A stretch of DNA of 63,814 nucleotides, the filler included, from Hausera hauseri (taxonomy: Eukaryota), in the NCBI GenBank assembly GCA_046269625.1. It is 11 parts of 11 records of this genome, joined end to end, with 100 filler letters (N's around TTAATTAATTAA, not from the genome) between each part and the next. Parts side by side here need not be neighbours in the genome. Positions count along the whole stretch, not along the records: positions 24,639 to 29,483 come from JBJURY010416144.1; 10 more parts are not named here. One strand, written 5' to 3'. A program made the position numbers and the translations under genes. The notes beneath the pieces were generated by a model, which was not told the DNA's origin, did not search any database, and saw nothing but the letters and a program-made list of their open reading frames with translations. Shown here one piece after another: positions 1 through 63,814 of this stretch (positions are counted from its first letter, which is position 1; each line of letters opens with the position of its first letter).

Positions 1-345
1 TGACTGATTTACCTTTTTGTTGCATTCTGTTTTGGAAGGCCATAAGCTTTTGTTGCGGTGTCACGGTCGGTAACAGTTTACGATTTAAAGCTCCTACTAT
101 GGAGGACCATGATTTCTTTTCGTCATTGGTAAGTTCACTATAGGCATCTGCGGCCAAGTTCTATGAGTATAATGACAGTCGTTTGATCATAACTTCGGGG
201 TAAGACTGGCACCTTCCGCATACAGTTTATAAGTTCTTAAGAAGTCATTTAATCCGTCTGGGTCAACGTCGTATGCCGGTAGATTCAGAGAATCAAACGT
301 GTAGATATCAAGTTTTTGCGCTATCGCTGGATTATCTGGTGCCAT
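1..345 (-). pseudogene. gag: Ty3/gypsy gag, 5' part (family A), decayed and truncated by window edge
   Basis: ATG at 345 (MAPDNPAIAQKL..LPAYDVDPDGLNDFLRTYKLYA). After a stop (187-189) and a frameshift it continues as LAADAYSELTNDEKKSWSSIVGALNRKL..FQNRMQQKGKSV, typical Retrotrans_gag with an R-x-Q-xx-G-E/K-S-V motif. Lies just downstream of an LTR and PBS. Confidence 0.75.
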
Positions 346-720
346 ATTTGTCTTATTCAGCTTATTTACCTTATGACTTTTAGGAGGAGTTTTAAATTCT
401 TTGACAGTGATAATCTCTTGCTTGTTTAGTTCGGTGTCAGATAAAAAACGTTTGTCTATTACTTTATCCTTAGTATAAAGTTTATTTCGCGTTTCTCGTT
501 GATTAAGTTTACCGTTTACTAATAAGTTTTGATACGAATTAAATCTCTCAATGTCTACTCTTGGATTAATCTTTATTTGTTTCCATTCTAACAACTTATA
601 ATCCCAAGTTTAGATTCTTAATTCGTACTACATAACAATTACTTGATGTAAATGGCGCTATTCGCATGTATGTAGTTAAATAACTCTCAAAAGCAATGTC
701 TAGCGAGGTACAAACTGTAC

Positions 721-734
721 CGCTAAGGTCGCCA
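721..734 (-). promoter_or_regulatory. Primer-binding site TGGCGACC... (tRNA-Arg-like)
   Basis: Minus strand reads ...TGTAACA-TT-TGGCGACCTTAGCG: TGG (complement of tRNA CCA) 2 nt after the LTR-terminal CA, followed by gag. Confidence 0.7.
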
Positions 735-736
735 AA

Positions 737-1427
737 TGTTACAGTTGGGGTGGCCCTTATCGTCTCTTACTATAATAATAGTTTCACTCAAATTCTTTGC
801 TACTACACACAGGTTAGGACTACTCGTTCTCGAATAATCTGTTTGTACCTTAATATTTTAATTTATATTATACAGTGATGCTTGTACTGATTGCGAGGAG
901 TAAATGTCTCAGTTTACTCATTCGTGTCTTAGCTATACAATTTAATGTTGATTTTATCCTTAATGTAGTCTAATCGTCTTTAAGAGAATGCAAAACTATA
1001 TGAGGGATATTAACGACCGAAATTTGAATAACCTTTATTGATCCACACAATGGTATAAACACTTTAATAGGAGTCGAATATTCAAGAATACAATACAAAT
1101 CGTCAATTAGTACAGTTCAATAATTTGAATTATCTTAACTTGACTCTATGGTCAGCAACTGGTTTTTCTTCTCGCTTTTGGTCTGTTTCTGAGACTGCTT
1201 ATATAGTGATTTTTCAGTCCGGAAATTTTGTTAATTCATTTACAGTTGAATTCAATTTCCTGTGTTTGTACAAATTTCTCCAGTATTTACAATGGTTCAT
1301 TTATTCGACAATTTGCAACTTATCCGTCTAAATCAACTTTAACCAAATAACAAATTACAATAATTCTACAGTACAAGGTTTTGTATTCGCAATTGTCGTA
1401 ATCCGAATAGTCGGCAATTTTCTCACA
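737..1427 (-). repeat. LTR (~690 bp) of family A gypsy element
   Basis: Minus strand begins TGTGAGA (1427) right after purine tract AGGGACGAGAGA and ends TGTAACA (737) before the PBS. TATATAAG at ~1198-1205 and AATAAA at 1034-1039 lie in U3-R-U5 order. No second copy in the window to confirm the boundaries. Confidence 0.65.
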
Positions 1428-1439
1428 TCTCTCGTCCCT
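1428..1439 (-). promoter_or_regulatory. Polypurine tract
   Basis: AGGGACGAGAGA on the minus strand directly abutting the TG start of the LTR. Confidence 0.55.
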
Positions 1440-1518
1440 GAGCGGCATCTTCGAATGAGCCCATTGCGTCAGAAGAGGTGGCGCCTACCTGTCCAGGTCG
1501 TCTTAGTCGATCAATTCT

Positions 1519-2610
1519 CTACCTTAAATATGTTTCAAAATCTGGATTGTTTCGATTTTCTAAAGGGTTTGTTTCTAGATTATAACTATAGTAGGGTTTA
1601 ATATGAACGACTCGGGTGTAGCTCCCATTTGAATAGCATTTCAAATCCGTAGCTCTCGCTTGGCATACTGGACATGTTGTCTTCCCATTATCGAGTGTCC
1701 ACTTCTCTAGACAATCTCGGAAATATTTGTGGCAAAAAATTTTATTGTCTAATATCACGTAACCTTGTTTTAGATTGCCGTCGCACACGGGACATTCGTC
1801 ATCTTCCTTGTCCTAGTCGTCTCTATCTAGGTCAGCTTGGATTGTCAACTCGATGGACTCGAATATAAGGCCATTCTCATCCTGATATAGATATCCGTGG
1901 ATTACCTTCTGATTACGGTTAATGGAACTTTTTCTTGGGTCGCAACTTACTTGTATTAGGGTCCAATCCGCCATAAGGTCTCGGTCCAAATTCGGAACCT
2001 TTTATTCTACACGATAATTTTGATATTGCTTCTTTAGTAATATTCGGATTTGTTTATCCACTGGTACTATCAATTTTCCTGTTCCTTTTTATTGAAAAAC
2101 GGATGTGAGGTACTTTCCCAGCTTGGGGTTCTCCCAAATATAAGTATTTTCAAACAATTCTCTTACTGGGGCAACTTTCATATAGAACATAGCTTCTTTG
2201 ATAGTTCTTTGACTGCAATATTTTGTAGTTATCAACATTTTTGGTGAGTCCTGGGTCGTTTTCCAGTGGACATTCTCTTTTACCTTTCTTTTTAAGAGTA
2301 CATTAATTTCAGTAATCATATGTTCAATGGTTTTTCCTTCTATGAAAATTACTTCTTGGGATGTTCCTGGTTCAATCTATCCGTTTCTGTCTTTTGGCTT
2401 CTCGTCTTTCCTCTTTTTCTTGAATAAGTAGTTGAAAATAGATATTGTCTTTTTTGATTGAGATTTTTCTTCCAGTTTTTGTTTCTTTATTATTGTTTCT
2501 GGCCTCAATTCTTCTTTATATTTCTCTTGAAACTTCGATGCTCCTCCCGGTATCTTGGCTTCTTGTGCAATTGCATGTAATTTCGTTTTGATTCCTTCCT
2601 GCTCTTCCAT
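1519..2610 (-). pseudogene. Accessory ORF with C-terminal RING finger (putative E3 ligase) inside the retroelement
   Basis: ORFs 2377-2610, 2089-2319 and 1519-1788 share one frame. The end reads EDDECPVCDGNL-x-FCHKYFRDCLEKWTLDNGKTTCPVCQAR (CxxC...H..CxxxW...CPxC); one or two ligands are degenerate. Confidence 0.7.
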
Positions 2611-2719
2611 AGGATTTTGCGCAGTAATAGTAAGGTTATGATGGCCCGTTGGCTGGATATTCTTGATCGGAGAATAGATTTAATCCATCTTCTATATTTC
2701 ATATTTATTTTTTCGGGAT

Positions 2720-3867
2720 TTAGGGAACTATGTAAATATCTTGCAAATATTTGGAGAGTTGGCTGGCAGTCAGAAGTCTACTAATTCTGTTTGAGTTGTT
2801 ACTCATTGTTTCGATCATTAGCTTAAAGAAGGCTTCTGGAGTTGTCGGACGTGCCTGATCCTTTCCTTGTAGGACCCTCTCCATCTGTTTTTGGATTACT
2901 GGGTAGGTGGCCATTTCCCTAATTCCGGCAATATTTGTGTCGGGTATTTCTAATAGCTGAACTAATTGTTGCACATTATGTCCCGTCAATATACAGCCAT
3001 AGAGATAATGTTCTAACTCCAAACGGATTTGCTAAATGTCCCTTCCTCTTATGAGCTGCTCTTTTTTATACCGGTCACTTCTGCATACGATTCTTGGACA
3101 CGTTTTCGGGGATTTATTATTGTAGAGTATATTTCGACCCCATCTCTTTCTCTGATAGACACTTCTATGGGTATTCTACATCCATAATCCCTTCTGCCGC
3201 GGTTTATCGTGATAACTTTTACGTTGCGACTATCTTGGACTAGCCTATATGATCGACGATGTTCGTCCTTTTCAGTTTCAGTTGGAATTTTCTCAAATTC
3301 TAGGGGTGGAATCTGTAAGTTACAATCTTCTCTGTAGGTTACTTCAATCATAAGTTTGACAGGAAGAGTGGCTACTCTAAATTTTAGGCTGTATTTGATT
3401 TGTTCTAAACCTCTGCCATCGATTTTAAATGTACCGAACCGGTATTGGTGTATTTCGTTGGAGTTCCAAGGCTGGTTTTCTATTTTATTATATATTTCTC
3501 AGTCAGACAAATAAGTGTATACGGCTTGAATTTGGGATAGTTTGTTCCGGATTAATTATTTTAGGAAATATGCTTTAGCTTGGTTGTCTTCACGCATTGC
3601 ATAAAGGAAGATCTTGCGATTTTCTTCTGTAATGCCTTTTAGATCATTTGGTATGTCGTTAACTTTCTTGAATTTGACATAGGTTTTTGCCTTTAGCGCT
3701 TCATTTATCCTCCTATAGGTGTATTTTGCCTTTGAAATGAATACTGTAACGTATTTCCGCAAATACTCGTTGACATTAGTTCGACTATTCATACTTATTA
3801 TTCCTAAAAACAAAAAATAAAGGTCAATCCTGAAACAAAGTATTGTTCTAAATTTAAACCAATTCAT
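2720..3867 (-). pseudogene. Decayed accessory ORF fragments of unknown function between pol and LTR
   Basis: Co-oriented ~100-aa ORFs 3556-3867 and 3049-3351 (same frame) and 2720-3022; no recognisable motif. Confidence 0.35.
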
Positions 3868-3899
3868 TGTTGGATGATGGAATAACCGAGCTGTAATTG

Positions 3900-5340
3900 T
3901 CAGGTTATTCTATCATAGGTTTTTTCTAGTGGTATCATTGCCCTTAATTCCCTCTCGGTGATTTTATGACGCTTACTACGGCAGCTTTTGACAACTAATC
4001 GAAAAAACGCAATAAAAGTTATGAGAGCAAACCTTGATGATCTAATAACTGATAACATTGACAAGGTTGTCCATTTAGTTAATTTCTCTATTTTAGCAGT
4101 AGTTGCAGTTTCGTCTTTAGTTTCCTCGTTAGTTAATGGTTTTACTAAGACAATTTTGTTTAGGGTCCGTACTGTTAATGTTCTATTTTGTTTGTTTTTT
4201 GCACCTGTTTGTATTATGTAGTCTGTTTTGGGTTTCAAGTAGTTACATTTGATTTGATAACTACCTTTAGTTAATGTTACTTTCTGGTTTTTGTGTCGAG
4301 TTCGGCAGTTTATTTCTACGTCGGAATTTGGTGTTTCTTTCACAGCGAATATTATCTTATGTTGTTGTATCCAATATTTTATAGGAATCGTTTCTAGATC
4401 CTTCTTAGACAATCCACTTGTTGGGACAGTTTTGGTAGATGCAGGAGAAGTCATATTTATTTTCGTAGTTGCAATTCTGCTTGTTGTCATCTCGAATGGA
4501 ATTCCTCATATTTGATTCTCCAACTGATGACCTCCTAGGTAAATACTCGACTGGTTTGGTCGAACTTCATATAAGTCTAGCCGAATTCTATATTTATATC
4601 CTGGGGGTATTTTACAACACCTATTCGGCCTCTCGACGTCGATTTGGCAGTATTGTTTATTAGGAGCTGTTTTATTCTTTCTCATAAATTAAACCGTGAT
4701 TACTCGTCCCTTTATTAATCGTCCTTTTGTGTTTATTTGGATACATTTGTCCTTTGGGTTTTCCGACGTACTATCTATATTCTCTTCTAGCATCCGTTTT
4801 ACTGGGTCGGTAGACTGGAACATATCTTTCAGTTCTGTGTTAAGGAAGTCTCCATAAGTTCGTGGTATAACTAAGTGTGAGTCCAGGTTTATTTCGGTGT
4901 GCACTGTGTTACATTCTGGCAGATATGAGCGTTAATTAAGGGCATAAGAATGTCCGTATTCTACTTTGCAGCAAATTGTATCGTCATCTGATTCAAAATT
5001 ACAATCGGACTCTGCTTGGTTTAGTAGTTTATGAAATAGTATTTGGATTCTTCCTTTATATGGTCTCGGGGTCTTAAACCCGACACATGGGACTTCTGGT
5101 GAAAAATAATCTAGTCTTATTGCTCGTAAAAATTTAATGTCTTCTTGTTTCGATTTTTGTTCGGGGATTGATTCTGCTTTTACTTTTTCTATCTGTGGTA
5201 AAAGTTTTAGTCCGATTCTTCTGATTCCGTATATATCTTCTATCAACGTTTTGTCGTCCCACAATTGAGCGTTAGACTTAGGTGTTAGAGCAGCGATTAA
5301 TGATAAGGCTACTATTATCTGTACGTAAGATACCGGTCTT
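3900..5340 (-). pseudogene. Type I membrane glycoprotein-like ORF (signal peptide, FN3-like motifs, TM) in frame with integrase
   Basis: YVQIIVALSLIAALTPKSNAQ signal-like segment follows the integrase end (HYNLR). The frame continues through three nonsense codons to 3900, with IPPGYKYRIRL and LKPKTDYIIQTGAKN FN3-type motifs, Thr-rich stretches, a hydrophobic segment and a basic tail. Confidence 0.55.
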
Positions 5341-5369
5341 GTGACGATTGACGAAGTTTTCTCTTCTCG

Positions 5370-7481
5370 CTGTCTTAAATTGTAATGTTTAGTTGGTCGT
5401 ATATATGTCTTAACTACTCTGAATTGATACAACTTCTTCCTTACCGTTTTATTAACGTAGACCGTAGTTGGCGTGGTTCGGACGATTTCATATGGTCCTC
5501 TTCCAGTACGGGTTAGTTTCAAGGATGTACCTTTCGTTGCGACCGGGTAATGTATATAAACCCAGTCTCCTTTCTCCTTGTCATGAGGTTTAGTTTTTTT
5601 ATCATATTGCTTTTTAAATTGTTCTTGATATTCGAGTGATAATGTTTTTGCAATTTCCCAACACTTTTGCAATCTTGTCTGAAAGACGTCGGCAAAATTT
5701 GACTCTAGATCTTTGAGATTCTTTTCGTACGGTGTCATACCTAGATCTGTAGGTAAGATTGCCTCTCGTCCATACATCATGAAGAATGGTGTGAATTCTG
5801 TTGCTAGATGTGCAGTTGTATTTATAGAGAACTGCGTTCCTTCTAGGAATTTATCCCAATCCTTTTGGTCTTGAGCCACTACTGTCGGTAGTATTCGTAT
5901 GACTGTTGCGTTCATTCGTTCGACTATTCCATTACATTGGAGGTGGTATGCAGTAGTGGTTAAACGTTCGATTTCGAATATCCGGGTAATTTTCTCAAAT
6001 AATTTACTTATGAGGTTTCTTCATCGATCCGTTAAGATTTGCTCCGGTGGTCCGTATTTGCAGATGATTTTTCTTACCACCGCGTCGGCTACGGTTTCTG
6101 CCTTTTGATCAAATAGCGCCACCAGTTCGACAAAATGTGTCAACCGGTCCACGCATGTTAAAATATATTTGTTATTTTTGTGAGTTGTAGGCAATGGTCC
6201 CACTATATCTATAGACATAGCTTGCATGGGTCTATCTGGTACACTTATGGGTTTTAGTTCTGCTACGTAGTTCCTCGTTTTCTTCTGTTTTGTCGCGCAA
6301 ACTTCGCAAGCGCCTACCCAATTCTTTACATCGATATAAATGCTCGGCCAATAATACCTATTTAATATTCTTTTTAGTGTATTCTTCCAAAACACGTGTC
6401 CGTCTAAATATGAATCATGTTCGGCCATGAGCACTTCTGTTCGTAATCCTTTTGGGATAACTATTAGTTTTTTCCTTTCCGCTCATAATATAGAATATTG
6501 TCTTGGTTTGATGCGCGATATTTATGTCCGTGTTTTTGTAAATGTTTCTTTAGTTTTCGTCCTTTGGGTATTTTGTCGCATTGTGCGAACTCAACGATTT
6601 GCTGAATAACCTTGTCTTTAACTTGCTGTACTGTGATTCTGATCGTTTTATACAGTTTTAAAGTTCTTTGTCGTTCAATTATTTGTTCGAGTTGTGCTCT
6701 TTTCATTGTAGTAATCGCGCTTGTTTTTGTCTTTAATCTTGACAGTGCATCGGCATCGATGAGTTTATTACCTGGTTTATATTGAAATTCAATGTTATAT
6801 CGTGAAATTTCCTCGATACAACGATTTAATCTACATGTTGGGTTATTAGCTCGTCCCTTCAGTGTCGTGACTGCTTTGTGATTGGTTACTATTATGATCT
6901 TTGTCCATAGACATAGACATTAAAGTGTCGTAGTGCCTCTTTACCGCTAGCGTTTCTAGTTCAGTAACTGAATTATTCTTTTCTGCTTTCTTTAATGAAC
7001 GTCCCCCATAAGCTATTGGGTGTTCTAATTCTTCGTTTTCTTGTTTTTGAGCCAATTCATATCCTATTCCTGCGTTGTTTGCATCTGTTTTAGTGATAAA
7101 TGGTAGACCAAAATCAGGATATCTTAGAACTGTTCGCTTGTTAGAATTTTCTTCATCTTGTCGAATGCCTTTTGTTCCACATCTTTCCATTTTCATTTGA
7201 TCCTTTTCTTTAGTAAACGATATAATGGTGCGTTAATTTTTGAATTGTCTGGTACATAAGTGGCGTAATATCCACATAGGCCTAACAAGTGTCTTAACTC
7301 TTTGATTCTCTGGTTCCATACAATCGGATATTTTATTTAGCAGAGATTTGTCTGGTTTTGATCCTCATTCTCCAACTATGTGTCCAAGGTACGATGCGGC
7401 GTTTTGTGCCCATTTACATTTCTTTGGGTTTAGTTTCAACCCTGCTTGTTCCAGTCTCATGAGTGTATCCTCAATATCCTT
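5370..7481 (-). mobile_element. pol: Ty3/gypsy pol (RT C-terminus, RNase H, integrase), family A, decayed
   Basis: GLKLNPKKC..YLGHIV (RT); TDANNAGIGYELAQ..HPIAYGGRSL..TELETLA and YKPG..DADALSR (RNase H); H..GH/CEVC zinc finger, SIDIVGPLP, ILTDR, TPFFMMYGRE and GPY (integrase). Stops and frameshifts present. Confidence 0.95.
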
Positions 7482-7581
7482 NNNNNNNNNNNNNNNNNNN
7501 NNNNNNNNNNNNNNNNNNNNNNNNNTTAATTAATTAANNNNNNNNNNNNNNNNNNNNNNNNNNNNNNNNNNNNNNNNNNNN
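7482..7581. other. Artificial contig linker; identical linkers at 11659-11758, 16435-16534, 24539-24638, 29484-29583, 36069-36168, 40652-40751, 50219-50318, 54479-54578, 59482-59581
   Basis: 44 N + TTAATTAATTAA (stops in all six frames) + 44 N, ten times. Confidence 0.99.
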
Positions 7582-7671
7582 TTCAACGGTGTATACAAAG
7601 ATGCAACGAAGAATTTCAGTTTTTCTCCAAAGTTGGAGAAGTGGGAGAATGAAATTTCATCCTGATCGGAA

Positions 7672-10600
7672 ATGATTGATTTCATGAGAAAAAAATTAGA
7701 GACCGATTATGTAGATACTAGCGAAAGTTCAATCGTAAATGACACCAGTACCATTACTACTGCCGGAGATCAAGACAACATTCATTCCGTTATGAACAAA
7801 TGGGTTTGCATGTTATCTAAATCTGAGAAAGCTGATTTGATTTCAAATTTTGCCAAAGAAGATATCCCAAAAATTGTAGATATTCTATCGAGGGAACTTA
7901 TTCGCGAATGTGTATCCGACAATACTCTTCTTGCTTACGGTAACAAAGAAAATGAAACGAATAACAATGCGTTTACAAACGATGCTGAAGATATTTGTAA
8001 GTGCGCCGAAGAAACTGCTGTAGATACTGACGATGAATTTTCAAACCAAGAAATCGTTCCATATCTTGAAATTAATTATAGTGCTTGTCCCATCGGCACA
8101 ATCGTTGACAATAACAATCCAACGACGCTTTCTCCTTGTGTAAATTCGTCTAGTGTAGATATCGTTGAAAATAGCAGTTTTAATCTTTATCGACGATTAT
8201 CTAGCAAACAAATGAATTTTTCTCCTGACGAAAAACAATTGTTGACTTCTGTGGGAAATATGATGATGGATAATGATATTATTTATTCAGACAGTGAGCA
8301 CGATGACAATCATGACTCTCAACACAGCGACACTGAAGTTGATCAACGGAAAGTCATTCATCCTGATTTCGATATTTGCCTAGACGGATCAAATTTTGAA
8401 GTTAATTCTGGCACCGATATTTCATTTAATGAATTAGAAAATATGTCTACTCCTGACATTAAAAATATCGCAGCGAATTTTGCAATGGAATGTGAAGCCA
8501 TGAATAACAATCAAAGTCATATAACTTCGTTGGATACTGTTGATGTAGCACCAGAAGTTTTTCGAGTAGACATTCGAGACGTACTTTCTTCAGTTAACCA
8601 ATATGATTTAAGTCCTATTATTGATGAAGCAAGCATTAGTCATAATGACGATAAACATAGGTTAGATGATATTAGTAAAGTTGGAGAGGTTGACAGATCT
8701 CATGATGAAGATCAACTAAATGAGTTTGAAGCCACGTCTAAAGATGATACTGAATTGAATAAAATGATTCTTGATACTAGTTTAGCTGAGACAAAGGAGC
8801 AAATTACGCATTCTTTAAATCAACCGGAAAATGCACAAGAGATGGAATTTGCTGGTAAAAGTAGTACCGATGATTATGCAATTGATATCGAACCTGGATA
8901 TGATAAGACCATAAATAAAGTGCCACATATTCTGCCATCACTTGGTCGAAACGATACATCGCCCGTAGCTGAAACATTTATCGAAGATGAAGCTCATCAC
9001 TCCGTAATATCAGGGTCTTATGACAAACCTATTAACGACCTACAGAAACTTAATGTGACTATCCAACCTCCATTTATTGAAACTGCTTTTGACGAAAGTC
9101 TCCATGACTTAGTACAAAGTAATACAGCTGAAAATACTCTTTCAACGTCAGATATTCCACTCTTGCAAAACGTGACAGATTCCGAAGACCAACATCAAAT
9201 TTTGATCATAAACGAAAGCATTGGCGAAAATAATTCAGATACTAAATTCCCAGTTCTTTTTAATGAGAAGGAAAACGATAAACGGCGAGTTGACATTGAT
9301 GGTGACGCTGGTATACTAGGCGTATGTGAAAGAAATGACGTTGTTGAGCCGGAAATCACAGAAACTATTATAAGAAAAGATCGTCATCATCAGCTGAAAA
9401 TTTCTGAGCCTCTTTCCAAATTCGATTTTTTCCAGGACTATGAGAAATTGGAACTTTATGTTCCCAATATAACTGATATGTCCTACGTTAATGACGAAAT
9501 ACATAAACACAACGATACGTTGAATAGTGAGACAACATCATTACCGACTGATAGTTCTGCCGTTTGCTTCAAAAGTGAAAAATTAAGAATACAGAAGTTG
9601 GATCAAGTGGACTTATTCGGTATGATTAATACAACCAGTCACATTTCTCGTTTTGACAAAGTAACACTTGATTTTGAATCAATTCTTCCAGACCTTACGG
9701 ATGTTGATGAAGATATAGTGATGAAAATCGGTAAAGTACATGAAAAACCTTGTCCTACTGACGACGAGTATATTGATGATAGCCAAGGTGGTCAAATCAT
9801 TAATGATCTCGATGAGTATACAGAATATATCTCTGGAAGTCAACACCAAGTTCCAGATGATAGTGAATATAAAAACCGAAAACATTTCTCTGAGCTAAGT
9901 GAATATGTTTATGATAACATTGATATAAGTCAAAATAAACATTTTCATCTTTCTAAAGAACACATGAATTACGATGAAATTGTTACGGGAATTGTTCCAG
10001 AACTTAAAGATGTTTCTAAAATGCCATCCATATCCGAAGTTACGGAAAATGAAAATGAATATTTTAAACCATCACTCACTACCACACATTTATTCGAAAG
10101 CAAAATAATTAATGTGTCGGACTCCATTCCATCTGATTTAGAATTGACAACAATTGTTGAAGAAACGCAAGAAGACAAAAGTCCCTGGTATACGACTTTT
10201 CCTCAAGGGGATAGTCCATTTATAGAAGCACAAATAAGTACCAACACAAATGAAGTACTAAGTCAGAAACCACTTGGTATAAACGCACAAATTGGTCCAG
10301 ATAATTATAATGTTCCTGACGTTTATTTGAATCAAGATCTGGCTGAAGATACAATGTTGGCCCAAGACGATGATTATGATACATTAGGAGATTTGAGACA
10401 TCAACTCAGTATTTCAGTCACCAAATCCAATACTTTCCTTAGTCATTTCTCTAAAAGTAATGCAATCGATAATGTTGATCTTGCTCTCAAAGAAAACGAC
10501 GAAACATTGGAACAAATTTCATCTAATGAAGACACATTAGAAATCTTTACAAAAAATGACCAAAATACTATATCTGACGACTTTATGGGTGATTCCAACA

Positions 10601-11658
10601 TAATCCCTGTAGATGATGATCTTTATGACGCAAAGAACTTAAAATTTGGATCTGATAACAATGCCGTTTCTGACGATATTGATGAAACCTATTATCGCTT
10701 TGTGCCGAGATGCATATACACTTAACCAATTGATTATGCAGTGAATCAACAAATCGATACGGATGAAATTTTGAAAACAAAAAGGTTCAGTATAACATCC
10801 CTGAATCGTACTCTTTGTTTCTTGCAAAGTCGATGGGAAAACGTGTGCGAAGAAATTCGAGACGTGGAGGAAATTTCTCTACGACCATTTTTTGTGAATT
10901 TGTTGATCGAAATTCCCAAGCCTCAAATGACCGAATTGATAGATTCGTTTAAGAATTCTCTTGATGTTCTAAATTCCAGAACGAAAATTAAATCTCTGTC
11001 GGAAAGTGAAAATTACTGTTATCAGTTGCATGCCCATCAATTAAAAATCAGCACAATTGAACCGCTGATCAATCTGTACTGCCAGCGGTATGATGATGAC
11101 ATCATTGGACACAGACTGACGAAAGTCGTAAATGAAAACGTTATTCAATCGAAGAATTTATTAATCAAAATGAATGAATTGGAAGAACTATATCAGAAGG
11201 TTACAAGATGGAAATCGGCGAATTTTAATAAATACCGTGAACATTTAATGTGCATTGACTCAAAAATAAATACCAAACTTGCTATTTCGATATTAAAGAA
11301 ATTAGATGGAGAATTGAATCATCAATACGAACAAATAAATCTGGCTAAAAATTGCTTACAATCCATAAATCTAACAAATTATTCGACGTTAATTGACCAC
11401 CTGTACTTATTAAACTCATTATAGTCCATTGAAACCAAATTAGAATCCTTGCCAATGAAAATGGACAGAAGTTTGCACGAGTTGTCGTCGGTATTTAACA
11501 AATGGACCGAACTTGAGAAACTCGAACTTGCCATTATCGGAATTGAAATTGAAATTGATAACTACATCAGTGAATCGAAAGATGACAAGAACCGAAAGAA
11601 GACATCCTTGGGAATGTTAACGGCTCTCTTCAGAGCCACAATTATTGATTTTAATGAG
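7672..11658 (+). CDS. Large acidic low-complexity protein with C-terminal helical/coiled-coil (possibly spectrin-repeat) region; interrupted by in-frame stops; 3' truncated
   Basis: 1017-aa D/E/S/N-rich ORF, continued in the same frame by 10741-11424 and 11449-11658. LQSRWENVC and VFNKWTEL resemble dystrophin/nesprin-type spectrin repeats (weak). Confidence 0.55.
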
Positions 11659-11922
11659 NNNNNNNNNNNNNNNNNNNNNNNNNNNNNNNNNNNNNNNNNN
11701 NNTTAATTAATTAANNNNNNNNNNNNNNNNNNNNNNNNNNNNNNNNNNNNNNNNNNNNGTTGAAGTTAATTAAGATTAATGTAGACTTGTTGATCATCAT
11801 CGGTCAAGTGACTCAATGCTAAGATTGATGACGATTTGATGGTAGAAGGTGTATCACACGTTTAGAAAAATTGATTACGATAATTTTGTGTTAGAGTTAA
11901 GAGATTGCATTAGTAAAGAAAA

Positions 11923-13066
11923 TATGGCAGAAGGGGGCGAAAGAATAGTGGCAATCCCACAGCAGCAGTTAGATGTCATGATGGCAGAATACAGTGCAAT
12001 GAGAACTGCTTATGAGGAGACTAAGAAGTTATTGGAAAAAATGCAGTTAGGGAGTCAGACCCCGATTAAAGAAGGGAAACCATATAAGTCAGGTTTGGGT
12101 AAGGACGACCCGGTCAGAAAAGCACTGGACAAAATAGAGACTATGGTGACAAAGGTAGATATGAACAATAGACATCAAAATATTAGGACATTCGTACAGC
12201 CATTCAGCGGAAGGGAAACTAAAACATTTAAGACGTGGCTGTCGCAGATCGAAAAATACGCATATTTAGTTAAAGCCACTGAGGAAGAAAGAAAGGAATT
12301 GGCATATATGACTTCTGATGGATTGGCGAACGACTTCATTAGACGAAGATTTACGTCGCACCCAGAGGAAACGTGGGAAGAATTTAAGAAAACGCTAGCC
12401 AACAGATATGCCGAGGTCAGTGATGCACACTACGCGGTAGCAGCTCTGAGAAAGATTAAGCAAGAAAAGGAAGAAGCGGTCCAATTGTATGGAGACCGAA
12501 TGCTGAATATGGCTGAAGAGGCGTACACTGGACAAAACATAATGTCCGAGGAGATAGGAAAATTATTAATCCCCATTTTCATAGATGGTTTGAAGAATAC
12601 AAGAATCAAAATCAAGTTGATGAAAGATGAACCGAAGACTATCCAAACAGCGATACAAACGGCAGTAGAAGAAGAGAACTTCAACAAAAGAATCAACATG
12701 AGGTTAGGCAGGGAAAAACATGAGGACAGAAACGAAGAACAGATGGATATAGACCAATATAGACCAAAGTGGCATAGAAGACAGTATGAACATGAACGTC
12801 ACAGAGAAAAGCGGTTCGACAACCGGAAGTTAATCCAAGAAGTTGAAAGGGAAAGGAAATGCTTTAGTTGTGGAAAATCGGGACATTTCGCTAGAGAATG
12901 TCGAAGTAGAACAGCGAAACCGATCAATGACAGACCAAGAATGGGAAATAGTGGAAATTGCTACAGATGTGGTGAAGCAGGGCATTTTACCAGGGTATGC
13001 AAAGCAAATAGTACAGAAGAAGTTAGAGTTCCTAGGCAGCAGGGAAACGGGAGTCCTGCTGTGTAG
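11923..13066 (+). CDS. gag: Ty3/gypsy Gag with two CCHC zinc knuckles (family C)
   Basis: PFSG..FKTWL, TWEEFKKTL, KQEKEEAV, FIDGL, EQMDID, CFSCGKSGHFAREC and CYRCGEAGHFTRVC. Confidence 0.93.
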
Positions 13067-13101
13067 AACGGCCCATGCAGAGCAGGAGAATAGTAAGGGC
13101 C
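13042..13101 (+). promoter_or_regulatory. -1 programmed ribosomal frameshift signal (slippery heptamer + H-type pseudoknot)
   Basis: G GGA AAC in gag frame; 5-nt spacer; stem TCCTGCT(G)TGTA / TGCA(G)AGCAGGA; loop GGCCC (13070-74) complementary to GGGCC (13097-101). The -1 frame is open into ORF 13075-13749. Confidence 0.8.
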
Positions 13102-16100
13102 CACCAGAATAGAAAAAGAGAAAATTCATATCAACGGAACACCGAATACGATAGTCAGGAAAAGAACTCAAGAAGAATCAGGCCGAATATTAGACCAATA
13201 CGGAAGAAAGAAGAGAGATATAGGACTAGAATCATGAAGCGAAGGGAACCGAATGACAGGGACTACAGAGTGGCGAGCTCGAGAAGAAATAATAAGAGAG
13301 AAAGTATGAAAAGAAATTACTACGGAAAATACTATGAAAGAAACAGTAGAAGTTACAACAATACAAGAAGAACTTTGAATTCAAAAAATAACAGGTTGGA
13401 TCGAACCCCAGTAAAAAGGAACAGTTATCGAGAATATGCTAAAACGAAAGGCAAAGAAACTGATAAAGTCAGAGAAACCGGAAATCGTGAAAACCGGCTA
13501 CGTACGCAGCAACAGTGTGAGAAAGCTGAGCAGGAAACAAGAAGTGAAGCAGCGCAAAAATACCGAGATGGAATAGAAAATAAGAGGCATAGTGAACTGG
13601 AGCCTATGGAGGTGGACGAAACTAGACGCAAGGTACAGGGAACAAGAAAAAACCCCCAAAGCAAATCCCACCCTGTCCCAAACACAAGAAGGTCGTTAAC
13701 ACCCACACCCCGATTCCGAAAAAACAACGTCCCTGGCCCGAACAATTAAAAGTGGAAGGTACCAGAAATGAATGCAACAAAAGGGTGAAACAGAAGCAGA
13801 GATATGAAATAAATGTTATAGAGGATCCAAGTTCATATATTTCGGAAAAGTTAGAGTCAGATGTTTAGTAGACACTGGCGCACAAGTTAGCATACTCAGC
13901 GAACGAGTGTACCGGATGTTAAAGATCAAAGGAAAATTAATAAAGCAAGACATTGATCTAAGATCCGTATCCGGAAGCGCGTTAAAAGTATTGGGAAAAA
14001 CCGTACTGGAGTTCCAGATCGGAGACAAAATAATGAAGCACAGTTTTCTAATAGTGAGAAACATGTGTCGAAGCGTGATTATTGGAAGAGACTTCCTCTG
14101 GAAACACAACGTGCAAATTTATTTCGACCTAAAGAATATCAGAGTGGAAGACCAATATGTGGATCTAGAGGACGACATACACATCGCGTCCATCGTTCGA
14201 GTCAGAAAGAAGATAACTATGAAGCCGAACTCTGTGAATATTGTGGTAGCGTCATTAAAAAGAAACAGCTATTGGCACGAAGGGGTAAGCGTAACAGTGA
14301 CCTCACTAAATGAGAAAGAAATAATCGACGAGCCGGGACTGCAAACAGTGTGTGGAATCGTCAAATTAAACAAAAAAAGAGAGATACCAGTAATGATAGT
14401 CAACCATACTGGACAGACAATAACGCTACAAAAGGGGTGTGTCATGGCCAAGGTAGATAAAAGCGAACCGTCGATATGTGCAGCTGTGAACGTGGCCGAA
14501 AGAAATAAGAAGGAGATGATCCAAGAAAAACTAAATAAGTATTGGGAAGAAAAGGCGCGAAGAAGAGCACATCGAGACCGAGTGTTGACAGAGATAAGAG
14601 AAGGGCTATGGATGCGAAAACGAGGACAGATGATTGCAGAAATTAGTCAAGATGACGAAAGAACTAAGAAGTTGTTGGAGACGCTAAAAGTAGATGAAAA
14701 ACATAAATCCTGTATAGAGAACTTTGTAAGAAAACACGCGGACGTTTTCGCCATATCAGATATGGAGTTAGGGCGAACACAGACGGTTACTATGAAAATC
14801 GAGACGGGAGACCATGCTCCTATAAGCCTAAAGCCGTACAGAACACCACTAGGAAATAGAGAGGTGGTAGAGAAAGCGGTGGAGGAGATGCTACGCGCGG
14901 GCATTATTGAAAGGACAAGATCCGAATGGTCGTTCCCAGTAGTAATTGTATCAAAAAAAGATGGCAGCCACAGATTTTGTGTGGATTATAGGGCACTGAA
15001 TGCCATCACCAGCAACGTCAGTTACCCGATGCCGTTAATTGACGACATTTTGGGATTGCTGGACGGAACTACCTACTTCACGACATTGGATGCCAGGTCA
15101 GGATTTTGGTGCATACCTATGTCCACAGAGGCAAAAGCAAAAAGTGCATTCTGTATGCACACAGGCCTTTACGCCTGGAATGTCATTCCCTTTGGCCTCA
15201 AAGGATCACCAGCAACCTATATGTCTCTGATGAATATAGTGTTAGAAGGGATGCAGGCATATGCCCTGGCGTATATTGATGATATATTGATTTTTACTAA
15301 GGGTGACATAAAAGACCACCTAGAACATGTGGAGAAAGTGTTCAACCGATTGAAGGAGCATAAAGTGAAGTTGAAGCTAAGCAAATGCGAGTTTTTGAAG
15401 GAAGAGACAAAGTACTTAGGTTTTGTAATTACCAGGCAAGGAGTAAAACCAGACAACGAAAAAGTGGTAGCCATCAGGTCCATGGCAGCACCAAAAACCA
15501 CCAAGGAAGTACGCGGATTTCTTGGAACGTGCGGATATTACTGACGGTTCATTCCAAATTTTTCCGTAATAGCCGAGCCGTTAGTAGCACTAACGAGGAA
15601 GTTTGCCCGATTCCGCTGGGACGAGAACTGCCAAAGAGCTTTTGAGTATTTGAAAGAAAGTTTGACGGTGGTACCCTTGCTAATGTACCCCAACACTAAT
15701 AAAGAGTATATACTGTATACAGATGCGTCAGAATTCGCCGTAGGAGCAGTACTGGCCCAGAGGGATGGTGAAGAGATGGTGCAAGGGAAGAAGGTGGATA
15801 TGGAAAAACCAATTTATTTCTTGTCCCACAGACTAACCAAATCTCAAAGGAAATGGTCTGTGACAGAAAAAGAAGCATACGCAATCCACTACGCCTTGCA
15901 GAAATTAAACTTTTACCTGCACAACAGTAAATTTACAGTTAAAACAGATCATATGCCACTGAAGGCAATGATGAAAGCAGATGTGCAGAACAAAAGAATT
16001 CAACCGTGGATTCTGAACCTGCAGGGGTATGACATCAACATAGAATATATCCCGGGGCCACAGAATACTATCGCCGATCTGCTGTCGAGACTACCAGACA

Positions 16101-16417
16101 AAAAGAACTATGAAGAACAACTAGAAGAGACTACAGAAGAAGGCACCCCAGAGATTGATGAGCATACGCTGCAAATTTCAGCGATTGAGTCAACAGAAGC
16201 TAAAGAAGATACAACAGGAGAGTCAGCAGTGGAACAAAAGGGGGAAGATGAAAAGGAACTAAATATGAAGGTAGAACAACTAAAAGATGAAGAGCTGCAC
16301 AACATTATTGAAGATTTAAAATCAGGGGTAGAAGAAAAGTTAAAGAAATGGAAAAAGTTTATGCTAGAAGATGAAAAATTGTATAGAGTTGGAAATGAAG
16401 AGAAAAGAAACATCTAA
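13042..16417 (+). mobile_element. pol: Ty3/gypsy pol (Arg-rich N-terminal extension, protease, RT, RNase H), family C; truncated before integrase
   Basis: CLVDTGAQVS; FCVDYRALN, TTLDARSGFW, PFGLK, YIDDILI; LYTDASEFAVGAVL, EKEAYAI, TDH, ADLLSR. Nonsense codon at 15542-15544 (YY*RF) and frameshifts near 13740-13845. Confidence 0.95.
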
Positions 16418-16534
16418 AAAGGAAGTTAGAACTANNNNNNNNNNNNNNNNNNNNNNNNNNNNNNNNNNNNNNNNNNNNTTAATTAATTAANNNNNNNNNN
16501 NNNNNNNNNNNNNNNNNNNNNNNNNNNNNNNNNN

Positions 16535-19500
16535 GTCAGTCAATAATTTTTTTCGATTCAACTCACTGACGTGAATCCGAATATGCAGGTGGCCGGAACT
16601 GGGTCAGTCCAAAATTTTTTTCGATACAACACACTGACGTGAGCCGAATATGCAGGTGTCCGGAACTGGGTCAGTCCAAAATTTTTTTCGATTCAACACA
16701 CTGACGTGTGCCGAATATGCATGTGTCCGGAACTGGGTCACTCCATATTTTTTTTCGATTCAACACACTGACGTGAGTACGAATATGCAGCTGTCTAGAA
16801 CTGGGTCAGTCCAAAATTGTTTTCGATTCAACACACTGACGTGAGCCGAATATGCAGGTGTCCGGAACTGGGTCAGTCCAAAATTTTTCTCGATTCAACA
16901 CACTGACGTGAGCCGAATATGCAGGAGTTCGGAACTGGGTTATTCCATAATTTTTTTCTACTCAGCTCATTGTGGTGAGTCCCAATATGCAGGTTACAGG
17001 AACACGGTCAGTCCAAATTTTTTTTCGATTCGAACAGCTGAAGTAAGTCCGAATATGCAGGTGTCCGCAAGTGGGTAATTCCATAATTTTTTCTACACAG
17101 ATCATTGTGGTGCGACCGAATATGCAGGTGTCCGGAACTGGGTCACACCATATTTTTTTTCGATTCAACACACTGACGTGAGTACGAATATGCATGTGTC
17201 CGCAACTGGGTCAGTCCAAAATTGTTTTTGATTCAACACACTGACGTGAGCCGAATATGCAGGTGTCCGGAAATGGGTCAGTCCAAAATTTTTCTCGATT
17301 CAACACACTGACGTGAGCCGAATATGCAGGTGTCCGGAACTGGGTCATTCCATAATTTTTTTGCACTCAGGTCATTGCGGTAAGATCGAATATGCAAGTG
17401 TCTGGAATTGGGTCAGCCCAAAATTTTTTTCGATTTAACACACTGACTTGAGCCGAATATGCAGGTGTCCGGATCTGGGTCAGTCCATAATTTTTTTCAT
17501 CTCAGATTATTGTGGTGAGTCCGAATATGCAGGTGTCCAGAACTGGGTCAGTCCAAAATTTTTTTCGATTCAACGCACTCACGTGAGCCCTATATGCAGG
17601 TGTCCGGAACTGGGTCAGTCCATAATGTTTTTCTACTCAGCTCATTGTGGTGAGTCCGAATATGCAGGTGACAGTAACAGGGTCGGTCCAAAATTTTTTT
17701 CGATTCGTATAATTGCGGTAAGTCCTAATATGCAGGTGTCCGAAACTGTGTCAGTCCAAAATTTTTTTCGATTCAACACACTGACTTGAGCCGAATATGC
17801 AGGTGACAGGAAGTGCCTCAGTCCATAATTTTTTTCAACTCAGATCATTATGGTGAGTCCGAATATGCAGGTGTCCAAAACAGGGTCAGACCAAAATTTT
17901 TTTCGATTCAACGCACTCACGTGAGCCCTATATGCAGGTGTCCGGAACTGGGTCAGTCCAAAATGTTTTTCTACTCAGCTCATTGTGGTGAGTCCCAATA
18001 TGCAGGTTACAGGAACAGGGTCAGGCCAAAATTTTTTCGATTCGAATAAGTGGAGTAAGTCCGAATACGCAGGTATCCGGAAGTGGGTAATTCCATAATT
18101 TTTTCGACTCAGATCATTGTGGTGAGACCGAATATGCCGGTGTCTGGAACTGGGTCATTCCATAATTTTTTCGACTCAGCTTGCTGTGGTGAGTCCGAAT
18201 ATGCAGGTGTCAGGAAGTGGGTCAGTCCAAAATTTTTTTCGATTCAACACACTCACGTGAGCCGAATATGCAGGTGTCCGGAACTGGGTCACTCCATTTT
18301 TTTTTCGAGTCAGACCATTTTGGTGAGACCGAATATGCAGGTGTCTGGAACTGGGTCATTCCATAATTTTTTCGACTCAGCTCGATGTGGTGAGTCCAAA
18401 TATGCAGGTGTCAGGAAGTGGGTCAGTCCAAAATTTTTCTCGATTCAACTAGCTGTCGTGAGTCGGAATATGCAGGTGTCCGGAACTGGGTCAGTCCAAA
18501 ATTTTTTTCAATTCAACACACTGACGTGAGCCGAATATGCAGGTGTCCGGAACTGGGTCAGTCCAAAATTTTTCTCGTTTCAACTATCTGACGTGAGCCG
18601 AATATGCAGGTGTCCGGAACTGGGTCTCTGCATAATTTTTTTCTACTCCGCTGGTTTGCTTTGTCCGAATATTCAGGTGCCCGGAGCTAAGTCAGTCCAC
18701 AATTTTTTTCGATTCGAATAACTGCGGAGAGTCCTAAAATGCAGGTGTCCGGAGCTGGATCACTCCATAATTCTTTTCTACTGCGCATATTTTGGTGAGT
18801 CCGATTATGCAGATGTCCGGAACTGGGTCAGTCAATAATTTTTTTCGATTCAACTCACTGACGTGAATCCGAATATGCAGGTGGCCGGAACTGGGTCAGT
18901 CCATAATTATTTTCTACTCAGCTCATTTTTGTGAGTCCGAATAGGCAGGTGACAGGAACTAAGTGAGTCCAAAATTTTTTTCGATTAGTATGATTGAGAT
19001 AAGTCGTAATATGCAGGTGTCCGAAACTGTGTCAGTCCAAATTTTTTTTGATTCGAATAATTGCGGAGAGTCCTAAAATGCAGGTGTCCGGAACTGGGAT
19101 AGTCCATAATTTTTTTCAAGTCAGATCATTGTAGTGAGTCCGAATATGCAGGTATATGGAACTGTGTCATTCCATAATCTTTTCGACTCAGCTAGTTTTC
19201 GTGAGTCCGAATATGCAGGTGTCCAAAACAGGGTCAGTTCAAAATTTTTTCAATTCGAATAATTGAAGTAAGTCCGAATACGCAGGTGTCCGGAACTGGG
19301 TCATTCCATACTTTTTTTCGACTCAGTTCATTGTAGTGAGACCGAATATGCAGGTTTCCGGAATTGAGTCAGTCAATAAATATTTTCAACTCAGATCATT
19401 GTGGTGAGTCCGAATATGCAGGTGTCCAAAACAGGGTCAGTCCAAAATTTTTTCGATTCGAATAATTGCGGTAAATCCGAATACGCAGGTGTCCGGAAAT

Positions 19501-22500
19501 GGGTCATTCCATAATTTTTTCGACTCAGATCATTGTGGTGAGTCCGAATAAGCAGGTGTCCAAACCAGGGTCAGTCGAAAATTTTTTCGATTCGAATAAT
19601 TGAGGTAAATCCGAATACTCAGGTGTCCGGAAATGGGTCATTCCAAAAATTTTTTCGACTCAGATCATTGTGGTGAGCCGAGTATGCTTGCGTCCGAAAT
19701 AGGGTAAGTCCAAAATTTTTCTCGATTCAACTCACTGCTGTGAGTCCGAATATGCAGGTGTCCGGAACTGGGTCACTCCAAAATTTTTTTCGATTTGAAT
19801 AATTGCGGTAAGTCCTAATATGCAGGTTTCCGGAACTAGGTCAGTCCATATTTTTTTTCAACTCAGATCATTGTGGTGAGTCCGAATATGCAGTTGTCCA
19901 AAACACGGTCAGTACAAAATTTTTTTCGATTCGAATAACGGCCGTAAATCCAAATGAGCAGGTGTCCGGAACTGGGTCAGTCCATAATTTTTTTTGACCC
20001 AGATCATTGTGGTGAGTCCGAAAATTCATGTGTCCGAAACTGGGTCGGTCCAAAATTTTTTCTATTCAACACACTTCTGTGAGTCCGAATGTGCAGGTGT
20101 CCGGAACTGGGTCATTCCATTATTTTTTTTGACCCAGCTCATTGTGGTGAGCCCGAATATGCAGGTGTCCGGAACTGGGTCAGTCCATAATTTTTTTTAA
20201 CTCCGATCATTGTGGTGAGTCCGAATATGCAGGTGACAGGAACAGGGTCAGTTCAAAATTTTTTTCGACTCAACACACTGATGTGAGCCGAATATGCAGG
20301 TGTACGGAACTGGGTCAGTCCATAATTTTTTTTGACCCAGATCATTGTGGTGAGTTTTAATATGCAGGAGTACGAAACTATGTCAGCCTCAAATTTATTT
20401 CCAATCGAATAATTGCGGTAAGTCCTAATATCCAGACGTCCAGAACTGGTTAAGTTGAAAATTTTTCTAATTCGAAAAACTGTGGTGAGTCCGATTATGC
20501 CGATGTCCGGAACTTGGTCAGTCCACAATTATTTCGATTCAACTTATTGACGTGAGCCGAATATGCAGGTCTCCGGAACATGGTCAGTCCACAATTTTTT
20601 TCGATTCAACTTACTGACGTGAGTCCGAATATGCAGGTGTCCGGAACTGGGTCAGTCCAAAATTTTTTTGGATTCGTTTAATTGCGGAGTCCAAAAACGC
20701 AGGTGTCCGGAACTGGGTCTCTGCATAATTTTTTTCTACTCAGCTCATTGTGGTGAGTCCCAATATGCAGGTTACAGGAACAGGGTCAGGCAAAAATTTT
20801 TTCGATTCGAACAAATGAAGTAAACCCGAATATACAGGTGTCCGAAACTGGGTCAATCAATAAATTTTTTATACTCAGCTCATAGTGGTGATTCCGAATA
20901 TGCAGGTGTCCGGAACTAGGTCAGTCCAAAATTTTTTTCGATTCAAATCACTGACCTGTGCCGAATATGCAGGTGTCCGGAACTGGGTCAGTCCAAAATT
21001 TTTTTCACCTCAGAATATTGTGGGGAGTCCCAATATGCAGGTGTCCGGAAATTGGTCAGTCCAAAATTTTTCTCGATTCAACTCACTGACGTTAAACGAA
21101 TATGCAGGTGCCCGGTACTTGGTCAGTCCAAAATTTTTCTCGATTCATCTAACTGTCGTGAGTCCGAATATGCAGGTGTCCGGCACTATGTCATTGCAAT
21201 ATTTTTTTGGATTCAACACACTGACGTGAGCCGATTGTGCAAGTGTCCGGAACTGGGTCAGTCCAAAATTTTTTTCAATTCGTATAATTGCGGAGTCCAC
21301 AAACGCCGGTGTCCCGAACTGGGTCTCTGCATAAATTTTTTCTACTCAGCTCATTTTGGTTTGTCCGAAAACGCAGGTGCCCGGAACTGTGTCACTCCAT
21401 AATTTTTGTCTACTCAGCTCATTGTGGTGAGTCCCAATATGCAGGTTACAGGAACAGGGTCAGTCCAAAATTTTTTCGATTCGAATAATTGAAGTAAGGC
21501 CGAATATGCAGGTGTCCGGAATTGGGTCATTCCATAATTTTTCGACTCGGCACATTTTGGTGAGTCCGAATATGCAGGTGTCCGGAAGTGGGTCATTTTA
21601 TAATTTTTTTCGAGTCAGATCATTGTGGTGAGACCGAATATGCAGGTGTCTGGAACTGGGTCATTCCATAATTATTTCGACTCAGCTCGCTGTGGTTAGT
21701 CCGAATATGCAGGTGTCAGGAAGTGGGTCAGTCCACATTTTTATTCGATTCACTGACTTGAGCCGAATGTGCAAATGTCCGGAACTGGGTCAGTCGATAA
21801 TTATATTCCACTTAGATCATTGTGGTAAGTCCGAATATGCAGGTGTCCGGAACTGGGCCAGTCAATAATTTTTTTCTACTCATATCATTGTGGTGAGTCT
21901 GAATATGCAGGTGACAGGAACTGGGTCAGTCCAAAATTTTCTTCGATTCGTAAAATTGCGCTTTGTCCTAATATGCAGGAGTCCGAAACTGTGTCAGTCC
22001 AAATTTTTTTCGATTCGAATAATTACGGAGAGTCATAAAATGCAGGTGTCCGGAACTGTGTCACTCCATAATTTTTTTCTACTCAGCTCATTGTGGTGAG
22101 TCCCAATATGCAGGTTACAGGAACAGGGTCAGTCCAAAATTTTTATCGATTCGAACAAATGAAGTAAGTCCGAATATGCACGTGTCCGGAAGTGGGTCAT
22201 TCCATAATATTTTTCGAGTCAGATCATTGTGCTGAGACCGAATATGCAGGTGTCTGGAACTGGGTCAGTCCAAAATTTTTCTCGATTCAACACACTGACG
22301 TGAGCCGAATATGCAGGTGTCCGGAACTGGGTCAATCTATAATTTTTTTCACCCCAGATTATTGTGGTGTGTCCGAATATGCAGATGTCCGGAACTGGGT
22401 CAGTCCAAAATATTTTTCGATTCAATGCACTGACATGAGCCGAATATGCAGGTGTCTGGAACTGGGTCATTCCATAATTTTTTCGACTCAGCTCGCTGTG

Positions 22501-24538
22501 GTGAGTCCGAATATGCAAGTGCCCTGAACTGGGTCAGTCCACAATTTTATTCTATTCAACACACTGACTTGAGTCCGAATATGCAGGTGTCCGGAACTGG
22601 GTCAGTCAGTAATTTTTTTCACCCCAAATTATTGTAGTGAGTCCGAATATGCAGATGTCCGGAACTGGGTCAGTCCAAAGTTTTTTTTGTCTCAACACAC
22701 TGATGTGAGCCGAATATGCAGATGTCCGGAACTGTGTCAGACCAAAATTTTTTTCGATTCAACTGACTGACGTGAGTCCGAATATGCAGATGCCCGGAAC
22801 TGGGTCAGTTAAAAGTTTTTTTTGTCTCAACACACTGATGTGAGCCGAATTTGCATGTGTCCGGAACTGGGTCACTGGGTAATTTTTTTCACCCCAGATT
22901 ATTGTGGTGAGTCCGAATATGCAGATGTCCGGAACTGGGTCAGTCAAACATTTTTTTCCATTCAACTCACTGACGTGTGTGCGAGTATGCAGGTGTTTGG
23001 AACTGGGTCAGTCAGTAATTTTTTTCACCCCAAATTATTGTGGTGAGTCCGAATATGCAGATGTCCGGAACTGGGTCAGTCCAAAGTTTTTTATATTCAG
23101 CTCATAGATGTGAGTCCGAAAATGCAGGTGTCCGGAACTGGGTCAGTCCAAAATTTTTTTCGATTCGTATAATTGCGGAGTGTCCAAGAACCTCGGTGTC
23201 CGGAACTGGGTCACTCCATGATTTTTTCTACTTAGATCATTGTGGTCAATCCCAATATGTAGGTTACAGGAACAGGGTTAGTCCAAAATTTTTTTCGATT
23301 CGAAGAAATGAAGTAAGTCCGAATATGCAGGTGTCCGGAAGTGGGTCATTCCATAATTTTTTCGACTCAGATCATTTTGGTGAGACCGAATATGCAGGTG
23401 ACTGGAACTGGGTAATTCCATAATTTTTTCGACTCAGCTCGATGTTGTGAGTCCGAATATGCAGGTGTCAGGAAGTGGGTCAGTCCAAAATTTTTCTCGA
23501 TTCAAGTAAATGACGTGAGTCCGAAAATGCAGGTGTCCCGAACTGGGTCATTCCATAATTTTTTCGACTCAGCTCGATGTTGTGAGTCCGAATATGCAGA
23601 TGTCCGGAACTGGGTCAGTCCACAATTTTTTTTGTCTCAACACGCTGATGTGAGCCGAATATGCAGATGTCCGGAACTGTGTCAGACCAAAATTTTTTTC
23701 GATTCAATACACTGATGTAAGCCGAATTTGCAGGTGTCCGGAACTGGGTCACTCAGTAATTTTTTTCACCCCAGATTATTGTGGTGAGTCCAAATATGCA
23801 AATGTCCGGAACTGTGTCAGACCAAAATTTTTTTCGATTCAATACACTGATGTGAGCAGAATTTGCAGGTGTCCGGAACTGAGTCAGTCAGTAATTTTTT
23901 TCACCCCAGATTATTGTAGTGAGTCCGAATATGCAGGTGTCCGGAACTGAATCAGTCCAAAATTTTTTTCGATTCGTATAATTGCGGTAAGTCCTAATAT
24001 GCAGGTGTCCGAAACTGTGTCAGTCGAAATTTTTTTCGATTCGAATAATTGCGGAGAGTCCTAAAATGCAGATGTCCGGAACTGTGTCACTCCATAATTT
24101 TTTTCTACTCAGCTCATTATGGTGAGTCCCAATATGCAGGTTACAGGAACAGGGTCAGTCCAAAATTTTTTTCGATTCGAACAGATGAAGTAAGTCCGAA
24201 TATTCAGGTGTCCGGAAGTGGGTCATTCCATAATTTTTTTCGACTCAGACCACTGTGGTGAGACCGAATATGCAGGTGTCTGGAAGTGGGTCAGTCCAAA
24301 ATTTTTCTCGATTCAACTAACTGACGTGAGCCGGAATATGCAGATATCCGGAACTGGGTCAGTCCACAATTTTATTCTATTCAACACACTGACTTGAGTC
24401 CGAATATGCAGGTGTCCGGAACTGGGCCAGTCGGTAATTTTTTTCACCCCAAATTATTGTAGTGAGTCCGAATATGCAGATGTCCGGAACTGGGTCAGTC
24501 CACAATTTTTTTTGTCTCAACACGCTGATGTGAGCCGA
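16535..24538. repeat. Tandem satellite, ~67-70-bp monomer, roughly 115-120 copies, filling the whole contig
   Basis: Conserved GAGTCCGAATATGCAGGTGTCCGGAACTGGGTCAGTCCA-AAA-T(6-8) followed by a variable ~20-nt segment drawn from a few recurring types. Confidence 0.97.
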
Positions 24539-24638
24539 NNNNNNNNNNNNNNNNNNNNNNNNNNNNNNNNNNNNNNNNNNNNTTAATTAATTAANNNNNN
24601 NNNNNNNNNNNNNNNNNNNNNNNNNNNNNNNNNNNNNN

Positions 24639-27600
24639 AAAAAATCCGCTATTAAATTATCTGTGCCAGAAATATGGCAGATTTTAAAGTTGAACGTTGA
24701 CAAGTACGAAATATGGCTTTCTTGTCGAAGTGATGGTTGCTTTATGTTCATTACATGAACGAGGGATTTGTGGTCTGTTTGAATGGTGAAAGACCGGGCG
24801 ATAAGTACATGTGAAGAAATTTTAAGAGCTAAAACGATGACCAGGCGTTCCCTATCGAAGGTGGAATAACGACATTCTTGTGGTTGGAGTTTACGTGAAA
24901 AGAATTCTAGTGGTTAATTTATTTCTTGAGATATTTGATGGTGAACCGCTCCGACGTCTGTGATTGATGAATCGGTTGTCAGGATGAGATCGGCATCAGG
25001 TTTTGGATAAGCCAAGATTTCAACCGTTTTAAGAATATTGCGGAGCTCATCAAACTGGTTTAAAAGTTCTGGAGTTCAATATAAAGGTTTCTTCTTTGGT
25101 TCTGCTCCTAGTTGAGCGAACGCAGCAGTTAACAGGGTGCACTGTGGTACATACTTATGAACGAAATACAAAGTCACGAGAAAGCTGCGCATATCAATTT
25201 TGTTTTTTTTGCAATTCGATATTTTGTAATTGCTGAATTCTATCAGTATGTGGGCTGACTGTAAGGCGTAATGATGCGGCCTAGGAAATTAACTTTCTTT
25301 TGAATCAATGTGCATTTTGCGAAGTTAACTTGTAAGTTGTTGTTGTTATACAGGCGTTTAAAAACAAGTTTGAGTTGTTTAGCGTGTTGCTTAGGTGAGG
25401 ATGATACTACCAGTATATCGTCGATATATGGTAAGAGAATGGTAGGCCTGAAAGGATAGAATCGATATGCCGTTGAAAAGTTTGGGCTGCGATCTTTAAG
25501 CCAAACGGTACGAAGGCATATTTAAAGAGACAAAATGGTGTAATTATCGCCGTTTTTTTGGATGTCTTCAGGCGCTACTGGTATTTGATGGTAGGCTTTT
25601 TCTAAGTCTATAGTGGAGTAGATTGTAGTTTTATGCAACGAATGTAAGATGTCTTTTATCAAAGGTAAAGAGTTAGCATCCATGATGGCGACATGATTAT
25701 GTTGACGATCATCGCCGCACGGTCGGAATGTACCATGTTTTTTGGTTACCACATGAAGTGGTGAAGCCCATGGTGACTTTGAACGGTGGATTATTCCTGC
25801 TTGTTCAAGTAACGTGAATTTAGATTGGACTGCATGTCGACGACGTGGTGATAGTGGTCTGAGTTTTTGCCTGATTGGCCGAGGATTCTTTGTGATGATG
25901 TGATAAAATGTCGAGCTAGTTGGTCTAAAAGTGGGGTCCTTTGTTATCGTGTGGCAGCAGGACTTAGTTATGTATTGGTGGGTTTCTTGACTTAATGAGG
26001 CAAATGATGTGGTTAGTAAATTAGATGGTAGATCAATGGCAGAACTGGATATGGTGGGTATTGAACTGTCTGCATCGTCTTTGTCAACGTTTTCTACTTT
26101 GTTACCGTTTGATGGGAATATAAAATTATCAAAATTAGTAGTGTTAAATTCATATTTGAATTTAAATTAGGTAACGACGTTTTTAGTATAGGCCCTACAA
26201 ACGAGGCAGGCTGTGCAACTGATGGAGGGTTATCTGTATATGTTGCACTTACTTGTTTGTTTCTAACTAATTTACTATGTCTACAGTCTACTAGGAGGTT
26301 GTAGAAAGATAAAAAATCGAAGCCAAGTATTGGTGACTGTATAGGTTACGATGAAGGTCCAGGTGAAAATATCAGGAAAAGGCTGTAACATGAACGAGAT
26401 TTCGGACGTGCCGCATATACGTAATTCTTGGCCATTAGCTGTATATAATTTCTTGTCTGACGAGGAAAGTGTTTCGATTTTAGTAGACAGAGGCAGAAAA
26501 GATACTGTGATCATGAGTTGATTAAAAAATTAATCAGTTGAGTGGGCTTAGTTGTTATTGAAGCATTGAGAGTAAATACGGCATAAGTACGTCTGTTACG
26601 GTGGAGATATTTGCCTGTGCCAGCATGCATAGAAACATCTGGCAGCTTTTTTTATCTGAAGTACAGGACTTAAGTTGTTGGAAGTAATAGGCTGTGAGGA
26701 ATTGGAATGGCCGACGACGGTACAACCGGCAATGCAGTTGCGCGTTTTGATGCTAAATTTATTATTATATATACTAACGATTTCAGGTCATCGGAAACTA
26801 GGCGCATAAAACCTACATCCTAAACAGCATTTATTAGTATTATTTTTGAATTTGGTGTGATAGTAACACACCATCGGTCTCGCAGGCGACCTCGCACGTC
26901 TCGAATTTTGAGACGAAGAGCGGCTATGGCTCACATCAAAACGATTCCACCTCGGTATTTTCAGGGTATCTATTTTTGACGTGAGTAATGAGATTGTCTG
27001 ATATATTGGCGTTTTAGGTACGTAAAGAATTTATTTCCTTGTTCAAATTTGATATTTCGTTAATCTTTTGTGTCGTTGACGTTTGTAACGTAGCGGCGAT
27101 TAATGGCGTTGATTGTGAATGTAGTATTTCGTGACTTTTATTAGCTAATTGTGCCAGTTTTTGTAGTGTCTCTGTGTCCTCGATTATTGCTAGGAGTACA
27201 CGAATATCTCTTGGTAGAAACTTCAAAAAGTATATGCGCAGTAAATCAACGTTATTCGCATGGTTGACATTCAAAGTGCTCAACTGAGTTAAGGCGGTCT
27301 GAAGGAACTCCGAAGGTTTTAAATTTCCTATAGTGTTATTATTAAAATATTTTTAAATGATATTGTCTAAAGAAGCTTCGTGATTTTTAAGACTTAATTA
27401 AACAGGGAATTGTATGGGTCGCTGCTTTAAAAGACTTTTGACAAGTTGGAAAGCTGTGATTTTATATGTGGTGTCAGGCGAATAAAAAGGCTGTTTGCCT
27501 TAAGAAAAACGTCAATGATGTTGTTGGATTTTAGCCATGAATCATGAAATCCCAGCCATGTTCGACTGGAATATCATTTGTCAATGAAATATTCTACACC

Positions 27601-27980
27601 AGGTAAGTTGAAGGTAAATGACGGAAGTGAAGCTGAATTTAGAGCTACGTTGATAGTGGGAACGTCGGCGAGGTCTTGTTGGTATTTAGGCGAGGTTTTC
27701 GGATCAGACCCGCCGAGTAGACGAAGATGGATAGTTAGAAGAAGCGTGGACAATCTGAATGTATGAGGTGCAAGTATTTCTGATGATAGGAAAAAGATGC
27801 CGTTATAAGAAAGTCGGAAATTGGTAAATTTGGTATGGTGTGTTAACACATCAGACAAGTTTTCGACCGTGGCTGTATAATTTGCATGACATTTGTGTAC
27901 CTGTTGATTGTGAAAAAAGAAAGCGAGTTGGATGAAACTGTCGAAAACGCCAGGAGAATGTAGTGGCAGAGTAGAGGCAT
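24639..27980 (-). mobile_element. Ty3/gypsy element (family B, CsRn1-like), decayed: Ubl-gag, protease, RT, RNase H
   Basis: LYTANGQELRICG (protease region); SPWASPLHVV, RPCGD, STIDLEKAYHQIPVAPEDI, YIDDILV; gag LRIYFLKFLPRDIRVLL..LAQLA; C-x2-H-x9-C-x3-C motif near 26820-26870. Confidence 0.9.
27709..27935 (-). CDS. Ubiquitin-like domain fused N-terminally to Gag (copy 1)
   Basis: LAFFFHNQQVHKCHANYTATVENLSDVL..FRLSYNGIFF..STLLLTIHLRLLGG versus ubiquitin TIENV..RLIFAG..STLHLVLRLRGG; in frame with gag EYFIDK*YSSRTWL. Confidence 0.75.
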
Positions 27981-30048
27981 CGCCAGGTTCCAGGTAAATT
28001 GGTGCCCGGTTTATCCAAGCGAGAAACTAACCATCAAATTCGAAACCGGACAATCCCCGCCCGTTAGTGCCGGGGTTTTAGAATTCGAATATTTGCTTAT
28101 TTCTCGTGTTACTTTTAATGATATTTTATGGCGTTAAATGCGATATAAAGGATGTTTCTTTGGCCGCCTAATTTCTCGTCACTGGATTTCGAGTCAAGAA
28201 TATTAGATTATGGTAATCTCAAGAAAACTTTTAAAATATTGGTTACCTTCTCATCAGTTTGAAAGATATTATGTCTCAATGTTTGAGATTTCAAAACCAA
28301 AATGCCGATGAAAATGCAATTATATTTGTTTTTATTGGGTCGTGTATTTTCTAAAGCTTGGTTATTTAACACAACATTGTCCATGCTTCTCAAAGTGCTG
28401 ACATATAAAACTCCAGAATCGATACATCTATCCTGTGGTGAATCCAACCACTGAGAATTAAGAATGGGTTCAGATTTTAACGAAACAAAAAACCGCCGTT
28501 GTTACATTTGTTTAAAGTTGTGCAAAGATGCCTTTGGTGATTTTTATATCTCTGGAGTGGCCTGACCAGTGATTATCATGTGGGAGTCTATGTGAATTAA
28601 ACTTTCCTGTAAACAGTTCAATATGTTGCTTCTCTAGTAAGTTCAGTAGCTTTTGTATTACTGTGTTGCTTCGTCAGGTTGTCTCGCTCCCTTTCTCTAA
28701 ATCTAGTTTTGCGTATGTTGTATCAATTATTGCCAGCTAACTCCAGCCCCGTAGAACTTGTGACGGCGTTTTTCTAAAGATTAAAATTGTTTTGTTGTTT
28801 TCAAAACTTCACTGAGAATTCGATATCTCGTTGTTCCGACAATTTGCTGCGTTTTTAGTAAAATAAATAATATGACATTTACATAAATCGTTACTTCGCA
28901 TATATTCTGTTTTGTTCTTGGTAAAGAGCTGAGGAGTTGAAGTCCAGGATTCGAAGCTCCAATGTTTTGACGCAAGGCTCAAAATATTTATAAATCTAAA
29001 CTGTTTTAAAAACAATGGAATATTTTCTGCTTCACAAACAAACATTTGATTTACCTATTTAATATATATATATATTCTTAGTTTCTAAATTATATTCTAT
29101 TTTCAGAAAATATTTTAATTTCAAGTTTTCGGCCAGGTTGAAAAAAAAATGTTTTGTAACATTCGTATTAATGTTAACGAAATATGTTATGTTATTTGCT
29201 AATGACACTAGAATCACACCATTCCCATGTAAGCGCCACTCTCTGTTTTTAGCCAACCACAGAAGGCATCTCATGCTCACCATATTAGCAACTCATTGAT
29301 TGTAGGACCTTATTTCTTGTCTTGCAAGTTTACTTTCTTCCATCACCTCTTCTCTCACAGATTGATTTCTTCATATAAGCATTATTCTACAACTTTGCAT
29401 CCTATGCTCATCCAACACATTTTTCAGGGCTGTCAGTGGCGTATGTGTGAGTTGATGACCTGCGCTAGGCGTCACGCTAAATTNNNNNNNNNNNNNNNNN
29501 NNNNNNNNNNNNNNNNNNNNNNNNNNNTTAATTAATTAANNNNNNNNNNNNNNNNNNNNNNNNNNNNNNNNNNNNNNNNNNNNCGATACTACATTTCCGA
29601 CCGACAAGCGACGTTGAGTGGCAAACAAGTGCCGATGGCGCGAAAATATATTTTGTTTTAATATTGTACATATGATTTACAGTTTTGAATTTTCGTTCTA
29701 ATAAATCGATATATTCTGCCATTTTAGTTACGATTTTAGACATTTTGTTTTCCAAATAGTTTATCACTGATCATTTGGATTTTTGGTGCAGTCAATTTAT
29801 TTCGAAATCCTCCGTTTTAGACATTTTTATTTGAAATTTCGAATTTATATCATATGCGCGAGCTATTTAGTGCACGTATTATATTTATCATTTACAATTG
29901 GTGTCAGAGTTCTTTTTATAAAACTACTGTTTTATAACTGCTTGAAAGCCGAATCGCAACTTGCGGAATTTGCATCAGAGTATCACGAAACCGTGGAGAC
30001 CGACCTGGGTTAAGGCAAAAGTCGTTTGTAAATTATGATGAAAACAAA

Positions 30049-32600
30049 ATGTATGGCATTATATCAATTGAAGATTCCGACAGCGATAGTATCATTATTA
30101 TTACTGATGATGAAAACGAAGGTAGTGCCACGACATTTTCTGACCTGAATGAGACAACATCTAGCCCTGTTAAATCCGATGTTATATCCACACAGATTAA
30201 TAAGTTTCCTAGCATTATTATTGACAAATTGTCCGATCTATGTGATGATATAAGCAACGACAATCCGGATGATAACTCAAATGACATTGTTACGACAGGT
30301 AATCATGAGGAAATAAACGATGTGGCACTCACCAGAGACTGAAACCGCTGACAGTGTAAATGAAGCCAATCCAACGTCGCACGAAAGTCAGAACAATGAA
30401 AATACAGATAATTCTGCTTCTAGTTTACCGGAAGATATCAATTCCAACAAATCGAATGTTGATAGTGCACTAACGAGAGATATCGATTCGACATCTTCCG
30501 TGTCGGCCATAGGCAAAAATTGGCTCCATTTCCCCATGAAACGACGGAAACCGCCGAAAAACGCCATTCTCGACGATTTGGACAGTACGTTTTACGTTGA
30601 AAAGGTTCTGGATGTTCGGGAAATTCGTGAAAACTCATGGGAAAGGGAGGAAAGTATCAATTTCCCATCAATGATTGATGATTTTATTGCCGAACCATAT
30701 GTTGTTTAACATAAGGACCGTGTCCAAATGACTCATTCGGCTATTAATCCACAAAATGACAAGTTACCGAATTCCAAAATCATTAACGCCGTCTTCTAAG
30801 GAAAGTTTTCTCGAATTGGATAATGCCTACTTAAACAACCTAAGAACCAAATCTGCAGCATACTGTGTTCTTCCAAATGAACAATTAAGTCATATACCAG
30901 AAGTCTATCGAAGTATGCCCGAAACCGATTTGATTCAAAGCGATGCTCAATGCGATATCGACGTGTCGAGCAGGGATGTTATGACATCATGAGTCATCAC
31001 AACCCAATGTACACAAATAATGAGTATGAATCTATGGCTGAAAGTCAGGTAAATCTGCTTGACCCAAGCGACGAAATTAGACGGTCACGACTTATCAACG
31101 CTAAGCAAAATTTTATAATTCTGGATAATCCAATCCTCCGGTCACATGATGGGTTGAGACTCAGTCCATTGGGTTTACACAAAATACCCGGCTTTTTAGA
31201 TATGGATATGTTACATGATTCGTCGCTCGACTTTCCTGATTATCGACGTCCAGACTGCTCGAATTCTATGGGAAATGGTGACGACAGTGATCATTTATCG
31301 AAGAAAAGCAGGAACTTGTCGAACTCGAGAGATAGTAGTTCAATTGCTGCACGAAGATTCGGTGGACAAACTTCGTCTGATGAAAGTGGTCAGAAAAGAG
31401 ATGGCTTAAAATGTAAATATGAGGACAGTGAAATGAATAACATTTCCAATGAGATTCATTATTACGACCAAAGTAACAAAGATAATGCACAAAGTAAAAG
31501 TCAGAGAATTGGTGAAGATACATATGAGTTCATTCATCCCTCAGTCACTCCAAAGTAGCGCTCCTGGTCATCCAATGCTATCAAATTCTTATGACAACGC
31601 ATCATCGTGTGTTAGCGTAGTAACGAATTTCGGTTGGACCAGTTATGACGATGATGATCTGTACAGTGATTATCCGGACTATGCGAAAAAGACCAATTCC
31701 TCCAATCATGCAAAGAAAAATTGGTCTTCAAAGCGGTCGGAGACAAATGACATAATTAGTAGCCATAATCATATCGATGAGGACGATTCGGATTTGGATT
31801 GTATTCGGATTCATAGTGATCTGTCGGATTACAGTGATAACCCTCCGGTATCTGACTTAGACAACGAAACTGATACTGAATATCGATCGACTGACATGGG
31901 TCATGCAGAGTTTATGAATGACAATCAATATAAACAGATTTATAAATTTTCCCCGGGTAATATGCTGAATTCTGAATATTACGGCAAACGAGCCTTGGAC
32001 AAAAATGCTTTTGAGGCTCGTGGGAATGACATATTTAGATGATATGGACATGACTGGCAGCATATTCGCTTCTCATCCGTAGGCCAATAATGGATGTCAA
32101 AAAAACGAAGACTGTGACATTCATTCTCTACCGTCGAGCAGAAAAGATGACTACAGTTCGACTTGCAGAAAACCTCCTCAGAAGGATTGTGATAGGATTC
32201 TTAGTTCAAGACTTCCCAGCGTTGCTTTGGTGCAAATACCTGATTTTAGTGATTTTAAAATACCGAGAGATGTTATGAAACAGAATATTATCGCAAAGAA
32301 CGGAAAATCACGGGAGATTTTTAGTCTATCATTCAGATTTGCCTGAGTATGCAATGTCAGTGTCAAGAATTCCCTTAATAATAACGCCAGCAACATTCGC
32401 TTTCATAAAAATGTAGATAGTGAAAGAAAGCAAGTCACAAATGGGAACGACAGTGATGCAATGAGTGGGTATGCTGGAGATGTTGCTTGGTCCGTGTACG
32501 ATAGTGATGAAGATGACCAACCTCATAAAAATAGATTTATTCAACTTTATTTGGATTATAAGATGGGCAACGGGCTACTTTCCTAACTGTTGTCAACAGA
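30049..32600 (+). pseudogene. Fragmented host gene: acidic/Ser-rich protein with partially deleted chromodomain
   Basis: Chain of overlapping low-complexity ORFs in shifting frames. FYVEKVLDVRE..ENSWEREESINFPSMIDDF matches both ends of a chromodomain but lacks the YLVKWKGY core. Confidence 0.55.
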
Positions 32601-33515
32601 TGATGGGGATACAGCTAATTCTGACAATTGATTCAATAAATTGACAAAAAAATTCCCCACAAAAAAGTCAAACAAAAACCGAACATTTACGAATCTCTTT
32701 GGAAAACTAGTGAATCCAAGACAATTTTGGTTCAGTTTCCTTTCTGCTTGTTTTGGAATGCTCAGCTTATTGTTGGGTTTAAGTTATAAAATATGCCGTG
32801 AGGAACTGAAAGGCTGGTGTGAAGCAATGAATTTCAACGAACTGAATGTCAGATGGCCGGTTATCTTACCCCCTGTTCTTGTGATCGGTTATACACTTTG
32901 GCTTCGACACAGTGTAAATAATTGCTCAACTAAATTTAACGTGCTTTTGTCAAGTATTTTATACCCCTATCCACAGTCTTTATTTTTTCATCTCTCGTTA
33001 CAATCGGCGTTATTTTCTATTTCATTATTCGTTCTCGTTGTCCTCTTTGCAAATCCTTTAATGATGGTCGAACGTTTTTTATTGCAACCGAACGTTTCTA
33101 TTCTAACAATCTATCAACTGTTGAAGGAGTACCAGTCTTCGAATAGATCAATCGTTGTTCAAAGACATCCTGATCCCCTAGTTCAAGCTGAATCAGTCTC
33201 GCCTTCAGCAACTTCATACGTTTGCTCAGTTTTTTTTCACACGGCGCAGAGCCCTCTAACTATCTCGTGTTCTGCAACCGCCATGGACCAAGGATTAAGA
33301 AAAAGGTCAGTGAATTTGTTACATTGCTGTTTAACCATACAAACCAAGGCCATGATTGACGGTCCAAAAATTATGCATGACCCTGTTGTTAAAATAGAAC
33401 TCTATCGTCATAATCCTACTTTATGCCCAAGGGACGTTAGAAAACTAGACGCAGTCAAACGTCAACTATGCCGGAGACGCAGAATGCCCTTTCTACCGTT
33501 AACCACCCTGCAATT

Positions 33516-36068
33516 TAGTGCTCACCGTGCCGGGACGGAAATCCCGACCGCCAACCTTGCACCGGTCGGTCGGACGGCGCCTTCGACGTCGGCCCAACGT
33601 CACGCCCCCAGGCGCACCACTGCTCCCACTTTCCATTTTCTTTTTTAACAATATACATATCTACACCCTTAATACAACACATCCACACATTTCCACCTTG
33701 CAGACCTGCATTTCGTCCTTACTTAATTTTCCAGACTTTTACCTCATCCATAACGGCGCTATCATACATCTCAACGGAACTTAACCTTCTTTTTCAAATC
33801 ACACTTGCTTCAACATACATCTCCGTATCCGTGGTGGTATGAACTCTCTGCCACTTACTGACACCATGGATACAACTACAAAAAAGGTAATACCCATTCT
33901 GTACTACTCCAGTCCAAACCATCCACCTACTTCTCACAAAAATCCTATCAATACTTCTCAACATGCACTGAATACTTTATAGATAATAAAAAGCCCAGAA
34001 AAACTTGGCTCCACTTCCATAAATTCTGGTTACAGTCCAACGATATCACAGACTCGTTATCCAAAGCCCATAACTTACTTTATCTTCTCCCAAACTCTAT
34101 AAAGGTCTCAATCCATAACTTACTGGACATCTTTCAACACTCTGACCCTTATACCAAATTGTTCGATGCTGTATTGAAACAGATAGAACCATCAATTGAC
34201 TCCATAATGCAACGCTTCTTTAACGAAAACGCAATGGGAGCACAAAAACCCAGTGACTTCCTATGCATCTCGTTGGCTCACTTACGTACTCTCGGAGTCA
34301 CTAAGCAGCACAACCCAGATCTTCTGCACCACTATTTTCTTAATGCGCTACCTATCCAATTCCGGGCCTTACTTACCGTGGTGGGAGACTCCGCGCCGCT
34401 TGAAAAATTGGCCTAATTGGCCGATAGGACACACGATGTCCTACATGTAAATTCTGCACTAGTCGTTTCATCAGTAGTTGCCGCTAACGATAATACATGT
34501 ATAGAACAAAAACTTAATCAGCTACGTGCTGAAAACATTGCAATACATGCAACAATCAACAACATCAATAATAAATTGAACAAATTGTCTCTGTCCCGCC
34601 GAGGGGGTTTTGCCGCAGACCGTACCCGTTCTGCGTCACGAAACCGCTCACCATCGCCTGCGCGTTCGTCGATTTGCTACTACCACAGCAGATTCAACAT
34701 TAATGCTCAGAAGTGCTGCCTAGGCTGCAAGTTCTATAATAAGAATTTTTCCTCTGACACCGTTATCTGTATCTACCATGCAAGGTTCAAAAATCAGGCG
34801 CGTAGATGTATTCCAGGCTGCACTTTTAAATCTAATACGAACGACGGACGTAATGCCTTCCCTTCTAATAGTCGTCCTAGTTCACCCTTCCAAAAAACTA
34901 AGTTTGGCGCAAGCAGTCACGGCAAACTCTAGCGATAGCACTAATTCACTTTCTGAACGTCAACACGTCTCTTTTGCAGTCTTTACTCTAAAGGCTGCAA
35001 TCACTGTTCCTACAACACAATCTGTTGACTTCCTCATTGATACAGGTTCAGCGATTTCTCTATTACCACAAACCTTTCCTACATAAAATTTTCCATTCAA
35101 GATCAAATCTTTATACACTGCTTCAGGCCAACCGCTACGCATTTCTGGCACAGCTAAATTATCTTTCACTTTACCAAATTTCTCCTTACCTTTCCACTGG
35201 ACGTTCACAGTCGCTAACGTCCAGTCGGCAATTCTAGGATCTGACTTTCTCTCACATTGTAATCTGCTGGTTGACTGCAGTCAGCGATGTTTGAGGAACG
35301 GCACCACTGGTAGCATTTCTGGATATGTAAATAGCGTTTCGACTACCGGACAGTCGACCGGAATGCGGAAGTCAATCTTAAAATAGTCAACGAATGATTC
35401 GATTTTTTATAACAATAATTCAATTCGTAAATTTTTAAATAATAATACTGACATTCGATCGAAGTTCATTGTCGATACTTGTGGTACTGCCACCAACGCT
35501 AACTCATTCGACAAAAATACCTTAGCCAATACCATTTTCAATTTAACCATCTTACACCAAATACCACTTGACTGCACATCACCAAACAACTCACACATTG
35601 CATCTACTACTCAAGCCGTTTCATTACTTCCACCAAATCTCTCACAGTTACCTACAACTTTACAGCAATTTGTCAACACATCATGTCCACGCGTACTTAA
35701 AAAAGACCTTACTTTTACTCCCGCAAACATCACTTTACATTACATAGTCACACAGCACCAACGTCCGATACGCCAAAAAGTACGGCATCTGTCACTTCGT
35801 CGTAGACAGGCCGTAAAAGCCGAATTTCCTGAGCTCGAACGTTCCAGCATAGTACGCCGTTCCAAATTTCCTTGGTCATCACCGTTACATGTATAAAAAA
35901 GGACAGTACTTTGAGACAATGTGGTGACTACCGACAGCTAAACAACGTGACTATCATGGACGCGTATCCTTTACCACTTATCAAGGATATCCTGCATCGT
36001 CTTAACTCAACCACCATCTATTCAACCATTGATTTAGCTAAAGCATACCATCAAATACCGGTAGCACC
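33516..36068 (+). mobile_element. Ty3/gypsy element (family B), decayed: leader, Ubl-gag with two CHCC motifs, protease, RT start
   Basis: FLIDTGSAISLLP; LRQCGDYRQLN, STIDLAKAYHQIPV; gag KPSDFL, FLNALPIQFRALL; CYYHSRFNINAQKCCLGC and CIYHARFKNQARRCIPGC. Confidence 0.92.
33630..33838 (+). pseudogene. Ubiquitin-like domain upstream of/fused to Gag (copy 2)
   Basis: LSIFFFNNIHIYTLNTTHPHISTLQTCISSLLNFPDFYLIHNGAII..*..FNIHLRIRGG in one frame with one stop at 33782-84; a frameshift separates it from the gag core. Confidence 0.7.
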
Positions 36069-36168
36069 NNNNNNNNNNNNNNNNNNNNNNNNNNNNNNNN
36101 NNNNNNNNNNNNTTAATTAATTAANNNNNNNNNNNNNNNNNNNNNNNNNNNNNNNNNNNNNNNNNNNN

Positions 36169-38620
36169 TCGTCCAAACAATCTACCTGATTTTACAGAAA
36201 CATTTATGCCATCTAAACCCCTATTTGCCAGTACTAAAATGGTCGGCAAAGATGTCATTATACAGAATACCGATATCAATTCTTCACTGGACGAGACACT
36301 CCAACTTTACAACATCCTTTTTAGCAAATTCTATAATCTGTTGGATGACTTTATCCTTTCTCTGTTCTGTCGAAATTTTAATTTCTTTATCCATTGCCAA
36401 GGCGCGTTGACGATCTATTATCTCTTCGAGTTGGTTTTTCTTCATTACAGTGATTGCACTGGATTTGGTCTTTAATCTCGATAATGCATCAGCGTCTACA
36501 TGTTTATTCCCTGACTTATACTGGAATTTGATATTATATCTGTAGATTTCTTCGATCTACCTGTTAAGTCTGCATGTCGGGTTATTTGCCCTGCCTTTTA
36601 AGGTCGCAACGGCCTTGTGATCAGTGACAATTATAATTTTCTGTCCGTATACGTTGAAGTGTCGAAGTGCTTCTGTTAAGGCTAGAGTTTCTAATTCGGT
36701 AACAGAGTAATTTTTCTCGGCCTTTTTCAAGAAACGTCCTCCATAAGCAATCGGATGCTCTAAATCTTCATCTTCTCTTTTCTGCGCTAATTCATATACA
36801 ATGCCTTCTTTACTAGCGTCTGTCTTGATTATAAAGGGTCAGCTAAAATCTGGGTATCGTAAAACAGGTTCACTTGTTAATATTTTCTTCATCTCATCGA
36901 AAGCTTTCTGCTCGACATCCGTCCATTTTCCTTTAATTCCTCTTTTAAGCAAACGATATAGAGGTGCGTTTATCTTTGAATTATCCGGCACAGGTTGCGT
37001 AATACACGCATAATCCTAGCCAGTGCCTTAGTTCTTTTTGCTTTTGCGGTTTCATGCAGTCTGATATTTTATTTAATAATGATTTATCTGGCCTCGATCC
37101 TCCTTCTCCAACTATATAGCCAAGGTAGGATATTGCATTTTGAGCCCATGTGCATTTTTTGCATTTAATTTCAAGCCGACTTGTTCTAGCCTCATCAATG
37201 TGTGCTCAATATCCTTTAAGTGTTCCTCTTCGGTTATTGACGCTATCATCACGTCGTCTAAGTACGCAAAAGCGTGGTCCAATCCCACTAACATCTTATT
37301 CATCATCCCTGTAAATATGGCTGGCCCGGTAGTAATACCGAACGGTATGACATTAAATTCATAAACAGCATCGTGCGTTTTAAATGCTGCTTTATAACGG
37401 TCTTCGTCCTCGATCTCAACTTGCCAATATCCGGATTGTAAGTCCAAAGTGGTAAACCATTTTGCTCCTGAGAGTCTGTCTAGGGCCTCCTTGACGGACG
37501 GTAATGCGAAGGAATCTTTCATCATAAGGTTATTTAAGGCTCTGTAGTCAATACAAAATCGATGTTTTGTAGTACCTTTCTTCTTAACCATGGGGATTGG
37601 TGAATACCAAGATCTATAGCTGGGCCTAATTATATCGGCCTTAAGCATTCGTTCAACTTCCTTCGTTATTTCTGGCCTTAACAAATGTGGTGGAGGGTAC
37701 CATTATGGCAACTTCTGATCCTCGATATCTATTTCTTCGTTCAAAACAGGCTTTTTCTTGAACGGAATAGTCAGTTTTAATGTTTTCGATCTACTAATAT
37801 CTTCTTCGTCCTTAGCAATAATCGATTTATGTCGACATAACAATTTATAGAATCGACAATAAGACTCAGGTGAAAACTTACTTTCAACATAAGGTAGAAA
37901 TTCGGCATACTTGTAAGGCTTCTCTTCAATAGTTATAGATGACACTCTATACGTATCTCCTAGAGTCGTATAAGCATGAAGCTTGACGAGAGTCTGCGCA
38001 TTATTAGCTATTCTTATCGGTACATGACCGGAGTGTACTCTTGCTAATGTATTGCTGAGTAATATATTCGGATCTAACTTAGCCCTTGGTTTAAAATATA
38101 CTGGTTGATCGTCATCTTGATGTATTTGAGCGTAAATTATCATTTTTGTTCTCGGTGGAATATCTTCGTCTACGGGTATCCAGACCTCTTCAAATTTTCT
38201 ATACTTAGCGTTTTTCACGCCCTTATTTGGCCTGATTTCTATCAGCTTCCCTGCTTGTAAGTCAATTGCTATATTTGGCAATCTTTTCAGTGGATCGCAT
38301 CCCAGAACTACGTCGTCAGCTAATTGCTCCATGACTGCAATTTCATGATGGAAAAGTTGTCCAACTATTTGGATTCGGGGTTCCATTTAAACATCGGTTT
38401 TGACATTTGGCCAAAAGCTCCTGTACTTCCTGGATCTTTCGTAGATTGTGGGTATAATTATTCTCTCAGTGTTTGAGGTATTGAATCATTTTTAATGTAA
38501 GACATCTCGGATCCTGTATCGATTAAGGAGTAAACTTCCCAATCCCCAATAATGATTTTGACAAAGAGCCTTCCTTCTATTATTGTTCCGAAACGGGTTG
38601 ATGTATACTGTGAGCGTTTC
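36169..38620 (-). mobile_element. pol: Ty3/gypsy pol (protease, RT, RNase H), family A sister copy, decayed
   Basis: LFVKIIIGDWEVYSLIDTGSEMSYI; FCIDYRALN, TTLDLQSGYWQ, YLDDVMI; HPIAYGGRFLKKAEKNYSVTELETLA; ANNPTCRLNR..DADALSRLKTK, nearly identical in protein to 6720-7100. Confidence 0.95.
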
Positions 38621-38936
38621 AGCGCCGATATTTTATGTCCATTGATTAGGATTTCGGGGGAGATACTATATTCTCCCACAATTGTCTTAATTCTTCCTTG
38701 GGATATAATTCGTTATTTTCTATGTGCAATTCCTCCACTTCATGTGTACTAATTAATGCTTCTAGATTGTTAGTGTGTAATTCCATATTCTGGAAGGTTT
38801 TTAACCTTTGATTATCCCAAACTGTTTACCTAGTTTCTATATTCCGAGGTTTTCTCGGAGAATATAACATCTTTGGACCATCTGTAGATTGTCAATAACA
38901 CATTTTTTGTAGGATGCCGTAACGTTTCGTTCCTTT

Positions 38937-40649
38937 TTAGGGATCTTCTATATTAATTGTTCTTCTATAGATTTCCGTCTGGCATGAACTAATTGACCGT
39001 TTGTCACAGTCTTCATAGAATGGAGCGGTAGGAGGTAACATAGGTAATGGCACTGTGATGACAGAGTATGTCTTGTGTCGGTTTATTCCTGGAAGTCCTT
39101 CTCCTCCCTTAGGCTGGTTATCATCTGCCTTATTTCTTCGTGTATTATGTTTTGTAAATTTCTGCTTTCGCAAGAATATCGCTCTTCTTCTTCGTTTACG
39201 ATTGTAATATACGACATGACGTTTTACGTCTGATTTCCATCTGTTTTCTTCGTATGCCTTTAAGAATTTTCCAAAGGGTGTTATGATCGCAGTCAGTATT
39301 TAGCATGAAAATCGGGTCAACGTAAATATTTCATACCCATTAATTACGGCTTGGATGATTGCTTTGATTATTTGTATCAGAAAATATGTCGCTAAAAATC
39401 CGGATGCAGCTTGTCCGAAAATTAAGAATCTTCCCCAAATTTTGTAGAGTATTTCTGTGGTCACTCGCTGATAATGATTTACGCCAAGTAGGGATTCCCA
39501 TTTAGCCTGGTATCGTATATCATTCACTACCGATGCCATGGCTCGATTTAGCTCGTGTGTTCGTTGTCGTGGAAAGGCAAGGAATTGTCTGAAAGCCTCA
39601 ATTTCCTTCGGTCTGTATATGCCTTTCGATGAGGTGTCTTGAAATTTATCGTCTGTAATTCCCTTCGCGAGATTTGTTCCTGTCAATTTATTTGGAGCGG
39701 CAATAATATCTCTATTTGGCAAGCTGACCCAGTCCATTTCACTACGTCTAAACATGGGTTCTCCTAGGCTTGCCTTACAATTTTTGAGGATAGTTGATTG
39801 GGTGGCGTTATCCAGTAACACTCTTGTCAGTGGTGTAGCTAACCTTGCAATATTTTGGTAAATAACAAGAAGTTCCTGAATGCAGCGTTTTTCTTCCACG
39901 TTGATGGGTACATCGCTCTTTTCACATTTATAGGTTAACAATACTTCGCCTGTTACCCGACCGAAAATTCCTTCTCTCATGGGAATTACCGGAGAAGATA
40001 ATTCTGGGTTTGCATATATAAGAGCCATTTTGGTCCTCATGATCTTCGTGTCCAACTTACAGTCATTCATTATCATTTTGTGATATAATTCCGTTATTCC
40101 GACTTGCCCTTTATAGTAGAAGAAATCATCTCTATTTTTCAGATAATCTTTAATGCGGATATCCTGTGTTTCTAACTTATAAGTTTTTGCACTTATCTCC
40201 GTTTCTGTGACGGAAAACGCCTCATAGTTCGTGGCAAACATCACTACGTCACAGCGAGAAGTCATCTCCTTTTTTATAAATTCCAATCCATGCTGATCCG
40301 AAATTAATATGGTGGGCGTAGAGTGTTCTGATACGTCTTCGCGTGACCTTGAGTTGGTATCTGATTTATCCACATACCGTTTTCCGGTAGTTTCGTTAAA
40401 CCGCAATTCATTAATTTTAATAAAATTACAACTTCTTCCAGAAGGAGGTTCCCATATTATGACAGAACTTCTAAAAGCACAGGTCCAGTCTTGTAAATGA
40501 CATTTTTGATTCTCAGTGTATAACTTGGTGACGCTATGGAACATCACTTTCTGTGATCGCATTTCCGATTCGTAGAAATCCACGACTACCACGTTCGATT
40601 ACAATCCTTTTCTGGTGTCATATTCTGCCCCATAACAGTGTCTGCTGTG
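38937..40649 (-). pseudogene. env: Chuvirus-like / herpes gB-type envelope glycoprotein, C-terminal two thirds with TM and cytoplasmic tail
   Basis: CKLDTKIMRTKMAL..GIFGRVTGEVLLTYKC..RCIQELLV..TPLTRVL..C..PMF..W..GIYRPKEIE..F..WGRFLIFGQAASGFLATYFLIQII..VINGY matches the chuviral G signature from memory. In frame through a stop at 39300-39302 to a PTAP-containing tail. Confidence 0.85.
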
Positions 40650-43190
40650 CANNNNNNNNNNNNNNNNNNNNNNNNNNNNNNNNNNNNNNNNNNNNTTAAT
40701 TAATTAANNNNNNNNNNNNNNNNNNNNNNNNNNNNNNNNNNNNNNNNNNNNATTTTGGTTTAAACCAAGGATATCTTTCTACTGTAATGATTTCATATAA
40801 TATATGGTATATTTTCGATTCCAACTAAAGATACATATTTGAATAAGTCGCCTCTATACTTTGATGAATGACTTCATTGCTTTTCCCAAGATTAAAAAGT
40901 ACATGTTAAATGTCTAAGTCCTTTCTCGACATTTGACTTTAAGGTTTTATCCAAACTAAAATAGATTTAATATTGTTTGCTACATTATTGATCTTTAACC
41001 CAATGTCCATCTAGATTCAATTTTAGAATTCTATTTCATCATATATTCATCCGTTGTAATTTGATGTTTATTCGTGATTTAATTTTAGAACTTTAAGTCA
41101 TTGTATATTTTATTGTTGTAATTCAGTTGTATCGATCGCTCGTTTAACCGTGTATGAAAAGCTTTAATTGAATTCTCGGAGATGATGAGAAGTTTTCTGG
41201 CATATAGAAGATCATCAATCTTTGAACATAGCCCTTCATATATTCAGGTGGTATTTTAATCGTTACGGATAGCCATCGCTTCTACGGTCTAACAGAGTTA
41301 TAATCATCTATTCGGATCTACAGGAACTATACCGTCTCATCTCCAACACTTGTTCGTCATATCAATTTCTTGGGAGAATTCAGACATATTCGTAATTTCC
41401 GGTTACTCAATTTTGACATCTACACGTGAAACGGTAATTTGATTATACCAATATATCATTCCTTGTCTACTCGTACACATCTATATAAATAATAAAGGAA
41501 GACTGTTCATATTAATCTTCATTATTTACTTGTGATGTCATTAACGATATCATCTCTCAAAGTATCATTGAGTAATTACACATCTGCGTTCCATACATAG
41601 TTTATATGTTGGTACAGGGGTCGTCTTTGGACCTTTAGCTCGTCACAACATACAAAAATTTAGGTACCCACATTTGCTGAGAAATACATTCACTTCTTCT
41701 TGTTATTTAATCATAATTTCTCCGCTCGTCTCATGATCTGGATCTGTGAGTTCATTGGTCCTGTTTCTTACAACCCTTCCATTGCACTCGACAACGATAA
41801 TAAAAGGGATCAACTATCTCAGGCACCATTTCAAATATTGACACAATAATCATTATGATCAATTATTTCTTCAAACCCATCCAAACACTCAAGATTTCCT
41901 AATACTTCACGTGCTCCCCATAAAATCTTCTCACAACATAGCAATCTCAGGCTTCATTGTCTCTCATGATCGTCAGTTAATTCTCACCTCTATCACTTAT
42001 TCAAACACAGCAAGGCTTATTAATTCCTTTCCTAGCGACGAATATTTTAGCTTAATTGTTAAATATCTTTTAAACATGGCAAATAAAATAGGGCAAAAGG
42101 ATTATAGTCATTACTGCATACCTTTCCATGCAATTAAAGTGAACACGACATCCATTGACTAACAGCACAATCAATGAACAACCGACAAAAGGAAATCAGT
42201 CCGGCAACAACAACATTAGTATCTGGAAAAAATGACTATATTAATTTCAGACTTAAAATTATATCCATTTCTGATGCAAATCTCACATTATAACCCCATG
42301 GCCAAACGTTAAAATACAAATGTGGTTTTCTTGAAAATTACGACATACACATATGAGTCACGATTCTATATTTATATTTATATATTCGAGTTGGTTGTAC
42401 AAGGTGCAAGACCGAATACGACAAATATAACTCAACGTTAACGCTTCTTAGATAAATTACACGATGACATATAATCATAATCGTTATGATGCTATAAACA
42501 ATATCAACACTCTGAAACAAAACTACGCATCAAAATACGAAGACATGTGTTGTTGCGAATCCATTATTCTCTGATCCGTGGGTCCTTCCGAATTACTCAT
42601 AACTTGACTTCTTATAATGTAGATCAGACCCGAAAATTTAATTGAAAGATAAAATTTTCTGAAATTAGATAATTAAGCATATTTCAATACGTTAACCCAA
42701 TTGTACTATAAATAAAACAATCAATATGCAATCTATTCTCGTTACCGCAGATTTTAGATTTACCAATTTGTTCACATATCTTGCATGTATATTGCATAAC
42801 ACCCGTTGAATACTCAACAAAATTGAATTGTTTATTATATCCAATTGGTTATCTAATGCAAACAGTGACTATCATTGTCCCACCATAAGCCCTGGGTCAC
42901 AGTGCAGGTCTACAACGTTTCATTTGCATTCTCCTGAGTAAATATTTCGTCTAATTGATCGCGTATTCACCATGTACCTTTACTCGCTGAATGTTCCGAG
43001 AAGCTTTCATTCAATCATTACTCCATTTCATTTTTTGAGCATTTTCATTATACAACTTTGCGCAACATACCTTCGATATCAATGTTCGTAATCCAATTTA
43101 TTTTTCAAAATATTTATTCATTAATACAAAATTACATAATCAGAAAATAACAATAAATCACAAATAAACTGAAAAGAAAAGAATTTTTAC

Positions 43191-43242
43191 CTAAAGCTCC
43201 TGCGGATGAATTGTTGATGTCGACATTATTTCCCTCGGCCAT
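43191..43242 (-). CDS. Possible first exon of an unidentified, probably decayed host gene
   Basis: ATG GCC GAG GGA.. (MAEGNNVDINNSSAGAL) followed by a GTAAA donor; downstream exons could not be assembled. Confidence 0.25.
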
Positions 43243-43984
43243 TATTAATTTCCTGCTATAATGAATTCAGTAGATTGCTATAGAATCTAACCTAATCTTC
43301 GGTTAATTCCTCGAAGTCCAAATTGTAATTTGTGAGAGTGAGAATGAATAGGTTTTGTGAGAGTTTTTGAGTGTTTATTGCACAAGTATTTATAGTGGAA
43401 CGTTCGATACCATATCGTTTGTTTCCATTTTTAGAAATGGAATTTTCAAATTTCGAAATTGGAACGTTCGGTACTATATCGTTCGTTTCCATTTTTGGAA
43501 ATGTACTTTTTGTTAATTCTTATTTCAATTTTTATAATTATTCAATTTTTGCAATTTTCGAAATTAAATTATTCGATTTCATTTTTTACCAAGTCTAGTT
43601 TATCTTTTCAGTTTATCCGTCTAGGGATACATTAATTTTACAAAAGACAGAAAAACAAGAATGTCCATCAGGTGGGACTCAACAGGGTAAAACAAAGATG
43701 ATTGAAACAAGTTTTAATCAAATTGAAATGTACAAAATGTTTAAATCGTTATTCGTTTAAAATGTGCATTTCATCATCATAAATTACAAATGTGACACGC
43801 CACAATTACATTGTTACATTCAATCAATATCCATTGAAGGTGTCCATTGAAGGTGTGTGCAGTTTCATCACCATAGAGTACACCAACTAAAATGTTGTTT
43901 AAGATGTCGTAACACTGATCTTAATGGGAAATCGCTTGTAGAATATCTCTACTTATGTTTTCGTTACGAATAATTGGCTACTAA

Positions 43985-44741
43985 TTGAAGACATTCAATA
44001 GCCATTCTGCGAACCCTCACGGTTCAATGTCAAATCCTTTTTATGTAGCTTTTCGAAGAGCCCCTGAAAATGCTCCCATGGACAGTTTAGCTGTGACAGA
44101 TATTTGCGTTATTTTCGCAAACAAAAACGAATTATATCCACCAGCATACACGCGTGTCGATGTTCCAATCAAACAGACATCTCTTAGTCATACAATTAAT
44201 ATTTGTTACAAAAAATCGATAGTAAAACAACATGTTTTGACGTATCAACCGGAAACAATCTTTTGCTCACCATGTACATCAAAAGAACCGGATATTGATA
44301 TTTATAATCCGTCAATCCCACCACATCATCCAGTCAATAATAAAACAAATGTGGAAATTTTTAAAGATTGTTCGATTGGTAAACGAGTCAGATATTGAAG
44401 TTGAAAATTATTCAATTACTAAAACATCTAAATTCAACTCTATTAATTACATGCCGATCTCAACATCTCACCCAACATTTTTACCACATTCTATTGATAA
44501 AACATTATTTGATTCATCGCCCTCATTATTATTATCTGCTTCACAACCACAACAACCTACTGAATCTTCAAACTCTGTTGGAAAAACAATATTTGGTACA
44601 TCATCGAATTTATCGTTTTACCCATCAACAAATTTCCTTCTCGGTTCATCAGAGTCAACGATAAAATCACTCGATACACCTACTGCGGAATTATCAACTG
44701 CCTCTACAACCGCATCTCTAGTAAATTCAGAAAACAAATAA
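43985..44741 (+). pseudogene. DENND4: DENND4/CRAG-like fragment (MABP domain C-half and start of uDENN)
   Basis: SAN..FYVAFRRAPENAPMDSLAVTDICVIFANKNE..PP..ICYKKS..Y matches DENND4 YRRA..LAVTDIC..CYKKS. Frameshifted; ends at a gypsy element. Confidence 0.8.
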
Positions 44742-44965
44742 AACCAGAAGCAGATGAATGCGCCAATTTCAACCACTTATATCAGGTAATCCAGGTTGAT
44801 CGAGGTTTACTACGAATACTGCAGATACAAAGCCAACAACAATTTCGGGTGTCTGTGACAACTCAGATCTTACAGTCCATTGGAGTTTTTTAAAGTAATT
44901 TTATGATTGAATATCTTTCTACATTTACGGCGCATTCGATAAACTGTATAGCTGAGGGACCGAGC

Positions 44966-45210
44966 ATGCCCGTCTGCACTGAATCCCCTTTCTCTTATTT
45001 TTTTTCAATAATAAACATGTGTATACATTGAGGGTTGCATACAAACATATTACACACATCCTTTATTCTGTATTGTCTTCCTTCTCCGGCTCCTCCGATT
45101 TTTATTGCATGCACAATGGCCTAACTCTGTTACCTTCCGACTCTCTGTCATCTTTTGCATCCGGGAAACATTCAATGATTCTTATTATCCATTTTTGTAT
45201 CCGTGGTGGA
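44966..45210 (+). CDS. Ubiquitin-like domain fused in frame to Gag (copy 3)
   Basis: FFFNNKHVYTLRV..DFYCMHNGLTL..SMILIIHFCIRGG continues without a stop into SDLDP..DFFLDKTNSRRTWLQFH (gag). The ATG at 44966 joins this frame if one T is restored in the T8 run at 44998-45005. Confidence 0.72.
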
Positions 45211-48200
45211 TCAGATCTTGACCCTTCTGCCGAAAACTTTATCAAAACCAGATCTGGTCGTCGTCCTGCCGACTCCACACCAAATACATCTCCAAGTCTC
45301 CCTTGCACGGATTTTTTTCTCGATAAGACGAATTCGCGTCGTACATGGTTACAATTCCATTTGCAGTGGCTTAAAGCCAATCATATCACAGACTCCTTTT
45401 GCGGGCAAACAGCTTGCTGCTACTACTTCCAGCTAATATCAAGCAGCAAATAAATAATCTGGCCGATATACTAACCTCTTCAAATCCATATGATATGCTT
45501 TATGAGTCAATTCTGCATATCCCCGACCCTTCCTTTGACAGCATAATTCAAAAATACTTTAATAAACACGCCATCGGAAATATAAAAACCGTCGGATTTC
45601 CTTAAAACTGCAATCTCGCAACTGAGCTCCTTAGGCGTCACTCCTATAAACAATGCCGATCTTCTTCGTCGGTATTTTCTTTCATTATTGCCAACCTCCA
45701 TCAGAGCGCCGCTCACGGTAGCAGATGACTCAACGGCCCTTGCAAAGTTCGCATTATTAGCAGACAAAAGTTTTGACATTTTTCAATCTAATAGTTCACA
45801 ACCAGTAGCTGCAGCAACCGCTCACACACCGTCATACACATATAACACTTCATTTTCACAACAGCTGTATATGATGCAGAAGCAAGTCGACACACTCCAA
45901 CAGGCAATTTCTGCGATCGCAGCCAAATTCAGTGACTTATCCGTGCCTCGAGGAAACGAAAACCGTTTTTCGCGCAATCGTAGCTTTTCCAGGCACTCAT
46001 CTTGGTCCAAATCTCAAGATTGTAGAATAATTTTCTTCTATCACAATAAATGCAGTAGAGAAGCATAAAACTGTGTTTTAGGCTGTCGATTTTACGATGA
46101 ACGTTATGCAGTAGACAACCCAATCTTCATCCATCACACAAAGTATCAATGCAAAGCTATGTCATGTGTGCTAGAATGCAAATATTATAAAAAGAATTCT
46201 AGTTTTTCTCCATTTTCTTCGCCTCTTCGTACTCATCATTCATGTTCTTTTTCCCAACAATCCCCAAAAAACCAGTAATGCCACCAGATGTCACGGCACA
46301 TTCTGCTAAAGGCAATATCGCTCAAACTTCTGGCCGTTTCGACACCGCCTCTGCAGTCTTTCTGTTGAAAGCTGAAATGTTATCTGGAGACGCCTCACAC
46401 ATAGACTTCCCTATCGATTCGGCAGCTGCCTTTTCACTTCTTCCTTTGTCTTTCGCTCCTACATCTAACACAGTTTTCTCTACTCCACTCTTCACTGCCT
46501 GTAGTCAACCCTGGAACATTGTAGGTATCACTAACCTGTCTTTCACATTTTTAACCTTCCAGGGAAATTCTCCTGGAAATTTCATATAGCCAACATCAGA
46601 TCGCCAATAATAGGCTCCGATTTTCTAGCTGCATACGATTTGCTAGTCGACTGCAAGCATAGATGCCTCCTGCGTAAAACGCCGTTGCAAATTTCAACAA
46701 ATGGTCACCAAACGAGCAGTCGGACACTTTGTTTTCCTCTGTTCATTCAAATGTCAATTTGACTTGCTGCTCATCGGTTGATAACAACACGCCTAATAAT
46801 TCATCAATATTTTCAATTTCATCAAATTTGAACAAATCAATGTTGAAACAGTCGATTGAACCGAATATCATTAACAAAGTGTTTCGTGATTCTATATCGT
46901 TTACAGCCACCGAGCCTTCCACTAATATGCTCGCATCATTCTTATCGCTGGAATCCAATCTTAAATCCTGCATCAAAACGTCTTGCTTCCGCACTCTTAA
47001 AAAGAACATCAATTTCAAGCCGCATTCTACAGCTTATCACCACATAGTCACCGAACACCAAAGACCTATTAGACAAAAGGTAAGGCCACTGTCACCTCGC
47101 AGACGAAAAGCCGTTGAATTAGAGTTTAATGAACTCGAAAAGGCGGGCATTATTCGAAGATCTAAATCATCATGGGCTTCACCATTGCATGTAGCAACAA
47201 AGAAGGGTGGCAATTACAGACCATGTATTGACTATCGTTAGTTAAATAATTTAACAATCCTGGATGCTTACCCTCTACCTCTTATAAATGACATCCTATA
47301 CAGTCTTACCAACACTAACACGAACTCCACAATCGACTTGTATAAAGCATATCATCAAATTCCGGTTGCACCTGATGATATTCCAAAAACTGCTACTATA
47401 ACTCCATTTGGCCTCTACTAATATATCGTTATGACATTTGGTTTACGTAGTGCCTCTGAAACATTCCAACGGCACATTGATACCGTACTCTCAGGCCTTG
47501 ATTTCGCTTATCCATACATTGATGACATATTAGTTGCCTCTACCTCTGTCAAAAAACATCAAAAACACCTTTGTATCATTTTTCACGGACCACATTACAG
47601 CAGTTTGCAAGTCAACTTCTTCAAGTATCATTTCTTTCAAAAAAGTGTAAATTTTCTAAGTCACGTCGTTACTCCTCATGGCCACTCTCCACAACCGGAT
47701 CGACTACAACAATTAAAAAACATAACTCTACCAACGACTACCACGGATATGAAAAGCTTCTTAGGTACACTCTACTTCATCCACAAATACGTACCTCATT
47801 GTTCTGAGCTCACAGCACCTTTTGCACATTTATCATCCAGGAAAAGAGGCAGATGATTCACTGGACTCCTGATTTAGTCACTAAGTTTGATCGCTTACGC
47901 GATGGCCTAAAAACCGTCGAAATACTGGCCTATATAAAGCCCAATGCAGATCTTATACTTACAACCTATTCCTTGAACACAGCCACCGGTGCAGTACTAC
48001 ACCAAATTTCCAACGGGGTTAATGAACCATTAGAATTTTACTCTAGGAAGTTTAGTCAACCCGAAAGCCGTTATTCGACATTTGACCGTAAGTTACTCGC
48101 CATAGTTCTGGCAATAAAACATTTTAAACACCCACTTCTCTCTCGTCCATTGGTGATTCAAACTGATCACAAGCCTCTCCTGCACATCATGTTGTTAAAA

Positions 48201-49813
48201 CGGCTATCAACAAGGAAAGAGAGACATATACCATACCTGTCTACGTTCAACTTTGTTTTGGAATATATTTCAGGCACAGACAACTTGGTGGCAGATTTTT
48301 TATTGAGATCGGTTGGCTACATCACAGTTGAGCCGATTTTCTCATCCGAAGTTTTAAAAACACATCTACCGTCTGTTGATTTCCTTAGTTCCTTCAAATT
48401 TTCGAGATCCTCAATGGCATTGCTTATGATACGTCGAACACCGGTAATAAAAAGATCATTCTAGCACCACCTTTACAAAAGCCAGCTTTCGTTCATACGC
48501 ATTTACTCCACCATCCAGGGTCGAAAGCAGCCTTTCGCCTGCTTCAACGTCATGTAGTTTAGCCATCAATGCGCAAAGATGTACAGGGCTGGGTTAAGGA
48601 ATGTGTAGCCTGTCAAAAATACAAAATCAATAAACATCTCAAACCGCCGCTTTATCATTTCCATTGTACATCACGTTTCCATACGGTTCATCTTGATCTC
48701 GTTTGTCCTTTACTTTCTGACAACGGATAGCAATATATCCTTACTATAATGGATCGTGCTTCTGGCTGGCCGAAAGTCGTTCCTCTCCGTTCAGCGAACA
48801 CTGATTCAGTAGCTGATGCATTTATAAAAATTTGGATCAGTCGTTTTGGTTCCCCACGTTACATAATAACGGATCAATGTCCACAATTTGAATTGGATCT
48901 CTTCAAATCACTCATCAAACACCTTAGGATATCCAATTTCCACACAACTCCATATCATCTTCAAGCAAATGGCCTCCTTGAAAGATTTCATTGAACAATG
49001 AAAGTCTCTTTAAAAATCTTGACTGACACTCATCGAAATTGGACGTCCATTCTGCAATTTGTCCCACTATGGTGGCGCAACACACCTTCGACAACTACCG
49101 GTTGTGCTCCAGCCAAGGCACTTTTTGGGACTCCAATTCGGGGCTTATTTGAACTTTCTGATCTCGACGACAACCCTACAAACAAAAACATTCGTGCAGC
49201 ACAATCTCACTTCGTCGAGGTCAGCTCAGATTTATTCTATCGTCTTTTCAACAACGAAAAATCTTATATTCCGAAGGATTTATACTCCGCCAAGTTTGTG
49301 TGGCTGAAGGATCAATTGCTTTCTGGTTTTAGACCTCAATATGTTGGCCCATACAAACTGCTCAATCTTTCATCTCACACAGCAACCATCTTATGCCAAG
49401 ATAAACCTTACAACGTTGATATTTCGAACTTGAAACCCTCTTTCTTCATTGACGATATTCCAGATGCGAATTCTACTTCCAACTCAAACTCAGCTCGCAC
49501 TCCTACCGATTTTCAAAATGACTTTTTATCACCTCCAATTGCATTGTCTTTTTTGTTTGCCTCATCTTCGCTATCATCTCCATCAAAAAACATCACTAAA
49601 CAGCCCAGCACAAATCCATCAAGTAAGGTACGCAGAGTGACATTTAGTACCTGCAGCAAAGAAAAATTCTTTGATGGCACACAACGCCAGACCCGTACTG
49701 AAACCGAATAGGAACCAAACATTACTCCTTATTGCGATTCATTGTATTCATCCATATTATTTTCATTATTTTTTATTACATATTTTCTCTTCTGCCACGG
49801 ACGTGGGAGGTGA

Positions 49814-50104
49814 TGTTGTGCAACGGTCGCGGGTGAAACTCGTTGTCTCACCGAAATGCTGGTTATCAATCTCCAATTTCTCACATTCAGTAAAACAGAA
49901 AATCTGCAAATTCTCTACAAAGGCCAGAATGTAACTTTAATCAGAAATTGCAATCTCTCCGACATGTGACTCGTTCAGGATCATCTATCAAATCGTCTAT
50001 CAAATCAACGTAACTATAAAGTCAACGATGAAGGACTATTATTTTGTTGAATCATCAAAACTGCTTCAAAACCAAATAAACTCTTCATCATTCTATTTAC
50101 AACG
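49814..50104 (+). repeat. 3' LTR (~290 bp) of family B element
   Basis: Follows purine tract GGGAGGTGA; starts TGTTGTG; TATAAA at ~50015, AATAAA at ~50075; ends TACAACG (imperfect inverted terminus). Confidence 0.6.
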
Positions 50105-50318
50105 TCGTTTCAATATGTGGTTACGTCATCTCACACGTCTACAATATTCTCTTCTAACAGGCAGTGCAGTTCATCTCTTATCAAATTGCGTCGTGAATTT
50201 ATCAAGAGATGACAATATNNNNNNNNNNNNNNNNNNNNNNNNNNNNNNNNNNNNNNNNNNNNTTAATTAATTAANNNNNNNNNNNNNNNNNNNNNNNNNN
50301 NNNNNNNNNNNNNNNNNN

Positions 50319-52534
50319 GCCGGTACATTTCCGGGTCTTGCAGCAGCTCAATGTCTCGATCCAGTGACATTAGAGCTGACACCCAACTCATTCCCGGTAT
50401 GGAATAAAAGTTGAGTGGCTCCAGCCTATCTTCAGCCAACTCTTTCACTCGAAACGCTTGCAGAACATCGGCTAATAAGTACACGTCCAGTTTAAGATAC
50501 TTGAGCATGTAATCCAACATGTTTCTAGAGCCGAGATCTGTCCAACACCTCTGTGCTTTCCGGTATTCATCCTCTGCGATACCTGTCCATCGCAGCGGTA
50601 ATTCCTCTGCTGTCCGCAGTCGCTCATATGATGTTGCAAAGTCATATGAAAATATGCCTTTGCTGCGTGCAATATATGAGGGGAACTGCGTCAGTGCTAT
50701 CGGCACATATGGCAAGGCATTTACCAGCTTTGCCAATGATTCATTAAGAAATTGCAATGAATCAAGAAAGCGTACCTAGAACCGGTTTATACGAGCAGAC
50801 AGTGACAGGTATTTCTCCTTCGTAGTCGGAATTATGGATAGTTCCCAGTGCGGAAATCCGTTTATTGCCCATTTCAAAATATGGCGACAATCATAACCCC
50901 TGAAGTTATAAAATACCACCGGTAAGAATGGCCGTACACGCCTTTCAAAATTGCACGAATTACATGCTGCTCCGAGATATCGACCAGTAAAATGATCGTG
51001 ATCCGGTACTAGCCGTTCCATTGCGTCTAACGGTTATATTTTGTGCCACAAGTAACATTCATCTGTGACTGAAAATGTCAGGCGTTCATCTTCATTTGTC
51101 CACATCAAGGGTTTATGGCTATTTCTATTGTACCAAGGTACGATTTCAGTTCTTACTATGGTTTGCAACTTCTGCAAGAAATCATGTACACAATTCCATC
51201 AGTGGAAAACATAATATTGTTGTTGACCTGCAGCCTTTATTGGGACAAACAACATATCGACTACGATTTAAACATGTCTTTGATCACATATCTTGTGCCG
51301 TGGTAAGATAGCTTCAATATCGGCATATACTACATATGCAGGACTGTCTGTTTTTGACTAATCAGTGAACCTGAGTTCCTGTTTGACGGGCATGATATAC
51401 ATTGTGGTTCCTAATGAATTTTGTCTGCACAGAGTCACATGTTTCGCATATGTTGTTTCCGACCTGAATTCATGAAGACATACAGGACACCATTTACACT
51501 GTATCCAATTTTGGAGGAAATGGTCGTGCTCTATGTTCAGTATTCTGTCCAGATTTGTCACTGCAACGTAATGGCACTTTTCATTTTGTTCCAGTAGCAG
51601 CAAATTTACTGAGCGGTCATTTGGGTTCCGACTACGATAGATTATATCCACATAAGGATTTTTGTAAATTTCTTCATCCGCCGATATTTCTACGATTGTG
51701 TTGTATTGGAACACGTTGATTGACAGTGTAGGATTACGCCGTTCACAAGCCGGAATGGATTTCAGTTTCATCGGCATCCAGTTTCATCAAAATCCAATTT
51801 GGAAAAATATTTCCGATAATGTTTTGGACGAGATGCACTATGTCTGTCCACGTCGTCATAATTCAATATCGCCAGAATACTGTAAAGAAAACAGTATTCA
51901 TCGTTAGTATTTTTTACATTCACTACCACCAGACTGCTTCAGAGTTGCAAATGTCGGTATGAATGATCGTTCAGACAAATATATTATGTCACTCGACTTC
52001 GTTGAGATAAAGCCGATGGTGATAATTCGTATAATTCGCCATCCACTACCCTTTCCCCTGTAGTTAGCGATTTTGTCCTAGAGATTTTCGCCTACGTCGG
52101 CAATAAAATCATTGGCATATGGTACAGCTCGCTGTGACAGGTACCATTGTTTTCTGTCACTTTCAACGTTTTCAAAATTCTGCAACTGCATAATATTGCA
52201 CTTTGCAGTGTTGGTGTTGGAATTTCTCCACTTCTGATTCCAACCGGTTGCACACATTTTTCAGAACGTGTCTCAATTGCGTTGTTGTTGTTGTTTTCGC
52301 CGACATGTTTGCTTTTATGTCCACGCACGATTTGTTCAGATCGTACTTGACATTAATGTTGGATTTCTGTTGTATCTGATCCTCTTGCTGTTGCTGCTCC
52401 TGCTGATCCTGCTGTTGTTTTTCTTCTTTCAGCCCGGTACTGGTTATGATGTATTTGTCCAGACCTGTTGATGCCTTACTTTTCCTATTGGTTGTTGTTG
52501 TTGAAGGGATGTTGCTGAATTTTGTTGATTCCAT
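50319..52534 (-). mobile_element. Polinton/Maverick- or adintovirus-type protein-primed DNA polymerase B relic, copy 1
   Basis: NPTLSINVF..VNLLLL..HYVAV, CPVC..H..C, DHDHFTGRYLGAACNSCN (Endo VII-like), PVVFYNFRGYD, RFLDSLQFL, KGIFSYD, YLKLDVYLLADV, YSIPGMSW. Confidence 0.88.
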
Positions 52535-52749
52535 TAATATTTGTTTTTTCGACCATCGCTGAAACTGGTTTAAGTGGTCCTGGTACTCATTGTAAAATTA
52601 TTCATAGTTGATTTCATCATCAACTACTGAACAACCGGGACAAATATAGGCCCGTTTGCCGTGCACCATTGTGGCGTCATAGTATTTCTCCATTGCACTA
52701 TGGCAACCATCAACGTCGTGCACTGTACTTGTAGTGTACCGTGGGTACA

Positions 52750-54478
52750 TGGAGCTTTTGCGCGAAACGCTTGAAACACATCGGCTAACAGGTACACATT
52801 CAGTTTAAGATACTGAAGCATGTTCTCCAATAGGTTTCTATAGCCGAACTTGCTCAAAACGATTGCGCTTTGTGATAATCTTCTTCCGTGATACCGGGCC
52901 ATCGCGGTGTTAATTCATCTCTCATCTGTAGCTGCTCATACGATATCGCAGTCATATGGGAATATGCCTTTGCTACGTGCAATATGTGTGGGAAACTGAG
53001 TCAATGTTAGCAATACATGTGGCAAGGCATTTACCAGCTTTGCCCATGATTCATTGAGAAATTACAATGAATCAAGGAAGCGTACCTGAAACCGGTTTAT
53101 ACGAGCAGACAGTGAGAGGTATTTCTCCATCGTAGTCGGAATTGTGGATAGTTCCCAGTGCGGACATCCGTTTATGGCCCATTTTAAAATATGGTGAAAA
53201 TCATAACACCGGAAGTTATGAAAAGTCACCGGCAGAATGGCTGCACACGCCTTGCCAAATTTCACGAATTGGATGCTGCTCCGAGATATCGACCGTAAAA
53301 TAATCATGATCCGGTACGAGCCGTTCTTGTGCATTTAACGGTAATATTTTGTGGCACAAGTAACATTCATCGGTGGCTGCAAACATTAATGGTTCATATT
53401 CATCTGTCCACAACAAAGGTTTATTGCTATTTCTACAGTACCAGGGTGCGACTTCCGTTTCTACTATTGTTTCCAACAGATGCAGGAAATTACGTACACA
53501 GTTCCAGCCATGAAAAACTTAATATTGCGGTTGACCTGCAGCTTTTATCGGGGCAACCAACATACCGACAGCCATTGGAACATGTTTTTGGTCATATATA
53601 TAGTATCGTGGTAAGATAGCTTATATATCGGCATATACTACATATGCCGCACTGTCAGTTTTCGACCAGTCACTGAACCTCAGTTCCTGTTTTACTGGTA
53701 TGACATACATTGTTGTTCCTGTTGCATTTTGCCTGCACAATATCACATGCTTTTCCCATGTCGTTTATGATATGAAGCCGTGAAGACATACAGGACACCA
53801 TTTGCATCGTATTTGTTTTTTGATAAACTGATCATGATCCATATTTAGCAATCTATCCAAATTTGTCACGGCCACGTAATGATACTTTTCCTTTTGCTCC
53901 AATAACAACAAATTTATTGGGCGACCATTTGGGTTCCGACTACGGTAGATTATATCCACATGGGGGTTTTTGTAAATTTCTTCATCCGCCAGTATTTCTA
54001 CGATTGTATTGTACCGAAACACGTTGATTGTCAGTGTCGGATTACGCCGTTCAAATGTCGGAATGGATTTCAGTTTTATCGGCATTCAGCTTTCATCGAA
54101 ATCTAATTCGGAAAAATATTTTTGATACTGTTTTGGACGACATGCACTATGTCTGTCCACTTTGTCGTATTTCAATATCGCCAGAATACTGTAAAGAAAG
54201 CAGTATCCGTCTTTAGTATTTTTTACATTCATTACCGCCAGAGACTGCTTCAGAGCTGCAGATGTCGGTATAAATGATCGCCTGGACAAATATATTATGT
54301 CACTCGACTTTGTTATAATAAAGCCGAGAGTGACAATTCGTATAATTCGCCATCCACTACCCTTTTCCGTGTAGTTGGCGATTTTTTCGTCCAGCTTTTC
54401 GCCTATATCGGCGATAAAATCTTCCGAATATGGAACTGCTCGATGTGACAGGTACCATTGTTTCCTGTCACCTTCAAT
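52750..54478 (-). mobile_element. Polinton-type PolB relic, copy 2 (tandem, 3'-truncated)
   Basis: NVKNTKDGYCFLYSILA, FERRNP..INVF, PDHDYFT, FHNFRCYD, RFLDSL, YLKLNVYLLADVFQAFR; colinear with copy 1 at an offset of ~2310 bp. Confidence 0.88.
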
Positions 54479-54595
54479 NNNNNNNNNNNNNNNNNNNNNN
54501 NNNNNNNNNNNNNNNNNNNNNNTTAATTAATTAANNNNNNNNNNNNNNNNNNNNNNNNNNNNNNNNNNNNNNNNNNNNTGAAATGTGCAAAAATG

Positions 54596-54721
54596 TGCCT
54601 AGCAACGGTGCCTAACGGCACCGTTGCCTAGCACTTTATGGATCGATAGTGTTCCGGGTGCACTATCGATTGGCACATGTGCAATATCGATTTATCGATC
54701 CAACCCCCCCCCCCGGGGGGT
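54596..54721. repeat. Cluster of short palindromes, probable end of a non-autonomous DNA element
   Basis: GCAACGGTGCC-TAAC-GGCACCGTTGC-CTAG; ATCGATAGTG..CACTATCGAT; C11-G6 run. Confidence 0.4.
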
Positions 54722-55081
54722 CTGTGCCCGAATCCCCATTTTCTCCCTACTTCATACATTTCTTGTTCCAAACAAATCCTATGTTTTCGGTTGAAACAAA
54801 ATCAATTCTATTCCTACATCATTGCAAATTCGGGGGACTTCTGAAAAAATGTTTTTATAATCAAAACAAAAGAACATACGAACAATATTTCAGGAAGAGG
54901 ATCAAAATGCTCATTAGAAATCTCCTGATGTTATTAGATTTACAGGGTGGTATTCATTTATGTAGTACAGATCCATGGCAACAAGGTCATGATATATCAT
55001 TTAAACAAACGAATATGCGATTTTTTGCTGATCACCTATGATAATTTCAATGGTTTATTTTTTTAAATTGTTCCAATTAAG

Positions 55082-55420
55082 GAATGCATGAAGCAAATCA
55101 CACAACACTTGTTTAATTCTGTAAAGGATAAACTTGCCAACAGTCCTGCATATTTCGAACTTTATGGACTGGATTTTTTGGTTGATGACAACCTGAAGGT
55201 ATCTACTTGTGTTGAGTGCAAAATAATCTGATCATAAGGTTTGGCTTATTGAAGCGAATAGTAATCCTTCTCTAAGTACTGGATGTGTGGTTTTGAAAGA
55301 TATTATACCACCAATAGTGGAAGAGGCACTAACGATCTCCTTCGTGTTTTAAAAAAATACAATGTTGAATACTCATCTACCTTTACGAAGTTTAAAGAAC
55401 CTACATTTGTTTATGTTTAT
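55082..55420 (+). pseudogene. TTLL10: TTLL10-like tubulin-tyrosine-ligase family C-terminal fragment with a 40-nt intron (55199-55238)
   Basis: [34 protein letters not shown]|VWLIEANSNPSLSTGCVVLKDIIPPIV; GT..AG intron restores the frame; in-frame TAA shortly after. Confidence 0.78.
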
Positions 55421-55469
55421 CGCGTGTGGCATTGGTGGATTTAAAAATTACTTCGCCATAAATAGAAAA

Positions 55470-56090
55470 ATGACAACAAATGGAAATACCGATATCGACG
55501 AAGAACTTTACAATCGGCAATTATATGTTATGGGTAAAGAAGGAATGGAAAACATAGCAAAGGCAACGGCTTTGATTTGTGGACTCGGTGGTCTCGTTGT
55601 GGAAATAGCGAAAAATATTGTCTTAGCAGGTGTAAAATGGGTGACATTGCATGATCAATCGACAGTTTCTCTCAGGGATTTCTCCACACACTATTTTCTA
55701 AAACGGGAACATTTATATAAAAACCGAGCAAAATGCACAAAATCATCGTTGTCGGAATTGAACAGTTACGTTTCTGTTAACTTATTGAATTACGAATTGA
55801 AATCGCACAATTTGAAGCAAATTTTATTGTCGTTTTGACCGAATCGAGTTTGGCTGAACAAACCCGAATAAATCGGATTTGCCATGAACTTGGAATTAAA
55901 TTTATCAGTGCGAACACATTTGGACTATTTTGTCAGATATTCTGTGATTTCTGCGAAGAAGTTGTTGTGAATGATATTAGTGTCAAGGAACCGCAGTCGG
56001 TGTTGATTCGAGGAATAGTGAAGAATACCGATGGAGTCGTGATGTGTCTAGAGGAAACAAGACATGGATTGGAGGATTAGATTTTGTGTG
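55470..56090 (+). pseudogene. UBA1: Ubiquitin-activating enzyme E1 N-terminal fragment
   Basis: DIDEELYNRQLYVMG, GLGGLVVEIAKNIVLAGVKWVTLHD, LSELNSYV, IFCDF, ETRHGLED. G>V in the GLG motif, frameshift near 55820, truncated. Confidence 0.9.
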
Positions 56091-56849
56091 TGGTGCCCAC
56101 ATTGGCCCATTTAAGAAAAATAACTATGGAATTAGCAAATAAAATCATTTGTAAAGTTATCATAAATCTATATAAATTAAAAATGAATAAGTGCCGTAAT
56201 TGCAGATTTTACGATAACCTCCAATCTAGTGTTGTTTAAATAAAAAGAAAATTTTTGTGATTAAAAATGAGAAAAAAAATAGATTTTCAGTTTTCTTTTT
56301 TTATTCTGCCATTTTTATTTATCAAAGAAATCAAGTCACCCTTTTATTCAATGCCTGTACAGACTCATTTTTTGTTGGGAGCAATGTTCTGTTTAGGACA
56401 AACTGTCGATGCTGATCATTTTTGCAAATCTTTAAAATCCCCCTTGACCATTTTTTGCAGAAACTCTGGGAGATTCATAACCTTTTTCAGGGGTAGGTTA
56501 GAACTCCCTACAAATGCGGATAATTTCTTGATTCTATTCAAGTCTGATTTGAATCAGAGCGAATTGGAAATGAAGTTTAAATTCTACAGAGGTGTTCGGG
56601 AAGGATGTGCTGAAATAATTCTGCAGCAATAGTTTCAGCATTTCGAGAACTGAGCTGTCAGTAACTTTGAGGTTGTTAAACAGTGTTCTACACTGAGTCC
56701 ATTCATTCTAAAATGTTTTCACACCATCTATATCTTTGGAGTAGAATTGTACGACTCCATTCAAAGAAACATCTACTTGTATATCTGTGTATCGCAAGAA
56801 CGAGAACAGCTCGTCGACCTTTGAGTTCGCTTTCATTCTCCCGTCCAGA

Positions 56850-58333
56850 TCAAGAAGAAGCGAATCAATAATCACCAGAAAAGTGAATATTCCGAATTCG
56901 TCTTCTCAGTTGGACATGGTGACGCCTTGAGAACTTTGAGCATCTGCAATTAATCGGTAGTATTTTGTCCGTTTTTCAAAAAATCTAAAGATTCAGACAG
57001 TTTCTTCCCTACCTCAACAAACTCTTTGAACTTGTTTATCTCGCAGAATTCCAACAAACTCACTCAGTGATTTAAGAAGACAAACTGACGATCCCAGATC
57101 TGCTTTTTCAGACTGGAGAAGCTTACTGGCCATGTTTGTTCTATTCAAAACACAGCTCCAAAATTCTGTGAGAAAACCTGTTTCCAGTTTCACTAATGCT
57201 TTGATGATTGAATCAGCCTCAACTCGAGTAGCTTTCGTCTTCAACGGGTCTTCAGTGATTTGTTGCATAACTTCAAGGTACATTTGGTAGTTGGAATTCA
57301 AACTATTAAGCGCATCGGCACGTATTGACCACAGAGTTCCACTCAGCCGTTTAGCAACAGATCCATCACCACCAGTAGTTTTTAACTTCCCCCTGAGTGT
57401 ATTCCACCGCGAAGTAGAAGTCAAGAGAAACAGGTAATAATTTCTGCACAACTCCAAAGAAGGTAATTTCTTGGACACAGGGGATGCAAATTGCTCTGGA
57501 GTTGTTATTGGGCACTTTAGCTTGAATTATGTTGTAAATTCAGGTCATATTGGAGACGTTGTCGTACGTCTGTCCGACAAAGTCACACAAAGGTATTCCA
57601 AGATCTTGAGGTGTTCTGCTGATTTGGTAAAAAGTTTCACCAGTATGAGAAGCAAAACGAACAATTAGTAGGAATCTCTCAATTGGAACACCATTTGTTG
57701 TAACATAACGAATAGTAAAAGTTTAATGATGTGTGATATCCGGAGTGGAGTCTACAATGAAAGAGAAGTACTTTGCAACCTTCAGTTCGCCAAGGATTGT
57801 ATTGTCATCAGTTCAATAAATTCATCACAGGTTGTTGAAGAAAGATAGGATGTTTAACCCTTTCAATTTGACCTTCTAAGAATGTGTCATACTCGTCAAA
57901 CTACTCCAAGCATTTGGTTACTAAGGCTACCAAATTTCGTATCGAATCCACAAAATGCTAAACCTTGACCAGTCAGAAATTTCAAAGTAGACACAATAAG
58001 TTTCAGGATTTCTCTCCAATAATGTTTCTCTTTTTCATGTTCTTTAACTAGAACACGATCCAATGTCTCTTTGTTGGAGACTCGAATGGAATACTGAGTC
58101 AGTGCTCGCTGATAATCAGCAGATTCTTCATGTTTTGAGTCTGCTTTACCTTTAGGATAGGTTTCGACTACAGCGGAATTTCCAGCAGCTTCAGTGGAAG
58201 TTCCGGCAGGTGTAGCAGACAATTGAGCAGAAAGAAATGCACTGATCTTTGGAAGTTTCTGGATGTGTATCTCCTCTTTGGCTTTAAGTTTTCTTTTCTG
58301 GGCACCAGTTACAAAGCGTTTTACAAAAGTCAT
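56850..58333 (-). mobile_element. hAT-superfamily transposase relic (ZMYM1-like / DUF4371)
   Basis: GAQKRK, YWREIL..LKFLTGQGLAFCG, YLSSTTCDEFI, KYFSFIVDSTPDITH, STSRW, KRLSGTLWSIRADAL; many stops and deletions. Confidence 0.88.
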
Positions 58334-61251
58334 TCAGACACAGAAAAATCGGAATGTAAAAAGAAAAGACATATTATTACCAACAAAAATACCATGATTT
58401 ATCAAAATCTTGATCGGAATGAACTAAATGAAGTAAATAAACAACAAAAGAAGTAGGCAAATCAAAATTTGAATTATTAAATATGTATATTAAATTTATT
58501 AATCAGTATGAATTGCACAAATTAATACTTTTTTTCTTCTTTTGTTATTTAATGGACGCGTATATATTGTAGGTATCGGTGAATCTTCAGCAATTCCTAT
58601 TACCGGTAAGAAAACTAGACATGCAAATCCATTCTTGAACAAAACAATTAGGCAAATCAAGCTTTTAAACATCGTCTTAACCTACAAAAATGTTAATTAG
58701 ACTTAAATTTATGCTTAGGATTTACCCTTCAATAAAATTCAATTGAGGTACATCGTCGACCATCAAACGCAGTACTGAATGCACGGCATATTTTTTTAAC
58801 GTAAGCCAGTTGTGGATTCGCCATAAGCGTAATGCTATTCTAAAGAATGTCTTAAAATCCAGACTGTAACCCTAACCCGTACTACCCTACCCTAATATGG
58901 TGCTTACCGTGCTCTGAGCCACCTGGCCAATTTCGGCGGGACACGGCCGGATGCGTCGGTTTCACACCGATGGTGTCGATTACTCGGTTTGTTTTTCTCA
59001 ATCGGGTAAAACAATCAGATCAATCACAGAAAACATGCATCAGTCAATGTCTTCAAGCAGTCTATTCTAAGAGCAACAATTGGCAACTCTAACACATGCC
59101 ATACCCTATCGCACACGATTGATCATATCAACAATATTAAACGACATTTGAAAATTTACAACTATTTCATAGTGTAAAACAAGGCCGCGGAAAATCATTT
59201 AATCAGTCGCATTTTATCACTGTTCTTAACATTTCTTGATTTTCACACTACATCGATAAAGAGTACTCGTCAGTTATTTATCATAGTGAAATCGAAAAGG
59301 ATATCACATTACTGGATGTACTGGAATTGAAGACAAATTGCAGGAACAAGTAAACACGGTTTAGAAATTTCACGGCAGGGAAATCTCTTTTGAATATCAG
59401 TCAGGTCAATACGGTAGCGAAAACAGAAAATAAATTCAATCGACAAAAAACTTAGAAATCGTTAGTAAATCACAAACAAGANNNNNNNNNNNNNNNNNNN
59501 NNNNNNNNNNNNNNNNNNNNNNNNNTTAATTAATTAANNNNNNNNNNNNNNNNNNNNNNNNNNNNNNNNNNNNNNNNNNNNATGTTAAAAACAGCAATTC
59601 TTCAAATTCCGACGCGTTTTTTTTTCCAATAATGCTGATGAAACTCCACAGAACAATCATGAAAATTCTTTATTATTGCTGGAAAAAGGGACTACCAATT
59701 CTACATATCAACACGAAATTTAACACACTTGTAGAAAGTCGCCTAAAAGGAATGATACATAACAAGCACGGTTCGATAAAAAAGCACCCCTTTTGCAGAA
59801 TGCAACTGCTGACTAAGATGCCTAGATCATGCAAGGTTACAATTTTGAACATTTTGCATGCCGCGATAAATAAATTGTCACGCTTTTTATGAATTCATTA
59901 AAACAAACTTTCGAACATTGTACATAAGACAAAATGTTGCGTGTTGTTACATATTTATATACTTAAGTTGTTACTGATATGGAACTTATTTTTTTTATAA
60001 ATATATGCAAATTAATACCATATAAGTACGCGAGTTTATTATGAATGGGCAACCTGTTTGTCACACGAACAAGACTTGAAAAAAATATTTTCAGTGGACC
60101 AACACAGTTAATAACGCTCACAGGATCCATGGTTTTGTTTGCATCAGTAAAATATCGACTCATGATATTGAATTTGTAAATGTTATAATTGCGAATAGAT
60201 CTAGCAGTTCTTGTACAACATTTTTGAACATTCTTTTGGATCTATTTTCTGCGGCCCGACATCTGCCCATACATAGGGAAAACATGATAATGAACATTTC
60301 GACAGATTCATTAATGTGAAATGCAATACATAAATAAAACGTTGGTGTTGAAACTATGTTAACTACAAATTTAAATAGCAGATCAACATAATATCACACA
60401 TCGACTCCCAGCGAAACAAACTCAATCGTCAAAATCCAATAAAACGTTGTACCGATTTTCGATAACTTACAATTGACGACATTGGTCTAGACATTGGCAT
60501 CTTCGGTCTGGAAACGAATTTCGTCCGATCGGAAGCTCTATGTTCAACCAACCGTATATTGTTACCTTCAGAAAATTTCCTATGAAGGTATGGCGATTCG
60601 ACATTTTCCTCGTCAACATTTGGCCACGATTGCCTTTTATCATCAAAACTATTAGCATATGATGAAGGTTGTTCGGCATTTTTTTTATTTCTGATGTTGA
60701 TTTTTCACTGCTTATAGATTTTGAATGATTATCACTAGGCTCATTATTCACAATCGTTGTCACACGAGTCGACTGTTCATACACAGACACTTTATTAATA
60801 TTATCAACAAGGGAGTCAGATTTGATATGCAAATGCTGGTATGAAGATGAAAGTGGGTTCGGTTTCATAGGAAATGAATCTGTATGATATGAATGTCAAA
60901 TTCACAGAGATATTGTATAGGAAAAGTTAGGATTGTTATTAATACCGGTCGTCAGAGGAATCTGATTACAACGTAAAGACGACAGCAGGCTACGGTTGTC
61001 ACCAACTTGCAAATTAAAATTAATCGATGAAAATTGCAGAAACGACCGTTGAGGCTGTAGATCCCATTCGGGTAATAAAGAACTGGTATTGCTATATTCA
61101 ATTTTCCGATTCGGTGGTCGGAAATTGGTAGTCCAATTTTCATTACAAGTAACACCACATTTATTACAGATTGCTGACGCTATCGAGAAGTTTTTCATTG
61201 ATTTGGATTAATCTGAACAAAAGATATTATCGACTAAAGGATTTTCGGAAG

Positions 61252-63814
61252 TTAACGTTTCAACATACATTGTTTAAAAACTTTGTGATTGTCAAATCCC
61301 GGTTCTAAATTGAGTGGATTCGATTGAATAGGCGGTGTGAAACTACTGTACTGTGAATTGGTAGCGAATAGCGGAGATTTCATAAGAATATTGAGATTTT
61401 TCAGTAGCATAAATGTTGACCCATTTAGTCCATGCATGATATTGCTGTTGGTTAGCAGTTTCGGTTGTCCATGGAAGTCTGATAAACCAATATTCGTTGA
61501 CAATTCAGACGGGCCTAAAATCGGATTTAAGCCGCCGGACTGACTGGGTCCAATAACACGGTCGGTATTCAGATTACCGGGAATGAGTTGTTGTTGCTGG
61601 TTGAGTAGCAACTGTTGGTTGGGTTGAAATGGAGATGTGTGATGAAGTGATGGGAAACTGTTGGTCGGATAGTGGGTCTGAATGTGGCCCTGGGAGAATG
61701 GATTGATTTGCGATGAGAAACTAGTTGGACCGAGAAGAGAAGTGTGTGGAAATAATGGAGCCTGTGCCTGAAATAAGCAATGAAGTCATTGGAGAAAGGT
61801 GAACAATGAACCTGCACGGTCTGCTGACCATTCTGAATGAATGATAACGGCATGTGGTTCGGTTGCATCATACTGGAAATTGAGTTCTGTCTGGTCAGTA
61901 GTAATTGTTGCATTGGATGTGCCGAATTGAGATCCATGTTTAGTGGTTGCAGTGGATCTAAACAAGACGCATCAAATTACCGGCTGGGCATAAATTACTG
62001 TTGGTGATCAACTTCGGTGTTGGTGTTTGCTGTGGATAAAACGACGACTGGCTTTGGTTAATAAAATTCAGTTTGTTAGCAAAAATGTGATCCTGTGAAT
62101 TCTGCCGTAAAAGTGCAGAATCGATGAGATGCGGATTGGACAGATTGTAGTTGATCTGCATACCCGGCTGATTGGTGAGCAGCGGTGTGAATGCCTCTGG
62201 TGGATGGATCTGTTCGGGAACGAATTCCGGTGGAAACCGATGTGTATACGGCAAATTCTGTGAAAGGAAAGTTGCCGGAGAATGACGCATCGGAAATCCT
62301 TGCGGTAAAACTGGCTCGTTTTGCTCTTTTTTGCAATAATCCTGCTGCAACTGAGGTCGTACTTTGCACACATTGGATAGTGATGGTGTGCTCATATTGT
62401 CCGTTTCCACGTTGCGGCTGATTGCAATGTCCCCATTGGCATTGATCGCCGTGGTTTGGATACTCAACTCTTGACTGACGGACGTCACGGTGATCTTAGT
62501 GTCCTTATTACACATTGTAATTGTCTGATTCTCCCATATCGTTTTCACCGAGTTCATTTTGTCGTTGAGCGATTGTTGATCGGCGTTTCCTGTGCAATTC
62601 CGGGAACTTTCACAATTGAGATTTTTCACCTCGTAATCGAAATCAATTGCGTCGGATATGGAAAGTTCGGCTGGTACCGTGTCGATCTGATTTTCAATCT
62701 GTCGGAGATGATATATCAATATTCATTTACGCGGTAAATCACCTTCTTTTCCTCACTGTTTCGTGAAGATGATATGAATATGCCGCTGTTGTATGGGTAT
62801 TTCATGGACGACCGATAATCCAACTTTGAATTCTCCGATGATCCAGTAAACACGGATTTGGAAACATCGATCTGGCTGTCAACTGCTTCCGACGATCGAG
62901 TGAGTGACTGACACGTTGGATTAGTATTTGTTGCATTTTGCGATACGGATTTGGTTTTTTTCGTCCAAGCAAATGAGGCTGGCGTTCCGATGGGTTTTGG
63001 ATGATCTGAATATGGAAATTAACCACAAACTACGTTTTTATGCCAAATACTTCTTTTATCTGTTTTCATTTCATCGGCTAAGCTGTTGTCCCAAGATCCA
63101 ATGGAAACCAGTTTACAGTTTTCCCAGTTTTTATTCGGTGAATTCAATTGTGCCTCTTTCTCTCGAGTTAATGGTGGTTTGGGCTCCGCCTTTTTCACTT
63201 CAATTTTGTTTGTTTTCTGTGATTGATCTTTTCGAATTTCGTTTTTCTTCAAACTTTTCCCATCATTCCTCAGCTTTGGTTTATTCAATTCGCTCTTTTT
63301 CTGTTCTTGTTTCATTTCTTCTTTGATCCGCTTTTGTTCTTCAAGTTTTCGATTTTTCTTTGTTGTTTTTGATAGGACCTCTTTAAACTGCTCGGTATTT
63401 TCATAAAGCAGTTCTTCATCCTCGGTGACTTCCGGTAACCTGTCCACAATGATGACAGCAGATACGTTCGTGAGGTCAATGAAATCCGAATATGACCTGC
63501 GACTGGTACTTATTGGCTTTGTGGATAACTGCTTCGAATCTTTTGTACTGTTATTATTGTTTGAACAATTCGTTGATGCAGAATCAGCATTTCGATTATC
63601 GCAACTTGATCCGGAATCTTCACTTTTGCCCTTCGATGTATCACCCGATTTATTCTGTCCCATACGTTTCACTGATGATTTACCAGAAGGCCCTTCGCCA
63701 GTTCCGCAGTGATCGTCATCGTCATCATCAGCACCTTGAATGTCACGCTTGTTATTACACGAATAGTCTAAATGGCAATGCTTATTGAATAATATCTGAA
63801 ATGCAGTTTTATTA
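61252..63814 (-). CDS. PRRC2: PRRC2/BAT2/nocte-like protein, C-terminal part, with very short introns
   Basis: SAVIIVDRLPE..FKEVLSK..KK, PIGTP..AW, LNDKMNSVKTIWE, NVCKVRPQ and Q/P-rich tail. Frame-restoring GT-AG introns at 63006-63050, 62699-62742, 61958-61980 and 61768-61811; 3' end unresolved. Confidence 0.8.

Follow-up and report, generated by a model that had tools for sequence, protein, structure and literature searches.

Why should the Gag protein of a retrotransposon stand behind a ubiquitin-like segment that ends in Gly-Gly, and what might such a junction do? The question is raised by a stretch of 63,814 nucleotides from Hausera hauseri (GCA_046269625.1; 11 parts joined end to end with filler between them), hereafter the window, which holds three copies of a domain-Gag element (A, B and C), all broken. 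In our reading, ORF1 of this CsRn1-like family consists of a variable upstream polypeptide, a domain with a predicted ubiquitin fold, Gly-Gly and Gag, with a likely host deubiquitinase cut behind the Gly-Gly; we give this roughly a two-in-three chance of being correct.

Table 1 Features of the three copies, with positions counted along the whole window
Feature	Position	Strand	Remarks
Copy A upstream leader	27946..28526	(-)	Still repeated
Copy A ubiquitin-like domain	27709..27945	(-)	Ends RLLGG; GG codons 27709-27714
Copy A linker, GG to capsid core	27601..27708	(-)	36 aa, without Met
Copy A Gag: capsid, coiled coil, CHCC knuckle	26704..27600	(-)	tblastn with intact relatives; CHCC pattern
Copy A pol remnant: RT and RNase H	24692..25896	(-)	YIDD at 25428; Pfam RVT_1, RT_RNaseH
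Copy B upstream region	29899..33648	(+)	...TACA precedes a PBS-like TGGTGTCAGA; ORFs over the next 3.7 kb
Copy B ubiquitin-like domain	33629..33838	(+)	Ends RIRGG, then Met; one in-frame stop
Copy B Gag (DUF7041-like) and protease	33964..35266	(+)	
Copy C ubiquitin-like domain	44983..45210	(+)	Ends CIRGG
Copy C Gag to likely 3' LTR	45211..50218	(+)	RT 47515; RNase H 47862-48248; integrase 48491-48958
Copy C 3' end		(+)	GPY about 49346; purine tract 49803; likely 3' LTR from 49814

The element and its three copies

The Ty3/gypsy order Gag-PR-RT-RH-IN was found, pieced together from the three broken copies, with the protease in B (PR, E 0.01; DTG near 35030), RT and RNase H in A and C, and integrase after RNase H in C (rve, E 3.5e-8); the contig of copy A stops short of integrase. 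The Gag motif CX2HX9CX3C (CHCC), which PMC2582038 gives as defining the CsRn1 clade, is present in all eight relatives compared (two copies in seven of them), twice in B (34675 and 34768), once in A and in decayed form in C, and the GPY motif, named as a trait of the clade in PMC3630058, follows the integrase core in copy C. For the intact relative P0008, residues 127-283 are modelled with a retroviral-type capsid fold (VIA Z 8.8-8.9 to MLV capsid: Z 8.9 and rmsd 2.7 over 80 aa for CA-CTD, Z 8.8 and rmsd 9.9 over 148 aa for whole CA), values that are middling for a helical domain and are backed by DUF7041 matches (E 1e-4 to 1e-2). Copy A is decayed, and belongs to a Ty3/gypsy element whose Gag has a CHCC motif of the CsRn1 type.

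As far as the accounts in PMC2582038 and PMC3630058 go, CsRn1, PwRn1, AgCR1-14 and CsRn1_Cv1 share with our element the knuckle, the PR-RT-RH-IN order, GPY, a weak DUF7041 match and a Gag of about 300 aa, whereas tandem knuckles, an in-frame ubiquitin-fold domain with Gly-Gly before Gag, and long upstream polypeptides occur only here; the word 'ubiquitin' is absent from the main text of both papers. The tRNA-Trp primer-binding site of the clade had no sense-strand match upstream of A, B or C, using a 10-nt pattern on copies whose 5' ends may be missing, and the PBS-like site of copy B differs from that type. No LTR pairs lie on the three short contigs; C has the purine tract and a TG start, and B the PBS-like site.

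In copy A, the minus-strand frame 27577-28026 translates as ...TVENL...RLSYNG...STLLLTIHLRLLGG, and the domain of about 75 aa has no internal stops and no in-frame ATG back as far as the preceding stop, while about 15 aa directly ahead of it can be aligned to the relative P0005. The domain was thought to lie directly in frame with the capsid; it is in frame, but a linker intervenes (Table 1). Decay sets in soon afterwards, with a stop 44 codons past the Gly-Gly, three stops within the first 187 codons and frameshifts beyond, and the first knuckle starts at 26868 in a Gag frame broken in this way. In copy C, the frame of the domain carries on into the N-terminus of the capsid, with 146 codons free of stops.

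A predicted ubiquitin fold distant from ubiquitin in sequence

TVENL and RLSYNG of copy A had been placed at the positions of ubiquitin TIENV and RLIFAG, and hhalign confirmed this register if a 2-residue gap is allowed. The preliminary description also took copy A to be the copy most similar to ubiquitin, which does not hold: identities are 14 (A), 16 (B), 13 (C) and 17 (relative P0013) of 76, within an overall range of 11-17, and the best local score belongs to P0008 (p<0.001, shuffles), whereas the copy A segment alone was not significant against the ubiquitin unit (p=0.087, 1000 shuffles). Taken by itself, copy A matched no ubiquitin family in Pfam (PF00240, Ubl clan), no PDB entry by sequence and no NCBIfam entry; its best VIA Z of 4.5 was to an unrelated chain, its Atlas feature scores of 0.84-0.87 are leads only, and its predicted structure is poor (pLDDT 53), with top Foldseek rows that are nonetheless ubiquitin variants (E 0.4). 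The ubiquitin-like call is thus significant because of the family, namely the fold of an intact relative and the invariant Gly-Gly, and not because of copy A alone.

A beta-grasp prediction, proposed earlier as a check, was obtained for P0008 and, at low confidence, for copy A, and the P0008 comparisons support a ubiquitin-fold domain fused to Ty3/gypsy Gag, at the level of models. The AF2 model of residues 15-91 has the order strand-strand-helix-strand-strand-strand. With the Atlas model of residues 12-95, all ten rows listed have TM 0.78-0.82, eight of them being named ubiquitin, Rad60-SLD or Ubiquitin_2; the Foldseek matches listed are all ubiquitin-fold (best E 9.5e-4), and VIA aligns the model to ubiquitin with Z 10.0 and rmsd 2.0 over 74 aa.

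Profile searches point the same way. The family profile matched polyubiquitin across seven repeats (E 3.8e-9), a deeper-profile PDB search gave ubiquitin, FUBI or a ubiquitin design in seven of ten matches (E 0.04-1.5), and in an earlier PDB search four of eight matches were SDE2, ISG15 or ubiquitin-like. The best sequence matches were Ub-eS31 (E 0.04), FUBI-eS30 (0.07) and SDE2 (0.16), none being significant or above the Pfam cut-off. Sequence similarity to ubiquitin is weak: in shuffle tests 3 of 11 segments reached p<0.05, a number that fell to 2 once the tail was removed, and the hhalign probability was 1-2%; PF00240 had no match in the three window segments or five relatives. At positions taken from alignments, the Ile44 equivalent is Ile, and the Lys48 equivalent Lys, in one of eight lineages each. 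As judged by sequence, then, the domain is not ubiquitin proper (PF00240), given its Pfam score, identity, Ile44 patch and Lys48 position. Word-index protein searches returned nothing besides a query member, and the relatives' DNA had no match in viral contigs or JGI metagenomes.

SDE2 at first seemed a likely donor of the domain; the deeper profile ranked ubiquitin and FUBI higher, and we therefore assign no donor. The GGKGG motif of SDE2, as given in PMC13572447, and the Sde2 C-terminal domain are absent here, and the residues past the Gly-Gly differ.

The Gly-Gly junction and the maturation of Gag

A profile search gave seven matches, five of which are open proteins with the domain, Gly-Gly and Gag, and one of which (P0010) has a Gag N-terminus without the domain. 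It should be noted that the profile included the domain and the Gly-Gly, so that relatives without the domain were disfavoured, that the ORFs of the intact relatives are predictions, and that residue comparisons were taken from whole-protein alignments. With these points in mind, the in-frame architecture is present in eight lineages: the ubiquitin-like domain ahead of Gag is real and family-wide. Conservation of the Gly-Gly in further copies, proposed as a check, was borne out, as it is retained in all eight lineages, copy B included, although the domains are mostly only 14-39% identical between them. It makes up two of only three invariant domain columns (seven lineages), and all six GG dipeptides in the 3149 positions of five proteins fall at the domain end, none elsewhere. 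The residue at -5 is R or K in 7/8 lineages and that at -4 is hydrophobic in 8/8, giving a basic-hydrophobic-x-GG tail. In P0008 the last strand spans 85-91 and the Gly-Gly 94-95; in all eight lineages the di-Gly comes directly after the last strand and the next residue is not Pro (P1': S, M, S, S, M, G, N, T), with SD, MN, MG, GP, ND and TG as the residue pairs found there. P1' of P0008 is Asn, a destabilising N-terminal residue, which tells against the cleavage reading given below.

Between the Gly-Gly and the capsid core, six of eight lineages have no Met, and Gag therefore needs the fusion; P0005 and copy B have Met immediately past the Gly-Gly. The protein after the Gly-Gly measures 304-345 aa (six proteins), close to ordinary CsRn1 ORF1 (267 aa in PMC3630058; roughly 880-980 nt in table rows of PMC2582038), and the domain is therefore an add-on.

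Because of the Gly-Gly in every lineage, the tail, the lack of Pro after it and the scarcity of Met before the capsid core, maturation of Gag by a host deubiquitinase is the best reading and a likely one. A host USP/UCH-type enzyme would cut after the Gly-Gly, as in SDE2, FUBI and pestivirus ubiquitin-NS3, giving Gag a defined N-terminus freed from whatever is fused in front, and the upstream piece, now ending in Gly-Gly, would likely be removed through the diGly C-degron pathway. As precedents, SDE2 and FAU are cut at the diGly and the piece ending in it is cleared by KLHDC2 (PMC8013793), cellular hydrolases cut internal ubiquitin off pestivirus NS3 (PMC8310069), and SDE2 is cleaved by USP5 while human USP7 failed to cut it (PMC13572447), so such cuts are enzyme-specific. 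Since the domain has weak sequence similarity to ubiquitin, a given deubiquitinase may not accept it.

An unlikely alternative is that the domain remains part of the protein and serves its folding, solubility or localisation, as a type-II Ubl replacing the matrix domain, with the Gly-Gly as a flexible hinge or a site for the element's own aspartic protease. Many Ubl domains are indeed never cleaved (the VIA rows include tubulin cofactors, Dsk2 and parkin), the domain's surface residues are poorly conserved, and the element does encode a protease. A hinge, however, would not need Gly-Gly exactly at the ubiquitin C-terminal position in 8/8 lineages while the linker that follows varies (18-37 aa in relatives); retropepsins favour hydrophobic P1/P1' residues; and a capsid bearing the 630 upstream residues of P0011 would presumably be hard to assemble.

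We consider it quite unlikely that what counts is the domain itself once released, whether as a conjugatable modifier, a decoy jamming host ubiquitin enzymes, or an ESCRT or ubiquitin-receptor handle for Gag. Cleavage would expose a Gly-Gly end, and the residue at the Arg72 position is basic in 7/8 lineages. Free SDE2-Ubl binds the USP5 ZnF-UBP (PMC13572447), and fusing ubiquitin to Gag can make up for a missing late domain (PMC2958808). That rescue of budding, however, required L8/I44 and used C-terminal ubiquitin without the Gly-Gly, whereas Ile44 is largely lost here and a cleaved N-terminal domain would leave Gag, which makes the earlier idea of a budding role weak. The free modifier or decoy, also suggested before, is not favoured by the divergence between lineages or the loss of Lys48, and no envelope gene was seen between integrase and the LTR-like 3' end of copy C.

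Parallels and the sequence ahead of the domain

Natural and engineered proteins offer parallels to this arrangement. Pestivirus inserts likewise put a host-derived ubiquitin-type unit into a polyprotein, before a viral protein, as a signal for cellular hydrolases, in cytopathic strains often within mosaic inserts (PMC8310069, PMC13517609); they were captured recently, and by an RNA virus, whereas the domain here is deeply diverged and fixed across a retrotransposon family, before the capsid protein. SDE2, FUBI-eS30 and ubiquitin-eS31 also consist of a ubiquitin-fold domain, Gly-Gly and then a working protein (PMC13572447, PMC8013793). The 2A-like peptides of non-LTR retrotransposons split one frame into two products through a host-run signal, in LINEs by ribosomal skipping (PMC3708506) in contrast to the folded domain and putative protease cut of our LTR element. 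Engineered Gag-ubiquitin fusions have the fold in the same chain as Gag (PMC2958808), but are artificial and C-terminal, lack the Gly-Gly and depend on L8/I44, of which Ile44 is lost here, while the present fusion is natural and N-terminal and keeps its Gly-Gly. The papers searched hold no description of Ubl-Gag in Ty3/gypsy elements.

If our reading is true, this is a natural, family-wide case of an LTR retrotransposon that relies on host deubiquitinases for Gag maturation, where its own protease or a start codon might have served, in parallel to the ubiquitin inserts of pestiviruses and the 2A peptides of LINEs. Transposition would then depend on a host enzyme, gene fragments could be captured by a simple route with Gag preserved, and a deeply diverged Ubl group would be added to the candidate deubiquitinase substrates.

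The domain is usually internal, preceded by a variable upstream polypeptide, and new here are the 19-630 residues ahead of it, which in the predicted protein of one relative include pieces of two host genes, DIS3L1 and CNOT1. In copy B, 97% of the 3.7 kb upstream is tiled by same-strand ORFs reaching up to the domain, as in a decayed ORF, of which three sense frames had no PDB match and none matched Pfam. The 4.2-kb upstream region of copy C is not ORF-rich overall (17/200 shuffles reach the observed level), and its last 1 kb, an interval picked after inspection, is (0/200). No Pfam family was found in six frames at E 0.05 upstream of A, B or C, and single upstream ORFs gave sub-threshold Pfam matches only.

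Cutting and disposal of the upstream piece might confer tolerance of captured host sequence ahead of Gag. We tentatively extend this: the Ubl may be a domesticated, host-cleaved linker that uncouples Gag, leaving the 5' end of the first ORF as an open slot for host mRNA fragments that supply the start codon and are translated, released, and destroyed or used. The DIS3L1 and CNOT1 pieces and the copy B frame could be examples of such cargo, and released cargo might act, for instance, as dominant-negative pieces of the RNA-decay machinery.

It is very unlikely, by contrast, that the domain merely remains from a host Ub, FUBI or SDE2 mRNA once captured, supplying only a start codon or 5' sequence, the long upstream fusions being artefacts of gene prediction or nested insertion. 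Gag could start at the Met in P0005 and copy B, the PBS-like site of copy B may belong to a different element, and the P0004 and P0011 fusions are known as predicted proteins. A relic, however, does not fit the lineages without such a Met or the maintenance of fold and Gly-Gly across deep divergence, and P0004, whose 996 aa take up 2988 of 3554 contig bases, lies on a contig too short to hold DIS3L1 and CNOT1 as whole genes as well; this view may be right about the cargo alone. The preliminary description had overlooked the upstream polypeptide, including the host-gene fragments in one relative.

Copy A and the elements of the window

The contigs of the window are short, eukaryotic and joined by N-linkers, and copies A, B and C of the element sit on three of them. 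These copies are one kind of LTR retrotransposon, all decayed; when they are pooled, Gag, protease, RT, RNase H, integrase and a GPY motif are seen, and a purine tract precedes a TG-starting end. The Gag of elements with the ubiquitin-like domain (Ubl-Gag) carries the CX2HX9CX3C knuckle, the defining trait of the CsRn1 clade according to PMC2582038 and PMC3630058, and has it in doubled form. Both this clade and a DIS3L1-type fragment found in a relative make it likely that the host is an animal. A contrast within the window is a Ty3/gypsy Gag-Pol of the ordinary CCHC type, with Ty3_capsid, two zf-CCHC, PR, RT and a Met of its own, in which neither Pfam nor tblastn with the three window domains showed a ubiquitin-like domain.

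In copy A, a ubiquitin-like segment ending in RLLGG lies ahead of the capsid and is free of stops, in agreement with the preliminary description, and its TVENL and RLSYNG align with ubiquitin TIENV and RLIFAG when a 2-residue gap is allowed. The segment had also been considered directly in frame with the capsid, which holds for the frame and not for the joining, as GG and the start of the capsid are separated by a 36-aa linker; a stop is first met 44 codons past GG, and no in-frame ATG is found between the domain and the preceding stop. Nor is copy A clearly the copy most similar to ubiquitin (identities of 76: 14 for A, 16 for B, 13 for C). Taken alone, its segment has no Pfam or PDB match, and its similarity to ubiquitin is not significant (p=0.087 against shuffles). 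Further copies carrying the Ubl-GG-capsid junction exist beyond copy A. A single 455-nt contig of the sequencing run X1, with 67 differences, spans domain, GG and capsid start, and the summed depth of X1 contigs is 428-594 over 27555-28040 vs 4-5 at 28527-29012, where it should be considered that depth is not copy number and that the window may itself derive from X1.

Features of the window
Feature	Position	Strand
RNase H/integrase remnant	3900-6919	minus
Ordinary CCHC Gag-Pol	11846-16417	plus
Tandem array	16535-24500	
Copy A, decayed LTR retrotransposon	24.6-28.5 kb	minus
Copy A ubiquitin-like segment	27709-27945	minus
Copy B PBS-like site	29899	
Copy B upstream ORFs	29938-32586	plus
Copy B last upstream ORF	32632-33648	plus
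Copy B, decayed LTR retrotransposon	33.6-36.1 kb	plus
Separate LTR-element remnant	37112-40598	minus
Copy C, decayed LTR retrotransposon	45.0-50.2 kb	plus
Tandem duplication	50300-54480	minus
E1-like gene, N-terminal part	55353-55838	plus

Relatives and the invariant Gly-Gly

A profile from the three window N-termini was compared with 1.84 billion representatives (E<=0.001); as it included the ubiquitin-like domain, relatives having the domain were favoured. It yielded seven matches. Five (P0004, P0005, P0006, P0008 and P0009) are predicted Ubl-GG-Gag proteins with an open frame, one is a polyubiquitin (E 3.8e-9 as the sum of its 7 repeats), and one (P0010) is a Gag N-terminus fused to leucine-rich repeats, without the domain. 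P0011-P0014 were added through cluster look-up. P0010 and P0014 combine the family's Gag N-terminal region with leucine-rich repeats, lack the domain and end in GG at the C-terminus; each is possibly a domesticated or chimeric gene.

Together with the window copies, eight lineages have the domain, with pairwise identities of mostly 14-39% (44% for the 39-aa fragment P0012). All eight keep GG, the conservation that had been proposed as a check. It provides two of only three invariant columns (7 lineages aligned, 61 columns fully occupied), and the six GG dipeptides in 3149 positions of the five full proteins are all at the domain-end site. Ubl-GG-Gag is a real feature; that the domain is a relic or a prediction artefact we regard as very improbable.

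In full-text searches of mostly open-access literature, no publication was found in which the Gag of a retrotransposon is preceded by a ubiquitin-like domain. The accessible portions of PMC2582038, PMC3630058, PMC3248453 and PMC12440569 do not contain the word 'ubiquitin', and those of PMC6431247 and PMC3383448 have it only in unrelated places. Prior annotation, e.g. in Repbase, GyDB or Dfam entries, is possible.

Fold of the domain

The models predict the ubiquitin fold for the domain, which is not ubiquitin itself. Residues 12-95 of P0008 (Atlas model) reach TM 0.78-0.82 over ~80 residues to the 10 neighbours listed, eight of which bear ubiquitin-type names. An AF2 model of P0008, built from 8 sequences (mean pLDDT 63.5; 48-71 per block within the domain), places the beta-grasp element order at 15-91 and GG at 94-95, followed by a helical capsid, a coiled coil and two knuckles. 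With this model, all Foldseek matches listed are ubiquitin-fold (best E 9.5e-4), and the VIA scores are Z 10.2 for ISG15, Z 10.0 for ubiquitin (rmsd 2.0, 74 aa) and Z 9.1 for FUBI, with Z 8.8-8.9 for MLV capsid over residues 127-283. Sequence profile matches are weak and in the same direction (SDE2 E 0.16, ISG15 0.37; in a second profile, Ub-eS31 0.04, FUBI-eS30 0.07). The proposed AlphaFold check supports a beta-grasp in the relative P0008; for copy A itself the model (three sequences) is poor (pLDDT 53), and its top Foldseek matches are likewise ubiquitin variants, none significant.

Probable cleavage after Gly-Gly and the upstream sequence

The domain is mostly not N-terminal, being preceded by 19, 97, 133, 268 or ~630 predicted residues. 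Between GG and the capsid core, 6/8 lineages have no Met, and in the five distinct relatives without it, a Met comes only 102-263 residues further downstream; copy B and P0005 have Met immediately after GG. The linker following GG is 18 to 37 aa among relatives, and the sequence downstream of GG (304-345 aa in six proteins) is of the same size as plain CsRn1 Gag. We consider it probable (roughly 0.65) that the first ORF would be translated from an upstream start, that the domain would fold and that a host DUB would cut after GG, so that Gag would begin at one defined residue regardless of upstream sequence; cleavage is inferred here, as are the enzyme responsible and what becomes of the upstream piece. 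The domain tail reads basic-hydrophobic-x-G-G (basic residue in 7/8 lineages) and the residue after GG is never Pro. A domain that stays uncleaved as an accessory is unlikely.

Precedents for cleavage are available. Endogenous DUBs cut SDE2 and FAU at diGly, after which KLHDC2 removes the piece that ends in GG (PMC8013793), human SDE2 is cut by USP5 via its Ubl and not by USP7 (PMC13572447), pestivirus NS3 is freed of an internal ubiquitin by cellular hydrolases (PMC8310069), and pestivirus ubiquitin-type inserts are often mosaic (PMC13517609). LINE 2A peptides offer a functional parallel (PMC3708506). That the domain acts after release as a modifier or decoy, or serves as an ESCRT handle, as suggested previously, is somewhat less likely still than an uncleaved domain: this role is weakened because ubiquitin-driven budding depends on L8/I44 and the fusion tested was C-terminal, without GG (PMC2958808), while alignments show the Ile44 position kept in 1/8 lineages, as is that of Lys48.

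The 630 upstream residues predicted for P0011 include DIS3L1 residues 45-340 (E 4e-25), without the catalytic domain, and ~106 residues of CNOT1 (E 1e-16). A variant of it, P0004, is 98% identical and differs by a 2-residue indel that keeps the frame, and as its predicted 996 aa take up 2988 of 3554 contig bases, these pieces are fragments rather than adjoining whole genes. In copy B, same-strand ORFs of at least 70 aa cover 97% of the 3.7 kb from the PBS-like site to the domain, as compared with 20% in shuffles (0/200 reach the observed value) and 39% on the opposite strand. Its last upstream ORF (338 aa, hydrophobic) reaches into the beginning of the domain in a different frame, so that there is no space for a non-coding LTR between them; the PBS-like site may be part of another element. 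This upstream content has no match in Pfam or PDB. Tentatively, the 5' part of the first ORF, ahead of Ubl-GG-Gag, could be a slot open to host mRNA fragments.

The upstream ORFs of copy B are acidic, with several hydrophobic-then-acidic stretches, which we take to resemble SUMO-interacting motifs. Elsewhere in the window, the separate LTR-element remnant holds protease and RT, preceded in the same orientation by an ORF of 432 aa that matches the chuvirus-type fusion glycoprotein of Monjiviricetes (PF24664, E 2.5e-40). The RNase H/integrase remnant comes from a further LTR element and is followed by extra ORF sequence. The 8-kb tandem array has a 67-68 bp unit with higher-order spacing of 135/202 bp. 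The 2.31-kb tandem duplication (80-89% identical) holds a fragment of protein-primed DNA polymerase B (PF03175, E 4.6e-6) and is presumably Polinton-like. The E1-like gene (ThiF, E 2.9e-18) lies on its own small contig, apart from the Ubl-Gag elements.

Follow-up and report, generated by a model that had tools for sequence, protein, structure and literature searches.

The ubiquitin-like domain (Ubl) encoded at positions 33,632 to 33,838 of the window, the 63,814-nucleotide stretch of Hausera hauseri DNA analysed here, belongs to a dead member of a Ty3/Gypsy retrotransposon family in which pieces of host genes, here called cargo, lie upstream of Gag. The family has the layout LTR, tRNA-Leu primer site, cargo, linker, Ubl ending in Gly-Gly (GG), Gag, pol, purine tract and LTR, and its cargo shows a bias in both sense and frame. 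To judge from sequence, cargo, Ubl and Gag are probably made as one polyprotein, which a host deubiquitinase would cut after the GG to free Gag with a fixed Met or Ser. On balance we lean towards a translated cargo bay, in which in-frame pieces of host mRNA would ride in the Gag precursor until a deubiquitinase frees Gag.

Layout of the element

The features of this copy, together with two further Ubls of the window, are as follows.

29584-29896 (+): 3' part of the 5' LTR, ending TTTACA; the contig begins inside the LTR, which is matched by loci L232 (91%), L242 and L243
29899-29910 (+): primer binding site, complementary to the 3' end of tRNA-Leu; the first 10 bases match and the rest has diverged
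29911-33503 (+): cargo, a decayed 3.6-kb mosaic whose pieces are found on other contigs in different orders
29938-30339, 30317-30709, 30881-31558, 31437-32042 and 32632-33648 (all +): open reading frames (ORFs) of the cargo
33504-33631 (+): GC-rich conserved linker (GTEIPTANLAPVGRTAP...), containing ACG-CCC and ending in a T-rich tract where the frame changes
33632-33838 (+): Ubl ending HLRIRGG, of a family with profile, Pfam and fold-model matches; stop at 33782
33839-34932 (+): Gag from the Met after GG, with spacer, capsid, coiled coil and two fingers; broken
34675-34728 and 34768-34821 (+): the two CX2HX9CX3C fingers of Gag
34892-34898 (+): AAAAAAC run in the gag-pol overlap, a candidate -1 frameshift site
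34900-36068 (+): pol, with aspartic protease (DTG at 35039) and the start of reverse transcriptase (RT); broken, ending at the contig edge
44992-45210 (+): subfamily B Ubl (HFCIRGG-S), before Gag, RT, RNase H and integrase
27709-27933 (-): subfamily C Ubl (HLRLLGG-S), before Gag and RT

The LTR end at 29896 was placed by L232 and L242, which match that far and then run into unrelated DNA, and by L243, which matches the LTR and continues into a perfect primer site. The primer-site motif TGGTGTCAGAAG lies 0.4-5.2 kb upstream of the Ubl in 19 copies; its complement was examined in 12 loci, 2 of which proved to be tRNA-Leu(CAG) genes ending in it. Among nine copies with an upstream LTR head, only four have the primer site, which counts against the polyprotein. 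In L065 (about 204-245) the primer site extends to about 40 bases of tRNA-Leu complement; that tRNA end has 23 exact matches in the genome, and only 2 of the 12 scanned are tRNA genes. A hairpin-like motif at the head of the linker was also considered as LTR end plus primer site, and was rejected because all 14 of its matches continue into the Ubl region.

A purine tract lies downstream of integrase and leads into an LTR head of the TGTGGTG type; heads of this type also occur 0.4-4.9 kb upstream of Ubls. One paired repeat was found, in L123 (970 bp at 89%), and no single contig holds a complete element. The long loci carry gag and then protease, RT, RNase H and integrase, the order of Ty3/Gypsy LTR retrotransposons. 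In L153, L164, L032, L043 and L044, units are arranged head to tail, so that integrase, purine tract and LTR head lead into cargo and the next Ubl-Gag; the two units of L153 differ in their cargo. The copy at 33632 is itself broken by a frame shift near 33630, the stop at 33782, a stop in Gag at 34414 and breaks in pol. Its AAAAAAC run recurs in 33 of 49 copies scored in subfamily A, 9 of 19 in B and 0 of 3 in C.

The window holds other features. A Gypsy element distinct from this one, with Ty3 capsid, CCHC knuckles, protease, RT and RNase H, lies at 11846-16417 (+), and two open frames at 7666-11424 (+), of 1019 and 232 codons, lack a convincing match in Pfam. The stretch 37112-40598 (-) has an RT fragment (37112-37702) and, close to it, an ORF (39300-40598) whose match is a Monjiviricetes fusion glycoprotein (E 2.5e-40); it is a predicted element with a captured envelope-like gene. 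Broken frames at 56500-57900 (-), presumably of a hAT-type transposase from their resemblance, contain an LLLRGG unrelated to the Ubl.

A ubiquitin-like domain at the Gag boundary

The plus strand at 33632-33838 reads SIFFFNNIHIY...DFYLIHNG...HLRIRGG, followed by ATG at 33839. The first-pass annotation had described here a diverged Ubl with an FFFxN..Y start, an FYLxHNG strand and HLRIRGG followed directly by Met, and all of these motifs are present at 33635-33839 (IFFFNNIHIY from 33635, DFYLIHNG near 33740-33760, HLRIRGG ending at 33838). The three Ubls of the window define subfamilies A (33632 copy), B (44992 copy) and C (27933 copy). They lie on three different contigs and share 49-62% nucleotide identity against 51-54% for shuffled sequences, in agreement with the low similarity that had been claimed; protein identity to the subfamily B copy (44983) is 37% and 31% for the other two. 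Met straight after GG proved to be the rule in subfamily A alone, the residue being mostly Ser in B and C.

With each window copy as query, we found at least 150 relatives for each of subfamilies A, B and C in the 869-Mb assembly of 909,086 contigs (from 2706, 2722 and 811 candidates, respectively). Of the 171 copies scored, 138 retain the GG: 74 of 83 in A, 37 of 51 in B and 27 of 37 in C. Searched against longer proteins, the Ubl alignment gave 0 of 7995 candidates. The closest single-domain look-alike outside the element family is P0147, a 144-aa protein whose Ubl carries YLTHNG and FRIRGG.

A profile built from 24 Ubl sequences returned ubiquitin and ISG15 chains as all of the best 60 matches listed, with E values of 5e-4 to 5e-3 against single ubiquitin chains, and weakly matched SDE2 (E 0.005) and eS30 (E 0.004). 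Of the 24 members, 3 matched the Pfam ubiquitin family, the best of them (E 0.0015) without reaching the curated cut-off, and identity to ubiquitin is only about 20%. A structure model led by a subfamily C copy (36 sequences) reached a pLDDT of 86.5, with a TM of about 0.8 to ubiquitin, ISG15 and SUMO and an rmsd of about 2 Å; it had 314 PDB matches at E≤0.001, those listed being ubiquitin, ISG15, SUMO and their kin. With a subfamily A copy in the lead, the model was poor (pLDDT 63.6, best Z 5.7), and a Foldseek search with it returned no match at E≤0.001. Searching the genome with the yeast SDE2 Ubl family gave no match, and the control was likewise silent. The profile and the models support the assignment of the domain before Gag as a predicted ubiquitin-like beta-grasp domain, with a good model for C and a weak one for A.

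In all three subfamilies, and in relatives from ENA, the terminal RxRGG or RLLGG falls exactly at the Gag boundary, and a tail of this kind is one that deubiquitinases recognize. This placement argues against a reading in which the polyprotein is made and the Ubl is either cut by the element's own aspartic protease or left uncut, as a binding module or to target the cargo half to the proteasome. That the element encodes a protease (the DTG at 35039), that the identity to ubiquitin is so low and that many Ubl domains are uncleaved all fit this alternative, which we nevertheless regard as quite improbable.

Selection on the Ubl

We measured omega (dN/dS) on stop-free, non-duplicate copies (63 of 111, 37 of 55 and 24 of 39 loci), without ancestral reconstruction, and obtained pairwise values of 0.45-0.51 for the Ubl. 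Variants common to at least three copies gave 0.27-0.46 and singletons 0.9-2.0 (Fisher p 1e-9, 3e-4 and 4e-4). By the same method, omega was 0.06-0.10 for the capsid. The comparison of Ubl with linker that the first-pass annotation had proposed set the shared-variant values against 0.68 (p 0.3) for the subfamily A linker. Its argument for purifying selection on the Ubl holds, at what these values suggest is moderate strength.

Cargo derived from host genes

The 249 kb upstream of Ubls contain 148 ORFs of at least 150 codons on the gag strand and 15 on the opposite strand, an imbalance that speaks for the polyprotein. Between primer site and Ubl, the 19 copies have 56 ORFs of at least 120 codons on the gag strand against 3 opposite. 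Pfam matched 62 of the 148 gag-strand ORFs: 53 were host-type (42 loci), 2 were duplicates and 7 were element domains. Opposite-strand ORFs (n=49) yielded 3 host-type matches and 4 from neighbouring elements. The host-type families include tubulin, RPB1, RPB2, MCM, HSP70, acetyl-CoA carboxylase and aminopeptidase, as well as helicases, ankyrin, RasGEF, CYFIP, INTS7, PAZ and others.

In the window copy, two cargo pieces (30553-30695 and 32568-32653) come from a two-chromodomain gene, whose Chromo match has an E of 1e-31 in L244 and 0.037 in the window piece. The five cargo ORFs of the window, taken as wholes, had no Pfam match, and an atlas search with the last of them gave no usable match. Queries with RPB2, CYFIP and INTS7 cargo returned further pieces and no clear intron-bearing parent gene. 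Among L249, L250, L254, L257, L258 and L260 are several divergent versions of RPB2 and a contig of more than 86 kb that carries an RNA-polymerase-like frame of 1265 codons; the assembly may mix organisms.

An assembly chimera is an unlikely source of the cargo: its pieces turn up on further contigs at 83-95%, and both the primer site and one cargo junction are bridged by contigs of run X1, which may be the source sample. In this run, cargo has a summed contig depth of about 5-40, and linker, Ubl, gag and pol have one of 270-13,700. We also considered that the cargo might lie wholly inside the LTR. This was rejected in part: the cargo follows the primer site in the window copy and 18 others, yet host-like coding pieces also occur within the LTR itself, behind the purine tract, in L115 (a zinc finger) and L123.

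Some of the cargo would suit a role of its own. Pieces of PAZ, DEAH helicase, chromodomain, FYRN/PHD, INTS7, NOT1 and RNB genes could be kept by selection as host-gene decoys, against small-RNA silencing or as interfering protein fragments, with the released cargo-Ubl acting on the host. We think this very unlikely. Tubulin, metabolic enzymes and transporters are in the cargo too, the pieces are truncated and the 131 copies fall into 62 upstream groups with different cargo. Cargo omega is near 1 (0.99, 0.90-1.07, 51 pairs), at a low divergence where post-insertion decay dominates and where the Ubl also gives 0.93.

Reading frame from cargo to Gag

The first-pass annotation had the Ubl at the N-terminus, with all three window copies apparently starting M-P (ACG-CCC in the 33632 copy). 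This reading was not supported by comparison across copies. Among 29 A copies scored, the triplet reads ACG in 20 and ATG in 6, and among 35 B copies GTG in 21 and ATG in 5; ATG (as ATG-CCT) is typical of C alone (13 of 19). Upstream of the triplet, the frame runs on through the conserved linker into kilobases of cargo. We rejected ACG-CCC as a start codon, the triplet not being conserved as ATG and the frame extending upstream. Since the frame continues and the triplet varies, the Ubl is not simply N-terminal; in well-preserved copies it is internal, between captured-gene cargo and Gag.

Of the 62 groups examined, 34 gave a clear vote on which frame is open directly upstream of the linker, and 28 of these voted for that of the Ubl (p 6e-9), in a segment that may partly cover the element's own linker in B and C. 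Farther upstream the open frame agrees with that of the Ubl in 23 of 43 groups (p 0.005). Groups that share a cargo point the same way in five of seven cases, the window copy's group included: their Ubl frame has no majority stop over 137-360 codons (one shared-cargo group being left out of the count), against 8-34 in the other two frames. The remaining two of the seven lose the Ubl frame after 136 and 210 codons, which counts against the polyprotein.

Unbroken frames from cargo through Ubl to Gag span 1475 codons in L031, 1357 in L111 and 897 in L032, each joining pieces or domains of different genes. The start varies by copy, an ATG sitting on the primer site in some, L111 among them, and a Met lying upstream inside the LTR in others. 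Four ENA proteins (P0074, P0152, P0155 and P0001), known at the protein level only, run unbroken from cargo or leader through Ubl-GG to Gag; P0074 and P0152 join DIS3-like and CNOT1 pieces to Ubl-GG and the same Gag, and P0155 has an arginine methyltransferase piece in that place. A metagenome scan with P0155 found two methyltransferase loci, both without Gag. In-frame joining could arise in part from microhomology between coding sequences.

These frames bear on the alternative that the Ubl is an N-terminal cap, translated from a local start just upstream, with the cargo as untranslated baggage. Such a start could be an ATG close by, a non-AUG codon, internal entry at the GC-rich linker, or a start reached after splicing. 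It would fit the ATG-CCT of subfamily C and the in-frame Met present no more than 45 codons ahead of the Ubl in roughly half of the copies in B and C (24 of 47 and 23 of 43; 14 of 83 in A), a count that goes against the polyprotein. Stops in the cargo tell the same way, their deficit not being significant (22 seen against 29.8 expected, p 0.09), although they are as dense as in the capsid (22 in 5651 codons of cargo, 53 in 14,109 of capsid). So do the frequent frame breaks at the T-tract in A, where the linker-to-Ubl junction is in frame in 32 of 71 copies, with 20 and 19 in the other two frames, whereas the frame within the Ubl itself is intact in 58 of 69. Against a local start, those breaks fall about equally both ways and differ among copies with one common cargo, A and B have no conserved start codon, the frame bias holds in 28 of 34 groups and frames of 900-1475 codons are unbroken. 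We consider a local start unlikely, and favour translation through the cargo.

Comparison with known systems

Host genes with an N-terminal Ubl offer a precedent for the cut that we propose. In FUBI-eS30 and the ubiquitin-ribosomal fusions, a deubiquitinase removes the Ubl and exposes a defined N-terminus. SDE2 and these fusions are host genes with the Ubl at the N-terminus, whereas the element's Ubl is internal in well-preserved copies. According to the accessible text on SDE2, USP5 cleaves this protein after its Ubl (PMC13572447); the same exposure of a defined N-terminus by a deubiquitinase is what we would expect for Gag.

In pestiviruses, ubiquitin is a processing signal for NS3 in the polyprotein (PMC8310069). 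In the available portion of that source, cytopathic pestiviruses, like the element, have a ubiquitin unit in a polyprotein, taken up with other cellular sequence, and host hydrolases are shown to cut the ubiquitin and leave an authentic downstream N-terminus, as would happen here (PMC8310069). As described there, the pestivirus cases are sporadic RNA-virus mutants with near-authentic ubiquitin, whereas the element has a diverged Ubl fixed family-wide, behind kilobases of exchangeable cargo (PMC8310069).

Capture itself has been described as LTR-mediated retroposition in animals, where mRNA pieces, sometimes of several genes, sit in LTR elements, mostly in sense (Tan et al. 2016, PMC5131818). 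In the part of that paper available to us, the retrocopies break up the element and keep the frame of their parent gene, and no Ubl is mentioned (PMC5131818). Here, by comparison, gag and pol stay behind the cargo, which is in frame with Gag via the Ubl. The giant planarian Gypsy elements Burro and GYPSM1 also have host-derived domains in the polyprotein, including a Ubi2/SUMO-like motif; in the text consulted their Gag (CCHC) stands at the N-terminus, with the extra domains behind it in a stable set (PMC6431247). In the present family, the cargo precedes Gag and varies by copy, and the GG that closes the Ubl lies at the boundary with Gag.

By its Gag, which resembles DUF7041 proteins (a weak capsid match, E 0.015), by its CX2HX9CX3C finger and by its gag/pol overlap, the element is like the CsRn1 clade as presented in the accessible text of PMC2582038. 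That clade uses a tRNA-Trp primer (PMC2582038), whereas the element has a tRNA-Leu site, two fingers, and cargo and Ubl before Gag; no Trp-type primer site was matched upstream of any copy. With the finger present and the tRNA-Trp site absent, we filed the element as CsRn1-like and not as a CsRn1 member. Gene capture by LTR elements was thus already known, and the new part is the Ubl link between cargo and Gag: we found no paper describing a Ubl before Gag or a Ubl-GG joint between cargo and Gag, in a search that lay outside most subscription journals and Repbase.

Discussion

Capture would proceed by template switching of the reverse transcriptase onto co-packaged mRNAs, after Tan et al. Translation would start at or before the primer site, so that a ribosome coming from near the 5' end of the RNA would cross the cargo before Gag. 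As Gag lies beyond the cargo for such a ribosome, an element would stay autonomous only if its captures were in frame. The Ubl-GG would let a host deubiquitinase restore the N-terminus of Gag whatever precedes it, and since Gag would thereby be independent of the upstream sequence, any in-frame capture would be tolerated. Cargo would then be retained for being open, not for its protein.

LTR elements usually lose their own genes on capture. An autonomous family appears here to have solved that problem with a protease-release tag, and capture can therefore be massive and in frame. The element would unite LTR retroposition with the use of ubiquitin as a processing signal in polyproteins, both of them known before, and it predicts that a transposon depends on a host deubiquitinase. 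If this is true, the Ubl would license continual, genome-wide exon shuffling, by which the host transcriptome would yield chimeric proteins when the element is active, which offers a mechanism for the gene-scrap mosaics in the Hausera hauseri genome.

Follow-up and report, generated by a model that had tools for sequence, protein, structure and literature searches.

In the available parts of the study by Chary and Hayashi (eLife 2026, PMC13524379), HSV/gB-type envelopes are the only ones in nematode, bryozoan and platyhelminth errantiviruses, whose gene order is GAG-ENV-POL, and arthropod gypsy elements with a chuvirus-like glycoprotein are also reported. The supplement of that study (PMC13524379) holds 36 elements from nematodes, 10 from bryozoans and 9 from flatworms, as counted from term occurrences; its text cites Sacco et al. 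2022 for nematode endogenous retroviruses in which the env/pol order is flipped in metavirus. According to the excerpted account of Arkhipova and Yushenova (2019, PMC6431247), the giant planarian LTR retrotransposons Burro/GYPSM1 carry env in frame between gag and pol; this env matches mononegavirus glycoproteins, and accessory domains are present. The gene order of the element described here is already published, and the element is an additional divergent family in this known group. The nematode elements reported by Sacco and co-workers in 2022 are also said to have a continuous gag-env-pro-pol frame.

The window, that is, the whole 63,814-nucleotide stretch of Hausera hauseri DNA analysed here, is made up of 11 short contigs with N spacers between them, and the env-pol element lies on the contig at 36169-40651 (Table 1). 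Every feature of the element is encoded on the minus strand; one contig edge cuts off the 5' part of env, and the other comes before the integrase. Along the contig the domains run from env through protease and RT to RNase H, and no gag lies between them. RT matches PF00078 with an E-value of 1.7e-29 and RNase H matches PF17919 with an E-value of 2.1e-29 (Pfam), and the protease is read in two frames, at about 38571-38452 and 38431-38261 (profile matches of 11 and 19 bits, respectively). The protease-RT spacer is possibly a dUTPase-like segment as in Burro, although it has no Pfam match. A gag profile made from six relatives gave no match on this contig, and the same profile detected a gag elsewhere in the window with a score of 43 bits. 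The linker between the env anchor and the protease matches neither the gag nor the protease profile and contains no CCHC motif. ARAGORN found no tRNA genes in the whole window, and no long repeats were found inside the contig.

These results bear out most of what the preliminary description had read from the locus. It had placed a gB-type glycoprotein gene co-oriented with and directly upstream of protease-RT, and PF24664, protease, RT and RNase H do follow in that order on the minus strand; it had also seen no gag between env and protease, where the gag profile finds none. The G frame, described as running to about 38650 with a few stops, extends from 40649 to 38649 (667 codons, five internal stops). 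Its figure of '~350 nt' between env and protease holds only for a particular choice of env stop, as about 130 nt separate the end of the frame itself from the protease motif at 38520. Measured from the env anchor, the protease motif of the window copy lies 917 nt away, or about 306 codons, and the env and protease frames differ. The PTAP motif in the linker is not common to the relatives at the same place (a PSAP motif occurs in the linker of P0009 only) and was therefore given no weight. Altogether, with five stops in the env frame and several frame changes, the window copy is decayed, and an intact protein is beyond its coding capacity.

Table 1. Features of the env-pol element (contig 36169-40651) and of a related element (contig 1-7481) in window coordinates.
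Feature	Position	Strand	Evidence and remarks
Env reading frame, gB-type (class III) fusion glycoprotein with cytoplasmic tail/linker	38649..40649	-	5' end cut by contig edge; PF24664, frame reading, fold model
Env internal stops (n=5)	near 40600, 39301, 38938, 38893, 38827	-	Frame read through stops
Env predicted membrane anchor	39339..39410	-	Hydropathy; residues 414-437 of read-through frame
Linker, env anchor to protease	38572..39338	-	Env-to-protease frame change inside; PTAP motif 39021-39032
Retroviral-type aspartic protease	38261..38571	-	Catalytic motif 38520; interrupted by a stop and a change of frame
Protease-RT spacer	37706..38260	-	Collinear with relatives
Reverse transcriptase core	37157..37588	-	PF00078; catalytic motif 37264
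RNase H	36536..36925	-	PF17917/PF17919; internal stops; contig end 36169, before integrase
Related element copy: end of RT, RNase H, integrase	5433..7481	-	Separate contig; Pfam and nucleotide comparison
Related copy, post-integrase protein, in frame after integrase, internal stops	3990..5351	-	Signal-like stretch 5277-5351, FN3-like segment 4188-4376, predicted anchor 3990-4058
Related copy, broken DEDD-type exonuclease-like gene	2864..3171	-	Weak match to RNase_T ORF of L001; E 0.001 and 0.005 (search limited to this contig)
Related copy, RING finger	1660..1800	-	PF13639, E 6.7e-6, just under curated cut-off
Weak gag-like start	3-190	-	Contig 1-7481; gag profile E 0.001

The stop-free env stretch at 39303-40598 (432 amino acids) matches the Pfam family PF24664, Monjiviricetes_fusion, with an E-value of 2.5e-40. 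An AlphaFold model of env, built with a 98-row alignment, reached a mean pLDDT of 85.7. When this model was searched against the PDB, herpesvirus glycoprotein chains came top, with a best E-value of 7.7e-4 and a TM-score of only about 0.3; a sequence profile of env (98 rows) also ranked herpes gB first among PDB entries, weakly (best E 0.004). The profile and fold searches thus both point, if weakly, to the gB-like protein named in the preliminary description, and together with PF24664 they place env among the class III (HSV/gB-type) envelopes. A single-sequence PDB search with env gave no match, nor did a word-based search of proteins of length 237-756 or a DNA-pattern scan of metagenomes with the window env.

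A full HMMER search of 1.84 billion proteins retrieved 462 matches to env at E ≤ 0.001, the best of which are long polyproteins with about 30% identity. When 22 of these matches were scanned with Pfam, 10 had protease and/or RT-RNase H-integrase downstream of env within a single chain, and the same env-then-pol order was found in three of three cluster members. Env before protease is therefore not confined to this copy: in all 13 long relatives examined, env reads unbroken into the protease, whose motif lies 131-391 residues past the anchor. Since these 13 were picked for length, env-pol fusion is to be taken as common, not universal. The env and pol of the window contig are both matched by the same relatives and in the same order, and P0155 and P0009 have a protease downstream of env. 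Two metagenome loci, L003 and L001, gave a view of relatives at the DNA level. L003 is a single 2,693-codon frame with a CCHC motif at 341-356, env at 583-1181, protease at 1274, RT at 1588, RNase H, and integrase at 2086; L001 is a single 3,426-codon frame with an open 5' end, followed by an exonuclease (RNase_T) ORF. In L003 and P0157, env has gag marks ahead of it within one frame, and a CCHC motif takes this place in P0003, P0008, P0009, P0011 and P0020. No long direct repeats were found in L001-L003, which are also cut at their ends. A DNA-pattern scan of metagenomes with alignment A3 found at least three loci, and scans of viral contigs and of prokaryote genomes with the same alignment found none.

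The pol of the element is of the Ty3/gypsy type, as indicated by the protease, RT and RNase H on the contig and by RNase H followed by an H2C2-rve integrase in a related element with 73% identity elsewhere in the window and in public relatives. The RTs nearest to that of the window carry gypsy-type Pfam sets, and none of the env-pol relatives has BEL-type Pfam domains. An Anakin-type element, with a BEL/Pao pol and env after the integrase, was excluded on the position of env upstream of the protease and on the lack of BEL-type domains in the relatives.

Several of these relatives show further features. Aspartic-protease domains are repeated between env and RT in P0002, P0004, P0006, P0007, P0008, P0011, P0152, P0155 and L001:2-10282; most relatives with repeats have two to three protease motifs, P0008 has five and P0152 eight (four Pfam stretches), some of them past the integrase. 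L002:61-4266 encodes a gag with CCHC and a weak ubiquitin-like segment (E 0.0047), one in-frame stop and then env in the same frame. P0003 (HBK71150.1), a 2,627-aa gag-env-pol polyprotein, is annotated as a hypothetical protein from a 9-kb contig of a Flavobacteriaceae MAG and is likely animal DNA in a bacterial bin.

Copies of the element were examined in one public run (X1), perhaps the window's own source, in which contig pieces were placed at 80% likeness and depth does not equal copy number. In total, 16,553 pieces at 80-100% identity cover all 30 bins of the stretch; most are 80-95% alike, with 554 at 99% or above and 13,846 under 95%, and only 1% continue into unlike sequence. The X1 copies vary in length within the junction zone. 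Such a pattern is consistent with a family of many copies that spread with env, linker and pol as one unit.

Taken together, we read the contig as the central part of a decayed Ty3/gypsy retroelement in which a gB-type env directly precedes protease-RT-RNase H, likely one of the published GAG-ENV-POL errantiviruses (Burro-like, and likely of the flatworm group), and give this reading a probability of roughly 0.85. Two proposals of the preliminary description hold in part. Its G-Pol polyprotein has a counterpart in the single env-pol frames of the relatives, but env and protease are in different frames in the window copy, which on its own thus does not demonstrate a polyprotein. Its gag-env-pol order is supported by relatives with gag before env, but the window contig itself carries none of gag, LTR, PBS and integrase and thus only part of that order.

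The same gene order would also be compatible with env and pol in separate frames bridged by a programmed ribosomal frameshift. The offset of the env and protease frames in the window copy points this way, as do an env anchor-protease distance that exceeds those of 12 of the 13 relatives and the in-frame stop between gag and env in L002. However, the 13 long relatives are unbroken across this junction, although the way they were chosen favours long chains, and the window copy has so many other stops and frame changes that decay explains its offset. The differences in junction-zone length among the X1 copies further mean that the env-protease frame relation varies from copy to copy. We consider a frameshift improbable.

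The trees bear on the possibility that the glycoprotein is a stray piece of a chuvirus, a chance fragment as raised in the preliminary description, or that assembly has produced a chimera, with an unrelated gypsy pol next to it. In a FastTree phylogeny of 136 env rows, from which P0153 was left out, the window env falls into a 23-row clade with a support of 100 that holds env-before-protease proteins (P0134 was flagged as such by motif alone). Outside the clade are 113 rows, most of them stand-alone proteins about 650 residues long, among them the BEL/Pao-type row P0034 (DUF5641), which has env after the integrase end. The RT tree is less clear: the window RT sits on a long branch, in no supported group and not with the env-pol relatives, and its best identity is 51%, to P0003, with 44-51% to other gypsy RTs without a PF24664 match. 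The env-pol label requires three changes on this tree, on which the arrangement may have a single origin. The env phylogeny thus places env within a retroelement clade, and the RT phylogeny is uninformative on congruence. The unsupported RT placement leaves some room for a chimera, as do the shortness of the contig and the env-protease junction, which has the lowest summed depth and is spanned in full by none of the eight X1 pieces listed. Against it, the relatives matched by the env of the contig are also those matched by its pol, in the same order; env clusters with the envs of retroelements and not with stand-alone chuvirus-like proteins; and diverged X1 copies extend over env, linker and pol. 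We regard a chance fragment or chimera as very improbable.

Least probable of all is an ENV-GAG-POL order with a short gag hidden in the linker, a position for gag that the preliminary description had also weighed: the linker of about 250 codons with its PTAP motif would offer the space, and such elements with a short gag are reported for two mites in the excerpts of PMC13524379, but the linker lacks any gag profile match or CCHC motif and relatives in the same env clade have gag upstream of env.

If the contig is the middle of a GAG-ENV-POL element, an intact copy would be translated as one long polyprotein, as the single frames in the relatives suggest. Following established membrane-protein biology, the hydrophobic stretches before env and after gag could act as an internal signal that directs the env ectodomain into the ER; the env anchor would stop transfer across the membrane, and the protease would free RT, RNase H and integrase in the cytosol. 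Budding particles could then carry the class III fusogen and move between host cells, and we infer, as did the preliminary description, that the element is enveloped.

The related element lies on contig 1-7481 and shows 73% nucleotide identity to the env-pol element over 819 nt of RT-RNase H. The weak gag-like start on this contig may belong to a tandem neighbour element. LTR elements of rotifers are known to carry exonuclease ORFs (PMC5408684, in excerpt). Past the integrase, a layout of signal, FN3-like domain and anchor is seen in this related copy at 3990-5351 and in P0003, P0004, P0152, P0155 and L001. The latter five have at least two hydrophobic stretches and a cysteine-led segment in this region; P0017 and L003 (two of the eight sources examined) have the hydrophobic stretches without the cysteine-led segment. 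Leave-one-out profiles relocate each cysteine-led segment, with 31 bits for the related copy in the window and 10-14 bits for the others, the motif pattern being drawn from the same sequences and so not independent. When the five-row segment profile was searched against the PDB, 19 of 20 matches at E up to 10 were FN3-containing by name, with a best E-value of 0.005, and Atlas returned FN3 membrane proteins at 0.88 and 0.82, which serve as leads only. Pfam fn3 matched none of the five aligned segments, a word-based protein search with the L001 post-integrase protein gave no match, and AlphaFold, run without an alignment, modelled its ectodomain at a pLDDT of 34. Judged from sequence, the post-integrase segment is likely FN3-like.

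A second signal-FN3-like-anchor unit is found in L001 at residues about 1581-1780, among the protease copies and upstream of RT, and P0154 has a similar segment. The post-pol ORF of Cer1 was rejected as a match to the post-integrase protein, being a nuclear export protein in the available part of PMC10309623. The literature searched holds no description of a post-integrase FN3-like membrane protein, although Sacco 2022, Grohme 2018 and the eLife figures may mention one; the available sections on Burro (PMC6431247) mention no post-integrase membrane protein, and the main text of PMC13524379, in its available parts, does not mention fibronectin, polyprotein, exonuclease or RING.

One may guess that the post-integrase protein is an attachment protein. 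The polyprotein would then carry two surface proteins, with a gB-type fusogen ahead of the protease and, past the integrase, a type I membrane protein of FN3-like make-up as its attachment partner, similar to herpes gD/gB, a proposal that we hold tentatively and regard as doubtful. Herpes gB requires partner proteins for cell binding, and to our knowledge such a two-protein entry machine has not been described for LTR retrotransposons. For the way in which retroelements with gB-type envs could choose their target cells, the conserved and likely FN3-like ectodomain carried by that polyprotein offers a concrete candidate.

Elsewhere in the window, the plus strand at 7666-11424 holds open frames of 1,019 and 232 codons, one stop apart, with no convincing Pfam match, and at 11846-16417 an ordinary gypsy gag (Ty3 capsid, CCHC), protease, RT and RNase H. 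The contig at 16535-24538 consists of a 67/68-nt tandem satellite with a higher period of 135 nt, and a tandem duplication of about 2.31 kb at 50319-54478, 80-89% alike, contains a type B DNA polymerase fragment (PF03175, E 9e-6).

Among known systems, Anakin, the BEL/Pao element with a chuvirus-like glycoprotein (Dezordi et al., PMC7642597, PMC10084718, both in excerpt), has a glycoprotein of the same Pfam family as the window env; it differs in its BEL/Pao pol, the window element being a gypsy element with env upstream of the protease. Of the features of Burro, as far as the available account goes (PMC6431247), the in-frame env-pol is seen in all 13 long relatives examined, though not in the decayed window copy, and a ubiquitin-like segment is hinted at in L002. 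The BIR, BCL2 and MATH domains of Burro were not seen in the window element, whose 5' part is missing. With the GAG-ENV-POL errantiviruses, as excerpted from PMC13524379, the window element shares a gB-type env upstream of a gypsy pol and the multi-copy state, although the window copy, unlike theirs, is broken and cut. Its env domain I-II resembles by eye those of six Schmidtea mediterranea C1a envs of that supplement, domain I being cut in the window; the envs of its relatives look similar to them too, and this likeness suggests a flatworm as the probable host. The family thus leaves the principle of this published group unchanged and adds to it a member whose env shares about 30% identity with its closest relatives.
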